From Treponema sp. (GTDB taxonomy: Bacteria; Spirochaetota; Spirochaetia; Treponematales; Treponemataceae): a DNA stretch of 64,000 bases. Every line of letters begins with the position of its first letter. Position 1 is the first letter of the stretch. Below the pieces are notes generated by a model. It made no database searches and was not told the origin of the DNA. It was given only the letters and a program-made list of their open reading frames with translations. Positions 1 to 64,000 of this stretch are shown one piece after another. The translations under genes were made by a program, and so were the position numbers. The DNA lies in contig JAZQQW010000051.1 in the NCBI GenBank assembly GCA_045629255.1, positions 1,134-65,133 of the forward strand. The letters run 5' to 3'.

Positions 1-1620
1 AAGTGGTATTGCCTGCTTTTTTCTGGAAACAATATCTTTGAGATAGTAAATGTGGTCTTCTTTGAGAGGAAACTGCACGAGGTTTTCAAATTTTTCTTCG
101 CTGGCAAGAAACATCAGACTGCTGAGTTTGACAATATCTGTAACCAATAACGCCGCAAAAAGCTGTCCTTTGCTCTTTCTGAGCGATTCGAGTTCTTCCA
201 GAAATTCTTTCTTGCGCGAAAGTATTTCTTCTACTCCGTCAACTTCAATCTGGCTGACTGTGTATTTATGCTTTCCCTCTGTGTAATCTTTCATATCCTG
301 ATGGATTATGCTTTCTGCGGTACGATTTTCAATATGGCTTCCGCTTCTGATAACATCATTGCCGAGCTCGTTGATATCGAGTTCCGTTATGCTGCTCAGA
401 TATTCTGCTGTGCGTATATCAATTTCCGTAGTCGTTGCCGATTTGAGAATAAGGGTGTCGCTCAAAATACCGCACAAAAGTATCGACGCTATATCTTTCG
501 GAATCGACACATGATTCTCGTGATACAGATTTGCGATAATCGTCGAAGTTGAACCAAGAGGACGGTTGATAAACGTTATCGGTGACTTTGTGCTGAATGT
601 ATCTATCTTATGATGGTCGATGATTTCCTGTATAGTGTAATGCTCAAGACCTTCAACTGCCTGCTGCGGTTCGTTATGGTCAACAAGGATAACCTGTACG
701 TTTGCATCGTGGAGCAAATCACTTTCGCTTATAATGCCCATCACTTTGTAATTGTCATCTACGACAGGCAGACAGCGGCTCGGACTTTGTGCAAGCAGCG
801 GGCGGATTTTCTGAACTGTATCAGTTGCGTGAACAGGCTGAGTCTGTTTATCGGCCATAGCAAAAACAGGAGTTGAAAATTCTATGAGCATGGCTGTTTT
901 GGAAGTGCTGTCATGGCTTGATAAAATTGAAACATTGTTTGCTTTTGCAAGATCACGAAGTTCTTTGCTTATCGTATAATCCATTGTTACAATAAGAGCT
1001 CTGATTTTTGCCTCGATACACGCACGCTGTATGTCTTCACGGTCACCGGAAATAACGATGAGGTTTTCGCTTTTATGTTCGTCGAGCATTTTGCGGAAAG
1101 TTGCAATATCGTCGTCACCAATCAGAATCGAGCAGTTAAAATAATCGTCCGGTTCAAACTCAACAATCGGCACTGCATTCAAAGTTTTCTCGATAAGGTG
1201 CAGACTTGCAAAAAACATGTCACCGCCTTTCGGATTGATGAGTTTGTATGCATTCAGGGAAAATGCATTGTAGTTCAAAAGTCCCTGGTAAGTTCCGTCA
1301 ACGTTGACAATCGGAAGAACAGAAGCATTTGTTTCAACCATGGTATCCACGGCTTTCCAGAGAGACACATCTTCCTGTACTGATACAAATTTATCATTCA
1401 TATAAAAAGCTGTTTTTGGTATCAGGTCTGGAAGATAAACAGGTCTTTTTATATCAAAACGTTTAAAAATATATTCGGTCTGAGGTGCAAGATGTCCGGC
1501 ACGAGCGGCAATGTATTCATCATGTCCCAGAAGATGCTTTAATTCTGCATAAGCTGTTGCCGAAACAACAGAATCTGTATCCGGGTTTCTATGACCTATT
1601 ATGTATACTTTGTTTTTCAT
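1..1620 (-). CDS. ppaC: CBS-domain family II (DHH/DHHA2) inorganic pyrophosphatase; 3' end runs off the left edge
   Basis: Absent from the ORF track because no stop lies in the window. My reverse-strand translation from ATG at 1620-1618 gives MKNKVYIIGHRNPDTDSVVSA, later VILVDHNE, IIDHHK and GILSDT (DHH family motifs) with an inserted CBS/DRTGG-like segment. Frame stays open to position 1. Confidence 0.85.
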   Translation of the reverse strand, partial: MKNKVYIIGHRNPDTDSVVSATAYAELKHLLGHDEYIAARAGHLAPQTEYIFKRFDIKRPVYLPDLIPKTAFYMNDKFVSVQEDVSLWKAVDTMVETNASVLPIVNVDGTYQGLLNYNAFSLNAYKLINPKGGDMFFASLHLIEKTLNAVPIVEFEPDDYFNCSILIGDDDIATFRKMLDEHKSENLIVISGDREDIQRACIEAKIRALIVTMDYTISKELRDLAKANNVSILSSHDSTSKTAMLIEFSTPVFAMADKQTQPVHATDTVQKIRPLLAQSPSRCLPVVDDNYKVMGIISESDLLHDANVQVILVDHNEPQQAVEGLEHYTIQEIIDHHKIDTFSTKSPITFINRPLGSTSTIIANLYHENHVSIPKDIASILLCGILSDTLILKSATTTEIDIRTAEYLSSITELDINELGNDVIRSGSHIENRTAESIIHQDMKDYTEGKHKYTVSQIEVDGVEEILSRKKEFLEELESLRKSKGQLFAALLVTDIVKLSSLMFLASEEKFENLVQFPLKEDHIYYLKDIVSRKKQAIPL

Positions 1621-1805
1621 AACAAGATTGTAGCACACAAAATCAAAATTGTATCTAGGACATATTAAAAATATATAAAAGCAAAAATAGAAATAAAAGA
1701 TTCCGGGATTTTTCTTCAGAACAGGGAACAGGAAAATTCTTTCACGGCAGTAAAATGTCAGCCTCAGACTGTCAATGTGATATACGCAACCCCAATGGCA
1801 CGCAT

Positions 1806-2702
1806 TTACAAAACAAAAGTTCTTTTGCGGGCAAGCTTCCGGCGCTGTTTTTCGTTGAGCATAGCCTGGTCAGCCTGGCGGAATCCTTCTTCAAACGACA
1901 GTGAACTGTCTGCAATCGTAGCCGCCCCCATCGAAACAGAGACATCCTTATTCTGATGAAAAATATCTTTGAGGGCGTTCTGCATCTGTTCAATATATGC
2001 TGCGGCACCGCTTTCGTGAGTTCTCTCGCACAGAATAATAAACTCGTCTCCGCCGATACGGAAAACTTTGTTTGCAGGCTCCATGCATTTTTGCATAACG
2101 GAACTAACTGTATTCAAAAGCATGTCACCATATTCATGTCCAAGATTATCATTTATCAGCTTGAGACAGTCACAGTCTGCAACTATGATACTGAATGGAT
2201 ATGTCAGATTATTCGAGTTCTCATTTTTCCACATCTCGTATGCTTTGCGGTTTCGAAGTCCTGTCATGCCGTCTGTAAAAGCAGCATTTTCTGCCTTTAA
2301 CCGCATTTGAGTAAGCTCTGTTATATCATTTACAACGCCAATTATTCCGACGATTTTTTTATCGCTGTCAAAAACAGGCTGTTTTTCAACTTCAAAGTAA
2401 TGCTCATAACCGTCGAAAAACATATTCGATGTATATTTACAGCCTTTTCCTGTTGCAAGTATCTTTTTGTCTTCTTGAAAAAAACGTTCGCCGGCTTTTT
2501 TTCCAGGCTGAATTTCCTTGTCAGTTTTGCCTATTATCGTCCACTCAGGAGAATCTTTTCTCCTGTTTACCTCATAGCACCGGCGGCTTAAATACTGATA
2601 ACGGCATTCCGTATCTTTAAAAAAAATATGAGCTGGAACACTGTCAAAAAGAAGAGGCAGAAGATTTACATCTATATTTACAGGAACACTACTGTCGTTC
2701 AT
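1806..2702 (-). CDS. PAS-like sensor domain plus GGDEF diguanylate cyclase
   Basis: 298-aa ORF. C-terminal half has TGLRNR, DCDCLKLINDNLGHEYGD and RIGGDEF, the classic GGDEF active site. Confidence 0.85.
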   Translation of the reverse strand: MNDSSVPVNIDVNLLPLLFDSVPAHIFFKDTECRYQYLSRRCYEVNRRKDSPEWTIIGKTDKEIQPGKKAGERFFQEDKKILATGKGCKYTSNMFFDGYEHYFEVEKQPVFDSDKKIVGIIGVVNDITELTQMRLKAENAAFTDGMTGLRNRKAYEMWKNENSNNLTYPFSIIVADCDCLKLINDNLGHEYGDMLLNTVSSVMQKCMEPANKVFRIGGDEFIILCERTHESGAAAYIEQMQNALKDIFHQNKDVSVSMGAATIADSSLSFEEGFRQADQAMLNEKQRRKLARKRTFVL

Positions 2703-2877
2703 CTGAAATACCTTATTATCGCAAAATTAAAGGCACCCGCAAAAACAGAACAAGATGCCGGATGTGTCTGAAATCTCTGAAAAATGAAGTTTTCAGAAAA
2801 GTGCATTACACTATCTAAAAGTTTAACACAGGATTTTTCAGAAAACAACACAAAACACATAAGCTTTTATAGAAAAA

Positions 2878-3567
2878 TCAGTCTGTCATGGAAAACTCTT
2901 CCAGCTGTCCGATTTTATCAAGTTCGGAAATAACTGAGTTAAATTCATCGGCATTCGGAGCCTTGACTGAATAATGCAAAATCAGCTGGTGACTTGCCAT
3001 TATGCGGCTTATGTTTACATCCATTACACGGAAACCTTCTTTTTCAAGGCACAGGCGAACTTTGGACAAATCAACATCGTCATTATCCTGATAAACCATG
3101 TGAACTTTCTTGTTCTTGCCGCCCGGAAAAAGTTTTTCTTCGAATTTATCAAGATATACAAGCATGATAAGTGCAATTACAAGAACAACACCAGACTGAA
3201 GGTAAAGTCCGGCTCCTATTGCAAGTCCAAGAGCAGATGCTGTCCAGACAACGGCAGCAGAAGTGAGACCTCTGATATTCATGCCCTGATGAATGATTGT
3301 ACCTCCACCCAGAAAACCAATGCCGCTTACAACGCCTGCAATAATTCTGGTCGGGTCACCGCCATCAAATCCTTTCTGTACCTGAATCTCTGTGAGCAGA
3401 TAAGACAAGATGGACAGCAAAGTCGATGACACACTGATCAAAACAAGAGTACGCATTCCCATAACCTGATAGCGATGCTTTCTCTCAAGACCAAGCAGAG
3501 AACCGCACACAACACTTGCAAAAATTTTTATCAGAGAATCTATAATAAAATCTAAATCAAAATTCAT
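2878..3567 (-). CDS. MgtC/SapB family membrane protein
   Basis: 229-aa ORF. LLGLERKHR...GMRT motif, 4-5 hydrophobic helices, soluble C-terminal domain. Confidence 0.8.
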   Translation of the reverse strand: MNFDLDFIIDSLIKIFASVVCGSLLGLERKHRYQVMGMRTLVLISVSSTLLSILSYLLTEIQVQKGFDGGDPTRIIAGVVSGIGFLGGGTIIHQGMNIRGLTSAAVVWTASALGLAIGAGLYLQSGVVLVIALIMLVYLDKFEEKLFPGGKNKKVHMVYQDNDDVDLSKVRLCLEKEGFRVMDVNISRIMASHQLILHYSVKAPNADEFNSVISELDKIGQLEEFSMTD

Positions 3568-4361
3568 TTCTTTTTCTTCCCAAAAAGTGAAAATCCATTA
3601 GTAGAAATATAACGTTTGCCAGCTTCTATCCAGTTTGCAGAAAGTTTTGCATCAAGCTCAGTCTTTGCTTCCTCTACTGAATCCAGATAAGAACAGAGCC
3701 ATTTTGCAAACTCAACGTCGCTTGCAGAAACTTCCCCGCCAGCATCTCCGCGTACAAGCAGGATGTTTACGTATGACTTTCCGCCGTACAGAACTGCAAT
3801 GTTTTCTGCAAACGCCATAAAAGCAGATGCAGCAGCTGCAACAACAGGAGACGCTACAGGAGAAGAACCGTTTTTGACACCCGGCGAATGCTGAACATCG
3901 AACAAATCCGGAGTTTCTTTTATCATGAAAATCAGAAAACCCGGTACACCAGATGAATTTCTCTTTTCAAACCGTGACAGTATTTCCAGAGTCATAATCT
4001 GAAACGGCAAAATAAGCTCGTCACATCCATGTATGCATTCATTTACAGAAAGCTGATTTTCTATAGACGCAAACCATTCCTCATCAAAGTAAATGACAGC
4101 TTCGTCTATATTGCCGAAAATACTTTCTGTCCGCAGTATAACAGTCTTTGAAGAAATCGGTGAAGATTTATGCCACTCCACGACAGCAATTCCAGAAGCT
4201 TCGCTTATCTTTCTGATCTTATCAGTATCATCAAGAGTTTCTTCTGTATTTTCTTCCTCAGGACCTGTTATTGAAATGCTTCGTCCTGAAAGAGACAAAC
4301 CGTCGGTAAACTTATTTCCGGCAGGCATCTCTTTTCCAACAACGAGTATAGTTTTTGCCAT
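3564..4361 (-). CDS. hypothetical protein, 4-nt overlap with the downstream MgtC-family gene
   Basis: 265-aa intact ORF with coding-like composition and ATGA-type overlap at 3564-3567. No motif recognised. Confidence 0.5.
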   Translation of the reverse strand: MAKTILVVGKEMPAGNKFTDGLSLSGRSISITGPEEENTEETLDDTDKIRKISEASGIAVVEWHKSSPISSKTVILRTESIFGNIDEAVIYFDEEWFASIENQLSVNECIHGCDELILPFQIMTLEILSRFEKRNSSGVPGFLIFMIKETPDLFDVQHSPGVKNGSSPVASPVVAAAASAFMAFAENIAVLYGGKSYVNILLVRGDAGGEVSASDVEFAKWLCSYLDSVEEAKTELDAKLSANWIEAGKRYISTNGFSLFGKKKK

Positions 4362-4428
4362 AAGTACAGATTATAACATACCAATATAGACTTTGCAAAC
4401 AAGTTACATATTGATATACTGTTAAATT

Positions 4429-5658
4429 ATGAGAATTTGGCTTAAATACATAATCGGTATCGCTCTTGGTTTAGCATTTGCTTTGTTTTTCCCGGCTGGT
4501 TCAAAAAATGCCCGGGAAGTACTGGATTTTATCACAGACGTCATCATACATTGCGGACGCTACACTTTGGTTCCGCTTCTGTTCTTTTCTATTGCAACAG
4601 CATGTTACAAGCTCAGAGAAGACAAGCTGATACTCAAGACAGGTATCTGGACATTTCTTGTCATCATAGTGTCTTCGCTGTTTCTGGTTACAGTGGGCCT
4701 TGCCTCTGCTCTTCTCATCAAAATTCCAAGAATTCCTATGTCCATCGAAAGAGTAAACGAAATTCCAACTCTCGATATAAAAGAATTGATTATGGCTTTG
4801 TTCCCTTATTCAAGTTTCCAGTCTCTTTTGAGTGATTCATATCTTTTGCCTTGTTTCATTTTTGCAGGACTTTTGGGAGCAGCTGCAAACGATGACAAAA
4901 TAGGCTCAAAACCAGCCATCACAGTTTTCACATCACTCAGTCACATAGCTTACATTGTCATGGGATTTTTCACAGAAATTCTTTCTATGGGAATGATTGC
5001 CATTTCATGCAGATGGGCTATAAATTTCATTATCGCAAAGCAGACAAGCCTTTATATGCCTCTGTTCATTCTGCTTACAGGTATTTTCCTTTTTGTAGCA
5101 CTGATTATTTATCCGCTGTGCATCAGATTTATCTGTGCAGAAAATCATCCGTACCGCGTAATTTTTGCAAGCATTGCGCCGATTCTGGCGGCGTTCTTCA
5201 GCGGCGACACAAATATGACACTTCCGCTTGCCATGCGGCACGGCAAAGAAAGCCTCGGAATCCGCCACAGAATGAATGCAGTAACTTATCCGCTGTTTTC
5301 GATATTCTCACGTGGTGGTGCCGCCCTTATCACCTGCGTGTGCTTCATCGTAATTTTCCGCTCATATTCACTTCTTGAAATCAAGCCTTCGGCAATTCTG
5401 TGGATTGGACTTTTTTCATTTCTGTTTTCTTTTGCGCTCGGAAAACACTCAACAGGCGGAGCTTTCCTGCTTCTGACAATTCTGTGTATCAAGTTCGGAG
5501 GCGGTTACGAAGCAGGTTACCTTCTGCTCAGAGACGCAGCACCAGTTCTGTGCTCGTTTGCAGCAGCTTTCGACGTACTTACAGCTATGGCAGGAAGCTA
5601 CATAATCGCAACAAAGACAGACTGCGTAATAAGAGTTGATCTCAAAAAATTTATCTAA
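4429..5658 (+). CDS. dicarboxylate/amino acid:cation symporter-like membrane transporter
   Basis: 409-aa polytopic ORF. AAFFSGDTNMTLPLAMRH resembles the AFxTxSSxATLPxxM signature of the DAACS family. Confidence 0.6.
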   Translation: MRIWLKYIIGIALGLAFALFFPAGSKNAREVLDFITDVIIHCGRYTLVPLLFFSIATACYKLREDKLILKTGIWTFLVIIVSSLFLVTVGLASALLIKIPRIPMSIERVNEIPTLDIKELIMALFPYSSFQSLLSDSYLLPCFIFAGLLGAAANDDKIGSKPAITVFTSLSHIAYIVMGFFTEILSMGMIAISCRWAINFIIAKQTSLYMPLFILLTGIFLFVALIIYPLCIRFICAENHPYRVIFASIAPILAAFFSGDTNMTLPLAMRHGKESLGIRHRMNAVTYPLFSIFSRGGAALITCVCFIVIFRSYSLLEIKPSAILWIGLFSFLFSFALGKHSTGGAFLLLTILCIKFGGGYEAGYLLLRDAAPVLCSFAAAFDVLTAMAGSYIIATKTDCVIRVDLKKFI

Positions 5659-5786
5659 CTTCCCTCTTAAGTTTTTCAAGACGCCCCAGATTACCAGAGG
5701 GCGTTTTGGAAAATTGACAGAACCGAATAATGCATATGGTGATTTTTTCAATGCAATTACCGAATATGTTCTGAAAAAAAACATGA

Positions 5787-5845
5787 ATTAAAACACCAAG
5801 CTTCTTCCGTTCAACAGCAATTGATATGAACAGCATTGCATTTGT
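5787..5845 (-). mobile_element. short remnant resembling an ISAs1/H-repeat transposase fragment (copy A of a direct repeat)
   Basis: Minus-strand translation LFISIAVERKKLGV. Nucleotide core 5801-5832 matches 10317-10348 at 27 of 32 positions in my manual alignment. Confidence 0.3.
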
Positions 5846-5902
5846 CCTGGACTTAAAAGATTTTTTCAAACTCCAGGATTTTCCTGTCTTTTTTTTTCAC
5901 TT

Positions 5903-8199
5903 TTATTCTTTTCCTGTTTCAACCACGACATCAAAATTCGCATTCTGAAATCCCAAAAGCTTTGTGTCCGGACTTGCCACATACACAGTCTTCAGCTTGC
6001 TGCATAATTGGAATTCGGCCCATGAGATTTTCTCTATTTTTGGCGGAATCCTTATTTCAGAAATTTTAATTCCCTGAATTGCTTCAAAACCAATTTCCTC
6101 AAGTTCATCATTCAATTCCATTTTTTCAATTGAATAACAGCCATTGAAAGAATAGTCCCCGATTTTTTTTACATGCGGCGGAAGCTTTACATCCGTAAGT
6201 TTTGTGTAGCAAAACGCCCCCCATATTGATTTCAGCAAGACTGTCAGGCAGATTTATGGATTCAAGTGCACTTTCACAAAAGGAATACTCGTCTATTGAT
6301 TTTATTCCGGAACCCAATGTCACTTTTTTGAGCATATTGCACCCGCTGAAACAATGGCTCGGAATTTTTTCAACGGTATCCGGAATTTCAATTTCTTCAA
6401 TTACAGACTCATAAAAAGCCTGTACACCGATAGTCCTGAGATTTTTTCCCAGATGAACTTTTTTCAGATTTTTGCATTCAGCAAAACATCCGTAAGGAAT
6501 TTCCTCGAGAGAATCCGGGAGCACGATTTCTTCAATCATGGAATTGCTGAACATGCTTTCCGGAAGCTCATCCAAGCCTTCTGAAAGAGTCACTGTCTTG
6601 AACTTTGATTCAGTGCAGAAATCTGAGGAAATGTTTATCTTTTCTACACCAGCAGGAATGTTCAGATTTTCCAGAGGAAAAAATTCAATATCAAGAGTCT
6701 TTTCTCCGTCAGAAAATTCAAAATAAGTTTCCGGCCTGAAAGTTGCAGAATCATCGATGTAGGCAATTTCAGCTTCCGGATCAGCAACAAATTTTTCAAG
6801 GGACTGCGGATATTTTTCTGCAAGAGTCTTTCCGACTGTGATTTTTTTTCAGCGGATTGCCTTCGAAGACACAGTCTCCCAGATAATAAACGGTCGGCGG
6901 AATGGAAATCTCTGAAATGCTGCAGCCACTGAATGCACCTTCATCAATTTCACGGAGATTTGCAGAAAGCTTGACCTCGGAAAGTTTCCTGCAGGACATG
7001 AATGCACTTTCCCTTATGTAGTAATATGTGTCGGCCATTGAAAGAGACTTCAGGGATTTGAAAGCGAAGGCTTTTTTTCCCACAGTCCTTGTCGCAAGAA
7101 TTCTTACGCAGGAAGGAAGTTCGACTTTAGATTTGTGCCCGTTGTATGAACTGATTGTCGTACTGGAGGAAAAAGATTCTCCGGTAACAAAAGGATTTCG
7201 CACCAGACAATATGTTCCAATTACAATGCCCATAACAGCTGCACCGACAGAAGCTGCAACTGCTGTAAGTTTTCTGCCTCTGTTTTTCTTCCGGAGGAGA
7301 AACTGCCTTTCGAACCCGTCTGCAGTTTCTTTTGCGAAATCAGGAATTGTACTTATCGTTTCCTTTCGCTTCAATATGCGTTTATAGACTTCCGCTGCAG
7401 GAACAGAAGTCTGAAAGTTTTTGGTCACATATTCCAGAAGCAGATTTTTGACATGCTTAGAATATGAACATATTTTTTCCAGTTCCTCTGACGTCAGCTG
7501 TGAAAAATATCCTGCTCTGCATCCATAAGTTTTTTGCAGATAGTAAGGTTTTGTTGCCGTTTTGTATTCTGTCGTGACAAAGAATCTGCTTGCTCCGGAA
7601 AAACTGACAGCATTTCCATATGATAAAGGAGCTCTGTTTGCCTCGTGAACATACGGCTTGCAGCGTTTTTCTCCGTCAATATATTTTGAGGAATCTGAAT
7701 CCATGTAAAGACAGACGTTTTCGGATTCCACCAGAGCTTCGGCAAGATTCAGGTTTACGAATTTTTTTTCTCTGCATCCCTGTTCTGCAAGGTCAATGAC
7801 AAAGTCTTCAATGGTACGGAAAATGTTGAGATGGTCTTTGTAAGAACAATTGACATTTCCTTTTTTCTGTACGACAACGATTGCATTTCCATCACACTTT
7901 TTGAATTTCCATGTAAAAACAACAGCGGAGCTTTGCGTCACAAGAACGTCACCGTATTCGCTGGCCAGAGCAATGAATCTGAGTTCATCGGTAAACAGGT
8001 GCTTGAGCCACCCCGAAATTCCGAAGAGAATCTTTCCATTTTCTGTTACAAAATAAAACCTGTATTCATCAAGTGAAGAAAAATCCAGGACACCTTCCGA
8101 AAAATAATTTCTGACGGATTCGAAAAGTTTTTCTGTAATCTGTTCCATCAGAGTCTCTCCAATATCGTCAGGATAATGGCTGTTACAAAAAGAACGCAT
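5903..8199 (-). pseudogene. membrane-anchored BspA/LrrA-type leucine-rich-repeat protein gene split into three frames by two single-base homopolymer insertions
   Basis: ORFs 6796-8199, 6126-6593 and 5903-6238 lie in three frames. All carry ~23-aa repeats of the type IxIPxSLxxIxxxAFxxCxxLxxV. There is a TM helix LTAVAASVGAAVMGIVIGTYCLV. Removing one A from A8 (plus-strand T8 6842-6849) and one G from G6 (plus-strand C6 6217-6222) gives one continuous ORF of about 764 codons. Confidence 0.75.
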
Positions 8200-8337
8200 G
8201 CCACAGTTACCCAGAATCTATTTTTGTTCTGTTCTTTCCATAAGATATTCTTTCATTGTATTATGCAGCTCATTAACTTTTATGCTTCAGTCCAAATCGC
8301 GGTCAGGCAGAACAATCAAATCAACAATATGCTGTAC

Positions 8338-8846
8338 AAAGGAGCCTTTCGCACTTTGCCGAAAACCTCCTTTTGAAAAAAGGAGCTTATCGCACTTTGC
8401 CGAAACCTTCCTTTTGAAAAAAGGAGCTTATCGCACTTTGCCGAAAGCTTCCTTTTGAAAAAAGGAGCTTATCGCACTTTGGAGAAAGCCTCATTTTTAA
8501 AACGTCTTTTCGCACTTTGGCGAAAGCCTCATTTTTAAAACGTCTTTTCGCACTTTGCCGAAAACCTCCTTTTGAAAAAAGGAGCTTATCGCACTTTGCC
8601 GAAAACCTCCTTTTGAAAAAAGGAGCTTATCGCACTTTGCCGAAAGCTTCCTTTTGAAAAAAGGAGCTTATCGCACTTTGCCGAAATCTTCCTTTTGAAA
8701 AAAGGAGCTTATCGCACTTTGCCGAAAACTTCCTTTTGAAAAAAGGAGCTTATCGCACTTTGCCGGAAACCTCATTTTTAAAACGTCTTTTCGCACTTTG
8801 CCGGAAACCTCATTTTTAAAACGTCTTTTCGCACTTTGCCGGAAAC
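8338..8846. repeat. non-coding tandem array: 8 x 41-bp units and 4 x 38-bp units plus partial ends, order A3-B2-A5-B2-partial B
   Basis: Units start at 8350, 8391, 8432 (A); 8473, 8511 (B); 8549, 8590, 8631, 8672, 8713 (A); 8754, 8792 (B); 8830 (partial). Shared box is CGCACTTTG(C/G)(C/A/G)GAAA. A = ...CCTCCTTTTGAAAAAAGGAGCTTAT, B = ...CCTCATTTTTAAAACGTCTTTT. Confidence 0.95.
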
Positions 8847-8874
8847 AGGGGCGATGGCATATTTGTGCATATAT

Positions 8875-8904
8875 TTGTCAACAGCCTTGAATATGTGCTA
8901 GAAT
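8875..8904 (+). promoter_or_regulatory. sigma70-like promoter candidate for the toxin-leader ORF
   Basis: TTGTCA (8875-8880), 18-nt spacer, TGcTAGAAT extended -10 (hexamer 8899-8904), 20 nt before ATG at 8925. Confidence 0.5.
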
Positions 8905-8924
8905 GGCAGAACGGAATGCACAAT

Positions 8925-9114
8925 ATGAATAAAAAATTAATTTTACTGGTGACTGTTTTTTTATGCGGCAGTTTACTTTGGGCAGAAAACTGGCCGTTTG
9001 ACCGGAAAAGTGCGTGTTTAAGGCAAAAAATACGCAGTTAGTCCAATCAACGCCAATTTGTACCACTACGCCGGCAACAATCCGGTTAAGTATGTGGACC
9101 CGGATGGTAGATAA
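8925..9114 (+). pseudogene. decayed polymorphic-toxin leader: signal peptide plus Rhs-type pre-toxin junction
   Basis: ATG 8925 gives MNKKLILLVTVFLCGSLLWAEN..., stopping at 9039-9041. The +1 frame continues GKKYAVSPINANLYHYAGNNPVKYVDPDGR, ending TAA 9112-9114. Dropping one A of A6 (9025-9030) joins the two frames. Confidence 0.6.
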
Positions 9115-9141
9115 GACTAGGCTCCTTTAACTTATAAAGAT

Positions 9142-9726
9142 TTGTGGTGGAATGCATTTAAGACAAATAACCTGTATAATGGCAATTTTGTAAAAAATAA
9201 TCAGACTGTCGGTTTGGCGTTTGAAAGGGCTGTCGGACAAGCCTTCGGGCTGGAAAAAAATACAGTTTCATTTTTTTCTACTACCAGAAAATCAGCTGTT
9301 GTTCCTGATTTTGTAGCTAAACAGTTTATTTGTACTGAAACAAAAGAGTTAATTGATATTTATATGACGGGCATATTTATTGAAGGAAAAACATCCAGAA
9401 TAGTGGATTTAAATGGAAGTACAAAAGGTCAGATGAAATCTATGGTAGATGCATGTGCAAATCAAATATCCGTAATGGGGCATATTGCGGGAAAAGAAGG
9501 AGATGCAAGAATGTATATTGTAACACCCGCAGATACAATAATATCTAATGATTTGATATCTTATGCAACGGAAAGAAACGTTAAACTGTATCAATTTACA
9601 GCCATGTATGATAAAGATGATGTTTCGAGAATAAAACTCTCAGAGGGTAGACTGTTGAATCCAAAAATAGATGAAAATATATTTTTTTCTCTAGGTACAA
9701 TTGGTGAAGGAAAATTAAGTTTTTAA
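9142..9726 (+). CDS. putative toxin domain with restriction-endonuclease-like (PD-(D/E)xK) motifs
   Basis: 194-aa ORF in the same frame as the NNPVKYVDPDG junction, separated by two stops (TAA 9112, TAG 9118). Contains GLAFERAVG, VVPDF and IFIEGK, an E...PD...ExK arrangement. Confidence 0.5.
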   Translation: MWWNAFKTNNLYNGNFVKNNQTVGLAFERAVGQAFGLEKNTVSFFSTTRKSAVVPDFVAKQFICTETKELIDIYMTGIFIEGKTSRIVDLNGSTKGQMKSMVDACANQISVMGHIAGKEGDARMYIVTPADTIISNDLISYATERNVKLYQFTAMYDKDDVSRIKLSEGRLLNPKIDENIFFSLGTIGEGKLSF

Positions 9727-9741
9727 AGGAAAAATAGGAAA

Positions 9742-10248
9742 ATGGAAAAAGAATATTCAGTAAAACTTTACGACGACAGTATAATTGAGTTTAAGTTAAT
9801 CAGCAAAGATATTTTTGATGATTTAGTAAAGCAGGAAGGATGGAAAGAATATCCAGAAGCGTTAGAATTTGAGTGTTCACTTGTATTTATAAAAGCATAT
9901 ACAAATGGAACAGAATATATTGCCTTAATGGACGACAAAATAAAAGAGAATGCAATTTACTTTAAGAATGAATTTTTCTTTGAACTTTTGAAAACAAATG
10001 AATTAGTTTTTTTCGGAGAAAGAAAATATAATCCTGATGAAGCACATTTTATGTTGATGTATTATAACGAAAAAACATCTGTTCTTTTAAAAAATCATAA
10101 TATTAAGAAAATAAAAGAAGAAACAAAAAGTAAGGAAGGATATTATGAAATTGATGACGGAAGATATATGTATTTATTTGAAGACGAAAGAGCAGAAGTT
10201 TTTATGAATTTCAGAGACATGGAAATTCTTGAAGACGTAATAGGATAA
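9742..10248 (+). CDS. putative cognate immunity protein
   Basis: 168-aa acidic ORF starting 16 nt after the toxin ORF, same strand. Call is positional only. Confidence 0.4.
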   Translation: MEKEYSVKLYDDSIIEFKLISKDIFDDLVKQEGWKEYPEALEFECSLVFIKAYTNGTEYIALMDDKIKENAIYFKNEFFFELLKTNELVFFGERKYNPDEAHFMLMYYNEKTSVLLKNHNIKKIKEETKSKEGYYEIDDGRYMYLFEDERAEVFMNFRDMEILEDVIG

Positions 10249-10304
10249 ATCAATCTTGTAAAAAAGTCGATAAACCGGCAGTCTAATGGCTAATTTACAG
10301 GGGT

Positions 10305-10362
10305 TATTAAAAACCAGTTTCTTCCCATCAATAGCAATTGATATGAATAAAGGGCATTTTCT
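10305..10362 (-). mobile_element. short remnant resembling an ISAs1/H-repeat transposase fragment (copy B of the direct repeat)
   Basis: Minus-strand translation ...IQCFYTENCRKCPLFISIAIDGKKL resembles the ...ECFxxWxxxC...VIAIDGKTLR segment of ISAs1-family transposases. Same orientation as copy A. Confidence 0.35.
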
Positions 10363-10476
10363 GCAATTTTCAGTGTAAAAACATTGGATTTTGCAGCACA
10401 AAGTTTTACATACAGGCAGTTTCAAAACAATGGCACCGGAAAATGATTTCTGCTATAATAAAACTACGAGGAAAAC

Positions 10477-12060
10477 ATGACTTTAAGAAAATATCCAATC
10501 GGCTGGCAGGATTTTGCAAAGATACGTAATGAAAACTTTGTTTATGTCGACAAAACTGAATATATCTATAATCTTGCAAAGGAACCTCATCCTTATTTTT
10601 TAAGCCGTCCACGCCGGTTCGGTAAAAGTCTTTTGCTTTCCACGATGCGATATTACTTTGAAGGCAGAAAGGAACTTTTTGAAGGCCTGAAAATTGCTGA
10701 GCTTGAAACTGAATGGATAAAATACCCGGTTATCAACATAAGTTTTGGCAGAAGCTCCTATGAAATGTCAGGCAGCCTTGAAACAATAATAGATTTGATT
10801 CTCTGGGAAAAAGAAAGTGAATTTAACCTGAATGAAAATCATTCTGAAAAATTAAATTTTGCAGTAAGGTTTCAGGTTCTCATTGAAAAGATGTTTAAGG
10901 CAACAGGAAAACAGGTTGTCGTTTTAGTGGATGAATATGATAAGCCTATCCTCGATGCACTTTATTCAGAAAATGAAGAAAAGCACCGGCAGATTTTAAG
11001 GAATTTCTACGGAACGTTAAAAGACTGTGACCAGTATCTGAAATTCATTTTCATCACAGGAATTACAAAAATCAGCCACGTGAACATTTTCTCCGGCCTC
11101 AATCAGCTTGATGACATAAGCATGAACAGGCATTATTCATCAATCTGCGGTATTTCAGAAACTGAACTTGATGAGTATTTTACGGAAGACATAAAGGCAC
11201 TTGCTGAATCAAAGAAGTTTGATTACGGAAAAACAAAAGCAAAGCTTTCCCAGATGTATGACGGCTATCATTTTACTGACAATACAGAAGGAGTCTATAA
11301 TCCGTTCTGCCTGTTAAAATGTTTCAGTGAAGAGCGGTTCGGTTCTTACTGGTTTGAAACGGGGACCCCGACAGTTCTTGTAAAGACGCTTTTGCATCAG
11401 CCGCTTTTTCTTGCAAACCTGATTGGCGGCCGCAGGGTAAGTGAAGACGATTTTAAAAACTATGACCCGGAAACAAAAAACATGCTCCCGGTTGTCTATC
11501 AGAGCGGGTACCTTACGATAAAGTCTTTTGATGAATCTTCTGAAAGATATATACTTGGTTTTCCGAACAAGGAAGTTGAAGCGGGCTTTTTAAAAATCCT
11601 TGTAAAGAAATTTGCAAAGTTTCCGGAAGATGACATGGGCTTTGCAGTTGACAACATTACGGACGCCCTTAAAGTTCATGATGTAGATAAGGCTTTGAAA
11701 ATAATTCAGGCTTCAATTGCAGATTTACCGACAGTCGTAAAAAAAGACATGTGCGAAAATTACTATGAAAGCATTACTCACATCATTTTCAGGTTGACCG
11801 GCTTCAATGTCATTTCTGAACTTCAGTCTATAAACGGAAGAAGTGACGTAATTTTAACCACCAATGACAGCGTTTACATATTTGAGCTCAAAATGGATAA
11901 AGGCCGCGAAACAGACAGCGTTTTGGAAGAAGCCCTTTTCCAGATAGACGACAAAGGATACGCAGACCGTTTTGCAGTAAGTGGAAAACCCATGATTAAA
12001 ACCGGTATCGTATTTTCAAGTGAAGGAAAGGGAATTACCGGCTGGAAAGTAAGAACTTAA
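10477..12060 (+). CDS. AAA-ATPase-like (PF09820-type) protein with C-terminal PD-(D/E)XK nuclease-like domain
   Basis: 527 aa. The N-terminus YPIGWQDFAKIRNENFVYVDKTEYIYNL...FLSRPRRFGKSLLLST is the hallmark of this family. The C-terminal GRSDVILTTNDSVYIFELKMDK fits a D...ExK core. Confidence 0.85.
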   Translation: MTLRKYPIGWQDFAKIRNENFVYVDKTEYIYNLAKEPHPYFLSRPRRFGKSLLLSTMRYYFEGRKELFEGLKIAELETEWIKYPVINISFGRSSYEMSGSLETIIDLILWEKESEFNLNENHSEKLNFAVRFQVLIEKMFKATGKQVVVLVDEYDKPILDALYSENEEKHRQILRNFYGTLKDCDQYLKFIFITGITKISHVNIFSGLNQLDDISMNRHYSSICGISETELDEYFTEDIKALAESKKFDYGKTKAKLSQMYDGYHFTDNTEGVYNPFCLLKCFSEERFGSYWFETGTPTVLVKTLLHQPLFLANLIGGRRVSEDDFKNYDPETKNMLPVVYQSGYLTIKSFDESSERYILGFPNKEVEAGFLKILVKKFAKFPEDDMGFAVDNITDALKVHDVDKALKIIQASIADLPTVVKKDMCENYYESITHIIFRLTGFNVISELQSINGRSDVILTTNDSVYIFELKMDKGRETDSVLEEALFQIDDKGYADRFAVSGKPMIKTGIVFSSEGKGITGWKVRT

Positions 12061-12146
12061 ATCCTGCAAACGACAATGAAAACATTCGGCTTCAGACGAT
12101 GTTCTATCACTACGCCGGAAACAACCCGGTAAGGAAAGGATTTTAG
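12060..12146 (+). pseudogene. second, truncated copy of the pre-toxin junction
   Basis: Translation NPANDNENIRLQTMFYHYAGNNPVRKGF*. The stretch TATCACTACGCCGGAAACAACCCGGT closely matches TACCACTACGCCGGCAACAATCCGGT at 9061-9086. It starts at the last base of the AAA-ATPase stop codon. Confidence 0.6.
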
Positions 12147-12204
12147 AAATTCATTTTATTGTTTAAGAAGCGAAGCTCATTTTGACGATGGAAGTGAAAT
12201 TCTT

Positions 12205-12396
12205 TTGTTTAGTAATGATGAGTTTATAAAACTTCTAGGTTATAGAGATTTAGGACTTGATGAAAAAGATGATGTAATAATAGATGATATTCATTCTATC
12301 ATAATGCCGAGAAAAGAATTTGACTGCATTGTCCGTGAATCGCTCGATTATATTTTAACGGAGCGTGATAAATTTATGGAAAACAGTCAGATATAG
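12205..12396 (+). CDS. small orphan ORF, possibly the C-terminal domain belonging to the truncated junction
   Basis: 63-aa TTG-start ORF. Its frame is open back to 12133, directly against the NNPV motif but offset by one base. Confidence 0.3.
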   Translation: MFSNDEFIKLLGYRDLGLDEKDDVIIDDIHSIIMPRKEFDCIVRESLDYILTERDKFMENSQI

Positions 12397-12482
12397 ATTG
12401 GAAAATATAAAATCAGGAGTTGCAAAAGTGAAAAAACAATCAAAAGACTTACATAATTGCCGGACTTGAGGATTCTCTAGGC

Positions 12483-12953
12483 TTGAATGGAGATGTCAAA
12501 GTAAAAATTCCTTTGTATGAGGCAAAAACTGGTAATTTAAAATTGGATTCTACAGGTGTTATTCAATATATAGATAGTATAGATTCATTGATTCTGGCTC
12601 CGAATGAAACTAGTCAAGGAAGTTTTGATGGAGCAAAAGATAAAAACGGAAATTATTTTAAAGTAACTGCTAGAAATACTGTGATTGACTTTGAAGTAAA
12701 TGACAAAAGTCTGAAAGTCATAGGAACTCATGATTTTATAGTAAATTGGTGTGGAGACTGTTACAAGAAACTGGCAAATATTGTAAAAGGTTTGAAAGGC
12801 GAATCTAAAAAAATATTATCGGGATTTAAGAAAGCTGGTTCTTTGGATGCAAAACGTCTGTCTGGATATTGGGATAAAAGTTTTACACGTGATTGCGGTG
12901 CAACATACGATGAATGGGTAGCAAGTATAATTCTTATGAACAATTCAGTTTAA
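12483..12953 (+). CDS. hypothetical protein (orphan island ORF)
   Basis: 156-aa ORF with a WCGDC motif reminiscent of thioredoxin WCGPC, but without recognisable fold context. Start is uncertain; see the homopolymer finding. Confidence 0.4.
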   Translation: MNGDVKVKIPLYEAKTGNLKLDSTGVIQYIDSIDSLILAPNETSQGSFDGAKDKNGNYFKVTARNTVIDFEVNDKSLKVIGTHDFIVNWCGDCYKKLANIVKGLKGESKKILSGFKKAGSLDAKRLSGYWDKSFTRDCGATYDEWVASIILMNNSV

Positions 12954-13019
12954 GGAAGTATTTGAATGAAAGCGGCTGTAAAGCTTAGTTTTAAAGCTTT
13001 CTTTTGTTTTCTTCCATGT

Positions 13020-13046
13020 CTGTCAGCCGGACATACCGGCTGACAG
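13020..13046. terminator. perfect 11-bp hairpin between convergent genes
   Basis: CTGTCAGCCGG-acata-CCGGCTGACAG followed by TTTA. Confidence 0.5.
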
Positions 13047-13061
13047 TTTATGTTCTGTGTA

Positions 13062-14594
13062 TTAATCTCTGTTATGATTTTTTTTGTCAAATTTGTGATT
13101 AACTTTGATGTTTAAGACAAGAGCTCCTGATTTTGAGTCGATGTGTGACATGTCTCTCGGAACATAAGTAGAATATGCTTCACCTGAATGCATATTGTCA
13201 TCTGTTACGATAAGAAGAAGTCCTTGTTTAGAACATGCGTAATATCCTGTTCTTTTGCCGGGAAGAGAAATAGGATCGCTTGTTATGCGGAAAGAAAGCT
13301 TGCCTTTGTGTAGTGTTGCTTCTTTTTCAAAGTCGGATTCCTGAAGGGTTTCTTTCTGTTCTGATTTTTCAAGTATTTCAGTTTCTGCAATTTTTTGTAC
13401 GTCTTCTGCGGCCTGAACATTTCTCTTTGCTGCGATAAAAGAAAGAACTGCTCTTTCTTTGGGAATATAAATGCTCTTCGAAAAGCTTCTGAGTGCCTGC
13501 GGTGCATCTTCTGTAGAAAATGAAAAGTTGCACCATTTGCCGCCGCGCTTGCCGTCCATCGGGCATTCTGAGCAGTGTGTACATGGAGCTGATGGGAAAA
13601 ACTGTCTTTTCTGCAGAGCTGCACGCAGCAGGCTGATAAATCGTCCGCAGTTAGGTACGCCCGGCTCTACGATAAACATGCGTGTATCTTCGTTGTTTTT
13701 GTTCATGTATGACAAAAGTTCGAGTGCATATTTTTTTGCAAGGTAGTCAGGCGGCATGTCTGCGTTCTGCATGATTTCGTTGAATACGTTTGCACTTGTC
13801 AAAAAGTCAACTTTTTCTTTGACCGGTGTGCCGAGCTGTCCTGTTACGCGGAGTATTTTCCATGGTTCGCATTCAAGTGCTGCGGAAACTGAGAGAAAGA
13901 TATTTTCTCCGGCTGTAAGTGCCTGTGATGAAATATCCATGCAGTACCATGTGATTTTTTTGTTTCTCAGTTCTGGCCGTGAAAGGAAAATGGCAATCGG
14001 TACTGTAAGCGGTCCGCTTCCGATGTCCAGACATATAGAACCGTCGCCGATATTGAAAAAATCGTCCGGCAGATTTGCAAAGAGTCTTGTGAGGCGTACG
14101 ATGTTCCACCACAGATAGTAGTGAATGTATGCACTCAAGGCTGTGGTTTCATTCATGTAGCCGAGTCTTCTGTCTTCGCGTTCATCTGTCAGTTCGTGGC
14201 TGAGTGAGCGGATTTGTCCGGGAAGAAGGGCTCTCTGTTTAGATGTGAGCGGATATATTGAACTGACAATTTTTTCAAAATCATTTATGACTTTGCGGCC
14301 GGCTGCGTCCAGTGCACTCAAATCAAAAAGGGCTTCTGTTTTGTCTGCCTGACAGAAATTTACTCTGTGACCTGCGGTTGAATGAAAATTCTCATCTGAA
14401 GATTTTGTGCGGTGTGCGTTCTTTTGTGATTTTTTGCCGGCTGTGCGTTTGTTATCTGATTTTTCTTCTTCTCTGCGTCTTTTTCTGGCTTCTTTGCCTT
14501 CGATTCTCTTTACTTTCTGTTCAAGTGTAATGCCTTGTTTTTTTTCATACCATTTTAATTCTATTTTATCACTGGCATTTTCTTTTTCGTTCAT
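13062..14594 (-). CDS. Rsm22-like SAM-dependent methyltransferase with basic N-terminal extension
   Basis: 510 aa. CLDIGSGPLT (SAM motif I) and a CTHCSECPMDGKRGGKWCNF cysteine cluster typical of Rsm22-family proteins. Confidence 0.65.
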   Translation of the reverse strand: MNEKENASDKIELKWYEKKQGITLEQKVKRIEGKEARKRRREEEKSDNKRTAGKKSQKNAHRTKSSDENFHSTAGHRVNFCQADKTEALFDLSALDAAGRKVINDFEKIVSSIYPLTSKQRALLPGQIRSLSHELTDEREDRRLGYMNETTALSAYIHYYLWWNIVRLTRLFANLPDDFFNIGDGSICLDIGSGPLTVPIAIFLSRPELRNKKITWYCMDISSQALTAGENIFLSVSAALECEPWKILRVTGQLGTPVKEKVDFLTSANVFNEIMQNADMPPDYLAKKYALELLSYMNKNNEDTRMFIVEPGVPNCGRFISLLRAALQKRQFFPSAPCTHCSECPMDGKRGGKWCNFSFSTEDAPQALRSFSKSIYIPKERAVLSFIAAKRNVQAAEDVQKIAETEILEKSEQKETLQESDFEKEATLHKGKLSFRITSDPISLPGKRTGYYACSKQGLLLIVTDDNMHSGEAYSTYVPRDMSHIDSKSGALVLNIKVNHKFDKKNHNRD

Positions 14595-14812
14595 ACAATT
14601 CCTCTCATATATGTTTAACCGCTACGCTGTTAGATTAAACTTAATACAATGATTTACTGGATTAACAGTCAGCGTTTGTCTCTTTTTTGTCTGCTGGTGA
14701 AATCTTCGAAAAGTTTTGTTTTTGAAGACTCTTTTAAACATTACCGGATATTGCGGTAAAACCATGGGGCTTACCGTAGTTTCAACTGTGTTAAAATACG
14801 CAGTTAAGCAGC

Positions 14813-15181
14813 TCAGTCTGTTTTTCTGGTTGTTCTCAATGCTCTGTCACAGGCTTCTGTCAGTTTCTTGAGCAAAAGGTACATTTCCCCCAGCTGTTCG
14901 CGGATTTCTCTGACAGTAGCGATGGTCTGTGCTTTCTGTTCACATATTTCTGAATCCTTGATGATCTGTGCTCCGGCTTTGCGTGCGCTTAACTTTTTAT
15001 CATAAACAAGATGTTTCATTCTCAGGATTATTTCTAATTCTCTCTGCGAATAAAAACGACATCCTCTGTAATCTTTTGTCGGAGAGAAAAAAGGAACTGA
15101 ATTTTCCCAGCGTCGAAGAATATGAGCTTTGACGCCGGAAAGCTGTTCAATATCGCTGATCAGATATTTTGCCATAGGCAT
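14813..15181 (-). CDS. MerR-family transcriptional regulator
   Basis: 122 aa. N-terminal helix-turn-helix YLISDIEQLSGVKAHILRRWE...RFYSQRELEIILRMKHL. Confidence 0.8.
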   Translation of the reverse strand: MPMAKYLISDIEQLSGVKAHILRRWENSVPFFSPTKDYRGCRFYSQRELEIILRMKHLVYDKKLSARKAGAQIIKDSEICEQKAQTIATVREIREQLGEMYLLLKKLTEACDRALRTTRKTD

Positions 15182-15184
15182 TCA

Positions 15185-16729
15185 TCAGTTGTCTTGTTTG
15201 TCTCCGCGGTTTTCCCATTTCTGGCGGCTTGCCTTCATTTCTATCTGGACAGGAATCTGGTCAAAACCAAGGTCTTCACGAATTCTGTTCTTGAGATATG
15301 TGACATAGCTTTGTGGGACGTTGTCCGGGCGTGTTGCAAAAATCAGGAATTTAATCGGATTTATGCTTGTTTGCGTCATATATCTGACTTTGAAATGTAT
15401 GGCTTTTGTAGCTGGCGGCGGATATTTTGCAAGCCAGTCATTGAGTGCGTTGTTCAAAGACGCTGTATCCACTTTTCTTGTGAGCTGTTCGTAAATAGAA
15501 AGCGCTGTATCCATCAGTGTTTTGATGCCGTCTGCATTCTTTGCACTGATTTCGACAATCGGTGCCCAGTTCATCTGACCGAACATCGTGCGGAAATAGT
15601 CCTCGATTTCTTTGCGGGCTTTGTTGCTCTTGTCTTCAACAAGATCCCATTTGTTGAGGATAAATATTACGCCGCGTCCTTTCTGGTATGCAAGCGATGT
15701 AATTTTTTTATCCTGCTCAGAAAGTCCTTGTACTGCGTCCATCATGATAAAGGCAATGTCGCACTCTTCGAGCGTTTTGATTGCTCTGTTGACTGAGTAA
15801 TACTCGACATTTTCGTTGACCTTTGATTTGCGGCGGATTCCTGCTGTATCAAGAATTTCTATGTCTTTGTTGTTATAGCGGAAAGATCCTTCTACAACAT
15901 CTCGTGTCGTGCCGGCATAATCGCTGACTATAGAAGCTTCTGTGTGTGTGAGTACGTTGCTGAGTGTGGATTTGCCGGTGTTCGGCTTGCCGAGTATGGC
16001 AATGCGGATTGGTTTGTCCTGCTCAGAGCCTTCTGTGACACGGGAGAAATCAAGGTCTTTAACCATTGCTTCTGAAAGTTTTGGAATGCCGTCTCCGTGT
16101 GTTGCAGATATGAAAACAATGTCGTTGAAACCGTATTTCATGTAGTTATACGCCAGTGTTTCGTTTTTGCCGCCTTCTGTTTTGTTGACAGCTGCAATGA
16201 GCTTGTTCCAGTATGGTCTCATCTGCTGGATAAATTCCTGGTCTTCTGCGGTTTCTTCTGTAGCATCGAGCAAAAGCAGAATACGGTCTGCTTTTTTTAT
16301 CATTTCGACAGTTTTTGCTACAACAAGGTCATCCATCTCGCTTTCTCTGGATGTGTAGTCACGTGTAAGTTTGTATCCGCCTGTATCCATAAGATGTACA
16401 GGTTTGCCTGCGATGAAACATGTTCCTTCGACAGGGTCGCGTGTAACGCCTGGTGTCGGATCTGTGATTGCACGTCTTGTATGTGTGAGTGCGTTGAACA
16501 GAGTAGATTTGCCTACGTTCGGACGGCCTGCGATAACTATGAGTGGCAGATTAAAGTAAACTTTTTCTGGGTAAAACTGTCTGATTCGGGACTTTTCGTC
16601 TAAATCATCACTTTTTTTATCTTCAGCTGTGATTTTTGAGTCATTCTGTGATTCTTCTGCCAGAGTTTCTTCTACTGGCTTTACTGGCTTCGGTTTTGAG
16701 AAGTCAGGCTTTTGCTTCTTTTTTTTCAT
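15185..16729 (-). CDS. der: ribosome-associated GTPase Der/EngA
   Basis: Two GTPase domains (GRPNVGKSTLFN and GKPNTGKSTLSN, DTGG/DTAG, NKTE/NKWD) plus a KH-like C-terminus. About 60-aa K/E-rich N-terminal extension. Confidence 0.95.
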   Translation of the reverse strand: MKKKKQKPDFSKPKPVKPVEETLAEESQNDSKITAEDKKSDDLDEKSRIRQFYPEKVYFNLPLIVIAGRPNVGKSTLFNALTHTRRAITDPTPGVTRDPVEGTCFIAGKPVHLMDTGGYKLTRDYTSRESEMDDLVVAKTVEMIKKADRILLLLDATEETAEDQEFIQQMRPYWNKLIAAVNKTEGGKNETLAYNYMKYGFNDIVFISATHGDGIPKLSEAMVKDLDFSRVTEGSEQDKPIRIAILGKPNTGKSTLSNVLTHTEASIVSDYAGTTRDVVEGSFRYNNKDIEILDTAGIRRKSKVNENVEYYSVNRAIKTLEECDIAFIMMDAVQGLSEQDKKITSLAYQKGRGVIFILNKWDLVEDKSNKARKEIEDYFRTMFGQMNWAPIVEISAKNADGIKTLMDTALSIYEQLTRKVDTASLNNALNDWLAKYPPPATKAIHFKVRYMTQTSINPIKFLIFATRPDNVPQSYVTYLKNRIREDLGFDQIPVQIEMKASRQKWENRGDKQDN

Positions 16730-18426
16730 ACTGATGTCCTGTTTGAAATGTTCTGCAGTTCCTGAATGGTAAAGCGTGAAAGCGTTTCTTTGATGATAGG
16801 AATCTGTTTTGGCGCCATGCTGAGGTTTCTGACACCCATTCCGGCTAAAATAATTGCACTTTCTTTTCTTCCGGCCATTTCTCCGCAGACAGAAAGAGGT
16901 ACGTCATATTTTCTTGCATTGTGTATAATAAAATGGAGCAGTCTGATAACGGCGAGGTTGAACTCGTTATAAAGCGGTGCGACAGACGGATTTTCTCTGT
17001 CGACGCCGAGTGTATACTGTGTCAGGTCGTTTGTGCCGACTGAGAAAAACTGTGCCGATTTAGCGAGGCAGTCAGATGTGATAGCGGCTGCTGCAGTTTC
17101 CACCATGATGCCGATAGGTACATCTTTGAACGGTATGTTGTCTTCTTTCAGACTGAGCTGAACACCTTTTGCAATGCCCATGACTGTTTCTACCTGAGAA
17201 ACATCGGTGATGAGCGGAACCATGATTTTGAGATTTCCGTAGACGCTTGCTCTGTAGAGGGCACGCAGCTGTGTCCTGAATACATGTGGATAGAACAGAG
17301 AGAGGCGGATAGCACGAAGTCCCATGAGTGGGTTCTTTTCGTCAGATTCCGGAATGTTCTGGAGGTCTACAGCTTTGTCACCGCCTGCATCGAGTGTACG
17401 GATTGTGACAGGTCTGTCGCCCATTGTCTGAAGAACGTACTTGTATGCTTCAAACTGACGCTCTTCGCTTATGGATGCCAATGTTGATGTTCCGCCTGAT
17501 TCCTGGCCTATGTTATCCATGAAAAGAAATTCTGTTCTGAACAGGCCGATGCCGTCCGCACCTTCGTCCAGAGCGATTTTTGCTTCTTCGACTGTACCGA
17601 TGTTTGCTAAAAGCTTAAAAGTTGTGCCGTCTTTTGTCTGGGCCGGTTTGTCTTTGTATTCTGCAAGCTTTGCGCGGTATTCCTTTTCGTTCTTGATTTT
17701 TTTCTCATAATTGCGGACTGTTTCTGCGTCCGGATTTATGATAAGTTCTCCGAGGTCGCCGTCCATGATAACCTGGTCACCAGTTTTGACGTGTTCTATG
17801 ACTTTGTCCAGTGCTACAACAGAAGGAATTCCGAAACTTCTTGCAAGAATGGCTATATGGCTTGAAACTCCGCCTTCTGTAAGTGCAAGTCCGAGAATCT
17901 TGCGCTTATTCAGGATGAATGCATCGCTTGGTCTCATTGACTGCGCAACAATGATGACATCATCTGGAACTTCTTCAATGTTGAAAGGATGGTAATCAAG
18001 CAGAATGTCCTGAACTCTGCCAAAAACATCTTCGATATCCTGAGCCCTGTCTGCAAGGTATGAATTTCCACTTTTTCTGAGACGGTCTGCGTATTCTGCA
18101 ATCTTTTTTTCCAGAGCATATTCTATATTGTTGCAGTCTTTTTCGAGCAGCTCTTTGAGCTCCTGCAAAAATATAGGATCTGTGAGCATGAGTTCGTAAG
18201 TCTCAAAGATAGCTCTCTGGATATTGTCTTTTGTGAGATTGTTTAACTGTGTATCTATCTGAATCTGAACTTTGTCACAGGCGTCAGAAAATTTTGCCCA
18301 CTCAGTTTCCAGAAAATCTGGAGAAATTGATCTTTTCGGGATAATTCTTTCTTGAGATAATGGCAGAACAAATGCTTTTCCGATACCTGTTCCGGTTGCA
18401 GCTGATAAGCCCAGAATAATATTCAT
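16726..18426 (-). CDS. ptsI: phosphoenolpyruvate-protein phosphotransferase (PTS enzyme I)
   Basis: 566 aa. GGVSSHIAILARSFGIP (active-site His), FRTEFLF, GTNDLTQY. Confidence 0.95.
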   Translation of the reverse strand: MNIILGLSAATGTGIGKAFVLPLSQERIIPKRSISPDFLETEWAKFSDACDKVQIQIDTQLNNLTKDNIQRAIFETYELMLTDPIFLQELKELLEKDCNNIEYALEKKIAEYADRLRKSGNSYLADRAQDIEDVFGRVQDILLDYHPFNIEEVPDDVIIVAQSMRPSDAFILNKRKILGLALTEGGVSSHIAILARSFGIPSVVALDKVIEHVKTGDQVIMDGDLGELIINPDAETVRNYEKKIKNEKEYRAKLAEYKDKPAQTKDGTTFKLLANIGTVEEAKIALDEGADGIGLFRTEFLFMDNIGQESGGTSTLASISEERQFEAYKYVLQTMGDRPVTIRTLDAGGDKAVDLQNIPESDEKNPLMGLRAIRLSLFYPHVFRTQLRALYRASVYGNLKIMVPLITDVSQVETVMGIAKGVQLSLKEDNIPFKDVPIGIMVETAAAAITSDCLAKSAQFFSVGTNDLTQYTLGVDRENPSVAPLYNEFNLAVIRLLHFIIHNARKYDVPLSVCGEMAGRKESAIILAGMGVRNLSMAPKQIPIIKETLSRFTIQELQNISNRTSV

Positions 18427-18745
18427 TCCCTCATATTACCGAGAAATAAACATCTAGTCAATTCTCACTATAGGAAGAAAATCACCTTTAAAAACTCTGA
18501 ATGTGTCTGACATAGTTAAAGCCAAAAATTCTATTTTTTTTAATCAAGAAAGTTAAAAAAACGCAGATTTAGTTTAATGCAGTTTTAAACTTTTAAGTAT
18601 AAACAGAAGAGACATGATTTCGGGTTTTGCAATTTTAAAGAAATGTCACGAGAATTAGATTTTCTGTTAATAAAATCTAGTCCGCGTGACAATTTTTGGA
18701 ATCCTTGAATCAAAACAAGAATTTCTGGGAAAATCGAAATTGGGG

Positions 18746-19522
18746 CTAAAGAAGTTCCTGCCTGTGACGTTCATACAAAAGAACGCCAGTTGCAACGGAA
18801 ACGTTCAGGCTGTCTATCTTGCCGCATGTTGGTATGGACACTATTGCATCGCACTGCTGAGTCAGAAGGCGTGAAATACCGCTGCCTTCGCTTCCCATGA
18901 TAATGCATGTTTTGTCATCAAAGTGTGTTTTCTGGAGTGGAGAACCGTCGGCGTCTGCCCCGTAAATCCAGAAACCTGATTCTTTAAGCATTTCTACAGA
19001 ACGTGCGAGATTTGTGACGATGGAAACATTTACGTATGCGCTGGAACCGGCGCTGGATCGTGCAATGATTTCATTGTCCTGTATGTCTGAGGCACTGTGC
19101 CGTTCTGGGATTACCAGAAGAGAAGCGCCGAACTGGTCAAGCGAACGGATTATGGCTCCTACGTTATGAGGGTCTGTAACATTGTCCAGAACGACTACTG
19201 TTGCGTGTTCTGGGCAGCAGGAAAGCCACTGATCCAGCTGTACGAAGTTCGATGTTTTTTCTTTTTCACCGTCGGCAATGAGAACTATGCCTCTGTGATC
19301 CTGTGCCTGCTGCGGCAGGTGTTTGACGATAGCGTCAAGAGCTTTGTCATCAAGCTGTTCGCACGGTATATTGTATTCTTTTGCAAGAGCAATGATTTTT
19401 TTAATTCTCGGACCTGGTTTTGAAAAGCAAAGTCGGAGGGTTGCGCTGTGTTTTTTTTCTGCTCCGTAATGTCTTACGCGCTCTTCGACTGCATGAAATC
19501 CTGTGTATGTGTTCTGTGCCAT
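18746..19522 (-). CDS. rlmB: TrmH/SpoU-family 23S rRNA 2'-O-methyltransferase (RlmB-like)
   Basis: 258 aa. DNVTDPHNVGAIIRS, IIMGSEGSGIS, IPTCGKIDSLNVSVATGVLLYE. Confidence 0.8.
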   Translation of the reverse strand: MAQNTYTGFHAVEERVRHYGAEKKHSATLRLCFSKPGPRIKKIIALAKEYNIPCEQLDDKALDAIVKHLPQQAQDHRGIVLIADGEKEKTSNFVQLDQWLSCCPEHATVVVLDNVTDPHNVGAIIRSLDQFGASLLVIPERHSASDIQDNEIIARSSAGSSAYVNVSIVTNLARSVEMLKESGFWIYGADADGSPLQKTHFDDKTCIIMGSEGSGISRLLTQQCDAIVSIPTCGKIDSLNVSVATGVLLYERHRQELL

Positions 19523-19662
19523 AATCTGTCTGCTTTTAGTTAATGATAGCTTAAAAAAAAGACTTACTTGGGCTGCCTGCGGTTTTTCATGCTTTATAAA
19601 AATCTGCCGGTAACATGTAAATCTAAGATTTTTTAAAGGCTCGTTTTAAGAAAGGAAACTTA

Positions 19663-19731
19663 TTATTGCGTCAGGTTTACGCCGGACGCAATAATTTAGG
19701 GGACTTCTAAAAAACAGAAGTTTTTTAGAAG
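19663..19731 (-). terminator. two long perfect hairpins downstream of ychJ
   Basis: TTATTGCGTC-12 nt-GACGCAATAA (19663-19694) and CTTCTAAAAAAC-agaa-GTTTTTTAGAAG (19704-19731). U-tracts are weak. Confidence 0.4.
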
Positions 19732-19749
19732 CGCTATACTTTTATAAGG

Positions 19750-20256
19750 TTATGCGTTTTTGCCGCAGCAATTCTTGTACTTCTTGCCGCTGCCACATGG
19801 ACATGGTTCGTTACGGCCGACTTTTTTGCCTTCACGTACAACTGTTGTCGGGCGGAGAAGACCTTCGCTGTACAACCATTCGCCGTTTACTTTTCTAAAG
19901 CCTGCGATTTCGTGGTGTGTATCACGGATGCCTTTCTGTGTATAAATACATTCGAACTCAACGATACCTTCTGTATCGTCAGCGCCGCCTTTTTCTGTGC
20001 GCAAGATCTTGAGACCGTGCCAAGTACTGTTATTGCTCCAGTCTTCTGTTGCTTTGCGGTCTATTTCTGCTATTTTTTCACCTGTTTCACATGTGTTGAT
20101 GATGAAATCAATTTCATGTTTTACATAAGCTGAATATCTTGCTCTCATGAGAGCTTCTGGTGTCTGGGCTTTCTGTGTACCCTTGTGAAGTGGTTCGCAG
20201 CATTCACTGTATTTTTTGCCGCTGCCACATGGACATAAATCGTTCTTTTCGCTCAT
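19750..20256 (-). CDS. ychJ: YchJ-family protein with SEC-C motifs at both ends
   Basis: 168 aa. [13 protein letters not shown] at the N-terminus and [14 protein letters not shown] at the C-terminus. Confidence 0.85.
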
Positions 20257-20345
20257 AATGCGGACAGTATATCAACTTAAATAAATTAAGGCAATTATTT
20301 GACGTACACATTTAAATTCGAACTTATCTTTGTTATAATATCGTT

Positions 20346-21245
20346 ATGACGCTAGAAGATGTGCTTGCATTTATTGGCAGTAAAAAGAGTATTCCGGAAG
20401 ACACAAAGGCTTATCTTACTTCTCTTGATCTCCCTGATACATGGGCAATAGTTGTCGCAATCATTGGAGTTGAGCTGCACGGAGTTGACAGCCTCAAAAC
20501 TTTACGCAGTGACCTGGAGTTTGTTTACGAAGATGTAAAAAAAGATCTTGATCCTGAAAATTATTTTGATAAAGCAGTGGGCGACACTGTTCAGGAAGAT
20601 GCAGTGAGTTTTGTGTTTGACAATGAGCTTATCCGTGAAAGCATGAAATGCGGTTTTTATCCTATGTCAATCACTGTGGACGGGTGTAATCTTCTGACTG
20701 TCAGATATCATCTGTCAAAGTGTGTCATAACGTTTGACAAACTTCATATTCCACATAATACTGCAAGGTACATCCGAAATAACTTTGCTGATTACGTACT
20801 GACTTTTAACAGAGATTATACAGGGTGCATAAAGGCTGTACTGGAAGCATATCCTGACAACTGGCTGTGTCCTGAACTTTTGAATGAATTTGAGGATATC
20901 TTCAGAAATCCTGATTCTTGTGTGAGCATGAATTCTGTTGAAATCTGGCATGACGGCAAGCTTGTCGCCGGAGAAATAGGTTTTATCACCGGAAATGTCT
21001 ATGCAAGTCTTACAGGTTTTCACCGTGAAAAAAATATTGGCACTGTACAGATGTCAGTACTTGGACTTTATCTGAAAGAAAATGGATTTGCATATTGGGA
21101 TCTGGGGATGTCTATTCCGTATAAGTACAGGTACGGTGCGTGTGACTGTGACCGCGACGAGCAGGAGAGGCTTATGTCTACAATACAGAAAGACAGGCTG
21201 GAATTCACAAAGAGGGAAATTCCACTTGTTGAATTTTTGAGTTAA
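20346..21245 (+). CDS. divergent leucyl/phenylalanyl-tRNA-protein transferase (Aat)-family paralogue with ~90-aa N-terminal extension
   Basis: 299 aa. By-eye alignment to Aat: GFYPMS vs GIFPWF, LHIPHNTARYIRN vs LHISRSMKRF, SVEIWHDGKLVAGEIGF vs SIEVWxxxxLVGGxYGV, FAYWDLGM vs KLIDCQV. Confidence 0.55.
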   Translation: MTLEDVLAFIGSKKSIPEDTKAYLTSLDLPDTWAIVVAIIGVELHGVDSLKTLRSDLEFVYEDVKKDLDPENYFDKAVGDTVQEDAVSFVFDNELIRESMKCGFYPMSITVDGCNLLTVRYHLSKCVITFDKLHIPHNTARYIRNNFADYVLTFNRDYTGCIKAVLEAYPDNWLCPELLNEFEDIFRNPDSCVSMNSVEIWHDGKLVAGEIGFITGNVYASLTGFHREKNIGTVQMSVLGLYLKENGFAYWDLGMSIPYKYRYGACDCDRDEQERLMSTIQKDRLEFTKREIPLVEFLS

Positions 21246-21312
21246 AATAGGCACTTCTAAAATTGCGTTTTTGGGATAATTATCAGGTGTCTTTTGGACT
21301 GAGGTATAGAAA

Positions 21313-21624
21313 ATGGAAAATAATTCAGAATATGACGAGCTTGCAGAGTCTAATATTGCAGAGGATTTTGAACTGCCGCCACAGTTTAAAGTTATTTTAC
21401 ATAATGATGATTTTACGACAAAAGATTTTGTTGTTGAGATATTGATGTCTATATTTAAAAAAACTGAGCAGGAAGCAGAATCTGTTATGAACGAAGTTCA
21501 TGTTCACGGCAAAGGAGTTGCAGGAATTTATCCGTATGATGTTGCTGCGACGAGGGCAACTCAGACGATGAAAAAAGCACGTGCCGAGGGATTTCCGCTT
21601 CAGTGCACATTGGAGAAATGCTGA
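21313..21624 (+). CDS. clpS: ATP-dependent Clp protease adaptor ClpS
   Basis: 103 aa. PPQFKVILHNDDFTTKDFVVEIL...EAESVMNEVHVHGKGVAG. Confidence 0.9.
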   Translation: MENNSEYDELAESNIAEDFELPPQFKVILHNDDFTTKDFVVEILMSIFKKTEQEAESVMNEVHVHGKGVAGIYPYDVAATRATQTMKKARAEGFPLQCTLEKC

Positions 21625-23909
21625 TGAAACTTGACAATCAGTTAAATGATCTTTTGGATTATACAAAGCATTTCGGACGGGAAAAAGGTTTCGAGTTTAT
21701 AACTCCGGAACTTGTACTTTTCTGTTCGATAGATTATCCGGAGCCGGCTGCAATTTTTGAAGTATGCAATGTAAACGAAGCCGGCCTCAGAAAAGACCTT
21801 TTGGAATATCTTGGAAAGAATTTTCCGCCGAAATCTGTGGATTATTCTTTGAGTGCGGCTTCTCCTGAGCATTCGTATGCTTTGAATGAAGTCCTGGATT
21901 TTGCTGTAGCACAGAGTTTAAATGCTGAAAAAACTGTCGTTTCCGTGGGACAGTTTCTGGTGGCACTCTATGATAACGAGAATCTGTATGGTTCTTATAT
22001 TCTCAAAAAAAACGGGCTTGAACGAGTTGAGCTTTTGTCTGCAATTTCTGAATTTGAGGCAGATGTAGACAGTGCTCCGGAACAGGATGCTGATTTTGAG
22101 CCGATGAGTTTTGTATCTGAGCCGCCTGAAAAAGACTCTCCGGAAAAGATTCTGGATAACTATGCTCAGAATCTGACTGCTATGGCAAAAGAAGGCAAAC
22201 TTGATACTCTTATCGGACGCGAAGATGTTCTTGATCGTACAATTGATGTGCTTTGCCGCAGGACAAAAAACAATCCGATTCATGTCGGTGATTCCGGAGT
22301 CGGCAAAACTTCGATAACAGAAGGTCTTGCACAGAGAATTGTCAGTGGTAATGTTCCTGATTTCCTCAAAGGTTTTGAGATTTATTCTGTGGAAATGGGC
22401 TCTCTTATTGCTGGAACTAAGTTTCGCGGTGAGTTCGAAAAACGCCTTAAAAGCATTGTCAGCGCAATGACCAAGAAAAAGAAAGCCATTCTCTTTATCG
22501 ATGAAATACATACTCTTGTCGGAGCCGGCTCAGGCGGTTCTGGAAGCCTGGATGCTGCAAACATACTTAAACCGGCACTCTCTAAAGGAAACTTGCGTTG
22601 CATAGGCTCTACGACATTTGAAGAGTATGCAAAGCATTTTGAAAAAGACAGGGCTCTTGCACGTCGTTTCCAGAAAATAGATGTTCTGGAGCCGGACAGG
22701 GAAGACTGTATAAAAATCCTCAGGGGAATTGCGCCGAAATATGAGGATTTTCATAAGGTCAAGTATTCTGCGGACAGCATAACGAGCGCAGTTGATTTGT
22801 CTGTGCAGTTTTTTACAGAACGCAGGCTTCCAGATAAAGCTATCGACGTACTGGATGAGGCTGGAGTTTATGTCCGTCTGCACAAAAATCATGGTGCAGG
22901 TACAAAGACACCTTCTGTTACTGTGAACGATGTGCGTCGTGTTGTGGCAAAAACTGCCCGTATTCCACTTGAGAATATTACGCTCAAAGAAAAAGAAAAG
23001 CTTAGGGATATAGAATCGAACCTGAACAAAGAGATTTTCGGGCAGCAGGATGCCGTTCATGCAGTTTCTGTTGCCGTCAAAAAAGCACGTGCCGGTTTCC
23101 GTGATATTGAAAAGCCTGAAGCGAGTTTCCTTTTTGTCGGTCCTACAGGTGTCGGCAAAACCGAACTTGCAAAAGTCCTTGCACAGACTCTGGGTGTAAA
23201 GCTTCTGCGTTTTGATATGAGCGAATATCAGGAATCGTATACAATCAGCCGTCTTATCGGTTCGGCTCCGGGATATGTAGGTTATGAAAACGGAGGCGTA
23301 CTTACAGATGCGGTCCGCAAAGACCCTCATGCCGTGATTTTGTTTGATGAAATAGAAAAAGCTCACGAAGACATTTACAACACTCTGCTTCAGGTGCTTG
23401 ACTACGGAACTTTGACAGATACTCAGGGAAGAAAAGCTGATTTCCGCAATTGCATGATTATCTTTACAAGCAATGCCGGCGCACGTGATATGGGAAAATC
23501 TTCTGTCGGATTTGACAGCGGCGACAAAATAGGTGCAAATGACAGATTTATTTTGAAAGACGCTGTAGAAAAAGTGTTTACGCCGGAGTTCAGAAACAGG
23601 CTTGATTCCATAATTTACTTTGGTCATCTGAGTAAAGAAGTCTCTCTCAGCATTGCAAAAAAAGCTGTTTCTAAAATTGCACAGAGACTTGTTGCAAAAT
23701 CTGTCAGACTTGAAGTGTCGGATTCTGTTCTCGAATACATTGCGGAGAACGGATGCAGTTCTGAGTTCGGGGCAAGAAACATCATGCGCTTTGCTGAGGA
23801 AAAAATAGCATCGCCTCTGGTTGATGAAGTTCTGTTTGGCAGACTGTCCGGCGGTGGAGTAATAAGGGCAGACATGAAAGATGGTGCTGTTATATGGAAT
23901 CAGAACTGA
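21618..23909 (+). CDS. clpA: ATP-dependent Clp protease ATP-binding subunit ClpA
   Basis: Two AAA modules ([33 protein letters not shown]). I chose the ATG at 21618 behind GGAG, overlapping the clpS stop by 7 nt; the track start is 21603. Confidence 0.95.
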
Positions 23910-24652
23910 TAAATCCGGATTATATTTACGAGTTCCCGGAACCTGGAACTCAGTATAAAATGTTCGGCGATTCTATCTGTGCAATTACAGAAGATATAGA
24001 TTTACAGGTGCTGTATTCTGCATATATGCAGGGGGTGTTTCCGTGGTTTTCGGAGGACGACGGTGAACCTGTTGTGTGGCATTCTACCGACCCTCGTTTT
24101 TGTCTTGTTCCGAAAGATTTCCATATCCCGAAGAGCGTTCTGAAATTTCTCAAGCATACACCGTACAGATATACAATGGACATTTGTTTTGAACGCGTGA
24201 TACGTGAATGTTCCCTTGCAAAAAGAGATGGGCAGAACGGGACATGGATTGGCAGGAAAATCATTGACTCGTATACAGAATTTCACAAGGCAGGTTATGC
24301 ACACAGTTTTGAAGTCTGGGAAGACGGCATTCTTGTCGGCGGATTTTATGGTGTGCTTATAGGAAGTGTGTTCTGCGGAGAGAGTATGTTTACAAAAAAA
24401 AGCGACAGTTCCAAAAGTGCTTTTGTACTTTTTATGCAGACTTTTATAGAGTGCGGAGGACTTCTTCTGGACAGTCAGAGCTATACAGGTAACATGGCAA
24501 GATATGGTACCAAAAATATCAGCCGCGATGCTTTTTTGCGTCTTGAACAGAATGCTCTGTTTGTGCCTCTGAAAAAAGACCTCAAAGCTGAGTTTCTGAA
24601 AAAAGTCTCAAAGTATCCGGTAAAGACAGAACATCCTGAAGTTTCATGCTGA
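23894..24652 (+). CDS. aat: leucyl/phenylalanyl-tRNA-protein transferase
   Basis: 252 aa. GVFPWF, GTWI, SFEVWEDGILVGGFYGVLIGSVFCGESMF, LLLDSQ. Overlaps the clpA end by 16 nt. Confidence 0.9.
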   Translation: MESELINPDYIYEFPEPGTQYKMFGDSICAITEDIDLQVLYSAYMQGVFPWFSEDDGEPVVWHSTDPRFCLVPKDFHIPKSVLKFLKHTPYRYTMDICFERVIRECSLAKRDGQNGTWIGRKIIDSYTEFHKAGYAHSFEVWEDGILVGGFYGVLIGSVFCGESMFTKKSDSSKSAFVLFMQTFIECGGLLLDSQSYTGNMARYGTKNISRDAFLRLEQNALFVPLKKDLKAEFLKKVSKYPVKTEHPEVSC

Positions 24653-24802
24653 ATTTTTACATACACGGAGCTCTGAAAATGCTTATCCTGTAAAAGGTTC
24701 TGAAATTTCGTTTTTGAGCCTGGCAGGCAATGGAATAATTGTTCTTAGAGTTGTTCCATATATGTTGAAGTCTATTGTTTTTTTCGATAAAATATCCGTA
24801 TT

Positions 24803-25675
24803 ATGGATAAATTGAAGATACTTTTGGCAAAAGGCAGAATTTATGAATCTGTCTATCAGCTTTTGAGCGATGTAGGCATTTCTATATATCTCCCTGACCG
24901 CACTTATTTTCCAAAAACAAATCAGGAAGATCTCGCTTTTCAGGTTGTAAAACCTCAGATTGTTTCAAATCTTCTTGCAGGAGAAAGAGCTGACGTTGGA
25001 TTTTCCGGTAAAGACTGGGTTTATGAAAACGGAGTTCAGGATGACGTTGAAGAAATTATGGATTTGGGTTTTGACCCTGTCCGCATTGTTGCCGCAATTC
25101 CTGAGCCTTTTGATTTCAATGAGCTTATTTCGAAGCCTGTAACAATCGCAACTGAGTATCAGAAGCTCAGCAGCAAATGGATTGAAGACAAGAAAATCAA
25201 GGGAACTATTTTCCGTACATGGGGTACAAGCGAAGGCTTTGTCCAGGACAATGAGGAATCTATTGCACAGATTCTGATTGACAATACAAGTACTGGTTCT
25301 TCTCTGCATGCAAATCATCTCAAGATTGTTGATACAATCATGGAATCATCAACACGCATGTATGCAAGCAAGACTGCAATGAAAGATCCTGTCAAAAAAC
25401 AGAAAATCATGGAACTCAAGATGCTGTTTGAGACAGTTTTGAATGCACGTTCAAGAGTTATGCTTGAGATGAATGTTTCTGAAGATAAATTTGACACACT
25501 TGTAAAAGGTCTTCCTTCAATGAAGAGTCCGACTGTAAGTCCTCTTTTTGGCGGCAATGGCTATGCAATCAAGATTGCTGTCAAGAAAGGCGATGTTCCG
25601 ACACTTCTGCCGAAACTTCAGTCTCTTGGAGCAACTGACATAGTTGAGTATGAACTTCGCAAAGTAATGGTCTGA
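24803..25675 (+). CDS. hisG: ATP phosphoribosyltransferase, long form
   Basis: 290 aa. LAKGRIYES..., ADVGFSGKDWV, a C-terminal regulatory domain, adjacent to hisB. Confidence 0.85.
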   Translation: MDKLKILLAKGRIYESVYQLLSDVGISIYLPDRTYFPKTNQEDLAFQVVKPQIVSNLLAGERADVGFSGKDWVYENGVQDDVEEIMDLGFDPVRIVAAIPEPFDFNELISKPVTIATEYQKLSSKWIEDKKIKGTIFRTWGTSEGFVQDNEESIAQILIDNTSTGSSLHANHLKIVDTIMESSTRMYASKTAMKDPVKKQKIMELKMLFETVLNARSRVMLEMNVSEDKFDTLVKGLPSMKSPTVSPLFGGNGYAIKIAVKKGDVPTLLPKLQSLGATDIVEYELRKVMV

Positions 25676-25681
25676 TGTCTT

Positions 25682-26302
25682 ATGGAAAGAATTGCAACAA
25701 TCGAACGCAACACACGCGAAACTCAGATAACACTGACTCTTAATCTGGACGGACACGGTGAATGCCATGTAAAAAACCCGATAGGTTTTTTTGATCATCT
25801 GCTTAAGTCATTCTGCAAGCACGGTATGTTTAATCTTGAAGGCGAGCTGCACGGTGATCTTGAAGTAGATGAACATCATTTGATAGAAGATACAGGCATT
25901 ACTCTCGGTATGTGTTTTGCAAAAGCTCTCGGAGACTGCGCAGGTATTGCCAGAAGCGGTTTCTTTATTTACCCGATGGACGAAAGTCTTTTGCAGGCAA
26001 GTGTTGATTTTGGCGGACGTCCGTTCCTCGTTTGCAATTCTGATCTTACAGGTATTCCTCTGGTATCTGTAGGACAGGACGGAAAGCAGTCTAGTTTTCA
26101 GACTGACTGCTTTGAAGATTTCTGGCAGGGATTTGTGACTTCTGCCCGCTGTAATCTTCATCTGGATACAATACGCGGCAGAAGTGATCATCACAAGATG
26201 GAAGGTCTGTTTAAGGCTGCCGCACGTGCAATACGCAGTGCCGTAGAGATAGACTTGCGCCGAAATGGTGAAATTCCATCCACAAAAGGTGTAATCGTAT
26301 AG
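25682..26302 (+). CDS. hisB: imidazoleglycerol-phosphate dehydratase
   Basis: 206 aa. RNTRETQITLTLNLDG, DEHHLIEDTGI, SDHHKMEGLFKA. Confidence 0.95.
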   Translation: MERIATIERNTRETQITLTLNLDGHGECHVKNPIGFFDHLLKSFCKHGMFNLEGELHGDLEVDEHHLIEDTGITLGMCFAKALGDCAGIARSGFFIYPMDESLLQASVDFGGRPFLVCNSDLTGIPLVSVGQDGKQSSFQTDCFEDFWQGFVTSARCNLHLDTIRGRSDHHKMEGLFKAAARAIRSAVEIDLRRNGEIPSTKGVIV

Positions 26303-26385
26303 GTTATCTCTAAAAAATTGCCGGAGGGGAGTTTTTCGAGTTTAAGTCCTTGAAATACAGGACTTAGAAATTCGCTTTTTAACGT

Positions 26386-26418
26386 GCTCTAAAATTGCAG
26401 ATTTTAGAGCCTTTCTCT
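26386..26418 (+). terminator. hairpin terminator candidate after hisB
   Basis: GCTCTAAAAT-tgcag-ATTTTAGAGC (perfect 10 bp) followed by CTTTCTCT. Confidence 0.45.
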
Positions 26419-26573
26419 AAGATCTTCTCTGTAAATTATGAATAAGGTACCTGGCGAGCTTAAAGCTGCTGATTGACTGCGGCTTTAAGCATCGCATTTT
26501 TTTAAATATAAAAGTTCAGACAGAAAATTTGCTGTCTGAAGTAAAAAAAATGTTTTTGGGAGGATCTAAGCTT

Positions 26574-27071
26574 ATGGATGACAATGAAGAGATTTTGAAT
26601 TTGCTGCGTGATAACGCGAGACTGTCGGTAGAAGACATTTCTGCGATGACAAAAAGGACTCCGGCCGAAGTTGAAGCCATTATCCGCAAATTTGAAAATG
26701 ACGGCATTATTATGAAGTACGCCGCAATCATTAATCCAGAGAAAGATTCGGCCTCCAAAAACAAAGTCAAAGCCGAGATAGAGCTTCAGGTTGTTCCTGA
26801 GCGCGAGCATGGATATGACGGAATTGCAGATAGAATATACCGTTTTCCGCAGGTAAAGTCCCTCTATGTTATGAGTGCCGACAGCTACAGTCTAAAAGTT
26901 GTCCTTGAAGGAGACACAATTCAGGACATTGCAAACTTTGTTACAAGAAAGCTTGCAACACTTAAAGGTGTAAGTGCAACAAGAACGCACTTTATTCTCA
27001 AAACATATAAAGAGAATGACATTGTTTATGTAGAAGAAAAATCAGACAGTCGCGAAGGAGTTATGGCATAA
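26574..27071 (+). CDS. Lrp/AsnC-family transcriptional regulator
   Basis: NEEILNLLRDNARLSVEDISAMTKRTPAEVEAIIRKFENDGII is a helix-turn-helix followed by a RAM-like domain. I chose ATG 26574 behind GGGAGG; the track start is TTG at 26529. Confidence 0.85.
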   Translation: MDDNEEILNLLRDNARLSVEDISAMTKRTPAEVEAIIRKFENDGIIMKYAAIINPEKDSASKNKVKAEIELQVVPEREHGYDGIADRIYRFPQVKSLYVMSADSYSLKVVLEGDTIQDIANFVTRKLATLKGVSATRTHFILKTYKENDIVYVEEKSDSREGVMA

Positions 27072-28255
27072 TGAATACGAGAGAAGATAGATTCAGTTCA
27101 TCAATGATGAAAATTCCGCCGAGCGGAATCCGCAAATTTTTTGAGATGCTTATCGGACACGATGATGTAATTTCTTTGTCTGTCGGAGAACCTGATTTTC
27201 CGACTCCGTGGTGCATGCGCGAAGAAGCTTTCTACCATCTGGAAAAAGGACATACCAGCTATACATCAAATTGGGGACTTATTGAGCTTCGCGAAGAAAT
27301 CGCAAAGTATATGCAGTCTTACAATATGCATTACAATCCTCAGAAAGAGATTCTCATTACAGTAGGTGCAAGTGAAGGCGTAGATGCTGTTCTGCGTGCT
27401 ATATTGAATCCTGATGATGAGATTATTGTCTGTCAGCCTTGCTATGTAAATTACACACCTCTTGCAGAACTTTGTCATGCAAAAGTTATTCCTCTTGATA
27501 CAAGCGTAAACGGATTTTATCCGACAGCAGAGCAGATAGAGAAACTTTGTACACCAAAAACAAAGGCATTGATGATTTGTTCGCCGAATAATCCAACAGG
27601 AACAATGATTCCTGCTTCGGAACTGGAAAAAATTGCAAACATAGTAAAAAAGCAACAGATTTGGGTGATTTCTGACGAAATTTATTGTGAGCTTTCTTAT
27701 GATAATGCTGAGCATGTTTCTATAGGAAGTTTTCCTGGAATGAAAGATTACACGATTGTACTGAATGGATTCAGCAAGGCATTTGCTATGACAGGATGGC
27801 GTATCGGTTATATTGCAGCTCCGGGAGATTTGCTTACTCAGATTGTAAAACTTCACGGTTATAATACAATCTGTGCTCCTATTTTCAGCCAGTATGCAGC
27901 TGCAGAAGGTTTGAGAAACGGTTGGAATGAAGTTGAAAAAATGCGCGTTAGTTATCAGCAGCGGCGCAATCTTATGTATAAGGCATTTTGTGACATGGGA
28001 CTGTCTGTTCCTGAGCCAACAGGTGCTTTTTATATGTTCCCGGATATATCCAGTACCGGTTTGACCAGTGAAGAATTTGCTACAAAGCTCTTTCAGCTGT
28101 ATAATGTAGCAGTTGTTCCTGGAAGTGTATTTGGTGCTGGAGGAGAAGGACATATTCGCTGTTGTTATGCAACCGCTGTTGATAAAATAAAAACAGCTCT
28201 TGATAGAACTGCAGAATTTGTAGAGCTATGCAGGGCTGGTAAAATTTCCAAATAG
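27071..28255 (+). CDS. class I/II pyridoxal-phosphate aminotransferase (AlaT/AspC-like)
   Basis: 394 aa. SPNNPTG, NGFSKAFAMTGWRIGY (PLP lysine). Start overlaps the stop of the Lrp-family gene. Confidence 0.9.
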   Translation: MNTREDRFSSSMMKIPPSGIRKFFEMLIGHDDVISLSVGEPDFPTPWCMREEAFYHLEKGHTSYTSNWGLIELREEIAKYMQSYNMHYNPQKEILITVGASEGVDAVLRAILNPDDEIIVCQPCYVNYTPLAELCHAKVIPLDTSVNGFYPTAEQIEKLCTPKTKALMICSPNNPTGTMIPASELEKIANIVKKQQIWVISDEIYCELSYDNAEHVSIGSFPGMKDYTIVLNGFSKAFAMTGWRIGYIAAPGDLLTQIVKLHGYNTICAPIFSQYAAAEGLRNGWNEVEKMRVSYQQRRNLMYKAFCDMGLSVPEPTGAFYMFPDISSTGLTSEEFATKLFQLYNVAVVPGSVFGAGGEGHIRCCYATAVDKIKTALDRTAEFVELCRAGKISK

Positions 28256-28264
28256 GATGGTGTT

Positions 28265-29614
28265 ATGCTTTTTGTAGTTATTGGGGTTGTAATTCTTTTG
28301 GTTATCGCCGGATTCTTGGTTTTTGGAAAGAAAAACGGAAACAGCGGAGCAGTGTCTAATACTGCTGCTGTTGGAAAGGAGCAGGCTCAAATAATCAAGG
28401 ACGCAACAAAGAAGCTTGCAAAACATCCTGATAACGCAGATGCATTGATGTCTCTCAGTAAAGTATATTTTACAAACAGCTTGTGGGACAAGGCTATGCC
28501 GCTTTATACAAACCTTGTCCGCATAGCTCCTATTCATCCGGAAATCAACAAAGCTGATGTGAATTTGAAAGCCGGTATATGTTACGCAAAGCTTGAGAAG
28601 TGGAACGAAGCTATTCAGTTTCTCATCATTTCTCGCAATGAAGATGCACAGAATTTTGATGTAAACTATTACCTTGGATTTGTTTATACAAAAATCAATG
28701 ATTACGAAAAAGCTTTACCTTGTCTGAAAAAAGCGCTTTTGATAAATCCGCAGGCCGAAAATGTAGACTTTTTAATTGGAAAATGTCTGCATGCGAAAAA
28801 GCGATTCAGAGAAGCAATTCCTGAGTTAAAGACATCTTTGGGCCTGCAGCCGAATAATAAGGAAGCAATGTATCTTTTTGCAGACAGTTTGTATGAAGAT
28901 GGCCATGGCGACAAAGCTATGAAAGTCTTTGAGCATTTGCGTGCAGATCCTAACTTTGGTCCGAATTCCTGTCTGAAAGTTGGTATTTTTCACATGAATC
29001 AGGGAAATCATGAGGCTGCTATAAAAGATTTTACAATCGGATTGAAAATTGCAAATGTTCCAAAAGATATAGCATTGGAGCTTCGTTATAGGATGGCTCT
29101 GTGCTTGTTTGATATGCAGAAACTTGGCGAAGGTCTTGCACTTTTGCAGTCAATTCAGCAGGTTGAGAAAGATTACAAAGATGTGAAAGCTCTTGTTGTC
29201 CGTTATCAGGAACTGAGTCAGAACTCAAATCTTCAGATTTATCTGTCTGGTTCTGCGGCTGATTTTGTTGCTCTTGTCCGTAGGATGACCGAGGCTTACT
29301 ATAAAAAGCCGGCCGTAACGAAAATTCTTGATGTAAACATATCTTCTATGTATACGGATGTTTTTGCCGAAGTAATACAGAGAACTGGTGACAAGCAGAA
29401 TATGGTATTCCGTTATTTCAGGACATCAGGTGCTTCCGGTGAGCTTTATATTCGCGAACTTTTGGAATCCATGCATGATAAAATGCCATCGATGAAAGGT
29501 ATTTGTCTGACAGCTGGAGTGTTTACTGATTCTGCGCGTCATTTTGTTGAAGGCCGTCCAATCGATCTGGTTGAAAAAGACAAGCTTAAACTGCTTTTGA
29601 AAGCTGCAAACTGA
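28265..29614 (+). CDS. membrane-anchored TPR-repeat protein with Mrr-like C-terminal region
   Basis: 449 aa. N-terminal TM helix, several TPR-like repeats (ALMSLSKVYF, YYLGFVYTKINDYEKAL). The C-terminus resembles the restriction-endonuclease (Mrr_cat) layout. Confidence 0.65.
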   Translation: MLFVVIGVVILLVIAGFLVFGKKNGNSGAVSNTAAVGKEQAQIIKDATKKLAKHPDNADALMSLSKVYFTNSLWDKAMPLYTNLVRIAPIHPEINKADVNLKAGICYAKLEKWNEAIQFLIISRNEDAQNFDVNYYLGFVYTKINDYEKALPCLKKALLINPQAENVDFLIGKCLHAKKRFREAIPELKTSLGLQPNNKEAMYLFADSLYEDGHGDKAMKVFEHLRADPNFGPNSCLKVGIFHMNQGNHEAAIKDFTIGLKIANVPKDIALELRYRMALCLFDMQKLGEGLALLQSIQQVEKDYKDVKALVVRYQELSQNSNLQIYLSGSAADFVALVRRMTEAYYKKPAVTKILDVNISSMYTDVFAEVIQRTGDKQNMVFRYFRTSGASGELYIRELLESMHDKMPSMKGICLTAGVFTDSARHFVEGRPIDLVEKDKLKLLLKAAN

Positions 29615-29653
29615 TTTTTATAGGAAATTGTCATATTAATATAGAGAATCTAA

Positions 29654-29698
29654 AAGGGCACCATTTGAAAACTTATTCGTGTTTCAGATGGTGCCCTT
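29654..29698. terminator. 17-bp hairpin between convergent genes
   Basis: AAGGGCACCATTTGAAA-loop-TTTCAGATGGTGCCCTT (one G-U) followed by GTTGTTTT. Confidence 0.6.
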
Positions 29699-29754
29699 GT
29701 TGTTTTCTATGATTTTTTTAGTGGACTTCGATATTTATCTGCGTTTCAGAAGCC

Positions 29755-30429
29755 TTATTTTTTTGAATCACCTTTGTTTATGATTACAAGGTTTCTTTCA
29801 TGATCTTCGAGAAAAGGGACTGTAAGCTGCACTTTTCTGTATGAAGGAATAATGTCTTTTACGCTGTCCATTTCAACTGAGATTTTTTCGGCGCGGGCCT
29901 TGTAAGCTGCAATGCTTCCGTTTTTCTTGAGCATGGTAAACAGAGTTTTTGCAATCTTTTTGTCGAATGGGTGAAATGCTCTGAACACTTCAATGTCAAA
30001 AGATTCTTTTGGAACTTTTTCTGCCTGAAGAGGAAGAGTCTTCGCATTGTTCAATGAAAGTTTTTGGATGACAGAATCCAGAAACATGTAACGCTTTTCC
30101 ATTCTTTCAACAAGCACGAAATTGTATTCGCTTAATGCGATTGCCAGAGGAATTCCCGGGCATCCACCGCCACTTCCGATATCGCCGATTACAATTGGTT
30201 CTGCCGATGCTGATTGTTTTTCCTGAGCAAGAGCTTTTATATGCGGAACTCCTGCCAGACTGTCAAGAACATGACTTACTGCCATTTCATCTTCATCTTC
30301 AGCTTTCATGAGGTTATAGCCCTTGTTGAACTCAAGAACAAGGGCTATGTATGTACACAGGTTTTCCTTCTGTTTGACGGACAATTCCAGTCCAAGCTTT
30401 TCGAGTCCCTGTTCCAGTTTTGCAATCAT
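29755..30429 (-). CDS. rsmG: 16S rRNA (guanine527-N7)-methyltransferase
   Basis: 224 aa. IGDIGSGGGCPGIPLAIAL and overall GidB layout. Confidence 0.85.
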   Translation of the reverse strand: MIAKLEQGLEKLGLELSVKQKENLCTYIALVLEFNKGYNLMKAEDEDEMAVSHVLDSLAGVPHIKALAQEKQSASAEPIVIGDIGSGGGCPGIPLAIALSEYNFVLVERMEKRYMFLDSVIQKLSLNNAKTLPLQAEKVPKESFDIEVFRAFHPFDKKIAKTLFTMLKKNGSIAAYKARAEKISVEMDSVKDIIPSYRKVQLTVPFLEDHERNLVIINKGDSKK

Positions 30430-31406
30430 TTTGCATTTCCTAAGTCTATGAGAAGCTCCAGTTTCCAGTCAGAGTCATCAGTTCGCATGGAAACAAGATT
30501 TCCGACTCGAGAGGCTTTCATGTTCTTTCGGAGTGAAAGCTGGTAGAGAAACGAATTTGGGTTATAAGAATCTTGTGTTACAGATGCGGCTTCTTCGTAT
30601 GAATCATAAGAAGGAGAATCGCATTTTGTCCTGAACAGCATGTGGAAAGTTTCTGTACGAGGTTTGCCATCGCTCATGTATTTTCTGTCGCCTGTAACCA
30701 GAAACGTACCGTCATCCTGTATGTCAGAAATATATACAGTCCGGCATGTCTGCAGAATATTGTAACCGTTTACTGTAAAGCGCAGGATGTGAGAACGCTT
30801 TGTGGTTGCAGATTCTGCCTTTTGCTGGGCAGGAACCGGGGATACAGACTTTTCGTTTGAAACTTCTTCCTGCGGTGCAGAAACTTGAACTGCCTGAGCA
30901 GATGATGCGCTTTTTGCAGTTGTTTCTTTTAATTCCTCCATGGCATTGAGGACTTTTTTCAGCAGTTTGTCAGTTTCTTCAGAGCTGTTTGTTGCGTACA
31001 TGTTAGCAGGAACTGTATAACTCGAATCTCTGTCTGTGAACATAGATGTGAGATTTGAAAGAAGTCCCATGGATCCGAGAGACTGTACGTCTGTTGCAGA
31101 CAGGGACGATACTTTTTCTGCTGCTTTTTTGTCGCTTGTCACGTTCATCTCGGAACTGCTTTTTTTCTGTGAGTCAGATTTTGTTTCTGAACTTACGTTC
31201 TGACGGTGCATTCCGTAATAACTACGGTTTGTTGTGCTTGACGGTGTGTAAAACTCTGTTCCCAGTGACGGAGAGTCTACTGATGGCATACCTATGTCAA
31301 ATATACTCTGTGCATGAACTGCGCTTTCTGCGCCGCATACTAGAGCTGCCAGCATAATACTGGAAATAAAATTACAAGCTCGCAAGGCTTTCCTCCACAA
31401 ATTCAA
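30426..31406 (-). CDS. secreted Ser/Thr-rich hypothetical protein
   Basis: 326 aa. TTG start, signal peptide FISSIMLAALVCGAESAVHA-Q, low-complexity S/T/E-rich middle. Start uncertain. Confidence 0.5.
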   Translation of the reverse strand: MNLWRKALRACNFISSIMLAALVCGAESAVHAQSIFDIGMPSVDSPSLGTEFYTPSSTTNRSYYGMHRQNVSSETKSDSQKKSSSEMNVTSDKKAAEKVSSLSATDVQSLGSMGLLSNLTSMFTDRDSSYTVPANMYATNSSEETDKLLKKVLNAMEELKETTAKSASSAQAVQVSAPQEEVSNEKSVSPVPAQQKAESATTKRSHILRFTVNGYNILQTCRTVYISDIQDDGTFLVTGDRKYMSDGKPRTETFHMLFRTKCDSPSYDSYEEAASVTQDSYNPNSFLYQLSLRKNMKASRVGNLVSMRTDDSDWKLELLIDLGNAK

Positions 31407-32190
31407 GTCGTCTGGTTAAATCGCTGATCGTCTTTGTCAGGCGTTCGCGTTCTTTTTCCAGTTTAGCCTTCGGATCTGTTCCTTCAGCTTTCTTTTTCAT
31501 CATTGCAATTACAGAATCAGGACTTTTGCCTGACTTGATTGCATCCGCAACTTTTGCACGAACATCAGGTTTCTTTGTCGAAGCGACAATTTTCATATTG
31601 TCAAAACCCATGTCGGCATCCTCATCTTTCAGTATGCTGACTTTTTGAACTGATTTTGCTGTGTTTCTCGGCAGCTGCAAAACTCTGTCTACATAATCTT
31701 CATATCGGATATTTGCTTCGTTACAAAGTTCCTGGGCTTTGACGAGTGCTTTGCCGAACTCAATCATCAGATGTCCGTTCTGAGCTATATATTTCTCACG
31801 TATTTCTTTAGTGAGAGATTCCAGCTCCGGTGAGCTTGAAAGGTCGATTTTATAATAACCTTTCTGCTCTGCAATTTCCAAAAGAGCCCCGAACTTAGCC
31901 CAGAAATATTTTGTATGGCTTCTGGCTTCGTGCGGCGGTTCTCTGCCTCCGTTTTCTTCTATACGCTCTTCATTTATCAGATGATGAGTGTACTCATGTA
32001 CAGCTGTGTATATCAGCTGGTTATCTGTTTCAAAATTCTTGTTGTGAAGAATTATCTCTCTTGTATCCGGTTTATAAAGTCCGTTTACCTGTTTGCTTTG
32101 TTTGCCTGATTGTACAACTGAGAATTCAAGTTTCGTTTCCTGAATATCAAGAAGTATGTCTTTAATTTTGTCGTTGTCCATTGATTTCAC
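31372..32190 (-). CDS. SprT/DUF45-like HExxH metallopeptidase-fold protein with coiled-coil tail
   Basis: 272 aa. IYTAVHEYTHHL followed by HTKYFWAKF, like the HExxH...Fw signature of the YgjP/SprT-like families. Confidence 0.5.
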   Translation of the reverse strand: MKSMDNDKIKDILLDIQETKLEFSVVQSGKQSKQVNGLYKPDTREIILHNKNFETDNQLIYTAVHEYTHHLINEERIEENGGREPPHEARSHTKYFWAKFGALLEIAEQKGYYKIDLSSSPELESLTKEIREKYIAQNGHLMIEFGKALVKAQELCNEANIRYEDYVDRVLQLPRNTAKSVQKVSILKDEDADMGFDNMKIVASTKKPDVRAKVADAIKSGKSPDSVIAMMKKKAEGTDPKAKLEKERERLTKTISDLTRRLEFVEESLASL

Positions 32191-32373
32191 CCTTCCTTAT
32201 GGACAGTAAAACGCATATTCCCCCTATGCGCATAACTTAGAATTTTAAATAATATAAAATATATTATACACCATAATCTGAAATCTTGCTACTGCAAAGT
32301 CCTAAAAACTGTTGCTGAGATGTTTTTATAATATGAGAAAGTTGATTTTATGTAATGAAATATTTTTTTAATC

Positions 32374-33171
32374 TTAAAGTTTACCCATTTGTGACAGGAT
32401 AAGGCTTGCTGCTACAGTTGATGCTGTTTCTGTACGTAAAACACGTGGACCCATGCCGAGCAGTGTAAATCCATTCTGTTCCAGAAGATTTCTTTCACTG
32501 TCTGTCCAGCCTCGTTCGCTTCCGATGGCTGCGACTGTTGCTGTGTTTGAATCTGTGTCTGTCAAAAGGTGTGCAGATAAGCTTGTCTTTGGCCTGATGT
32601 TGTCCAGAGCAAGCTTAGAAATCTTCATCTGGGGAAAGTGTTCTGAAAAATAGTTTTCAATATCGTGCAATGCTTGTGTCATGTTCTGCGTAAAATAGAT
32701 TTCCGGCACATGCGTACTTGCTGCCTGTACAGTTCCCTGTAAAAGCATATCATAGCCTGCTTGAGGTGTAGAAAGATTTGATTTAAGGTAAGATTTTTCT
32801 CCAAGCTCTGTTCCTGTCAGAAATACCGCATGTACTCCAAGTCCTGCCATGTCTCTCAAAAGCCGTTTGAGCTGTATCGGGCGTGGAAAACCGATAAGCA
32901 TGACTAGAGGATAAAGTTGTTTACCGTCTGTCTTTGGTTCGAAAGAAAAATAAAGATTTCCGTCTGTGTATGTTTTTTTGCCGTCAGAAGTGTGAGCATC
33001 ATGTTTTTCAATTTTTGTAATCACGGCAGAGCCTGCCTGACCGTTTATGATTCCTGCATCGAAAGTGTCGCCTTCATTTTTATGAAGTACGGTTATGATA
33101 TGCTGAGCACGTTCATCACGCAGATTAAGCGGTTTTGATATTTCTTCTTGAGTAAAAAGACAGATATTCAT
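32374..33171 (-). CDS. rsmE: 16S rRNA (uracil1498-N3)-methyltransferase
   Basis: 265 aa. RDERAQHIITVL, IGSERGWTDSE, LGMGPRVLRTETA. Confidence 0.85.
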   Translation of the reverse strand: MNICLFTQEEISKPLNLRDERAQHIITVLHKNEGDTFDAGIINGQAGSAVITKIEKHDAHTSDGKKTYTDGNLYFSFEPKTDGKQLYPLVMLIGFPRPIQLKRLLRDMAGLGVHAVFLTGTELGEKSYLKSNLSTPQAGYDMLLQGTVQAASTHVPEIYFTQNMTQALHDIENYFSEHFPQMKISKLALDNIRPKTSLSAHLLTDTDSNTATVAAIGSERGWTDSERNLLEQNGFTLLGMGPRVLRTETASTVAASLILSQMGKL

Positions 33172-33311
33172 AGGAAAATACCATACACTTTTTGCGCGTC
33201 AAAGTCGAGGGCTTGTAACAGTTTAACTTGTTTGAGGGATAAATCGATAAATCTGATTTCTGTCAGTGAGGTTTCATTGCTCATTTTGTTTATGTATGGT
33301 ATAAAAACTTT

Positions 33312-34070
33312 ATGTTAAATCAGTTTTCGCGTACACAGCTTACACTTGGAAAAGAAAATATGACACGGCTTGCTTCATGCCACGTCGCAGTTTTTGGAAT
33401 TGGCGGAGTCGGCGGTTATGTCGTGGAAGCTTTGGTCAGAAGCGGCATTGGTACGATAGATTTGATAGACAATGACAAAGTGGCTTTGACGAATCTGAAC
33501 AGACAGATTATAGCCCTGCACAGCACAATCGGCAGAAGCAAAGTTGACGTTGCAGAAGAGCGCATACATGATATAAATCCAGAATGTATTGTTTACAAGC
33601 ACAATGTTTTTTTTACACCGCAGACTTCTGCGGAGTTTGACTTCGGCCTGTATGATTACGCGGTTGATTGTATAGATACTGTTTCAGGAAAGATAGAGAT
33701 TATTATGAAAGCAAAGGATGCCGGCATTCCTGTCATAAGCAGTATGGGTGCCGGAAACAAGCTTGATCCGACTATGCTTGAAGTTGCTGATATTTACAAA
33801 ACAAGTGTCTGTCCTCTTGCTAGAGTTATGCGCCGTGAGATGAAAATTCGCGGAGTAAAACACTTGAAAGTCGTTTATTCCAGAGAAAAAGTTACACCGC
33901 CGCAGTATGATGAAGATGATTATGAAGGCTGTAAAGAAAAAAACTCTTGCGGACAGACACAAAAGCCTGTTGCTGGCAGCAATGCTTTTGTGCCGACAGC
34001 AGCAGGCCTGATTATTGCGAGCGAAGTTATCCGTGATTTAACAGGAATGTCACCTTCTGTTCAAAGTTAG
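33312..34070 (+). CDS. tcdA: tRNA threonylcarbamoyladenosine dehydratase (ThiF/E1-like)
   Basis: 252 aa. FSRTQLTLGKENMTRLASCHVAVFGIGGVGGY...IDNDKVALTNLNRQ. Confidence 0.85.
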   Translation: MLNQFSRTQLTLGKENMTRLASCHVAVFGIGGVGGYVVEALVRSGIGTIDLIDNDKVALTNLNRQIIALHSTIGRSKVDVAEERIHDINPECIVYKHNVFFTPQTSAEFDFGLYDYAVDCIDTVSGKIEIIMKAKDAGIPVISSMGAGNKLDPTMLEVADIYKTSVCPLARVMRREMKIRGVKHLKVVYSREKVTPPQYDEDDYEGCKEKNSCGQTQKPVAGSNAFVPTAAGLIIASEVIRDLTGMSPSVQS

Positions 34071-34432
34071 TTAAGTTCCCTGAATTCTGCGTCCGGGAAT
34101 TCCTGCTCGGATAAAAGTTTATAATCTGTGACAATTATGGTGCCGTTTGGCAGTGAGTTAAGGCCTTCTTTTTTATCTTTGTCCAGATAACCGCTTATTT
34201 CGATAAGTTCTCCTGAGTGTGACAGAAGTTCTTTTTTCGAAATGTTTACTTCTTCCGGAATTTCCAGAGCATACTTTCTGCCATTTTTTGTCTCAAGCCC
34301 CGGATACTCAAACGGACTGTTTCCGTAGAACTGTATTGTTCCCTTGAATTTCTTTGGTGCGGCCGAAAACGATGCACATATAAAGCAGAGAATTACAGTA
34401 ACTGCAAATGTGATAAATGCTGATTTTTTCAT
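34067..34432 (-). CDS. small secreted hypothetical protein
   Basis: I chose MKKSAFITFAVTVILCFICASFSA as the start (signal peptide), 4 nt after the stop of the upstream metallopeptidase gene. The track start 34480 would overlap that gene. Confidence 0.5.
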   Translation of the reverse strand: MKKSAFITFAVTVILCFICASFSAAPKKFKGTIQFYGNSPFEYPGLETKNGRKYALEIPEEVNISKKELLSHSGELIEISGYLDKDKKEGLNSLPNGTIIVTDYKLLSEQEFPDAEFRELN

Positions 34433-34436
34433 TTTG

Positions 34437-36254
34437 CTACCTTGAAGACGGCTCGTTTTCTGTAACAACGATGTATACATGTTCGTCTACAGCAACTCTG
34501 TTGTTTGAGAAATTGATTGTCGTAGTTCCCGGACTGTTTTTCTTTCCAATGTAAAGCAGTGTCATTCCGTAAGGTCTGAGGTTATACTGTGCGTTGTGAC
34601 CGAATGCATTCGGGCTGTCAAACTTATAGTAACCGGAGGATTTTCCTTCTTTGTAAGTTGACGGAAGCGTAGAGGATAGTCTCCACAAATCGATATTGTA
34701 CATTGTATCTTTGGAGTTGTTGAAACTGTAATAAGGCCATACATTGTAAGAATCACTGTCTACACAAGAATAAGAATACCATTTGAGAAGATAACTCATG
34801 TCTTTGCCAGTGGCTCTTTCTATTGCTTCTGCATCTGCAAACGCACTTGTTGACATCTCTTTGATAAGCGATCTGCCTCCGAAGTTTCTTGCAAGCCATG
34901 CACCGAATGCGTAGTTTGAAGCATAAGAAAGAAGTGTCTGGTATGCAGAGGACTGTCTGTATTCCAGTCCACAATCAGGATAACATCTTTCCCACATAGG
35001 GAGACGTGCTTTCGGGCTGTCATCATCTGCAAGTCCAAGTTCTGCCTGAATAATGTCTTCGCAGAGCATTGAAAGCATTTCATTGAATCCTGTGCCTGTT
35101 TCTGTATCATGAAGCATCGTCTTCTGATTCCAGTGAATCATATGCTGGAATTCATGTGCAAGGGTAGAATATACCATTGAAGTCTGTTTTACTGCATAAT
35201 AAGAATCTATATAAAAATACTTTCCTTCGTTTGAGCTTTTTAGCGGCTCTTCTTCTTCTGTGTAGCTGTGTCCTGAAAGCGTCATGACATCTTCGCTGTC
35301 CGGGAAGTAGTCTTTTGCATAGAAGTAACCGACAATACCAGTTGCATTCGATGAATTGTAATCATTTGCAATATCATATATGACAATGTTTACTTTATTG
35401 TGCTTCTGGTCATACATGCCGGTGTTTGAGAGCTTGCTCATCGATGTTGCTGTAAAGTCACCATTTGTGTAGTAATAATAAATCTGGTCTGACTCTTCTC
35501 CGAAAGTGTTTCTGGCAGTGTTGTAAATCACATTGTCGAATTTATCTGCAAGCTGGTGGCAGATAGTTGTATTGACCTTTGCGCCACTTGCAGAACTTGT
35601 TGTGTAATATCCGTCAACAACCCATACGTTGCAGTATGTTCCGCAGGCTCTCAGTGTTGCGTTTCGTTTTTCAAATGTAGTGATATTTGAATCTTTATCT
35701 ACATAGATGTTTTTAGTTGTTGAATTTTCAATCAGGGTCAGCTGGCTGTCTGTACGGTTTATCTGTTGTGTGACAGCGCTTCTTGCAGCAGGAAGCAGAT
35801 CTACAGAAGCACTGTAATTTACAGACGGAACGAAGTTCATTGCTGCTGTGTAACCGAAACCACCCAGAAGAATACCGACAAGACCTATGAGAATTTCAAC
35901 CAAACTACCAGAACTTGATTCATAAGTTTCCTCTGCACTCAGTGTAATGCCACTTGCAGTGCTGACTGCCTGGGTGTAAGATGCCGGCAAAGTCGACTCT
36001 GACGGGTTTGTTTTTGTCAGATAGATATGTTTGCCTTCTGGAATGCCGTGTATGTCTATGGATGAAACATCTGGCGAAATCTCAAAGATAGGAGAATTTG
36101 GATCGTAAGTCCATGATTCGTGACGGGATGTAGTTGTTGTTTCTACATCATAATCAGAACCGCCTCCTGAAAACAAACCTCCGTCCTTACCGCCACAGCT
36201 TGTAAATGCAAATAATACTGCAATGAAAAAAACTGGTAGTTTAAAAATCTTCAT
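34437..36254 (-). CDS. lipoprotein with HExxH zinc-metallopeptidase motif (M30/hyicolysin-like)
   Basis: 605 aa. Lipobox AFTSC. HEFQHMIHW in the C-terminal half. Confidence 0.55.
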   Translation of the reverse strand: MKIFKLPVFFIAVLFAFTSCGGKDGGLFSGGGSDYDVETTTTSRHESWTYDPNSPIFEISPDVSSIDIHGIPEGKHIYLTKTNPSESTLPASYTQAVSTASGITLSAEETYESSSGSLVEILIGLVGILLGGFGYTAAMNFVPSVNYSASVDLLPAARSAVTQQINRTDSQLTLIENSTTKNIYVDKDSNITTFEKRNATLRACGTYCNVWVVDGYYTTSSASGAKVNTTICHQLADKFDNVIYNTARNTFGEESDQIYYYYTNGDFTATSMSKLSNTGMYDQKHNKVNIVIYDIANDYNSSNATGIVGYFYAKDYFPDSEDVMTLSGHSYTEEEEPLKSSNEGKYFYIDSYYAVKQTSMVYSTLAHEFQHMIHWNQKTMLHDTETGTGFNEMLSMLCEDIIQAELGLADDDSPKARLPMWERCYPDCGLEYRQSSAYQTLLSYASNYAFGAWLARNFGGRSLIKEMSTSAFADAEAIERATGKDMSYLLKWYSYSCVDSDSYNVWPYYSFNNSKDTMYNIDLWRLSSTLPSTYKEGKSSGYYKFDSPNAFGHNAQYNLRPYGMTLLYIGKKNSPGTTTINFSNNRVAVDEHVYIVVTENEPSSR

Positions 36255-36561
36255 GTAATCTCCTGATAATTTTTCTCAAAATGTAAACTCATTTTCTGGA
36301 ACAGGTAATAATGGAAATACATTTTTTTGTATAACCACACCTTTATTGTAAAATGTCAGTTGCCTAAGTACACCTTCTTAAAAATAATGACTTGAGGTGC
36401 TTGAGAAGTTTTTGCCTTGTATTTTTCAAGGTACAAAAAAATCTCATTTCTAAAGTTACCGGTTAAATCACAATTTTTAGCGGTACCCTTAAATTATAAC
36501 CTAGGATACTGAAAAAAAACAGCTATCTTATATGAGAATGATGAAATTGGCAAGAAGTAAC

Positions 36562-36587
36562 AAAAAAAGCCGACATTTTTTGCCGGC
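36562..36587 (-). terminator. rho-independent terminator after tRNA-Arg
   Basis: Minus strand GCCGGCA-aaaaa-TGTCGGC followed by TTTTTTT. Confidence 0.7.
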
Positions 36588-36593
36588 AGAAGA

Positions 36594-36667
36594 TGACCCG
36601 CGCGGGAATTGAACTCGCAACCTACAGCTTAGGAGGCTGTCGCTCTATCCAATTGAGCTAGTGGGTC
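36594..36667 (-). tRNA. tRNA-Arg (anticodon CCT)
   Basis: Reverse complement GACCCACTAGCTCAATTGGATAGAGCGACAGCCTCCTAAGCTGTAGGTTGCGAGTTCAATTCCCGCGCGGGTCA. D arm GCTC/GAGC, anticodon stem ACAGC/GCTGT with loop CTCCTAA, T loop TTCAATT. One A-C mismatch each in the acceptor and T stems. CCA not encoded. Confidence 0.8.
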
Positions 36668-36722
36668 GTATTTTTCATGTCAAAAAGACATGTTTTGGAC
36701 TGTTGATAATAAGCTTAATAGC

Positions 36723-36761
36723 ACAAGGCTGGCATAGGATGCTATCTGATGCCAGCCTTGT
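36723..36761 (-). terminator. 13-bp hairpin downstream of efp
   Basis: ACAAGGCTGGCAT-13 nt-ATGCCAGCCTTGT. Weak U-tract on the minus strand. Confidence 0.4.
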
Positions 36762-36813
36762 TTTATAGCGGAGCTGTTATATCAGGCTCCGGAAATCTTG
36801 ATATTATCAGAAA

Positions 36814-37386
36814 TTACTTGTCTTTTGCACGCTCAACGAATGAACCGTCACGTGTATCGATAACGATGCGGTCATCTGTGTTACAGAAGAGAGGAACCTT
36901 TACTTCCATTCCTGTATCAAGTGTTGCTGGCTTGAGAGACTTTCCTGAAGTATCTCCCTTAACACCAGGCTCACAATATGTGATTGTACGAGTTACGTTT
37001 ACTGGGAGCTTAACACCGACAGCCTTTCCCTCGTAGTATGTGATTGTGACTTCGTAGTCATCATCTGGAGAAATGTAACCTGCATTGTCTCCGAGGTCTT
37101 CCTTTTCAAGAGGAACATCATCGTAAGTTGCCTGATCCATGAAGTGGAATGTGTCACCGTCGATGTATGAAAGTTTTACGTTCTTTTCCTCAAGGTCTAC
37201 TTCGTCAAACTTTTCGCCTGCGTCAAGACCCAAGTCCTGTGTTCCGCCTGTAACGATATTCTTTACACGAAGTTTTACTGTAATTCCCTGACGTCCTGAT
37301 TTCTGTCCGAGCATGCGCTGAACGATAAGTGGAGCACCTTCGTACATGAATGCTGTTCCTACTCTGATTTCGTTTGTTGATAACAT
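36814..37386 (-). CDS. efp: elongation factor P (Arg32-type acceptor loop)
   Basis: 190 aa. KSGRQGITVKLRVKN loop, CEPGVKGDTSGKSLKPATL. Confidence 0.95.
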   Translation of the reverse strand: MLSTNEIRVGTAFMYEGAPLIVQRMLGQKSGRQGITVKLRVKNIVTGGTQDLGLDAGEKFDEVDLEEKNVKLSYIDGDTFHFMDQATYDDVPLEKEDLGDNAGYISPDDDYEVTITYYEGKAVGVKLPVNVTRTITYCEPGVKGDTSGKSLKPATLDTGMEVKVPLFCNTDDRIVIDTRDGSFVERAKDK

Positions 37387-37505
37387 AGCTATATTCCCTC
37401 AAAAAATAATTTGAATAGTTAGAATAATGAATTATATAAGTTTTGTGTTACAATTTCAACCACTGTCCCAAATCTGGCCAGTGGCTGCTGTCTGACATTC
37501 TGGGC

Positions 37506-38837
37506 TTAGTCTGACTCTGCGGCGCCAGGAAGTCCGATGTCTTTGCGGAAGAACATGCCTTCAAAGTGAATGTTCTTGATAGCTTCGTATGCCTTTCTCC
37601 AAGCTTCGTCGAAAGTGTCACCGTAAGCTGAACATGCAAGTACGCGTCCGCCGCTTGTAATCATTCCTGTATCATCTGATGTTTTCTTTCTGTCAGATCT
37701 TCTGTCTGCAATTGCTCCTGCGACAAAAAGTTTTGCGCCGGTTTTTGCAAATGGTTCTTTATTCCATGTGATTGGAATGCCCTTTCTGTACTGCAAAGGA
37801 TATCCGCCGCTGACGGCGACAGGTGCTACAACGTATCCCTTTTTCCATGAGAAGTTGAACTGGTTGAGGCTGCCATTGATAATTGACTTACACATATCGG
37901 CAAAGTCAAAGTCCATGAGAGGCAGAACTGCCTGTGTCTCCGGGTCTCCAAGTCTTACATTGTATTCCAGACATTTTGGTCCGTCTTCTGTGAGCATCAA
38001 ACCAAAGAAAATGAATCCTCTGTAGTCATATTTTTCTGCTATGAGACCTTTGAGTGTCGGTTCAAGGATATTTTTCTCAAACTGAGACAAGATAAGCGGT
38101 GTAACGTCATCAACTGGAGAGATAGCACCCATTCCGCCTGTATTCGGTCCTGTAGCTCCGTCGCCGAGTCTTTTGTGGTCACGTGCACTCAGGAACGGTA
38201 TGATACAGGCATTTCCATCCTGTGCAAGTTTCTCTGTGACACTAACGGCAGCGAGAATAGAAATCTCAGCTCCGCGGAGATAATCTTCTATAACAAGCTT
38301 CTTTCCTGCATTGCCGACTTTGCCGTTTGACATAAGGTCTTCAATAGCATTGAGAGCTTCTTCTTCTGTTTTTGCAACAACAACGCCCTTGCCGGCTGCA
38401 AGACCGTCTGCTTTGATTACGATAGGAGCTCCATGCTGTTTTACGTAAGAGAGAGCTTCTTCTTTATCTGTGAAAGTTTTGCTTGTTGCACAGGCAACGC
38501 CATATTTCTGCATGAAGTTTTTTGCAAGGTCTTTGCTTGCTTCAAGCTGGGCAGCCTGCTTTTTTGGACCGATAGCTGGGATTCCCGCCTTCCAGAACTC
38601 GTCTGCAAGACCTTCTGCAAGAGGGTCTTCTGGTCCGACAACTGCCATTTCGCAGTTATACTTTTTGGCAATTTCTACATAATTTCCGTCTTCTGGAATT
38701 TCATTAATGCATTTGTTTTCAAATGCTGTTCCACCGTTTCCCGGTACGCAGATAACCTGTTCGACATTGCTGCTCTGTGCAAGTCTCCAGGCAATTGTGT
38801 GTTCGCGTCCGCCGTTACCAACTACGATTACTTTCAT
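37506..38837 (-). CDS. purD: phosphoribosylamine-glycine ligase
   Basis: MKVIVVGNGGREH chosen as the start (track start 38879). ATP-grasp motifs. Ends FRKDIG.... Confidence 0.95.
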   Translation of the reverse strand: MKVIVVGNGGREHTIAWRLAQSSNVEQVICVPGNGGTAFENKCINEIPEDGNYVEIAKKYNCEMAVVGPEDPLAEGLADEFWKAGIPAIGPKKQAAQLEASKDLAKNFMQKYGVACATSKTFTDKEEALSYVKQHGAPIVIKADGLAAGKGVVVAKTEEEALNAIEDLMSNGKVGNAGKKLVIEDYLRGAEISILAAVSVTEKLAQDGNACIIPFLSARDHKRLGDGATGPNTGGMGAISPVDDVTPLILSQFEKNILEPTLKGLIAEKYDYRGFIFFGLMLTEDGPKCLEYNVRLGDPETQAVLPLMDFDFADMCKSIINGSLNQFNFSWKKGYVVAPVAVSGGYPLQYRKGIPITWNKEPFAKTGAKLFVAGAIADRRSDRKKTSDDTGMITSGGRVLACSAYGDTFDEAWRKAYEAIKNIHFEGMFFRKDIGLPGAAESD

Positions 38838-39041
38838 GGCCGTATTGTAGGATAAATAAAGCGAATTATCAAGCCACATACAAAATAATCATTATGCAGA
38901 AAATCAATTGGGCATGTTTTTTTGAGGTGCCCTATACTAATTTTTTTTGATACATTATAATTGTTTTAAAGATAAGGTAGTCTGCAAAAAATTAGTTTCG
39001 GCTGCCTTTTATTTATGCTCTTAGCATATTTTGGAGGAAAT

Positions 39042-40778
39042 ATGAAAAAGCAACAGAAATTGCACACAGCAATTACTGCAGCATTTCTTGCTGTATCTGC
39101 TATAGCTATCGGATTCTGTGTATCTTGTTCAGACAAGAAGTCAGCAAAACTTGCAGATGGTACTTACATTGGTTCTGGTGAAGGAAGAAACGGACCTGTT
39201 GAAGTCAGTATTACAGTTTCCGGTGGAAAAGTAAAATCTGCACAGGTTACAAAGGAAGAAGAAACAGATTTTGCAAAGCCTGCAGCTCAGACTATCGTAA
39301 CAAGTTTTGTAAAAAAAGGTTCAACATCTGGTATTGATACTGTTTCCGGAGCAACAATAACTTCTAAAGCAACAATTGCTGCTTTGGATGCAGCTCTTGC
39401 TCTTGCAAAGGGTGAAAAAGCATCTGCTGCTTCTTACAGTGATACATCTTGCGACATCGTAATTATTGGTGCAGGTGGTGCAGGCCTTACTGCTGCAACA
39501 GAAGCTGCATCAAAGGGGGCAAAAGTTATCGTTCTTGAAAAAATGGGCATTGTCGGAGGAAATACAAATTCTTCAACAGGCGGTTTGAATGCAAGCGAAA
39601 CTTCTGTACAGAAAAAATTAGGCATTGAGGATTCAAACGACCAGTATTATGAAGATACAATGAAGGGCGGTTACAACAAGAACTCTCCGGAACTTGTCAG
39701 AAACATGGTCGAAAAGTCAGCAGAAACTGTTGACTGGCTCATGTCACTTGGTGCAGATCTTTCTGATGTTGGCAAGATGGCAGGTTCTACAAACAAAAGA
39801 ACTCATCGTCCTCAGGGTGGCGCTGCTATCGGTGCTCACCTTGTTCCTGTCCTTGACAAGGCTGCAAAAAATGCAGGTGCAGAAATCAGACTCAACAACA
39901 AAGTTGTTGATATAATAGAAGAAAACGGAAAGCCATGCGGAGTAAAAGTTTCTGCATCTGGCAGTGAATATACAATTAAGGCAAAAGCTGTCATTATTGC
40001 ATCTGGAGGATTCGGTGCAAATCCTGATATGGTAGTTTCTTATCAGCCGGGCCTCAAAGGGTTCGGCACGACAAACCACAAAGGTGCAACAGGTGATGCA
40101 TTTGCCTGGATTGAGAAGTTTAACGCAAGCCTGACACAGATGGAAGAAATTCAAACTCATCCTACTGTTGTTCCGGGTAATGGTACGATGATTACAGAAG
40201 CTGTCCGCGGAAACGGTGCTATCATTGTTAACCGCAAGGGAGACAGATTCTGCACGGAAATGGCAACTCGCGACGTAATGTCAGCAGCTATTCTTGAGCA
40301 GGATGGTCAGACAGCATATCTTTTGTTTGATGACGCTGTCCGCAAGTCACTCAAAGCTATCGAGGGATATGTAAGTCAGGGACTTTTGACACAGGCTGAT
40401 ACAGTTGCAGCTCTTGCAGAAAAGCTTTCTATTCCACAGGATGAGCTTGTAAAGACAATGGATGGATATGCACAGATTCAGAAGTCTGGAAACGATCCTC
40501 TTGGTCGCAAGGCAAACGAAATGCCTCTTCCACTTACAGAAGGTCCTTTCTATGCAGTTGAAATTGGACCGGCAATTCATCACACAATGGGCGGTATAAC
40601 AATCAACACAAAGGCTGAAGTTCAGGACAAAAATGGTAAATCTATTCCTGGCCTCTATGCAGCCGGCGAAGTTACTGGCGGAGTTCACGGCGGTAACAGA
40701 CTTGGTGGAAATGCAATTGCCGATATCTGTATCTATGGAAAAATTGCAGCTGACAGTGCAATTGATTACATAAAGTAA
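39042..40778 (+). CDS. exported FMN-binding-domain plus FAD flavoprotein reductase (fumarate/urocanate-reductase-like flavocytochrome family)
   Basis: Start MKKQQK behind GGAGG. Signal/lipoprotein-like AIAIGFCVSCS. FMN_bind motif DTVSGATITS. DIVIIGAGGAGLTAA dinucleotide fold. HHTMGG and AAGEVTGGVHGGNRLGGN. Confidence 0.85.
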   Translation: MKKQQKLHTAITAAFLAVSAIAIGFCVSCSDKKSAKLADGTYIGSGEGRNGPVEVSITVSGGKVKSAQVTKEEETDFAKPAAQTIVTSFVKKGSTSGIDTVSGATITSKATIAALDAALALAKGEKASAASYSDTSCDIVIIGAGGAGLTAATEAASKGAKVIVLEKMGIVGGNTNSSTGGLNASETSVQKKLGIEDSNDQYYEDTMKGGYNKNSPELVRNMVEKSAETVDWLMSLGADLSDVGKMAGSTNKRTHRPQGGAAIGAHLVPVLDKAAKNAGAEIRLNNKVVDIIEENGKPCGVKVSASGSEYTIKAKAVIIASGGFGANPDMVVSYQPGLKGFGTTNHKGATGDAFAWIEKFNASLTQMEEIQTHPTVVPGNGTMITEAVRGNGAIIVNRKGDRFCTEMATRDVMSAAILEQDGQTAYLLFDDAVRKSLKAIEGYVSQGLLTQADTVAALAEKLSIPQDELVKTMDGYAQIQKSGNDPLGRKANEMPLPLTEGPFYAVEIGPAIHHTMGGITINTKAEVQDKNGKSIPGLYAAGEVTGGVHGGNRLGGNAIADICIYGKIAADSAIDYIK

Positions 40779-40807
40779 TAAGATAGCATATCATTAAAAG
40801 CTGACAA

Positions 40808-40851
40808 AAGCCTGCGATATCGAAGTGATCTTCATGTCGCAGGCTTTTTTT
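40808..40851 (+). terminator. rho-independent terminator
   Basis: AAAGCCTGCGA-loop-TCGCAGGCTTT followed by a T-run. Confidence 0.75.
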
Positions 40852-40990
40852 ATGCATCATGATATTGAAAAAAATGTCTCTTGTTGAATACTTCCTGTTA
40901 TTCGGGTATAAATGAGAATTGAAAGAAAACTGAGACAGGATTTTTTATTATTATTTTGCATAAGAAAATGGAAGTAAAAGTTAAAGTTTT

Positions 40991-42355
40991 ATGACAGAAT
41001 CAACAGAAGAAAATTATAAAAAAATGACAGAGACTCCGATGCTTTTTCTGATAGCAGGACTTTCTGTTCCGACTATAATCACCATGCTTGTGACAAATAT
41101 CTACAACCTTGTGGACACTGCATTTGTCGGAAAACTTGGTACATCTCAAAGCGGTGCTGTTGGAATTGTGTTCGGTTTTATGTCAATATTGCAGGCTGCT
41201 GGATTTATGTTCGGTCAGGGTGCTGGAAGCAATATGGCAAGATGTCTTGGTGCAAGACGCAAAGAAGAAGCTGACGTATATGTTTCGTTCGGATTTTTTG
41301 GAAGTTTTTTTCTGGCAATGACAGTATCTGTTGCATGCCTTTTTTTTCTTGAACCGCTTGTTTTCATCCTTGGAAGTACGCAAACTATTGCCCCGTATGC
41401 AAAATCATATATCATATATCTGTTGTTTTCTGCGCCGTTTTGTTCGTCAAGTTTTACATTGAATAATCTTTTGCGTTATGAAGGTAAAGCGAAACTTGCT
41501 ATGATCGGCATGATGAGCGGAGCTGTTCTGAATATCGGAGGCGATGCTCTTTTTATGTTTGCATTCAAGATGGGAATTGCAGGAGCAGGACTTTCTACTG
41601 CTCTTTCTCAGGTCGTGAGTTTCTGCATACTTTTGGCGATGTATTTTTCTAACAGGACAGAATGCAAAATTTCTTTTTCCAAGCTGTCGCTCAATGTTCC
41701 TGTGCTGCTAAACATACTGGCTACAGGTTTTCCAAGCCTTTTGAGACAGGCTTTGAACAGTATAACAACAATGCTTTTGAACGGTCGTGCTGCTGTTTTT
41801 GGAGATGCCGCAGTAGCTGCAATGAGTATTGTTTCCAGAATCAGTTTCTTTATTTTTTCTATTGCAATCGGAATTGGTCAGGGATTTCAGCCGGTCAGCT
41901 CTTTCAATTACGGTGCAAGAAAATATTCGCGTGTAAAAAAGGGGTTCTTAGTTATTCTTGTGCTTTCTGTTATAACGACCGGCGTAATTGCTGTGTTTGT
42001 GTCGATTTTTACAGATAGACTGATACAGATTTTCAGGGACGATATGAGTGTCGTTGAGATAGGAAGACGTGCATTGCGGCTTCAATGTGCGACAGTGTTC
42101 TTTTTGCCGTGCAGTATGATAACAGAAATGCTTTTTCAGAGTACGGGGCAAAAACTCGGAGCTTCCGTTCTGTCATCATTTAGAGGCGGCATTATTTTTA
42201 TTCCGGCACTTCTTCTTTTGTCTTATTTCCGGGGTCTTGCCGGTATCCAGGAATCGCAGCCTTTATCTTATGTAGTGACAGGACTTGCTGCATTCGGCTT
42301 TATGGCTGTGTATTTTTACAAACTTCCAAAAAAAGACGGATTTGTAAGCAGTTAA
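40991..42355 (+). CDS. MATE-family efflux transporter
   Basis: 454 aa, 12 predicted helices. N-terminal LSVPTIITMLVTNIYNLVDTAFVGKLG is typical of MATE proteins. Confidence 0.85.
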   Translation: MTESTEENYKKMTETPMLFLIAGLSVPTIITMLVTNIYNLVDTAFVGKLGTSQSGAVGIVFGFMSILQAAGFMFGQGAGSNMARCLGARRKEEADVYVSFGFFGSFFLAMTVSVACLFFLEPLVFILGSTQTIAPYAKSYIIYLLFSAPFCSSSFTLNNLLRYEGKAKLAMIGMMSGAVLNIGGDALFMFAFKMGIAGAGLSTALSQVVSFCILLAMYFSNRTECKISFSKLSLNVPVLLNILATGFPSLLRQALNSITTMLLNGRAAVFGDAAVAAMSIVSRISFFIFSIAIGIGQGFQPVSSFNYGARKYSRVKKGFLVILVLSVITTGVIAVFVSIFTDRLIQIFRDDMSVVEIGRRALRLQCATVFFLPCSMITEMLFQSTGQKLGASVLSSFRGGIIFIPALLLLSYFRGLAGIQESQPLSYVVTGLAAFGFMAVYFYKLPKKDGFVSS

Positions 42356-42626
42356 TGTCATCTCTAAAAACTGAAAGAAAATCTGATAAAAAGAAAAACT
42401 TCTGAACTTTCTGTTTTCATTGTTTTTTCATATTGAGCAGTTTATTTATCAGGCCTAATTTCAAGTTATATAGCCTGTGCGTCGAATTTTTGTACTGAAA
42501 GTCCGCTTTCTGACTGCTTGCAAAATGCATGTAAATCTGATTTCTAGATAGATGTCGGAAAGTCCGGACTCTTTCTGTTCTGCAGAATAAACTTTACCGT
42601 TTCAAGAAAACTCGAATTTTGTCCTG

Positions 42627-43730
42627 TTAGTTATCAACAACTATTGTCTTTGTAGGAAGAGGAGTTGCCTTTATCATTGTTTCCAGAACGGAAGCTATGC
42701 GGCTGCTTGTGTACATGCTGTCATCTCTTTTGTATCCGAGCAGATATGCGATAAAAGGATCTGTCTGTTCGACAGGACCATAACCTGCCGTCGGATACTC
42801 ACTGATGCTGGAAATGTCGAAACATCTGGTAATTTTTTGATTATCTCGAAGCAGTGTCAGATAAATGTCTTTTGAAAAATCGTCGCCGACAGCAATGAAA
42901 TCTGTATTTTTCTCGATGTCACTTTTTGGAATCAGGTCGAGTGTTTCGCACAGAGATTTGTACATTGCTGAAAATACTGCCGTTTTTTCGTTTAACACCC
43001 ATGTGTCATATTTTTCTTTGTTAAACATTTTCTGGAAAATAAAGTGATGGCGTTTTGTAAGCTTCGGGTACTGCTTGAAAAACTCTGCCGAATATACACA
43101 GTATCCGTCATGGGCGAGCTTAGTCAGAAATGGTTCATAAACTGTTGTGTTTGCGCATTCTCCTGGAATAAAAAGTATGACGCTTCCGTTTTTTTCTGGC
43201 AAATTTGATACGCTGTTTGTTTTTTTTCTGAAAAAAGAATGAGATATCGTGCTGTCACTTTCGAACTTTGTGATGCAGAGAGTCTTTCTTTCGAACGGAT
43301 TTATTGGATGATGAAATCCGTTTTCGAGAGAACCGCAGAAATATTCAGTTTTGCTTGAAACAGAATATTTTGTAAGGTCTGTCTTTGCCGGACGGAATTT
43401 TACGATAAAAATGCTTGCCGCAATCAATGCGATTAGGGAAATGCAAGATGCGATGATAAATGACGGATTGTAATGGTCAATTATGAGTTTTTCATTCAGA
43501 CGCAGAAGTGCCCTGAAGTTTGCGAGAAAAGCAAAAAGTGAAATTGCAAAAACTATGATTTCCTGTAACGATATTCCCCATGCAAGAAAATTCAGAATTG
43601 ATATGATAAGTGCAACAGAAGGAATGATTGCCAACTGGTCGACGCGTTCTTTTTCGATTATGAAAATTCGCAGAGAAGAAAGTGTAAGAATCAGCAGGGT
43701 GATAAGCTCGCTCAGAGTTTGGTACGTCAT
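42627..43730 (-). CDS. membrane protein with possible alpha/beta-hydrolase-like C-terminal domain
   Basis: 367 aa. About 4 N-terminal helices. VILFIPGECANTTVYEPFLTKLAHDGYCVYSAEF resembles dienelactone-hydrolase-type folds. Confidence 0.4.
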   Translation of the reverse strand: MTYQTLSELITLLILTLSSLRIFIIEKERVDQLAIIPSVALIISILNFLAWGISLQEIIVFAISLFAFLANFRALLRLNEKLIIDHYNPSFIIASCISLIALIAASIFIVKFRPAKTDLTKYSVSSKTEYFCGSLENGFHHPINPFERKTLCITKFESDSTISHSFFRKKTNSVSNLPEKNGSVILFIPGECANTTVYEPFLTKLAHDGYCVYSAEFFKQYPKLTKRHHFIFQKMFNKEKYDTWVLNEKTAVFSAMYKSLCETLDLIPKSDIEKNTDFIAVGDDFSKDIYLTLLRDNQKITRCFDISSISEYPTAGYGPVEQTDPFIAYLLGYKRDDSMYTSSRIASVLETMIKATPLPTKTIVVDN

Positions 43731-43845
43731 GGTAATTATAGTAGCGAAAATAACGCGATTGTTCTAGGTAGTTCTTAAAAACGTAGTTTTTTTGATTATT
43801 TGGCATTTAGAATAATAATTTTTAGCTGAAGCTTACGTTTTTTTT

Positions 43846-43873
43846 TTGACTTTGACAGTGTGTGTGTTATAAT
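43846..43873 (+). promoter_or_regulatory. near-consensus sigma70-type promoter
   Basis: TTGACT (43846-43851), 16-nt spacer, TGtTATAAT (hexamer 43868-43873). AAGGAG lies 9 nt before TTG 43895. Confidence 0.55.
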
Positions 43874-43894
43874 TTTCTTAAGGAGTTTCTTGGT

Positions 43895-45397
43895 TTGGCA
43901 GGGTCGAAAATAGCTGTAAATGTTGTTCAGGTTAGAAAAGCAATAAAGTCTGGAATTCCGCTTGTTCTTACCACATATACTTTTCCTAGAGATATAGAAG
44001 CTTACGTTGACGAAGTTATAAAAGTATTTCTCACAGAACTTAATCAAAAGCAGATGATAGAGACTCTTTCTTATTGTATGAAAGAGCTTGCAAACAATGC
44101 GAAGAAAGCAAATACAAAACGTGTTTATTTTGAAGAAAAAAAACTTGATCTGCATAATCCTGAAGAATACCGGAAAGGCATGGAAGCTTTTAAAACTGAT
44201 ACGCTTACAAATCAGAAGCATTACATGGAACTTCAGAAAAACAAAGGATTTTATATAAAAATTATTCTTCAGGCAACAAGCAATAAAGTAAAACTTGAAA
44301 TCCGAAATAAAGCAGAACTTGCAGTTGATGAATACAAGAGAATACATGACAAAATCACAAGAGCTTCCCAGTTTGATTCACTGGAGCAGGGACTTGCCTC
44401 TATGCTTGATGAATCAGAAGGAGCCGGTCTTGGTCTTATCATGATGATTCTGATGCTCAAAAAAATAGGGCTTACAGAAGAAAACTATCAGGTTCTCTGC
44501 GAGGGCGGGGAAACAATTACAAGACTTATCATTCCGTTCAGTCAGGAATCTAGCGGTGATTTTATTTCTCTTTCCAAAAAATTTGTTGAACTTATCAAAG
44601 GTCTTCCTGAGTTTCCGGAGAATATCACGGCGATTAACAGGCTGATAAATGATCCGAACAGTAAGATGAGCGATATAGCAATGAAAATCTCGAACGATGT
44701 TTCGCTTACAGGCGAACTGCTCAAGATGGTAAACTCTGCTGCTTTTGCTCTGTCATCACCTTGTACTTCCATAGAAGACGCTGTGAAATTTGCCGGCATG
44801 AGAGGTATACGAAACCTGCTTTTCTCTATCGGTTCCATGACATCTCTGATGGTTGATTCCGATCCTCGTAAAAAGGCGATGTGGGATCATTCGTATCGCG
44901 TCGCTTTCTATGCATACAATCTTGCACGCCGTTTTTTTCATACACCTGAAGATAAACGTATCGTAGAAGACAGTTATGTATGCGGACTTCTGCACGATAT
45001 GGGAAAGATAGTCTTTGTTTCATCTTCGTCAGATATTTATGAGCGGATGGGTGTCTTATGCAAGGAGAAAAACATAAGCACCGGTATGTTTGAGCGTATG
45101 GTAGCTGGCGTAAATCATGGCGAAGTTGGTGCCCTTATTGCAGAGAAATGGAACTTTCCTAAAGTTATTGTCGATGTTATACGATATCATCACGATGCAG
45201 ATGCTGCCGGTGACGAATACAAAAAACTTGCACTGCTTATACATTTCTGTGATCTGCTTGCTCATTACAGAGAGGGGATTGTTGATTTTTCAAGTTTTGA
45301 AGCAGAGGAATGCAAAATGTTCTCCATTACAGATGAGGCTCAGATAAAGGATTTGAGTGACAGGCTTGATGTTCAGTTCAAAAATGGCTCTCGCTGA
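43895..45397 (+). CDS. HATPase-like domain plus HDOD domain signalling protein
   Basis: N-box-like KELANNAKKA and G-box-like DESEGAGLGL, then an HDOD region (INRLINDPNSKMSDIAMKISNDVSLTGELLKMVNSAAF ... GLLHDMGK). The track GTG start 43862 lies inside the predicted promoter, so I prefer TTG 43895. Confidence 0.75.
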   Translation: MAGSKIAVNVVQVRKAIKSGIPLVLTTYTFPRDIEAYVDEVIKVFLTELNQKQMIETLSYCMKELANNAKKANTKRVYFEEKKLDLHNPEEYRKGMEAFKTDTLTNQKHYMELQKNKGFYIKIILQATSNKVKLEIRNKAELAVDEYKRIHDKITRASQFDSLEQGLASMLDESEGAGLGLIMMILMLKKIGLTEENYQVLCEGGETITRLIIPFSQESSGDFISLSKKFVELIKGLPEFPENITAINRLINDPNSKMSDIAMKISNDVSLTGELLKMVNSAAFALSSPCTSIEDAVKFAGMRGIRNLLFSIGSMTSLMVDSDPRKKAMWDHSYRVAFYAYNLARRFFHTPEDKRIVEDSYVCGLLHDMGKIVFVSSSSDIYERMGVLCKEKNISTGMFERMVAGVNHGEVGALIAEKWNFPKVIVDVIRYHHDADAAGDEYKKLALLIHFCDLLAHYREGIVDFSSFEAEECKMFSITDEAQIKDLSDRLDVQFKNGSR

Positions 45398-45449
45398 AAT
45401 AGGTTCTGTTTGTGAACTGACATTTTGGTATGCTTTGGAGAAAAACAGA

Positions 45450-45650
45450 ATGTCGAGAAGTATTCATTGGACATATGAAATTTTTAAGCATAAGTCAAAA
45501 AGGGAATTGATAGAAATGTGTGATATAGAAAATCCTGATTATGCTGTAAAGGAATTACGGGAAAAAATACGTATAAAACGTGATGTTAAAAATAAACGTG
45601 CAGAAAAAAAGATTTCTTTGAATGAAGAAGAAAACGATATCACTTTGTGA
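45450..45650 (+). CDS. small basic hypothetical protein
   Basis: 66-aa ATG ORF behind GGAG, no motif. The longer track version overlaps the HDOD gene end. Confidence 0.25.
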   Translation: MSRSIHWTYEIFKHKSKRELIEMCDIENPDYAVKELREKIRIKRDVKNKRAEKKISLNEEENDITL

Positions 45651-45732
45651 GTTTACAAATTTTGCATCCGGACGATTTTGAAGCTGCTTATGTAATTAAC
45701 ATACAAATTTATTTTTACGAACTTCGCCGTAC

Positions 45733-46578
45733 TTACCGCTGATTGTTTTTTGTATCGTCTTTGTGCATGTTCAAAAGTGCATTTGTCCATTCCTGCATCA
45801 ATATGCCGAACGCGACTCCGACATTGAGCGAAGCTTTGAGTCCTGTCATCGGGATTGATACACAACCGTACGTTGCTAAGTGCAGAGCTTCCGGGCTTAC
45901 GCCGAGTTCTTCTGAACCTATGATGCAGATACCTTTTTCTGGAAACTTAAATTCTTTGATAGGTGTGCCGCCTGTCTCCAGGACAAAAATCGGCACGTCT
46001 TTTGGCAGTTCTTCCAGCGTACATCTTGTATAGCCGAGTGTTTCGATACAGCCCATAGAACTTCTTTGTGCATGAGGCTGTTCTGGATCGGTACAGCGCG
46101 GCGAAATAAAAACCTTTTCTGCACCCATTGCTTCTGCAGTTCTGAAAATCGAACCTACATTGAATGGTGAACGTATGTCTTCTGCATAGACGCTTACACC
46201 TGGAAAGAAATTTCTTTTTGCAACAGTTTCTTCTGATTGTGCATGAGGAGCAATGACTAAATCCCATTCTGCTGGAAAAGTTCCGATTATTGAAAGAAGA
46301 GCATTTCTTGCAATGTTACAGGTTCTTCTTTCATCGAAGTTTTCTGCTTCTATGAGAGTTTTGAGCTGTGTGTATGTTTCTGGAGGAAGTTTTGGGTCTT
46401 GCAGGACAATCTGAGCCACAGCTTTTGTGTATTCTGCGCGGCTCATTTTTGTGTAGTTGTATTCTGTTCCTTTTTCTGCAATGCCTGCTATGTCACGTTC
46501 CAGTTCGCCGAATGTCAGGGCAAGCTTACGCCGTTTCTGTCCGGCAGCAAGCTGGAATAATTTCTGCGGTTCAATCAT
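45733..46578 (-). CDS. TrmH/SpoU-family RNA 2'-O-methyltransferase
   Basis: 281 aa. DIRSPFNVGSIFRTAEAMG, IIGSEELGVS, IPMTGLKASLNVGVAFGILM. Confidence 0.85.
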   Translation of the reverse strand: MIEPQKLFQLAAGQKRRKLALTFGELERDIAGIAEKGTEYNYTKMSRAEYTKAVAQIVLQDPKLPPETYTQLKTLIEAENFDERRTCNIARNALLSIIGTFPAEWDLVIAPHAQSEETVAKRNFFPGVSVYAEDIRSPFNVGSIFRTAEAMGAEKVFISPRCTDPEQPHAQRSSMGCIETLGYTRCTLEELPKDVPIFVLETGGTPIKEFKFPEKGICIIGSEELGVSPEALHLATYGCVSIPMTGLKASLNVGVAFGILMQEWTNALLNMHKDDTKNNQR

Positions 46579-47747
46579 CAGTATGCAAGCTTGATGAGTG
46601 TAAACAAGTCATCAGTCGTCGTGCTCTTTGGCAGACTGTTGATAAACTCAAGTTTACCGGCGTCTTCTGCAGAAAGGGAAAGCTGTTCAATACTGATAGA
46701 CAGATCTTTTAAGCGAGACGGAAGGTTTGCTTTTGCCAGAGTCTGTCTGATAAAGATACTGAGGTCAGCTGCAGCCTTTTCATCAGTTGCGTCATCTGTT
46801 GTTGTTTTCAGCAGATGTGATATACGAGCCAGCTTTGCAATCTTGAATTTAGATGCATCGTCCAGAACATGTGGAAGAATGATAGCAGCCGCAAGTGAAC
46901 TTGTTATACCGTAGCGTGCGCTTATGCACATTGCAAGAAGTGAAGAAATTCCGAGTGATGATGTGCTTGATGCAAGGGATGCCATGAGACCGCCCTGGCA
47001 CAAAAGTTCTTCTTTTGGTGTTGTGACTTCAAGCGATGCTGTACCATTTGAAGCAAGTCCAAGAAGTTCAAACGCTTTTTCTACAGCCATATCTGAGAAA
47101 AAGTTTGCCTTTGGACTGATGTAAGCTTCGATTGCGATACCGAGTGTTTCCAGAAGCATGGAAGAGCACTGATTTTCTGACAGTGAAAGCAGAAGGTTCG
47201 GGTCAAAAATAACAGCCTCGCCGAGATCTTTCTGTACCTGTAGAAGTGATATCTGTGAATTGCGTGAATCAATGAGAGGAACTTTCTGAGTGAAAACAAA
47301 TCTGTCTCTGAAAGTTGTAGGAACACATACCAGAGGAAGAGGTTCGCAAGTGATGTCGTTTTTCTCAATGGCTGTATAAGTATCTCTTGTTTCGTTATAC
47401 AAGGCAGCAACTGCACGTGCAAGATTGATGACTTTGCTTCCACCGACTCCGATTATGCCGTCGATGTGTGCCTGTCTTGTCAGTTTAAGCACGCTGTCAA
47501 CAGTTTTCGTGTCTGCATGCTTTTCGATATTGGAAAATACGAAATAATCTAGTTTTCTGTCTGTCAGAGGCTTTGTGATTTTGCTGCCTGTATCTACCTG
47601 GGTAAGAACAGGATCCATAATCACCATAAACTTGGTTCCCCAGTCTTTTACGAACTCTCCAATTCTGGATGCTGAGTATGAACTGAGAAGAATCTTTTCA
47701 TGAATATTGAACGCGAAATCAGACATATAAACTCCTAGTAAAACCAC
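46578..47747 (-). CDS. iron-containing alcohol dehydrogenase-family protein (divergent)
   Basis: 389 aa. IIGVGGSKVINLARAVA in place of the GGGSxxDxAK motif. Stop overlaps the start of the downstream TrmH gene. Confidence 0.65.
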   Translation of the reverse strand: MVLLGVYMSDFAFNIHEKILLSSYSASRIGEFVKDWGTKFMVIMDPVLTQVDTGSKITKPLTDRKLDYFVFSNIEKHADTKTVDSVLKLTRQAHIDGIIGVGGSKVINLARAVAALYNETRDTYTAIEKNDITCEPLPLVCVPTTFRDRFVFTQKVPLIDSRNSQISLLQVQKDLGEAVIFDPNLLLSLSENQCSSMLLETLGIAIEAYISPKANFFSDMAVEKAFELLGLASNGTASLEVTTPKEELLCQGGLMASLASSTSSLGISSLLAMCISARYGITSSLAAAIILPHVLDDASKFKIAKLARISHLLKTTTDDATDEKAAADLSIFIRQTLAKANLPSRLKDLSISIEQLSLSAEDAGKLEFINSLPKSTTTDDLFTLIKLAY

Positions 47748-47848
47748 CGCGTCAGCGAATGCACAGGATTTTTAGAATTGCAGTTTTACTGCGGGCAAAA
47801 CTGCTCATGATAAAGAATTTCGGAATCTCTTTATCATGTCTTAATTTG

Positions 47849-47879
47849 AAAAAAAAGGACGGAAATTAAATTTCCGCCC
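47849..47879 (-). terminator. rho-independent terminator after flgM
   Basis: Minus strand GGGCGGAAAT-tta-ATTTCCGTCC followed by T8. Confidence 0.8.
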
Positions 47880-47914
47880 TCTTTACCTACGAATTTACTA
47901 CATATGATCAAAGA

Positions 47915-48202
47915 TTAGAGACCGTATGCTCCGAGAATTTGATCAGCGGTTGCTGAAATAGTAGCTTCACTAAAGTAATTCGGATCCTGAATCTTTAGTT
48001 TGATTTGTTCAACTAGCTCCGATCTGACATCCGGTGTCTTTTCGGCTACTGAATTGAGGAAGTGTGCGTCAGCCATTTCTTTTGCTTCTTCAGAAACGAG
48101 AATTTCGTCGAAAGCTGTGCGGCTTGCACGCTGTGATGCAGAAACATTGTTAATGCCCTGCAGATTGTTGATTTGACTTGGTCCAGAAATCTTGTTAATC
48201 AT
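47915..48202 (-). CDS. flgM: anti-sigma-28 factor FlgM
   Basis: 95 aa, disordered N-terminus. C-terminal RSELVEQIKLKIQDPNY...ATADQIL fits FlgM. Confidence 0.7.
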   Translation of the reverse strand: MINKISGPSQINNLQGINNVSASQRASRTAFDEILVSEEAKEMADAHFLNSVAEKTPDVRSELVEQIKLKIQDPNYFSEATISATADQILGAYGL

Positions 48203-48223
48203 AGCATCTGCCTCTCTATTAAG

Positions 48224-48943
48224 CTAGGAATCGCCTTCCGTGGCTTGTGTTTTCTTTATTCCAGAGACGAAGACCGCAAATTCTCCCAAGATCTTTGACC
48301 TTGATGTATAGTCATCCAGAACTTCCTTTGCGGTTCCCTCGGTTATTTCTTCGTGAAGTTTTGTAAGCTCTCTACCTACTACTACTCTACGCTCACTACT
48401 TATATCGGCAATATCATTTAAAAGTTTAACAATTCTAAAAGGACTTTCATATAATATAAAAGCACTTTCAGTAGCCATCAGTTCTACCAGACGGCTGCGT
48501 CTTCTTCCCGGTTTCGGAGACAGAAATCCTTCGAAAATCAAAGTCTTTCCGCCTTCTCCTGCAACACTTGCAAGAGTTGCAAATGCCGACGGTCCTGGAA
48601 TCGGTATGACCTTGTGACCTGCGAGGCGGGCTTTGCCAGCCAGTACAGACCCCGGGTCGCTTATGCCTGGTGTGCCGGCATCGCTTGCATAAGCAATGTT
48701 CTGACCTTCATCAAGCATTTGTATAATCTTCTCAGATGCAAATTTCTCATTCTGCGAACGGCAGCTTATCATTGGCTTGCGTATTTCAAAATGAGTTAGC
48801 AACTGTAATGTATGGCGAGTGTCTTCTGCTGCGACGGCATCAACTTTGCGGAATGTCTCCAGGGCTCTGAAAGTGATGTCGTCAAGATTGCCGATAGGCG
48901 TTCCGACGATGTATAATTCTGACACACATTTATTATATGCCAA
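48224..48943 (-). CDS. rsmI: 16S rRNA (cytidine1402-2'-O)-methyltransferase
   Basis: LYIVGTPIGNLDDITFRALETFRKVDAVAAEDTRHT. Start may be the internal GTG at 48925. Confidence 0.9.
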   Translation of the reverse strand: MAYNKCVSELYIVGTPIGNLDDITFRALETFRKVDAVAAEDTRHTLQLLTHFEIRKPMISCRSQNEKFASEKIIQMLDEGQNIAYASDAGTPGISDPGSVLAGKARLAGHKVIPIPGPSAFATLASVAGEGGKTLIFEGFLSPKPGRRRSRLVELMATESAFILYESPFRIVKLLNDIADISSERRVVVGRELTKLHEEITEGTAKEVLDDYTSRSKILGEFAVFVSGIKKTQATEGDS

Positions 48944-49247
48944 ATTTTTATGACAGTCTAGAGGATTTTATCACGTATTTCTTTGTCCTGTCTGTTTTTG
49001 CATCTTTTCTGCAAAAAAAATCTTCGGAAACCTTGTTAAACTTAGAGGACTGGAGAAATTTTCAAAAACGTCATTTTCTGGAAATGACTGCAAAATTTAT
49101 AATTTGCTAAGTCTTGTAATTTCAAGAGTTAAAGCTTGTCTGTCACATCTGGTAAGTATTTTTTTTGACAAGCACTTAAAACTGCAAATCAAATTTCCGA
49201 TAAGTGTACTGGGGACATTATAAAAATTTGGTGGGGATTCTCTTTTT

Positions 49248-52200
49248 ATGTCAAAAAAAACAAAAAGCATAAGCAATGCTGTTGCCGTTATTCTTTTTCT
49301 TTTAGCAACTTTTATTACAATCAGTTTGATTTTGGGAGCTTTGAACTTCGAACATAATGTTTCTGAAGATAGTGGCTTTTTTCTGATAATTGGTACTATG
49401 CTTTATGGTGTCTACGGATTTTCCGGTTTTCTGATACCAGTTTATCTTGTTGTATCCGGTTTCTTTTGCCTTGATGAAAAGTGGTCTCCGCAGAGAATAA
49501 TTTGTCTTGCCGTAAGCATTCTCCCTTTTTTTACAGTTTCTTTTGCGGAACATGTGTCCAGAAAAATCGCATCGGAAGATGTTTTCCCTGTAGCCTGTAC
49601 AAAAATCCTGATTCTCATGTGCATTGCCATTTTGATTGCCGTGATGGAATATCTTGTGGCTTTGTGCCTGTCAACAAAGGCTATACGTGAATCAATTAAA
49701 CCAAAATTCAAAGAATATAAAGATATCGCTGTCGAAAAAACAAAGGACTTTGTAAAAAATCATACGCACGGAAAAAAACGTGAAAGCATGCCTGAAGAAA
49801 GTTCTGATGATATTTCAGACGAAATGTCTGATTCTGTCGGTGCTTATGAGAAATCTGATGCTGAAAATAACGAAAGTTCTGAAAGCTTTGTTTTGCATGA
49901 TGAAGAACCTGATGCAGAAGCTCAGGCTATAGAGGCGTCCATTGATCAGAGCATAAATGACGTTGCGGAGAACATGTTTGCTTCTCGTACTTCTGTCAAA
50001 GATGAAATCGAGGGAAGTGCATGTTCTTTTGCCCTCGAGGAAAACAGCGGAGCTGACGAGCAGTATCTGGGAAGGGAGTTTCCGTACAGTTCTTCAAAAA
50101 AAAGCATGGATGTCGTTCCTGAAGAAGCTGACATTGCAGATGATGACGAACAGAATGCTGAGGATGACGGCATATATTGCAATGCTGATTCTGGAAATAT
50201 GTCCGTTGCACAAAATCTGACTGCGGCAGACGATGAGGAATCTTCTGGTAATGAAGCAGCTGACATCGGAGAAAATGCAGAACCTGTAGAAAACAGATAT
50301 TCACAGGAAGATTTTGTTTACGAATCTGACGATTACAGTACAAATTATGATCACACACAGGAACTGCCTTCTGTTGGAGAAGTTTTTGATCGGATGGAAG
50401 AAGATGCCAAGCAGGTCATAAAAAACAGAATGTACGATGCTGAATCAGAACGTGAGTATAAAGAGCTTGGCGAAGATGATACAGACGTTGCAGATGTCGG
50501 TGAATCTTTAGAGTCTGACAGAAACTACAGTGTTGAAGTCGAAGATAAAGAAGGTGAAGAAGATGCTGTTGAAGAAATGATGTCTGACGACTCTTTGGGA
50601 ATTCTGAATGAAGATAATGACGGACAGGTTGATGAAATAAATACATTCGAAAATCGTGAAATTTCTGATACACGCGAAAGTTTTGATCAGAATGCAGAAA
50701 GCACAGGCGGGATAGATGATTCTATTTCTGATGAGTATAAACAGAAATATGACATGCAGCAGTATGATATTCCTGCCATGTACAGAATGCAGGACTCAGA
50801 AACTGGCAGCAGTCTGAACGATGAGAATGATGCTGCATTCGGTGAAGATTTTTCTGATGGAGGAGTTTCGGCTCAGATTTTTGAAAGCGCAGATGACAAA
50901 GAATTTGTTTCTGACGAACATTCAGAACTTTCTGATGATATAATCGAAAGTAACGAACCGTCTCAGTTTGAACAAATGCCGGCAGCACAGGCAGTTTCTC
51001 TGAATGAAACAGATTCTTCTTTTGAGACGAAGACATCTTCTGTTCAGCGTCGTGTGCCATACGGCGTTTCCACAGATCTGCTTGTGGCTTATGCAGACAA
51101 CCCGTATTGGATAATTGATGATGAAACAAGAGCTGCTGCAGAAGACCTTAAACAGACATTAAACGAGTTCGGCATTGATGCTGAAGTTACAGAAATTATA
51201 AAAGGCCCTGTTGTAACAATGTTTGAGATTCTGCCGGCGCCAGGAGTTAAGCTAAGTAAAATCGTCGGACTGCAGGATAATATTGCACTTCGTCTTGCGG
51301 CAAGTTCTGTGCGCATCGTTGCACCTATTCCCGGCAAGCAGGCTGTCGGTATTGAGATTCCAAATAAGAACCGTGCTATAGTTTCATTCCGTGAATGTAT
51401 AGAGGAAGATCTTATTGAATGGCAGAAGATGGCTGTTCCTGTAGTTCTTGGCAAAGACATCGAAGGTGAGAATAAGATAATTGATCTTGCAAAGACACCT
51501 CATCTTTTGATTGCAGGTTCGACCGGTTCCGGTAAATCAGTTTGTGTAAACAGTATGATATTAAGCATACTTTACAAAAGAAGTCCGGATCAGGTAAAGA
51601 TGATTCTTGTTGATCCGAAAATTGTCGAACTTAAACTTTACAATGATATTCCTCATCTTCTGACACCTGTTATTACAGAACCAAAGAAAGCTTTGCAGGC
51701 TTTGCAGTACTGTATATGCGAAATGGAACGCCGTTACTCACTTCTTGATCACATGGGAGTCCGTGATATTGCAAGCTACAATAAGAAAATCATTGAGCAG
51801 CATATTGCTGCAGAAAAGCTTCCTTATCTTGTTGTCATTATAGATGAGTTTGCGGATTTGATGATTACAACAGGCAAACAGCTTGAAGATACAATTGCAC
51901 GGCTTGCAGCAAAGAGCCGCGCCGCAGGTATACATCTTGTACTTGCAACACAGAGACCTTCTGTTGATGTCGTAACAGGACTTATCAAAGCAAACATTCC
52001 AAGCCGTATTGCATTTATGGTAGCTAGTAAGATGGACAGCAAAATCATTCTGGACAAGATGGGGGCTGAAATGCTTTTGGGCAGGGGAGATATGCTTTAT
52101 GCAAGTTCTACGTCTCCATTCCCTGTTCGTATACAGGGAACTTTTGTCAGCGACCAGGAAGTTGAGGATGTTGTAAATGCAGTCAAGGCATGGGGCGAAC

Positions 52201-52469
52201 CTGATTATATCGATGATGAGATATTTGTTTCAGATGACGACGACGACGGCGGCGATGAACAGATGAGTTTTGTTGAAGGTGATGACCCATTGTACGAAAA
52301 AGCTCTTGATATCGTTGTTCAGGCTGGTAAAGCCAGTGCTTCATATATCCAGAGAAGACTTAAGATAGGCTATAACAGAGCTGCCCGTCTTGTCGAGGAA
52401 ATGGAAGCAAGAGGAATAGTAGGTCCTGCAAACGGAAGTAAGCCGAGAGATATCATTCATGTTCCGTGA
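49248..52469 (+). CDS. ftsK: DNA translocase FtsK/SpoIIIE with a very long acidic linker
   Basis: 1073 aa. 4 N-terminal helices, about 450-aa D/E/S-rich linker, motor domain (GSTGSGKSV, VVIIDEFADL), gamma domain YIQRRLKIGYNRAARLVEEME. Confidence 0.95.
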   Translation: MSKKTKSISNAVAVILFLLATFITISLILGALNFEHNVSEDSGFFLIIGTMLYGVYGFSGFLIPVYLVVSGFFCLDEKWSPQRIICLAVSILPFFTVSFAEHVSRKIASEDVFPVACTKILILMCIAILIAVMEYLVALCLSTKAIRESIKPKFKEYKDIAVEKTKDFVKNHTHGKKRESMPEESSDDISDEMSDSVGAYEKSDAENNESSESFVLHDEEPDAEAQAIEASIDQSINDVAENMFASRTSVKDEIEGSACSFALEENSGADEQYLGREFPYSSSKKSMDVVPEEADIADDDEQNAEDDGIYCNADSGNMSVAQNLTAADDEESSGNEAADIGENAEPVENRYSQEDFVYESDDYSTNYDHTQELPSVGEVFDRMEEDAKQVIKNRMYDAESEREYKELGEDDTDVADVGESLESDRNYSVEVEDKEGEEDAVEEMMSDDSLGILNEDNDGQVDEINTFENREISDTRESFDQNAESTGGIDDSISDEYKQKYDMQQYDIPAMYRMQDSETGSSLNDENDAAFGEDFSDGGVSAQIFESADDKEFVSDEHSELSDDIIESNEPSQFEQMPAAQAVSLNETDSSFETKTSSVQRRVPYGVSTDLLVAYADNPYWIIDDETRAAAEDLKQTLNEFGIDAEVTEIIKGPVVTMFEILPAPGVKLSKIVGLQDNIALRLAASSVRIVAPIPGKQAVGIEIPNKNRAIVSFRECIEEDLIEWQKMAVPVVLGKDIEGENKIIDLAKTPHLLIAGSTGSGKSVCVNSMILSILYKRSPDQVKMILVDPKIVELKLYNDIPHLLTPVITEPKKALQALQYCICEMERRYSLLDHMGVRDIASYNKKIIEQHIAAEKLPYLVVIIDEFADLMITTGKQLEDTIARLAAKSRAAGIHLVLATQRPSVDVVTGLIKANIPSRIAFMVASKMDSKIILDKMGAEMLLGRGDMLYASSTSPFPVRIQGTFVSDQEVEDVVNAVKAWGEPDYIDDEIFVSDDDDDGGDEQMSFVEGDDPLYEKALDIVVQAGKASASYIQRRLKIGYNRAARLVEEMEARGIVGPANGSKPRDIIHVP

Positions 52470-52616
52470 TTTTACGTTTTGTAAATAATATCATGCTGTT
52501 GTATAGACTGCTTCAAAAAAAAACAAAGTTGCAATAAAAGCTTTTGTTTTTAAGATGTTCATATTAAGTAAGTGCTTCGTCAGTATTTTCGAAGTGCTTT
52601 ATATAGGAAATAAAAA

Positions 52617-53729
52617 GTGAAACGTTTAGTATCTACACTGAAAGTATTTTTTTCAGACAGACCATGGCCTTTGATTGTGCAGTTTGCAATGGCGCTTATT
52701 ACAATATTGCTGTTTTGTTCTGCTCCGATGTTTGCAAACGGCACAAAAGACAGCGTAGAAGGCGAACCATCTTCTGAAGAGCAGAATTCTGACGAAATCG
52801 AAAAAATTGATTTTTCATATTGTCATGACATTCCTGACGGCGGCCCGATAGAAGTAAAAGAGACTTGGGCTTATGTTTTGAATGACCGTGCATATGAGTA
52901 CAAGTCTGCCATGCCTGTCACAGACCTTGTAATTTTCAGTGCGGATGTGAATTGTTACGGAGAGTTTGATTCCATTCCATCGAAAAAGAAGTTTTCTTCG
53001 TTCAAAGGCAGAACTCATCTTTCTGTAACATGCCAGAGTTATTCGCTGTCTCACATGGTTTTGGAGCCACAGTTTGGTTTGACAAAGAAAATGATTGAGA
53101 CGCTTGTTCGCGCGAGCAATGATTTTGACGGCATAAATATTGATTTTGAACTGATACCGAAACGCGATTATGATAATTTTCAGAACTTTATAAAAAATCT
53201 GAGAAAAAGTCTGGGAGTTGAAAAATGGCTCACTGTAGCAGTCCCTGCAAGAGTCAAAACACTTTCATCTGATGCATTTGATTATAAAACTCTGGAGCCG
53301 TATGTTGACCGTATTTTTATCATGGCATACGACGAACACTGGAGCACTAGCGCACCTGGTGCCATTGCAAGTACTGCATGGTGTGAAAGGATTGCAGATT
53401 ATGCATTGTCTGTCTTGCCTCAGAAAAAAATTGTCATGGGTTTACCGTTTTATGGACGTACATGGCAAAGTGAATCATACGGAAAAGCCTGGTATTTCAG
53501 CGGAATAAACAGGATTCTTGATGAAAATGAAATACGGAGTCTCAAACGGGAAAGAGGTGTTCCTTATTTTTCTATGAAAAAAGAAGTTGATGTCACCGGG
53601 TACTTTGAAGATGCATATTCTATAGTAGAAAAATGCAAAGTATACACTTCTAAAGGTATTGAACGCATTGGTTTCTGGCGAATAGGGCAGGAAGATCCGG
53701 ATTTCTGGGATTATATAAAAATTAAATAA
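52617..53729 (+). CDS. glycoside hydrolase family 18-like protein (membrane-anchored or secreted)
   Basis: 370 aa. FDGINIDFE matches the GH18 DxxDxDxE catalytic motif. MAYDEHW. Confidence 0.75.
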   Translation: MKRLVSTLKVFFSDRPWPLIVQFAMALITILLFCSAPMFANGTKDSVEGEPSSEEQNSDEIEKIDFSYCHDIPDGGPIEVKETWAYVLNDRAYEYKSAMPVTDLVIFSADVNCYGEFDSIPSKKKFSSFKGRTHLSVTCQSYSLSHMVLEPQFGLTKKMIETLVRASNDFDGINIDFELIPKRDYDNFQNFIKNLRKSLGVEKWLTVAVPARVKTLSSDAFDYKTLEPYVDRIFIMAYDEHWSTSAPGAIASTAWCERIADYALSVLPQKKIVMGLPFYGRTWQSESYGKAWYFSGINRILDENEIRSLKRERGVPYFSMKKEVDVTGYFEDAYSIVEKCKVYTSKGIERIGFWRIGQEDPDFWDYIKIK

Positions 53730-54177
53730 CTTGCAAAAGATACAGTTTATCTTTCGCAGGCAGTTTTTATCATAAAATTTAAAATCGCATTCGATGTAAA
53801 TAGCTGGTTTAAAAATTATGATTTTTAAACCAGTTTGAAAAATCTGAGTTTTAAAACTTTATACAATTTCTAAAAAATAACTTAAAAAGAATAACTTTAC
53901 CTTTAAAAAGAATTTTTTTGATTTTTTCCTATAAAAAGAAATATCATTTTGTGCTGATTGGCAATGTTGCCCTTGCTTTTTTATATAAATGTCAATTAAA
54001 ATAGATATGTATCATGAAAAGTTAATTCATGCTGTCTGTAAAACTGAAATTTTAAAGACAGTTTTGAGAAATCGATGTTCAAAAATGTGCCGGATCAGTG
54101 TTTTTTGAATTCGACTATCATCAGAATGAAAATTTTCAGAGATATAAAATGTTTTTTTTGTTTTGAGGGAGAAGGAT

Positions 54178-55779
54178 ATGACAAAGGAAAAAATTTCTGA
54201 GGAAATTGCTCAAGGAAAGGCAATTCTTGGTATTGAATTTGGTTCTACACGAATAAAGGCGGTTTTGATTAACAGTGAAAATGAACCGATTGCATCTGGT
54301 GCTTTTGACTGGGAAAACTCTCTTGTTGATGGAATCTGGACTTATTCTCTTGATGAAATCCACAATGGAATCTCAACTGCATTTGTGAACATGAAAAAAG
54401 ATGTTCTTGAAAAATATAGCATAAAAATTACAAAACTTGCAGCTATGGGTATAAGTGCTATGATGCACGGATATCTTGCATTCGATAAAAATGCAAAGCT
54501 TCTTGTTCCTTTCCGCACATGGCGCAATACAATTACAGGTCAGGCAAGTAAAGAGCTTTCTAAACTTTTTGACTATCCGATTCCAGAGAGATGGAGTGTT
54601 GCACATTTGTACCAGGCTGTCCTGAAAAACGAGCCTCATGTAAAAGATGTTGATTTCTTTACAACTCTTGCAGGTTATGCACACTGGATGCTGTCTGGCA
54701 AAAAAGTTCTTGGAATCGGAGATGCATCTGGTATGTTCCCTATAGATGCTGACACAAAGAATTATAATAAGAAGTTTATCAGTCAGTTCGACAGCTTGAT
54801 TGCAGAAAAGAAGCTGTCATGGAAAATAGAAAATCTTTTGCCGGAGGTACTGCCGGCAGGTGCAAACGCAGGAACTCTTACAGAAGCTGGTGCAAAGTGG
54901 CTTGATCCTGAGGGAACTCTGGAAGCTGGTGCTGTTCTTGCTCCTCCTGAAGGAGATGCTGGAACTGGAATGGTTGCAACGAACTCAGTTGCTGTTCGTA
55001 CAGGAAATGTTTCGGCCGGCACATCTGTATTTGCAATGGTTATTCTGGAAAAGGCTTTATCTAAAGCTTATACTGGTCTGATTGATATCGTATCAACTCC
55101 TGACGGAATGCCAGCTGCTATGGCACACGCAAACAACTGTACCGGTGAATATGATAAATGGATAAATCTGTTTGGTGAAGCTGCAAAGCTTTTGGGTGCT
55201 GATTTCAGCAAAGGTAAGCTTTATGATACTCTTCTTGCAGAGTCATTGAAAGGTGACAAGGACTGCGCAGGTCTTATTCCATACAACTACATTTCAGGTG
55301 AAAGCATTACAGGATTTGATTCTGGTCGTCCTCTTTTTGTACGCACTCAGAATGCAAAGTTTAACCTGGCAAACTTTATGCGTGCACAGCTTTTTACTTC
55401 ACTCGGCGCATTGAGAGCTGGTATGGATATTTTGTTCGACGAAGAACATGTAAAGCTTGACCGTCTGACAGGACACGGCGGATTCTTTAAGATGGCAGAA
55501 GTTGGACTTCCTGTTATGGCAGCTGCAATGCACACTCCTGTAAGCGCTTTGAGTACAGCAGGAGAAGGCGGCCCTTGGGGTATGGCACTTTTGGCTTCTT
55601 TCGTTGTAAATGGAAACGGTAAGAGCCTTCCTGAATGGCTTGAAAAGTCAGTCTTTGCAAATGCCAGCGTACAGACTGTTCAGCCGCAAAAAGCTGATGT
55701 TGACGGGTTTAATGCTTTCTTTGCAAATTACAAGAAAGGACTTGCAGTTGAAAAAGCTGCTGTAGAAAATTTGGACTAA
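54178..55779 (+). CDS. FGGY-family pentulose kinase, probably L-ribulokinase
   Basis: Start ATG 54178 behind GAGGGAGAAGGA. ILGIEFGSTRIKAVL (FGGY N-terminal motif). Sits directly upstream of araD. Confidence 0.75.
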   Translation: MTKEKISEEIAQGKAILGIEFGSTRIKAVLINSENEPIASGAFDWENSLVDGIWTYSLDEIHNGISTAFVNMKKDVLEKYSIKITKLAAMGISAMMHGYLAFDKNAKLLVPFRTWRNTITGQASKELSKLFDYPIPERWSVAHLYQAVLKNEPHVKDVDFFTTLAGYAHWMLSGKKVLGIGDASGMFPIDADTKNYNKKFISQFDSLIAEKKLSWKIENLLPEVLPAGANAGTLTEAGAKWLDPEGTLEAGAVLAPPEGDAGTGMVATNSVAVRTGNVSAGTSVFAMVILEKALSKAYTGLIDIVSTPDGMPAAMAHANNCTGEYDKWINLFGEAAKLLGADFSKGKLYDTLLAESLKGDKDCAGLIPYNYISGESITGFDSGRPLFVRTQNAKFNLANFMRAQLFTSLGALRAGMDILFDEEHVKLDRLTGHGGFFKMAEVGLPVMAAAMHTPVSALSTAGEGGPWGMALLASFVVNGNGKSLPEWLEKSVFANASVQTVQPQKADVDGFNAFFANYKKGLAVEKAAVENLD

Positions 55780-55846
55780 AAAAATACGAGCCGCTGCAGA
55801 TAGTTGTTTTGCAGGCGGCTTTTTTAACATGGAGAAAGAATAAATT

Positions 55847-56569
55847 ATGTCAAATTACAAAACTATAAAAGAGCAGGCTTTTGAAGCCAATATGCAGATA
55901 CCGGCACAGCATCTGGCATTGTATACATGGGGAAACGTAAGTGCTTTTGATAAGTCTCTGGGCGTTTTTGCAATTAAGCCGTCTGGAGTTCCGTATCCGG
56001 AGCTTACAGCGGATAATATGGTTGTAGTTGATCTTGACGGCAAAGTTGTAGAAGGTGATCTGCGTCCGTCAAGTGATACTCCGACTCATGTTGTGCTTTA
56101 TAAGGAGTTTGCAGTTAATGACGGAGCTTCGATAAACGGCATCATTCATACACATTCTACATACGCAGTAAGTTGGGCTCAGGCAGTTAAGCCAGTTCCA
56201 CTTTTTGGAACAACTCATGCTGATCATATTCAGACAGAAGTTCCTTGTACTCCGTATCTTTCTCAGGAAGCTGTAAAGAATGATTATGAAAGAGAGACAG
56301 GAAATTTAATTGTCAGCCATTTCCGTTCTCTTAAACTTAATCCTGCAGAAGTAAATATGGTTCTTGTTGGAGGACACGGACCTTTCTGTTGGGGAAACAC
56401 AGCAGACAAGGCTGTTTACAATGCCGCTGTTTTGGAAGAAGTCAGTCATATGGCATTGAATACGATTATGATTGAGCCGAGAGCTGAGTCTCTGCCTTCT
56501 TATATTGTTGACAAACATTATATGAGAAAGCATGGCCCGAATGCTTATTACGGACAGGCAAAAAAATAA
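55847..56569 (+). CDS. araD: L-ribulose-5-phosphate 4-epimerase
   Basis: 240 aa. WGNVSA, IKPSGV, PSSDTPTHVVLY, IIHTHSTYA. Confidence 0.9.
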   Translation: MSNYKTIKEQAFEANMQIPAQHLALYTWGNVSAFDKSLGVFAIKPSGVPYPELTADNMVVVDLDGKVVEGDLRPSSDTPTHVVLYKEFAVNDGASINGIIHTHSTYAVSWAQAVKPVPLFGTTHADHIQTEVPCTPYLSQEAVKNDYERETGNLIVSHFRSLKLNPAEVNMVLVGGHGPFCWGNTADKAVYNAAVLEEVSHMALNTIMIEPRAESLPSYIVDKHYMRKHGPNAYYGQAKK

Positions 56570-57427
56570 ATGATACACAAAAAAATCGAATTACAGGCAC
56601 GTTCTGTAGGTAAAATAAATTCTGCGGAAAATGGTTCCGCAGAAAGATTCGTTCCTTCGATAACAACTTATATTATAGAAAATAGTGCTGAAATCGATGT
56701 GGACAGAAGAAGACCTATGGTTGTTATATGTCCTGGCGGAGCTTATACATTCAAAAGTTTTCGTGAGGCAGAACCTGTTGCACTTAAGATGGTGTCTCTC
56801 GGATTCAACTCATGTATTCTTGACTATTCTGTAGCGCCGATGGATTTTCCGGCAGCCTTTATGGATTTATGTGAAGCTGTTTATTACATAAGAAAACATG
56901 CGGAAGAACTGAATACTGATGCAAATAAAATTATCGTATGCGGTTTTTCGGCAGGTGGTCATCTGGCTGCAAGTCTTGGCGTCTGGTGGAATACAGATAT
57001 AGTATCAAAATATCTGCCGTATTCGAATATCGATATTCGTCCGAACGCTCTTATGCTGGGATATCCTGTTATTACTTCCGGTGAATTTGCACACAAGGAA
57101 TCAATTCAGAATGTTTTGGGTACTGAGTATGGCAATGCTGAACTGATGGATTTAGTTTCACTTGAAAAGCATGTGACTTCTGATGTGCCTCCGACGTTTA
57201 TCTGGCATACTGCTGATGATAATTGTGTACCTGTACAGAATTCGATTATGTTTGTTTCTGAACTTGCAGCTAAAGGAGTTGTTTTTGAAAGCCATATTTT
57301 TAAAAGCGGAAACCATGGTTTAAGCCTTGCAACAGAAGAAACTGCATCAAATCCGGCTCAGGTAAATATTGAGTGTGCAGTCTGGCCTTTGATGTTTCAG
57401 AGTTTTGTGAAAAAATATTTTGCTTGA
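56570..57427 (+). CDS. alpha/beta-hydrolase esterase (Abhydrolase_3-like)
   Basis: 285 aa. VVICPGGAY, GFSAGGHLA nucleophile elbow, a late GNHG. Confidence 0.8.
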   Translation: MIHKKIELQARSVGKINSAENGSAERFVPSITTYIIENSAEIDVDRRRPMVVICPGGAYTFKSFREAEPVALKMVSLGFNSCILDYSVAPMDFPAAFMDLCEAVYYIRKHAEELNTDANKIIVCGFSAGGHLAASLGVWWNTDIVSKYLPYSNIDIRPNALMLGYPVITSGEFAHKESIQNVLGTEYGNAELMDLVSLEKHVTSDVPPTFIWHTADDNCVPVQNSIMFVSELAAKGVVFESHIFKSGNHGLSLATEETASNPAQVNIECAVWPLMFQSFVKKYFA

Positions 57428-57496
57428 AAAACTGTTACGGAAAATTATTTAGAGGGTAACTCAAAATTTAATTTCTGGACGTAGATTGTAAATCAA

Positions 57497-57545
57497 AACA
57501 GGCTTTGCAGAGTGTTAGAAAACATTTGCAAAGCCTGTTTTTTTC
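57497..57545 (+). terminator. rho-independent terminator between convergent genes
   Basis: AACAGGCTTTGCA-loop-TGCAAAGCCTGTT followed by a T-run. Confidence 0.8.
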
Positions 57546-57592
57546 GGCAATGATTATATTTCCGATTTGAAAAGCATTTATTAGAGTGTTTT

Positions 57593-59833
57593 TTATTTGA
57601 CCACAAATCGTGAAACATTTGTCTTCTGTCCGTCACAGACGACATAAAGTTCATGTTCTCCCGGTGTGAGGGGAATCTTCCATGAAAATACATTTTTAAC
57701 AAGTCCTGCAGACTTATTGTCCAGAAACAATTCTGCAGAAGTTCCGTTTCCTCCGACAGCGGTAACTGTAAGCTGTTGTACTGACATGGGAAGAGACGGA
57801 TTGTAAATGAAATGTGCATTGTTTCTCGGGTAAGTGATGGCAAGGCTTGCACCTCTGAGCATTGAACCATCCGAAGAACTTCCCAAAAAGTTTTTACTGT
57901 CTGCCCAGTGCTGATATTCTGACGGATATGTTATTTTTACTCTTCCATTTATATTGTTGTGCCAGTTGCAGACTGGTAAAATCGTACCGTTTTTCACAAA
58001 TTCTTCTACTACAGAAGGACAGTCATTGTCCGGTGCCATGCCTGAAAGCCCGCAGATTTTTGTTTTGCTGTAAAAACGGGGGTTCTTGAACTCTGAAGTT
58101 CCGCTTGGATTTCTCCGTGTAAGCTCGTCCAGTAGAGAACGGACTATTGATGCAGGAATACTGCTTCCTGTCTGACCGATTACTGTTTCTCCTTCGAAGT
58201 TTCCCATCCAGACTCCTACTGTATATGCTGTTGTTGCTCCAAGTGCTATGATGTTCTGAAACTGGTTTGATGTTCCTGTTTTAAAAATTGCCGGATACGG
58301 AGTATTGAAAACCGATGCGTGTCCGAATCCAAGAACTCTTGCACTTTCGTCTGTGAGAATGTCGCACATAATTCGTGCTGTATCACTGTTGTAGACTTTC
58401 CGCATTTTCTGCTTTTGGGGACAGTCTTTTTCCCATGTGATGTTTATGAGTTCACCGTCATTAGTAAATACAGAGAATGCTCTGACCATTTCGTACAGCG
58501 TGACTTCGCTGCTTCCGAGTGCTAAAGACAGGCCTGTTGTGTCTTCTGTTCCTTTGAGTGATTCATACCCAAGTCTGTTGAGTTGTTCCATATACTTTTT
58601 GATGCCGACTTTGTACAGAAGATAGACTGCCGGGATATTCAGACTGGAGGCAAGTGCAACTCGAAAGCGCACGGGACCATTGTATCTGTTATTGAAGTTG
58701 AGGGGAACATATACTCCTTCTCCGCCGAAGTCCTGCTGGATATCCGGCAGAACATCATTCGGCGAAAAACCGTTTTCCAGGGCAAGAGCGTACAAAAACG
58801 GCTTCATTGAACTGCCGGGCTGATTTTTGACAAGAACGCCGTCAATCTGTCCTGAATGTATGTCATCGTCAAAAGATGCATTTCCTGCCCAGACAATGAT
58901 TTGGCCTGTTTTGTTATTAATTGCAAAAACTGATCCGTTGTGAATACGTGCGTCCCGGAATTCTTCAAGTTTCTGTTGTATCCGTTCCTGTGAAAAAATT
59001 GTGAGAGCTGAATCTATGGAAAGATTTAGAGTCGGTGGAATGATTTTGTTTTGTTTTTTGTAAGAACTTATGATGTAGTTTACAAAATGCATACATACAG
59101 AAGGGTATGCATAAGATTTTTTGATGGAGGAATCTGCGGGGCGGCGGATTATCTTTGCAAGTTCTGCTGCCTGTTCGGGAGAGATTTTGTCCGGCTCCCG
59201 TCCAAAAAAAGAACGGCAGGCACTTCCTATACCTTCTATCTGCTGTCCGAAAGGTACATTGTTGAGGTACAGCTCAAGTATTTTTTTCTTCGAATATTTG
59301 ATTTCCAGATACAGTGCAAGAAATGCTTCTTTTGTTTTTGTGGCGACTGTTACTTTTTTTGTTCGCGGCCATATTATGCGCACAAGCTGCATTGTTATTG
59401 TAGAAGCACCGCTTATAACATGTCCTGCTTTTCTGTTCTGTATAACAGCTCTTGCGATAGAAGAAAAATTTATTCCGTGATGATGATAGAAATTTTTGTC
59501 TTCTGCATTTATAAATGCATTGCTCAGATAGTCGGGAATTTCTTCTATCGGATAAAATTCCCGGCGCAGGCCTTCCTCCAAAGGCATGATATACATGAGA
59601 ATGCCGTTTGTATCGTAAAAGCGGGAACTGTTCTGTTTGTTTTCAAAAGAGAGGAGTTTTCTGCACGGAATTAGACGCAGTGTAATATATACAAAGGTTA
59701 GCAGCGTACAGAAAACTAAAAAAAAACATGCACTGCGCCTTGCAATTTTGTTTTGCAGGACGCAGTTTTTGCTGATTAGTTTATTCAATAGTCCAGACCT
59801 TTCCGCTTCCGCGTCCGAAGGTTTCACTTTCAT
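57593..59833 (-). CDS. pbpC: penicillin-binding protein 1C (bifunctional transglycosylase/transpeptidase)
   Basis: INAEDKNFYHHHGINF (GT51), GSSMKPFLY (SxxK), FKTGTSNQF (KTG). Start uncertain: ATG 59833, TTG 59788 or track start 59887. All overlap the upstream gene end. Confidence 0.85.
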   Translation of the reverse strand: MKVKPSDAEAERSGLLNKLISKNCVLQNKIARRSACFFLVFCTLLTFVYITLRLIPCRKLLSFENKQNSSRFYDTNGILMYIMPLEEGLRREFYPIEEIPDYLSNAFINAEDKNFYHHHGINFSSIARAVIQNRKAGHVISGASTITMQLVRIIWPRTKKVTVATKTKEAFLALYLEIKYSKKKILELYLNNVPFGQQIEGIGSACRSFFGREPDKISPEQAAELAKIIRRPADSSIKKSYAYPSVCMHFVNYIISSYKKQNKIIPPTLNLSIDSALTIFSQERIQQKLEEFRDARIHNGSVFAINNKTGQIIVWAGNASFDDDIHSGQIDGVLVKNQPGSSMKPFLYALALENGFSPNDVLPDIQQDFGGEGVYVPLNFNNRYNGPVRFRVALASSLNIPAVYLLYKVGIKKYMEQLNRLGYESLKGTEDTTGLSLALGSSEVTLYEMVRAFSVFTNDGELINITWEKDCPQKQKMRKVYNSDTARIMCDILTDESARVLGFGHASVFNTPYPAIFKTGTSNQFQNIIALGATTAYTVGVWMGNFEGETVIGQTGSSIPASIVRSLLDELTRRNPSGTSEFKNPRFYSKTKICGLSGMAPDNDCPSVVEEFVKNGTILPVCNWHNNINGRVKITYPSEYQHWADSKNFLGSSSDGSMLRGASLAITYPRNNAHFIYNPSLPMSVQQLTVTAVGGNGTSAELFLDNKSAGLVKNVFSWKIPLTPGEHELYVVCDGQKTNVSRFVVK

Positions 59834-62800
59834 ACATACATTCTGCTGTTGAGCAAGGTGTATTGTATGTTCCTCTTCTGCCTGCACGGAACAGGAATTC
59901 TACCTGCTGGTATCCGATCGGGAAGTAATCCCAGAAATACTGAACTTCACTGTCATAGATGCCCTGGTAGCTCAATCCCCAGTTGTATCTGTCGTACCAG
60001 TCATCATCGTAATCGTCATAGTAGTCATAATCAGTATCTCTGTCATTGTTTGACGAGTTGGATTTGAATGTTCCTGTTGTGACAAATGCGGCATTCAAAA
60101 CTTCACAGCCGGCAGGAATTGGTACACGAGTTGCAATATATGTTCTGTTTTTAGTAGAAGATATGTATACCTTTTCTTTGTATGTTTTTCCGTATTCCAG
60201 CTTGTCACCTGTAACAAGTTCTCCTGTCTTGACGTCGTAAATCTGTGTGTAAATACAGATTCCTTCGTCGCGGGCTGTCTGCTGTGGTACAGGAAGTGCA
60301 TATTTCATGCTTGCTGTGTAGAACAATGTTCCGGTTCCCTGTTTTGTAAACTCGAGTGAAACTTCCTTGCCTTTTGGAGTGCTTGCAAGGTCTTCTTTTG
60401 ACAATGTTTTGTCGCAAGCCTGTGCGTTTGTACCCTTGAAGTTTCCTTTGAGAATTGATTTTTTGTCCAGAAGAGCTTCTGCTGTGAAATTTAAATTTTC
60501 CAGATTGTTGCTTTGGATATATTCACGGATAGCAATAAGAACTCTTGAAGTTGCTGCTGTTGATGTCCAGTAACCTTTGCTTGATTTCTGTAGCTCAAGC
60601 AGCTGATATACAAGGTGCTGGTTTATCTTGTCAGCAGGATCCAGTGTTGTAAACAACTGGAGTGCGAGTGCAAAGCATTCTGACTGGTCGTTGAAGAATG
60701 ACCAGTATCCCCATGCAGAATCGTATGAGTTTTTGAATGTTGCGCCGCGTGTCGTCAAAGATATGTTGCTTCTAAGTTTGTCTGCGATATCCTTTGCTTT
60801 TCTTGGGTTGTGTGCAAGATATGTCAAACCGACAAGTGCAAGTGTTTCTGAAGATGAATTACAGTTAGAAACAATTTTTTCAAGGTTTGAAACAGAAATC
60901 TTTGCACCCAAAAGACTTGCTGCATAGTAGTCATGTGCTGCTCTGTAGCATGACCATGCAGAGCTTTCTGATGAAGATATTGCAGAGTTTCCTTCGCTTA
61001 CGAGGTAGTCTGCAAGTTTATCTGTGTCTACAGATGATATGTCAACTCCGTTTTCGTCTGCGAGTGCCAGAATTTCGGCAATGCGTGCTGAAACAAATTC
61101 GTTTGCATAGCTTCCGCTCGGCCAGTATGGGAATCCTCCGTTCCAGAGCTGGGACTGAGACCAGTAATTGATTTCTTTCTTTGCATAAGACTTTGTGTTT
61201 TTGACTTTACTGTCAAGACCAAAGAGTTTTATGTATTTATCAAATGCGACAATTGGCATAAGCATTGACGATCTCTGTTCAAGACAGCCGTATGGATAGT
61301 CAAATACATAGCGGATAGCTTCGCCGAGTACTCCGAGACGGGTAGGATCGAGCTGGACATACAGCTCCATTCTTCCTTCTTCTGCATCTGCAGGGAGTAT
61401 GAGCTTTTCTTCCGTGACTGCGGATTTGTTTTTGTCGTCTTCGCGAACTTCACCTACTGTTGTGACCGTTTCGTAAATATATGGCTTTTCAATCTGGAGT
61501 GGCAAAAGAATTTTTTCGTTTACAACATCGCTTTTGACAATGAATTCGATTGTAATCCAGCCCGGCTTCTTTGCATCAAGATTAAACATAAGAGGTTCTG
61601 TTTTGTCTGCTGCAACTTTAATTGTCTTTTTTGATTCTCCGGAAATCTTTGCACTTCCGGCAGTTTTCTGCTTTTCGTCTTCTGCGTTTGAATTCTCGAT
61701 TTTATCAACGCCATCGTATGCGTTTATGAAAACACTTACTTCATGGGTAATGTTGTCGAGGTTTGAGATAACTACGCCCGCTTCTCCGTGGTCGTCCAGA
61801 CGCAGCTGACGTGGAAGTGCTGTACGGACAGAAACAGGGTTTGCAACGTTCATTTCACTTTCTGTCAAAGCAAAGTTGTTTCCGCTGATACCGACAGCTG
61901 TGATGCGGTATGCAGTCAGTGAGTCCGGCAATGTAAATGTACATGTTGCATTACCGTTTGCATCAGTTTTGACTTCAGGTTCAAAAAGAGCTGTAGGATC
62001 AAAGTTTTTGCGTTCGTTGAACTTGTCACTGTCTCCTCCGATGAGGTTTTTGATTTCGTATGTGACAGGGTCAATCAAATTGTAACGTGAATCTCCTCCA
62101 GATACGCAGTCCGGGAATAGATATTTACTGTAGAATTCCTGAACAGGATTTGGAACGTGATAGTTGATAAGATCGATGACACCTCTGTCTACAGCCATCA
62201 ATGTGACTTCTGCGTTTGAAAGAGGCTTGCCGTTCTTTGTGGCGTGGACTTTGATAGTTGCCTTTTCTCCCGGCTGGTATGTTGGTTTGTCGGTTGTAAC
62301 ATCGATGTCGAACATCTTTGGAGCTGTATTTACAATAAGCTCTGCGACGCCGAACAATCCTTTCGGTTTGTCAACATCTGGTGTGTTGAAGTCATTTTTC
62401 GGTGTACTGCTTCTGACTGAGTATGATGACAGTGTGACATACATGACAGGAATATATTCCTCTTTAATAGGAATTGTCAGAACTGTTGTTGGTGTATCGA
62501 TAGTTTTCAATTCCTGAGAAACAAGACCTTCTCTTTCGATAGTCATCAGGTATGTACCTTTTGGAAGAGGGCTCTGTACAAGAATCTGAGCCTCGTCACC
62601 TACGTCATAAGAATCTTTGTTTGTTGTCATTGAAATTTCCTGATCATCGTCACGGTGGTTCCATGACCAGTCATAGCTTGTAACGTAGAATGTAGTTTCT
62701 GTGACAACATCGTGGCCTTTACGGTCTTTGCTTGAAACGCGGACAATGTATTCTCCGCTGTTCTCTGGTTTTACAGTAAAGTTTGCAGGCTTTGAAGTTC

Positions 62801-64000
62801 CTGTGAAAGATGTCTCTGTTTCTGACTCTGTAACGATTTCCATCTGGTAACGGGTGTTGATTGCACCGCTCCATGAAAGCTGCTGGACTTCTTTCCATTC
62901 TTTGCGGAGAACTTCGATTTTCATGGTTTTCTTTGATGGAAGATCTGTTGCAAGAGGTTCTGTTTCATCTGGAGTGATACAGATGTAGTCAAAATTTACA
63001 GAATCACCTTTTTTCGGGAAGTAAACATTTCCAGTTCTGTTGAGTCCGATATAGTAGCGAGCAGGATGAACTTTGACGCTCGATGATGTTGCAATCTGCT
63101 GTCCGCCGGCATCAGTTACAAGTGCCTGTGCTTTATAGATGTACGGACTTCCGATGATTTTTTCACCGCCTGATGTCTGTGAAATTGACGCAGTTCCTTC
63201 TGCACTCAGTGCGCCGGAATCTTCGCCTACAGAATCTCCATAGTCGTAGCCTTGTTTTGGACCGTATGTATATTTACTGAAAGTTTTGTCTTTTGGTGAG
63301 AAATAAGATTTTTCTCTAGTCCAGCTGGATTCCCATGTACTGCCGGCAAGGCTTCCTCCGCCGAGGTAGTTAGCCTTGATAGCGACGTTTACACTGTCGC
63401 CTGAATAATATGTGATATCTGGAGCTGATGACTTAACTTCAAATCTGAGACGCTCAAAGAACTGTACCTGTATGCTGCAGCTCTTTCTGTGAGTGCTGCC
63501 GTTTTTGAGTTTTCTTGTATATCTGATTCTATATTCGCCAGGTTCAAGATCATCCGGCAGGGTAAACTTGCCCCAGAAAGTACCGTTTTTGCTTGTGGTT
63601 CCTTCATCTGTGTAATATACGTTTGAATCCCAGCCGTCATCAATAAGCTCAATCTTGTAATCACCTGTGTATTCAGAGTATTCGCCGAATGACAGATTTT
63701 TGTCATATCCACGGAAACTGACTTTTTCTCCAGGTTTGTACAGACCTCTGTCTGTAAACATGAAAGTAACTGGCTTTTCTTTTGCCGGTGTGTAGATTGA
63801 TTCGTAGTTATAAACTCCGGCTGACCACAAGTTGTGAGAAGACGGACGGAAAATAACTCTGTCGTTATCTGTCTTAGCTTCTACATAATAAGTAGACGAT
63901 GTTTTGTTTGAAACATTGTAATTGAGGATTGCAAAACCAGATGCGTCAGTCTTACCGTGTGCAACCTGATCGAGACCGTATTTTGTAACTATGTCAATGT
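59781..64000 (-). CDS. bacterial alpha-2-macroglobulin-family protein; 5' end beyond the right edge
   Basis: The frame stays open upstream of the track start (63830) to position 64000. Repeated MG-type beta domains. Thioester motif YPYGCLEQRSS encoded at 61275-61289. Confidence 0.9.
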   Translation of the reverse strand, partial: IDIVTKYGLDQVAHGKTDASGFAILNYNVSNKTSSTYYVEAKTDNDRVIFRPSSHNLWSAGVYNYESIYTPAKEKPVTFMFTDRGLYKPGEKVSFRGYDKNLSFGEYSEYTGDYKIELIDDGWDSNVYYTDEGTTSKNGTFWGKFTLPDDLEPGEYRIRYTRKLKNGSTHRKSCSIQVQFFERLRFEVKSSAPDITYYSGDSVNVAIKANYLGGGSLAGSTWESSWTREKSYFSPKDKTFSKYTYGPKQGYDYGDSVGEDSGALSAEGTASISQTSGGEKIIGSPYIYKAQALVTDAGGQQIATSSSVKVHPARYYIGLNRTGNVYFPKKGDSVNFDYICITPDETEPLATDLPSKKTMKIEVLRKEWKEVQQLSWSGAINTRYQMEIVTESETETSFTGTSKPANFTVKPENSGEYIVRVSSKDRKGHDVVTETTFYVTSYDWSWNHRDDDQEISMTTNKDSYDVGDEAQILVQSPLPKGTYLMTIEREGLVSQELKTIDTPTTVLTIPIKEEYIPVMYVTLSSYSVRSSTPKNDFNTPDVDKPKGLFGVAELIVNTAPKMFDIDVTTDKPTYQPGEKATIKVHATKNGKPLSNAEVTLMAVDRGVIDLINYHVPNPVQEFYSKYLFPDCVSGGDSRYNLIDPVTYEIKNLIGGDSDKFNERKNFDPTALFEPEVKTDANGNATCTFTLPDSLTAYRITAVGISGNNFALTESEMNVANPVSVRTALPRQLRLDDHGEAGVVISNLDNITHEVSVFINAYDGVDKIENSNAEDEKQKTAGSAKISGESKKTIKVAADKTEPLMFNLDAKKPGWITIEFIVKSDVVNEKILLPLQIEKPYIYETVTTVGEVREDDKNKSAVTEEKLILPADAEEGRMELYVQLDPTRLGVLGEAIRYVFDYPYGCLEQRSSMLMPIVAFDKYIKLFGLDSKVKNTKSYAKKEINYWSQSQLWNGGFPYWPSGSYANEFVSARIAEILALADENGVDISSVDTDKLADYLVSEGNSAISSSESSAWSCYRAAHDYYAASLLGAKISVSNLEKIVSNCNSSSETLALVGLTYLAHNPRKAKDIADKLRSNISLTTRGATFKNSYDSAWGYWSFFNDQSECFALALQLFTTLDPADKINQHLVYQLLELQKSSKGYWTSTAATSRVLIAIREYIQSNNLENLNFTAEALLDKKSILKGNFKGTNAQACDKTLSKEDLASTPKGKEVSLEFTKQGTGTLFYTASMKYALPVPQQTARDEGICIYTQIYDVKTGELVTGDKLEYGKTYKEKVYISSTKNRTYIATRVPIPAGCEVLNAAFVTTGTFKSNSSNNDRDTDYDYYDDYDDDWYDRYNWGLSYQGIYDSEVQYFWDYFPIGYQQVEFLFRAGRRGTYNTPCSTAECMYESETFGRGSGKVWTIE

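Follow-up and report, generated by a model that had tools for sequence, protein, structure and literature searches.

The 509-bp tandem array at positions 8338 to 8846 of the window (the whole 64-kb stretch of Treponema DNA under analysis) is one member of an apparently undescribed, widespread family of ~41-bp tandem arrays, and we interpret it, at a confidence a little below even, as a series of helically phased binding sites that acts at the DNA level by the promoters of a toxin cassette and an LRR gene, with an unstable copy number. Pattern scans recovered about 25-30 such arrays in Treponema/Treponemataceae and Paludibacter-like (Bacteroidota) contigs, and the array is thus not the unique local oddity for which an earlier note on this DNA had taken it. 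The canonical box of the family is dyad-symmetric, TTTCCGCA-nnn-TGCGGAAA, with T-rich and A-rich outer arms, a GC core and loops of 1-4 nt, and recurs with a period of 40-41 bp, each unit including ~21 bp of filler, which shows no relation from one sub-family to the next and often carries an A/T-rich mini-palindrome in mid-unit (for example in L099 and L103). The arrays comprise 4 to 22 units and are all head-to-tail, their orientation never alternating. In arrays of Treponema MAGs, whose units measure 40-41 bp, the invariant box of the window array (short form TTTCGCAnnnTGCCGAAA) reappears in clearly palindromic form, the core CGCACTTTGC being common to both. It reappears as well in the 25-30 or so arrays from metagenomes, and the same bulged variant, TTTCGCAnnnTGCCGAAAG, is found in L028. 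As in the rest of the family, the units of the window array lie head-to-tail without unique spacers at the 40-41 bp period, from which four 38-bp units deviate, and each has one dyad box, imperfect in the array at large and perfect in unit 5. The host lineage also agrees, the window being from Treponema and all of the named symporter homologues likewise deriving from Treponema. No DUF6261 ORF or remnant was found in the window, so that the array is tied to the DUF6261-linked members described below by sequence family only and belongs to the 'solo' subclass, like L002/L010, L025 and L035. The statement in the earlier note that the array belongs to no described repeat family holds for Rfam (no match at gathering thresholds for the window and 20 loci), the REP literature, phage and plasmid records and full-text searches; literature searches similarly returned no description of the box, or of such arrays in Treponema.

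TRF reports a single array at 8338-8846 with a period of 41, 12.7 copies, 91% matches and a score of 661, as well as a second period of 281 bp (5A+2B; 1.8 copies, 93% matches), which represents a higher-order duplication. The delimitation of units by splitting on CGCACTTTG, which yields 13 copies of the box, reproduces the unit counts, the two classes and the order previously given, namely eight 41-bp units (class A) and four 38-bp units (class B) with partial ends, arranged as A3-B2-A5-B2-partial B. On the plus strand, the array opens with a 12-bp partial unit, AAAGGAGCCTTT (8338..8349), which is like a class A tail and aligns with the tail of unit A7 within the 281-bp higher-order period. 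Three 41-bp class A units (units 1-3, 8350..8472, box CGCACTTTGCCGAAA) are followed by two 38-bp class B units (units 4-5, 8473..8548) with the box variants CGCACTTTGGAGAAA and CGCACTTTGGCGAAA and the mid-unit element TTTTTAAAA, five further 41-bp class A units (units 6-10, 8549..8753), two mutually identical 38-bp class B units (units 11-12, 8754..8829, box CGCACTTTGCCGGAAA) and a truncated terminal unit consisting of the 13th box alone (CGCACTTTGCCGGAAAC, 8830..8846). The box formula that the earlier note proposed for all units does not fit units 11-13 exactly, as these have an additional G and the sequence CGCACTTTGCCGGAAA. Each class A unit consists of the box, a variable patch of 4-5 nt, the palindrome CTCCTTTT-GAA-AAAAGGAG and CTTAT, and the patch after GAAA takes the forms already listed (AACCT, ACCTT, AGCTT, ATCTT and AACTT). 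Units 1, 6 and 7 share one sequence, as do units 3 and 8, identities that reflect the duplication of the 281-bp block, so that the observation that adjacent units are the most alike is borne out in part only. The near-identical units and the duplicated block do support the recent local duplication suggested there, and the solo array of the window would be best explained as a recently expanded family member. Neither 41 nor 38 is a multiple of 3, as had been pointed out, and a coding repeat was thereby rejected for the window array. Two other loci with periods that are multiples of 3, L001 (36 bp) and L036 (39 bp), probably are coding repeats and were left out of the family, judged on their periods alone.

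The palindromic nature of the box and of the class A mid-unit element was missed by the earlier note. The box of the window array is an imperfect palindrome, TTTCGCA-CTT-TGC[C]GAAA, with an extra C in one arm. The bulged C makes it a poor duplex palindrome, which should be ill-tolerated by a dimeric reader of duplex DNA, and counts against the binding-site interpretation. Unit 5, together with the preceding TTT, forms the perfect palindrome TTTCGC-ACTTTG-GCGAAA (stem 8507-8526). The mid-unit palindrome of class A is perfect, with 8-bp arms and a 3-bp centre (for example at 8367..8385) in the units whose patch ends in CCTCC (1, 6 and 7) and 7-bp arms in the other class A units, and the form with 8-bp arms sits inside a 33-nt quasi-palindrome. 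As the centre of the mid-unit palindrome lies 21 bp from that of the box, dyad centres alternate every ~20.5 bp. The 38-bp class B units break the 41-bp phase of the window array, a further observation that weighs against phased binding. With three mismatches or fewer, the 15-mer box is matched 13 times in the array and three times in the rest of the 64-kb window, where chance would give 2.3; the total of 16 was attained in none of 100 shuffles, and the window contains no dispersed copy of the box outside the array. In the family, solitary boxes stand at chance level. Over 584 kb, arrays account for 258 boxes, and the 35 that occur singly compare with a chance expectation of ~20; the element consequently does not spread in the way of REPs.

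The window array is situated between divergent genes, as is the array of L051. The gene on the minus strand (6796..8199), whose 467-aa product ends in a BspA-type LRR_5 domain at the C-terminus, starts (8199) 139 bp from the array, while a sigma-70-like match on the plus strand, TTGTCA-18-TAGAAT (8875..8904; 10/12 plus a TG extension, by consensus only), lies 29 bp downstream of the array and reads into the toxin cassette; both distances agree with those in the earlier note. Sigma-70-like matches are no more numerous in this region than shuffling predicts, their number being equal to the expectation. Reading on from the array, the first gene is a small ORF of 38 aa (8925..9041, plus strand; MNKKLILLVTVFLCGSLLW...) with signal-peptide/lipobox-like features. 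An RHS-type core end (..NLYHYAGNNPVKYVDPDGR*) occurs in another frame, ending near 9113, and since it is out of frame the toxin cassette appears frameshifted. A toxin-like ORF (194 aa) and an immunity-like ORF (168 aa) follow on the plus strand (9142..10248), where a low-GC (33%) island begins, and neither has a significant match in Pfam. Look-ups by exact protein sequence gave no match for the LRR gene, the toxin-like gene or the AAA-ATPase gene, and no further strain with the window locus was found. The symporter gene was matched on one 2.9-kb contig, which ends short of the array, and in the nearest relatives (65% identity) the array-bearing segment is absent.

Outside the window, arrays of the family are linked to the genes for DUF6261 (PF19775), with an array of 5-7 units upstream of every gene examined. 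All four distinct DUF6261 loci chosen without reference to arrays, by the length of the contig alone, carry one upstream, and in L026, L027, L050 and L057 the arrays are found 50-190 bp upstream of the gene. In three Paludibacter-type lineages (~25% protein identity), the boxes are located at about -333, -292, -251, -210 and -168 from the ATG, positions that are fixed within 2 bp across these distant lineages, and TAnnTTTG promoter motifs are present between linked array and DUF6261 gene. Among L026, L101 and L103, the filler of each unit is conserved position by position, while the five boxes have changed together from TTCCGC..GCGGAA to TTGCGTA..TACGCAA; such a concerted change of the boxes over retained fillers implies a trans-acting factor specific to the lineage. 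Within one assembly, the DUF6261-linked array shares its flavour with another array (L057/L035 and L050/L076). The DUF6261-linked arrays are stable across strains, with seven units at ~95% identity and flanks that are 95.5-97% identical. BLAST clustering for a recurrent neighbour yielded only orthologous locus sets, and the DUF6261 link emerged with Pfam only. A second conserved gene upstream of the arrays was considered and rejected, as the ORFs of 196 aa (L095) and 193 aa (L103) are unrelated.

Several DUF6261 genes occur near defence genes, including CBASS and R-M (L095), AAA_15/21 and HNH (L101) and SIR2 (L026). DUF6261 itself had no match in padloc, and no function for it is described in the literature searched. 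The proteins are acidic (median pI 5.3) and the predicted structure is an all-helical bundle (pLDDT 91.8), in which no HTH, RHH or wHTH module and for which no structural relative was found. Given that DUF6261 is acidic, all-helical and without a DNA-binding fold, the model suggests that it is probably the regulated cargo of the array, not its binder, and structure, charge and library searches do not support DUF6261 as the array-binding protein. That the only recurrent neighbour has no DNA-binding module in the prediction is a point against the binding-site interpretation.

In the phased binding-site interpretation, the boxes would be duplex-DNA sites for a dimeric, lineage-specific DNA-binding factor, and the spacing of 40-41 bp (about four helical turns) would place the bound dimers on one face of the helix, where they could assemble cooperatively upstream of a promoter. 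The platform in the window may set or titrate the occupancy of the factor near the promoter-like site of the toxin cassette and the LRR gene, with slippage or unequal exchange between near-identical units leading to the gain or loss of sites. The sequences show the anatomy of the array, its place in the family, the constant period, the linkage of the family to DUF6261 promoters, the joint switching of boxes, the rapid turnover of solo arrays with retained arms and the lack of an RNA-type wobble signature; protein binding, the effect on the flanking promoters and the relevance of copy number are the steps that we infer. Among the options raised in the earlier note, an iteron-like protein-binding array in a promoter region is the best supported, as suggested by the spacing, the DUF6261 linkage, the concerted switching of the boxes and the lack of G.U bias discussed below. 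The 40-41 bp box spacing is kept despite unrelated fillers, also in arrays not selected by spacing, although the metagenome pattern allowed only spacings of 35-44 bp, which biases the periods observed in arrays selected by it and leaves the DUF6261-selected loci as the one unbiased set. A broader proposal, to which we attach a low probability, is that arrays and DUF6261 form an undescribed regulatory module, in which a lineage-specific factor would assemble on a 41-bp-phased platform of 5-7 boxes and control DUF6261, whose gene sits at the margins of defence islands, with solo arrays of matching flavour as copy-number-variable decoys or extra control sites. The 12-13 boxes of the window would then titrate the factor, bringing the toxin cassette and the BspA-type LRR gene under heritable, rapidly tunable control.

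If the phased binding-site interpretation is true, treponemes and some Bacteroidota would possess an unnoticed class of cis-element composed of evenly phased palindromic sites, with a box sequence that co-evolves with a putative trans factor. One form would be fixed upstream of the uncharacterised, widespread DUF6261 family, often by defence genes, while the other would expand and contract quickly at further loci. This would provide a first functional handle on DUF6261, a route to a new DNA-binding specificity and a possible mechanism for the fast, heritable tuning of nearby genes, in the window those for a surface LRR protein and a toxin cassette, in organisms that are genetically hard to study.

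The solo arrays change rapidly. Between the orthologous loci L002 and L010, identity amounts to 98-99% in the flanks but to 80% in the array, where it is 92% for the arms, 74% for the filler and 55% for the loop, corresponding to a turnover ~20x faster than that of the flanks with the arms retained. Unit number and content differ between L002, L010 and L068, again with flanks that are 98-99% identical, and it is by analogy with these loci only that the window array, for which no second strain was found, may be considered unstable in copy number, as the earlier note had proposed. This turnover, together with the recent expansion evident from the near-identical units and the duplicated 281-bp block, may also be read as that of a functionless hairpin minisatellite, a copy of the family unit which landed in a variable intergenic region, was expanded by slippage or unequal exchange and has no role for the flanking genes, in the manner of REP/BIME clusters, mycobacterial MIRUs and the BrickBuilt elements of Porphyromonas gingivalis. 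We consider this unlikely, if by no means negligible. Its palindromes would persist through recency or template-switching self-correction, and the variable patch forms the imperfect part of the 33-nt quasi-palindrome, as templated mutation predicts. The degenerate window box, the absence of the segment from the nearest relatives and its position adjoining the low-GC island are consistent with this view, as is the occurrence of solo arrays in every kind of intergenic setting, convergent genes (L002/L010, L014) and sites after 3' ends (L037, L060) included. Neutral decay does not predict, however, the 92% identity of the arms against 55% in the loops and 74% in the filler of old, diverged solo arrays, and a minisatellite does not account for a 40-41 bp period maintained across unrelated fillers or for a linked version whose position upstream of DUF6261 is fixed in lineages that share 25% identity at the protein level. 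Solitary boxes at chance level further argue against REP-like dispersal, and no TIRs or bracketing inverted repeats around the window array and no transposase near it were found. Some of the solo arrays (L002/L010, L037 and L060) serve no promoter, which is at odds with the binding-site interpretation.

REPs are defined by GTAG/CGTC tags, a loop of 4-5 nt, a CCA tail for the CGTC type and a RAYT for the GTAG type (PMC3733652). The family resembles REP/BIME elements in its short, imperfect extragenic palindromes, tandem arrangement, side-by-side flavours and strain-variable number, but is found only in head-to-tail arrays and has no GTAG/CGTC tag or CCA tail. A REP/BIME/RAYT identity was rejected in view of the lack of dispersed high-copy singletons, of head-to-head or tail-to-tail pairs and of a tag, the one Y1 transposase observed, in L103, being flanked by different hairpins. 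BrickBuilt of P. gingivalis, a precedent for spacerless intergenic minisatellites in oral Bacteroidota, has a 23-nt unit and a leader and tail with IS-related terminal inverted repeats, and bidirectional promoter activity has been reported for it, while a palindrome is unmentioned in the text of the paper (PMC4596501). The arrays are similarly spacerless, intergenic, multi-locus, near promoters and from a host-associated anaerobe, but the window unit is 41/38 bp rather than 23 nt and TIRs are lacking, and a BrickBuilt MITE was excluded. A CRISPR array was likewise excluded, as the units adjoin one another directly and have paralogous filler in place of unique spacers. The Rfam motif TD-1 of Treponema denticola scored 18.6 bits (E = 1.5-2.5) against a gathering threshold of 64.5 bits and was regarded as noise, the sub-threshold alignment resting on AT-rich stems and large insertions.

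It is improbable, in our estimation, that the array acts as a transcribed RNA with one hairpin per unit and has a protein to which it is sponge or partner, DUF6261 and the toxin cassette being the candidates for this role. Type III antitoxins (toxI) comprise tandem, near-identical units of ~36-45 nt between a promoter and toxN, an endoribonuclease gene, with an intervening terminator. The linked arrays share this kind of layout, in that 5-7 tandem, spacerless ~41-nt units directly precede, in the same orientation, a small gene that is frequently located in defence islands (L095, L101 and L026), and their repeat sequence is lineage-specific, as in the toxI families. The bulged-C stem of the window and L028 would be better tolerated by a hairpin than by a duplex operator and an acidic, helical DUF6261 is no obvious DNA binder. 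In folded consensus trimers the boxes pair between units, so that the folds carry no information on either view. However, the mismatches in 55 distinct imperfect boxes comprise 24 of the transversion type, 19 A.C and only 12 G.T, with both A.C and G.T mismatches in five arrays, and the test for RNA wobble accordingly showed no G.U bias. Promoter-like motifs lie between array and gene rather than upstream of the array, the fixation of box-to-ATG positions within 2 bp is a property of DNA phasing, and three-nucleotide loops are unfavourable in RNA. Furthermore, the units of the linked arrays differ in filler whereas those of type III antitoxins are near-identical, no ToxN/AbiEii-like protein and no padloc or Rfam match was found, and many arrays, that of the window included, are without a partner gene. 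The genes downstream are a different toxin cassette (window) or DUF6261, and a toxI-like array was rejected. The small-RNA locus entertained in the earlier note is disfavoured on the same evidence (no Rfam match, no wobble signature and promoter-like motifs between array and gene), and on the best reading of the sequences the arrays would act at the DNA rather than the RNA level.

In the centromere sopC of the F plasmid, a 43-bp sequence is directly repeated 12 times, and every copy includes a 16-bp inverted repeat to which SopB binds (PMC3177203). The window array, with its 12.7 units of 41/38 bp, comes close to this layout, both being head-to-tail series of about a dozen spacerless ~40-bp units with one dyad site each and a spacing near four helical turns. 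Outer arms of the form TTTC..GAAA, as in the window box, are also a feature of ParB-family sites. Phased, lineage-specific boxes upstream of a gene are similarly known from iterons and operator arrays (R1 parC, lambda ori), and the array of L003/L011 lies in a phage replication module, between RusA and the gene for an AAA_25 replicative ATPase, the place at which phages have their origins. The GC skew changes sign at the window array. We nevertheless regard a centromere-like (sopC-type) or origin-like (iteron) site of a chromosome segment or integrated element as scarcely probable. No ParA/ParB, Rep, DnaA or integrase gene is present within ~17 kb of the window array or beside the other arrays, and a Pfam scan of 20 ORFs from 1.8 to 26 kb revealed no ParA/ParB, the setting being one of chromosomal housekeeping genes. 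Unlike sopC, the array is chromosomal and its box is unrelated in sequence; the family varies from 4 to 22 units, shows fast turnover, may be represented several times in a genome and has DUF6261, not ParB, as its conserved partner gene. A sopC-type centromere was rejected on this basis, the repeat layout being present and the adjacent parA/parB on a plasmid or prophage replicon absent. Iterons are usually half as long as these units, which are not accompanied by a gene of the Rep or ParR type; the product of the conserved neighbour is acidic, all-helical and devoid of a DNA-binding fold, and most arrays lie by housekeeping or island genes. Several arrays occur a few kb apart on single contigs (L025, L016 and L028), one array was found among 2.9 million viral contigs and none in phage and plasmid records, and a phage or plasmid element was rejected. 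The low-GC island confounds the skew at the window array and related arrays are not located at skew switches. Iteron-type origins combine iterons with a neighbouring rep or initiator gene and an AT-rich unwinding element, and such a gene is missing from the surroundings of the window array; this type of origin and, more generally, a replication origin or terminus were both rejected.

A transcription insulator or terminator cluster, whose hairpins would halt or pause read-through from one transcription unit into the next, is very improbable, although arrays do occur between convergent genes (L002/L010, L014). The units of L057 are terminator-like on the strand opposite the gene (a hairpin with a T-run a few nt later; 7 against 0.8 expected), and class A of the window reads CTCCTTTT-TTC-AAAAGGAG and then GTTTTC on the minus strand. 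In the canonical box, however, the T-run precedes and the A-run follows the stem, so that these bases extend the stem and do not trail it, and trailing T-runs, where present, begin 4-6 nt after the stem. The window region contains one terminator-like site against 1.6 expected, arrays upstream of promoters or between divergent genes (window, L051) need none, and the concerted switching of the boxes would be left unexplained. The resemblance of units in some sub-families to weak terminators on one strand also sits poorly with the phased binding-site interpretation. Many of the arrays are located at contig ends, where they break short-read assemblies, and they would be suited to strain typing.

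The tandem array at 8338-8846 of the window, which the earlier note had described as composed of 41-bp class A and 38-bp class B units, is borne out by TRF (period 41, 12.7 copies, 91% matches, score 661) and by splitting it at the invariant CGCACTTTG. The latter yields 13 boxes, with eight class A units of 41 bp (units 1-3 and 6-10) and four class B units of 38 bp (units 4, 5, 11 and 12), preceded by a 12-bp unit tail and ending in a truncated 13th box. A higher-order period of 281 bp, corresponding to five A and two B units, is also detected by TRF (1.8 copies, 93% matches). The distances given to the divergent LRR gene start (139 bp) and the TTGTCA-18-TAGAAT promoter-like site (29 bp) likewise hold, while the palindromic symmetry of the box and of the class A mid-unit had been overlooked. 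The box, a short dyad-symmetric site found once per unit, forms with its preceding T's the imperfect palindrome TTTCGCA-CTT-TGC[C]GAAA, and unit 5 carries the perfect palindrome TTTCGC-N6-GCGAAA. Class A units contain a further perfect palindrome, CTCCTTTT-GAA-AAAAGGAG, within a 33-nt quasi-palindrome. As this mid-unit palindrome accompanies the box, the dyad centres in class A alternate every ~20.5 bp; the matching position in class B is occupied by TTTTTAAAA. The window box is confined to the array, which holds 13 of the 16 matches with at most three mismatches in the window (2.3 expected).

The window array belongs to a larger repeat family, apparently undescribed, that has a conserved link to genes of the DUF6261 (PF19775) protein family. 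Two consecutive boxes at unit spacing were required in a scan of 185,579 species-representative genomes, which identified two Treponema MAG loci (L002 and L010) and a third true array, recognised after the initial scan, in L003, a contig titled Anaerolineaceae; seven further matches were taken as chance, only L001, a probable coding repeat, being checked individually. The L002 and L010 arrays comprise 15-16 units each of 40-41 bp, in which the window core lies inside a clean palindrome (CTTCCGCA-nnn-TGCGGAAAG), and both change partway to a second box variant, or flavour (TTTCTACA-nn-TGTAGAAA). With a broader pattern, 76 loci were recovered from the metagenome collection, ~25-30 of which, in a census resting on spacing-restricted patterns, prove to be real arrays, with 4-22 units and periods between 37 and 42 bp, most often 40-41. 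Across the family the outer arms TTTCC/GGAAA recur, the centre is free and the inner 3-4 bp co-vary (GCA/TGC, GTA/TAC, TAC/GTA, TTA/TAA and GCAC/GTGC), while the ~21-bp filler shows no relation from one sub-family to another. The box of L028, TTTCGCAnnnTGCCGAAAG, is the bulged variant of the window. No similar array occurs in the phage (50,697) and plasmid (72,556) records, and 2.9 million viral contigs contain only one (L011), in a prophage replication module. Long arrays with a 40-bp period, possible members of the family, are also present at L017 12639-13189 and L063 694-1564 (14 and 22 copies, 92-96% matches); they have this period in common with the family, and their unit (GCACACTGCTGAAATGTGGTGGGTAAGGAAGGACTGTTGC) is different and only weakly palindromic. 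Two more GC-rich hairpins (CCCTTCCCCTTgaaAGGGAGGGAGG and CCCTCCCTTttaAGGGAGGGGG) are located at L003 4200-4270, between a RusA gene and the phage-module array.

Pfam scans of neighbouring genes place the array end 50-190 bp upstream of a DUF6261 gene in L026, L050, L057 and, later, L027, loci that stand for three lineages whose proteins share ~25% identity. The two groups that carry arrays, Treponemataceae and Paludibacter MAGs, are also those in which DUF6261 proteins occur. In an independent test, contigs of DUF6261 homologues were chosen for long contigs only, and all four distinct loci carry, in an upstream gap of 325-480 bp, 5-7 palindromic boxes spaced 40-41 bp apart: TTCCTTA-nnn-TAAGGAA in L095 and L099, TTTCGCTC-n-GAGCGAAA in L101 and TTGCGTA-nnn-TACGCAA in L103. 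Boxes occur at shared distances from the ATG in the three Paludibacter-type loci (about -333, -292, -251, -210 and -168), with TAnnTTTG promoter motifs between array and gene. When L026, L101 and L103 are aligned, the filler of each unit is conserved position by position and all five boxes have changed together, so that whole-unit homogenisation cannot be the source of the change. Such concerted change is, as far as the alignment indicates, the mark that a trans-acting partner with sequence specificity leaves, and this specificity would differ by lineage. Flavour and filler type are common to the arrays of one assembly, whether linked to DUF6261 or solo (L057/L035; L050/L076).

Linked arrays are stable between strains (seven units, ~95% identity; flanks 95.5-97%), in contrast to the solo arrays. 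In L002 and L010, which represent one locus in closely related genomes, the flanks are 98-99% identical, the arrays 80% identical (74% with gaps counted) and the unit numbers different; within the arrays, arms are 92%, filler 74% and loops 55% identical. Turnover of solo arrays is thus about twentyfold that of their flanks, yet the palindrome is retained. The fast turnover would suit a functionless hairpin minisatellite at the window locus, a rather unlikely explanation, against which the retained palindrome speaks. Boxes outside arrays are rare: 258 lie in arrays and 35 are solitary, with ~20 solitary ones expected by chance. Gene pairs around the arrays are convergent in L002 and divergent in the window and L051; other arrays border dapB/aspartate kinase (L025) or a TonB-dependent receptor (L016), or come after 3' ends (L037, L060).

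In 55 distinct imperfect boxes, mismatches divide into 24 of transversion type, 19 A.C and 12 G.T, with both A.C and G.T present in five arrays. This spectrum is not as expected from RNA-hairpin selection and fits half-sites read independently on DNA. The fixed register that the boxes keep with the ATG is a property of phasing on DNA, and promoter-like motifs are located between array and gene. Pointing away from a DNA-level reading are the one-base bulge in the window and L028 boxes, the 38-bp class B units and, in some sub-families, the weakly terminator-like look of each unit on one strand. A repeat acting as RNA in the manner of type III antitoxins is considered improbable, and a terminator or insulator cluster very improbable. 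Among a regulatory spacer, an iteron-like protein-binding array and a small-RNA locus, as put forward in the earlier note for this promoter region, the second is best supported and the third least, there being no matching Rfam family and no wobble signal.

Of the known systems, the closest in architecture is F sopC, with 12 x 43 bp repeats each containing a 16-bp inverted repeat (PMC3177203); unlike sopC, the window array is chromosomal in setting and has no ParA/ParB, and a centromere or origin is scarcely credible. REP/BIME and GTAG/CGTC REPs (PMC3733652) are likewise extragenic palindromes, but occur as dispersed, tagged copies, linked to RAYTs and for the most part head-to-head, which the dyad-box arrays do not; at the single Y1 transposase seen (L103), the flanking hairpin differs from the array boxes. 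The spacerless intergenic 23-nt BrickBuilt repeat of P. gingivalis has leader and tail TIRs (PMC4596501), unlike the window array, where none are found. CRISPR was ruled out by the absence of spacers, and a toxI-type array by the absence of a ToxN-family gene and the wrong placement of the promoter.

DUF6261 itself is probably not the box binder. Its confident AlphaFold model (pLDDT 91.8) shows an elongated, all-helical bundle that lacks any HTH, RHH or winged-helix module and matches nothing significantly in the PDB or among viral structures, the family is acidic (median pI 5.3), and no NCBIfam, PADLOC or informative PHROG match was found. By predicted fold, acidity and absent database matches, DUF6261 is more likely regulated cargo than binder. 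Beyond DUF6261, no gene is conserved alongside the arrays. We tentatively favour a phased dyad-box array acting as binding platform for a DNA-binding factor. The boxes would be sites for a dimeric, lineage-specific protein, aligned on a single helix face by recurring every 40-41 bp, about four turns of the helix, and an A/T-rich mid-unit element may assist bending. The stable form, presumably ancestral, would govern the DUF6261 promoter, while solo arrays would be copies at other intergenic sites, growing and shrinking by slippage or unequal exchange. The 12-13 sites of the window, beside the toxin-cassette promoter-like site and the divergent LRR promoter region, may through their number set or titrate factor occupancy near both, with a putative regulatory effect.

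DUF6261 genes often border defence-type gene clusters, including Cap15 and CD-NTase (CBASS) with a type IIG R-M enzyme (L095), AAA_15/21 with HNH (Septu-like; L101), SIR2_2 (L026), a DNA methylase (L057) and HNH nucleases (L027, L103). In L103 (4770-5550), a 136-aa Y1 (IS200/RAYT-like) transposase gene lies immediately downstream of DUF6261; the REP-like hairpins on either side of it (CCCCCTCGTTTnnAAACGAGGGGG) are its own and have no relation to the DUF6261 boxes. A second, weak Y1_Tnp ORF lies upstream (2230-2790). Some 5-8 kb away from the DUF6261 locus, L105/L106 (15796-18700) carry two HU-HIG/HU-like DNA-binding protein genes, HicB-like and BrnT/BrnA toxin-antitoxin genes and a 22-bp tandem repeat (18605-18678, 3.4 copies). 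As a class, HU-like paralogues could conceivably supply the box binder; nothing in L105/L106 ties them to the arrays.

All named homologues of the window symporter are from Treponema (best non-self match 65% identity), and the window is by this evidence chromosomal DNA of Treponema. It contains no DUF6261 gene or remnant, placing its array among the solo kind. Neighbouring genes are housekeeping; the segment holding the array is absent from the nearest relatives and adjoins a 33%-GC island with toxin/immunity-like cassettes. One of these (8925-10248) resembles an orphan polymorphic-toxin cassette, with a 38-aa signal-peptide/lipobox-like ORF (8925-9041), an RHS-type core end (..NLYHYAGNNPVKYVDPDGR*) overlapping it in another frame and ending at ~9113, and toxin-like 194-aa and immunity-like 168-aa ORFs, neither with a significant Pfam match; its 5' portion looks frameshifted or degenerate. 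On the minus strand, three successive BspA-type LRR_5 ORFs of 111, 155 and 467 aa (5903-8199) look like fragments of at least one disrupted gene for an LRR surface protein, and synteny with the nearest relatives stops just short of them, at 5658. GC skew (window 1-20000) is -0.06 to -0.16 over 1-8 kb and +0.05 to +0.29 from 9 kb, placing the array at the cumulative-skew minimum, with a sign switch at ~8-9 kb and a left side of 8 kb only. The switch coincides with the edge of the low-GC island (9-13 kb) and, since related arrays show none, may mark the limit of an island or of a rearrangement and not an origin. Within the island, 10477-12060 encodes an AAA-ATPase_like and PD-(D/E)XK (PDDEXK_9) protein, a homologue of which in the relatives L091/L092 lies a few kb from the symporter on its opposite side, which suggests local rearrangement. 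The minus-strand gene for a 510-aa Rsm22-like methyltransferase (13062-14594) has a 30-bp tandem repeat (14401-14464, 2.2 copies, TRF score 75) close to its 5' end.
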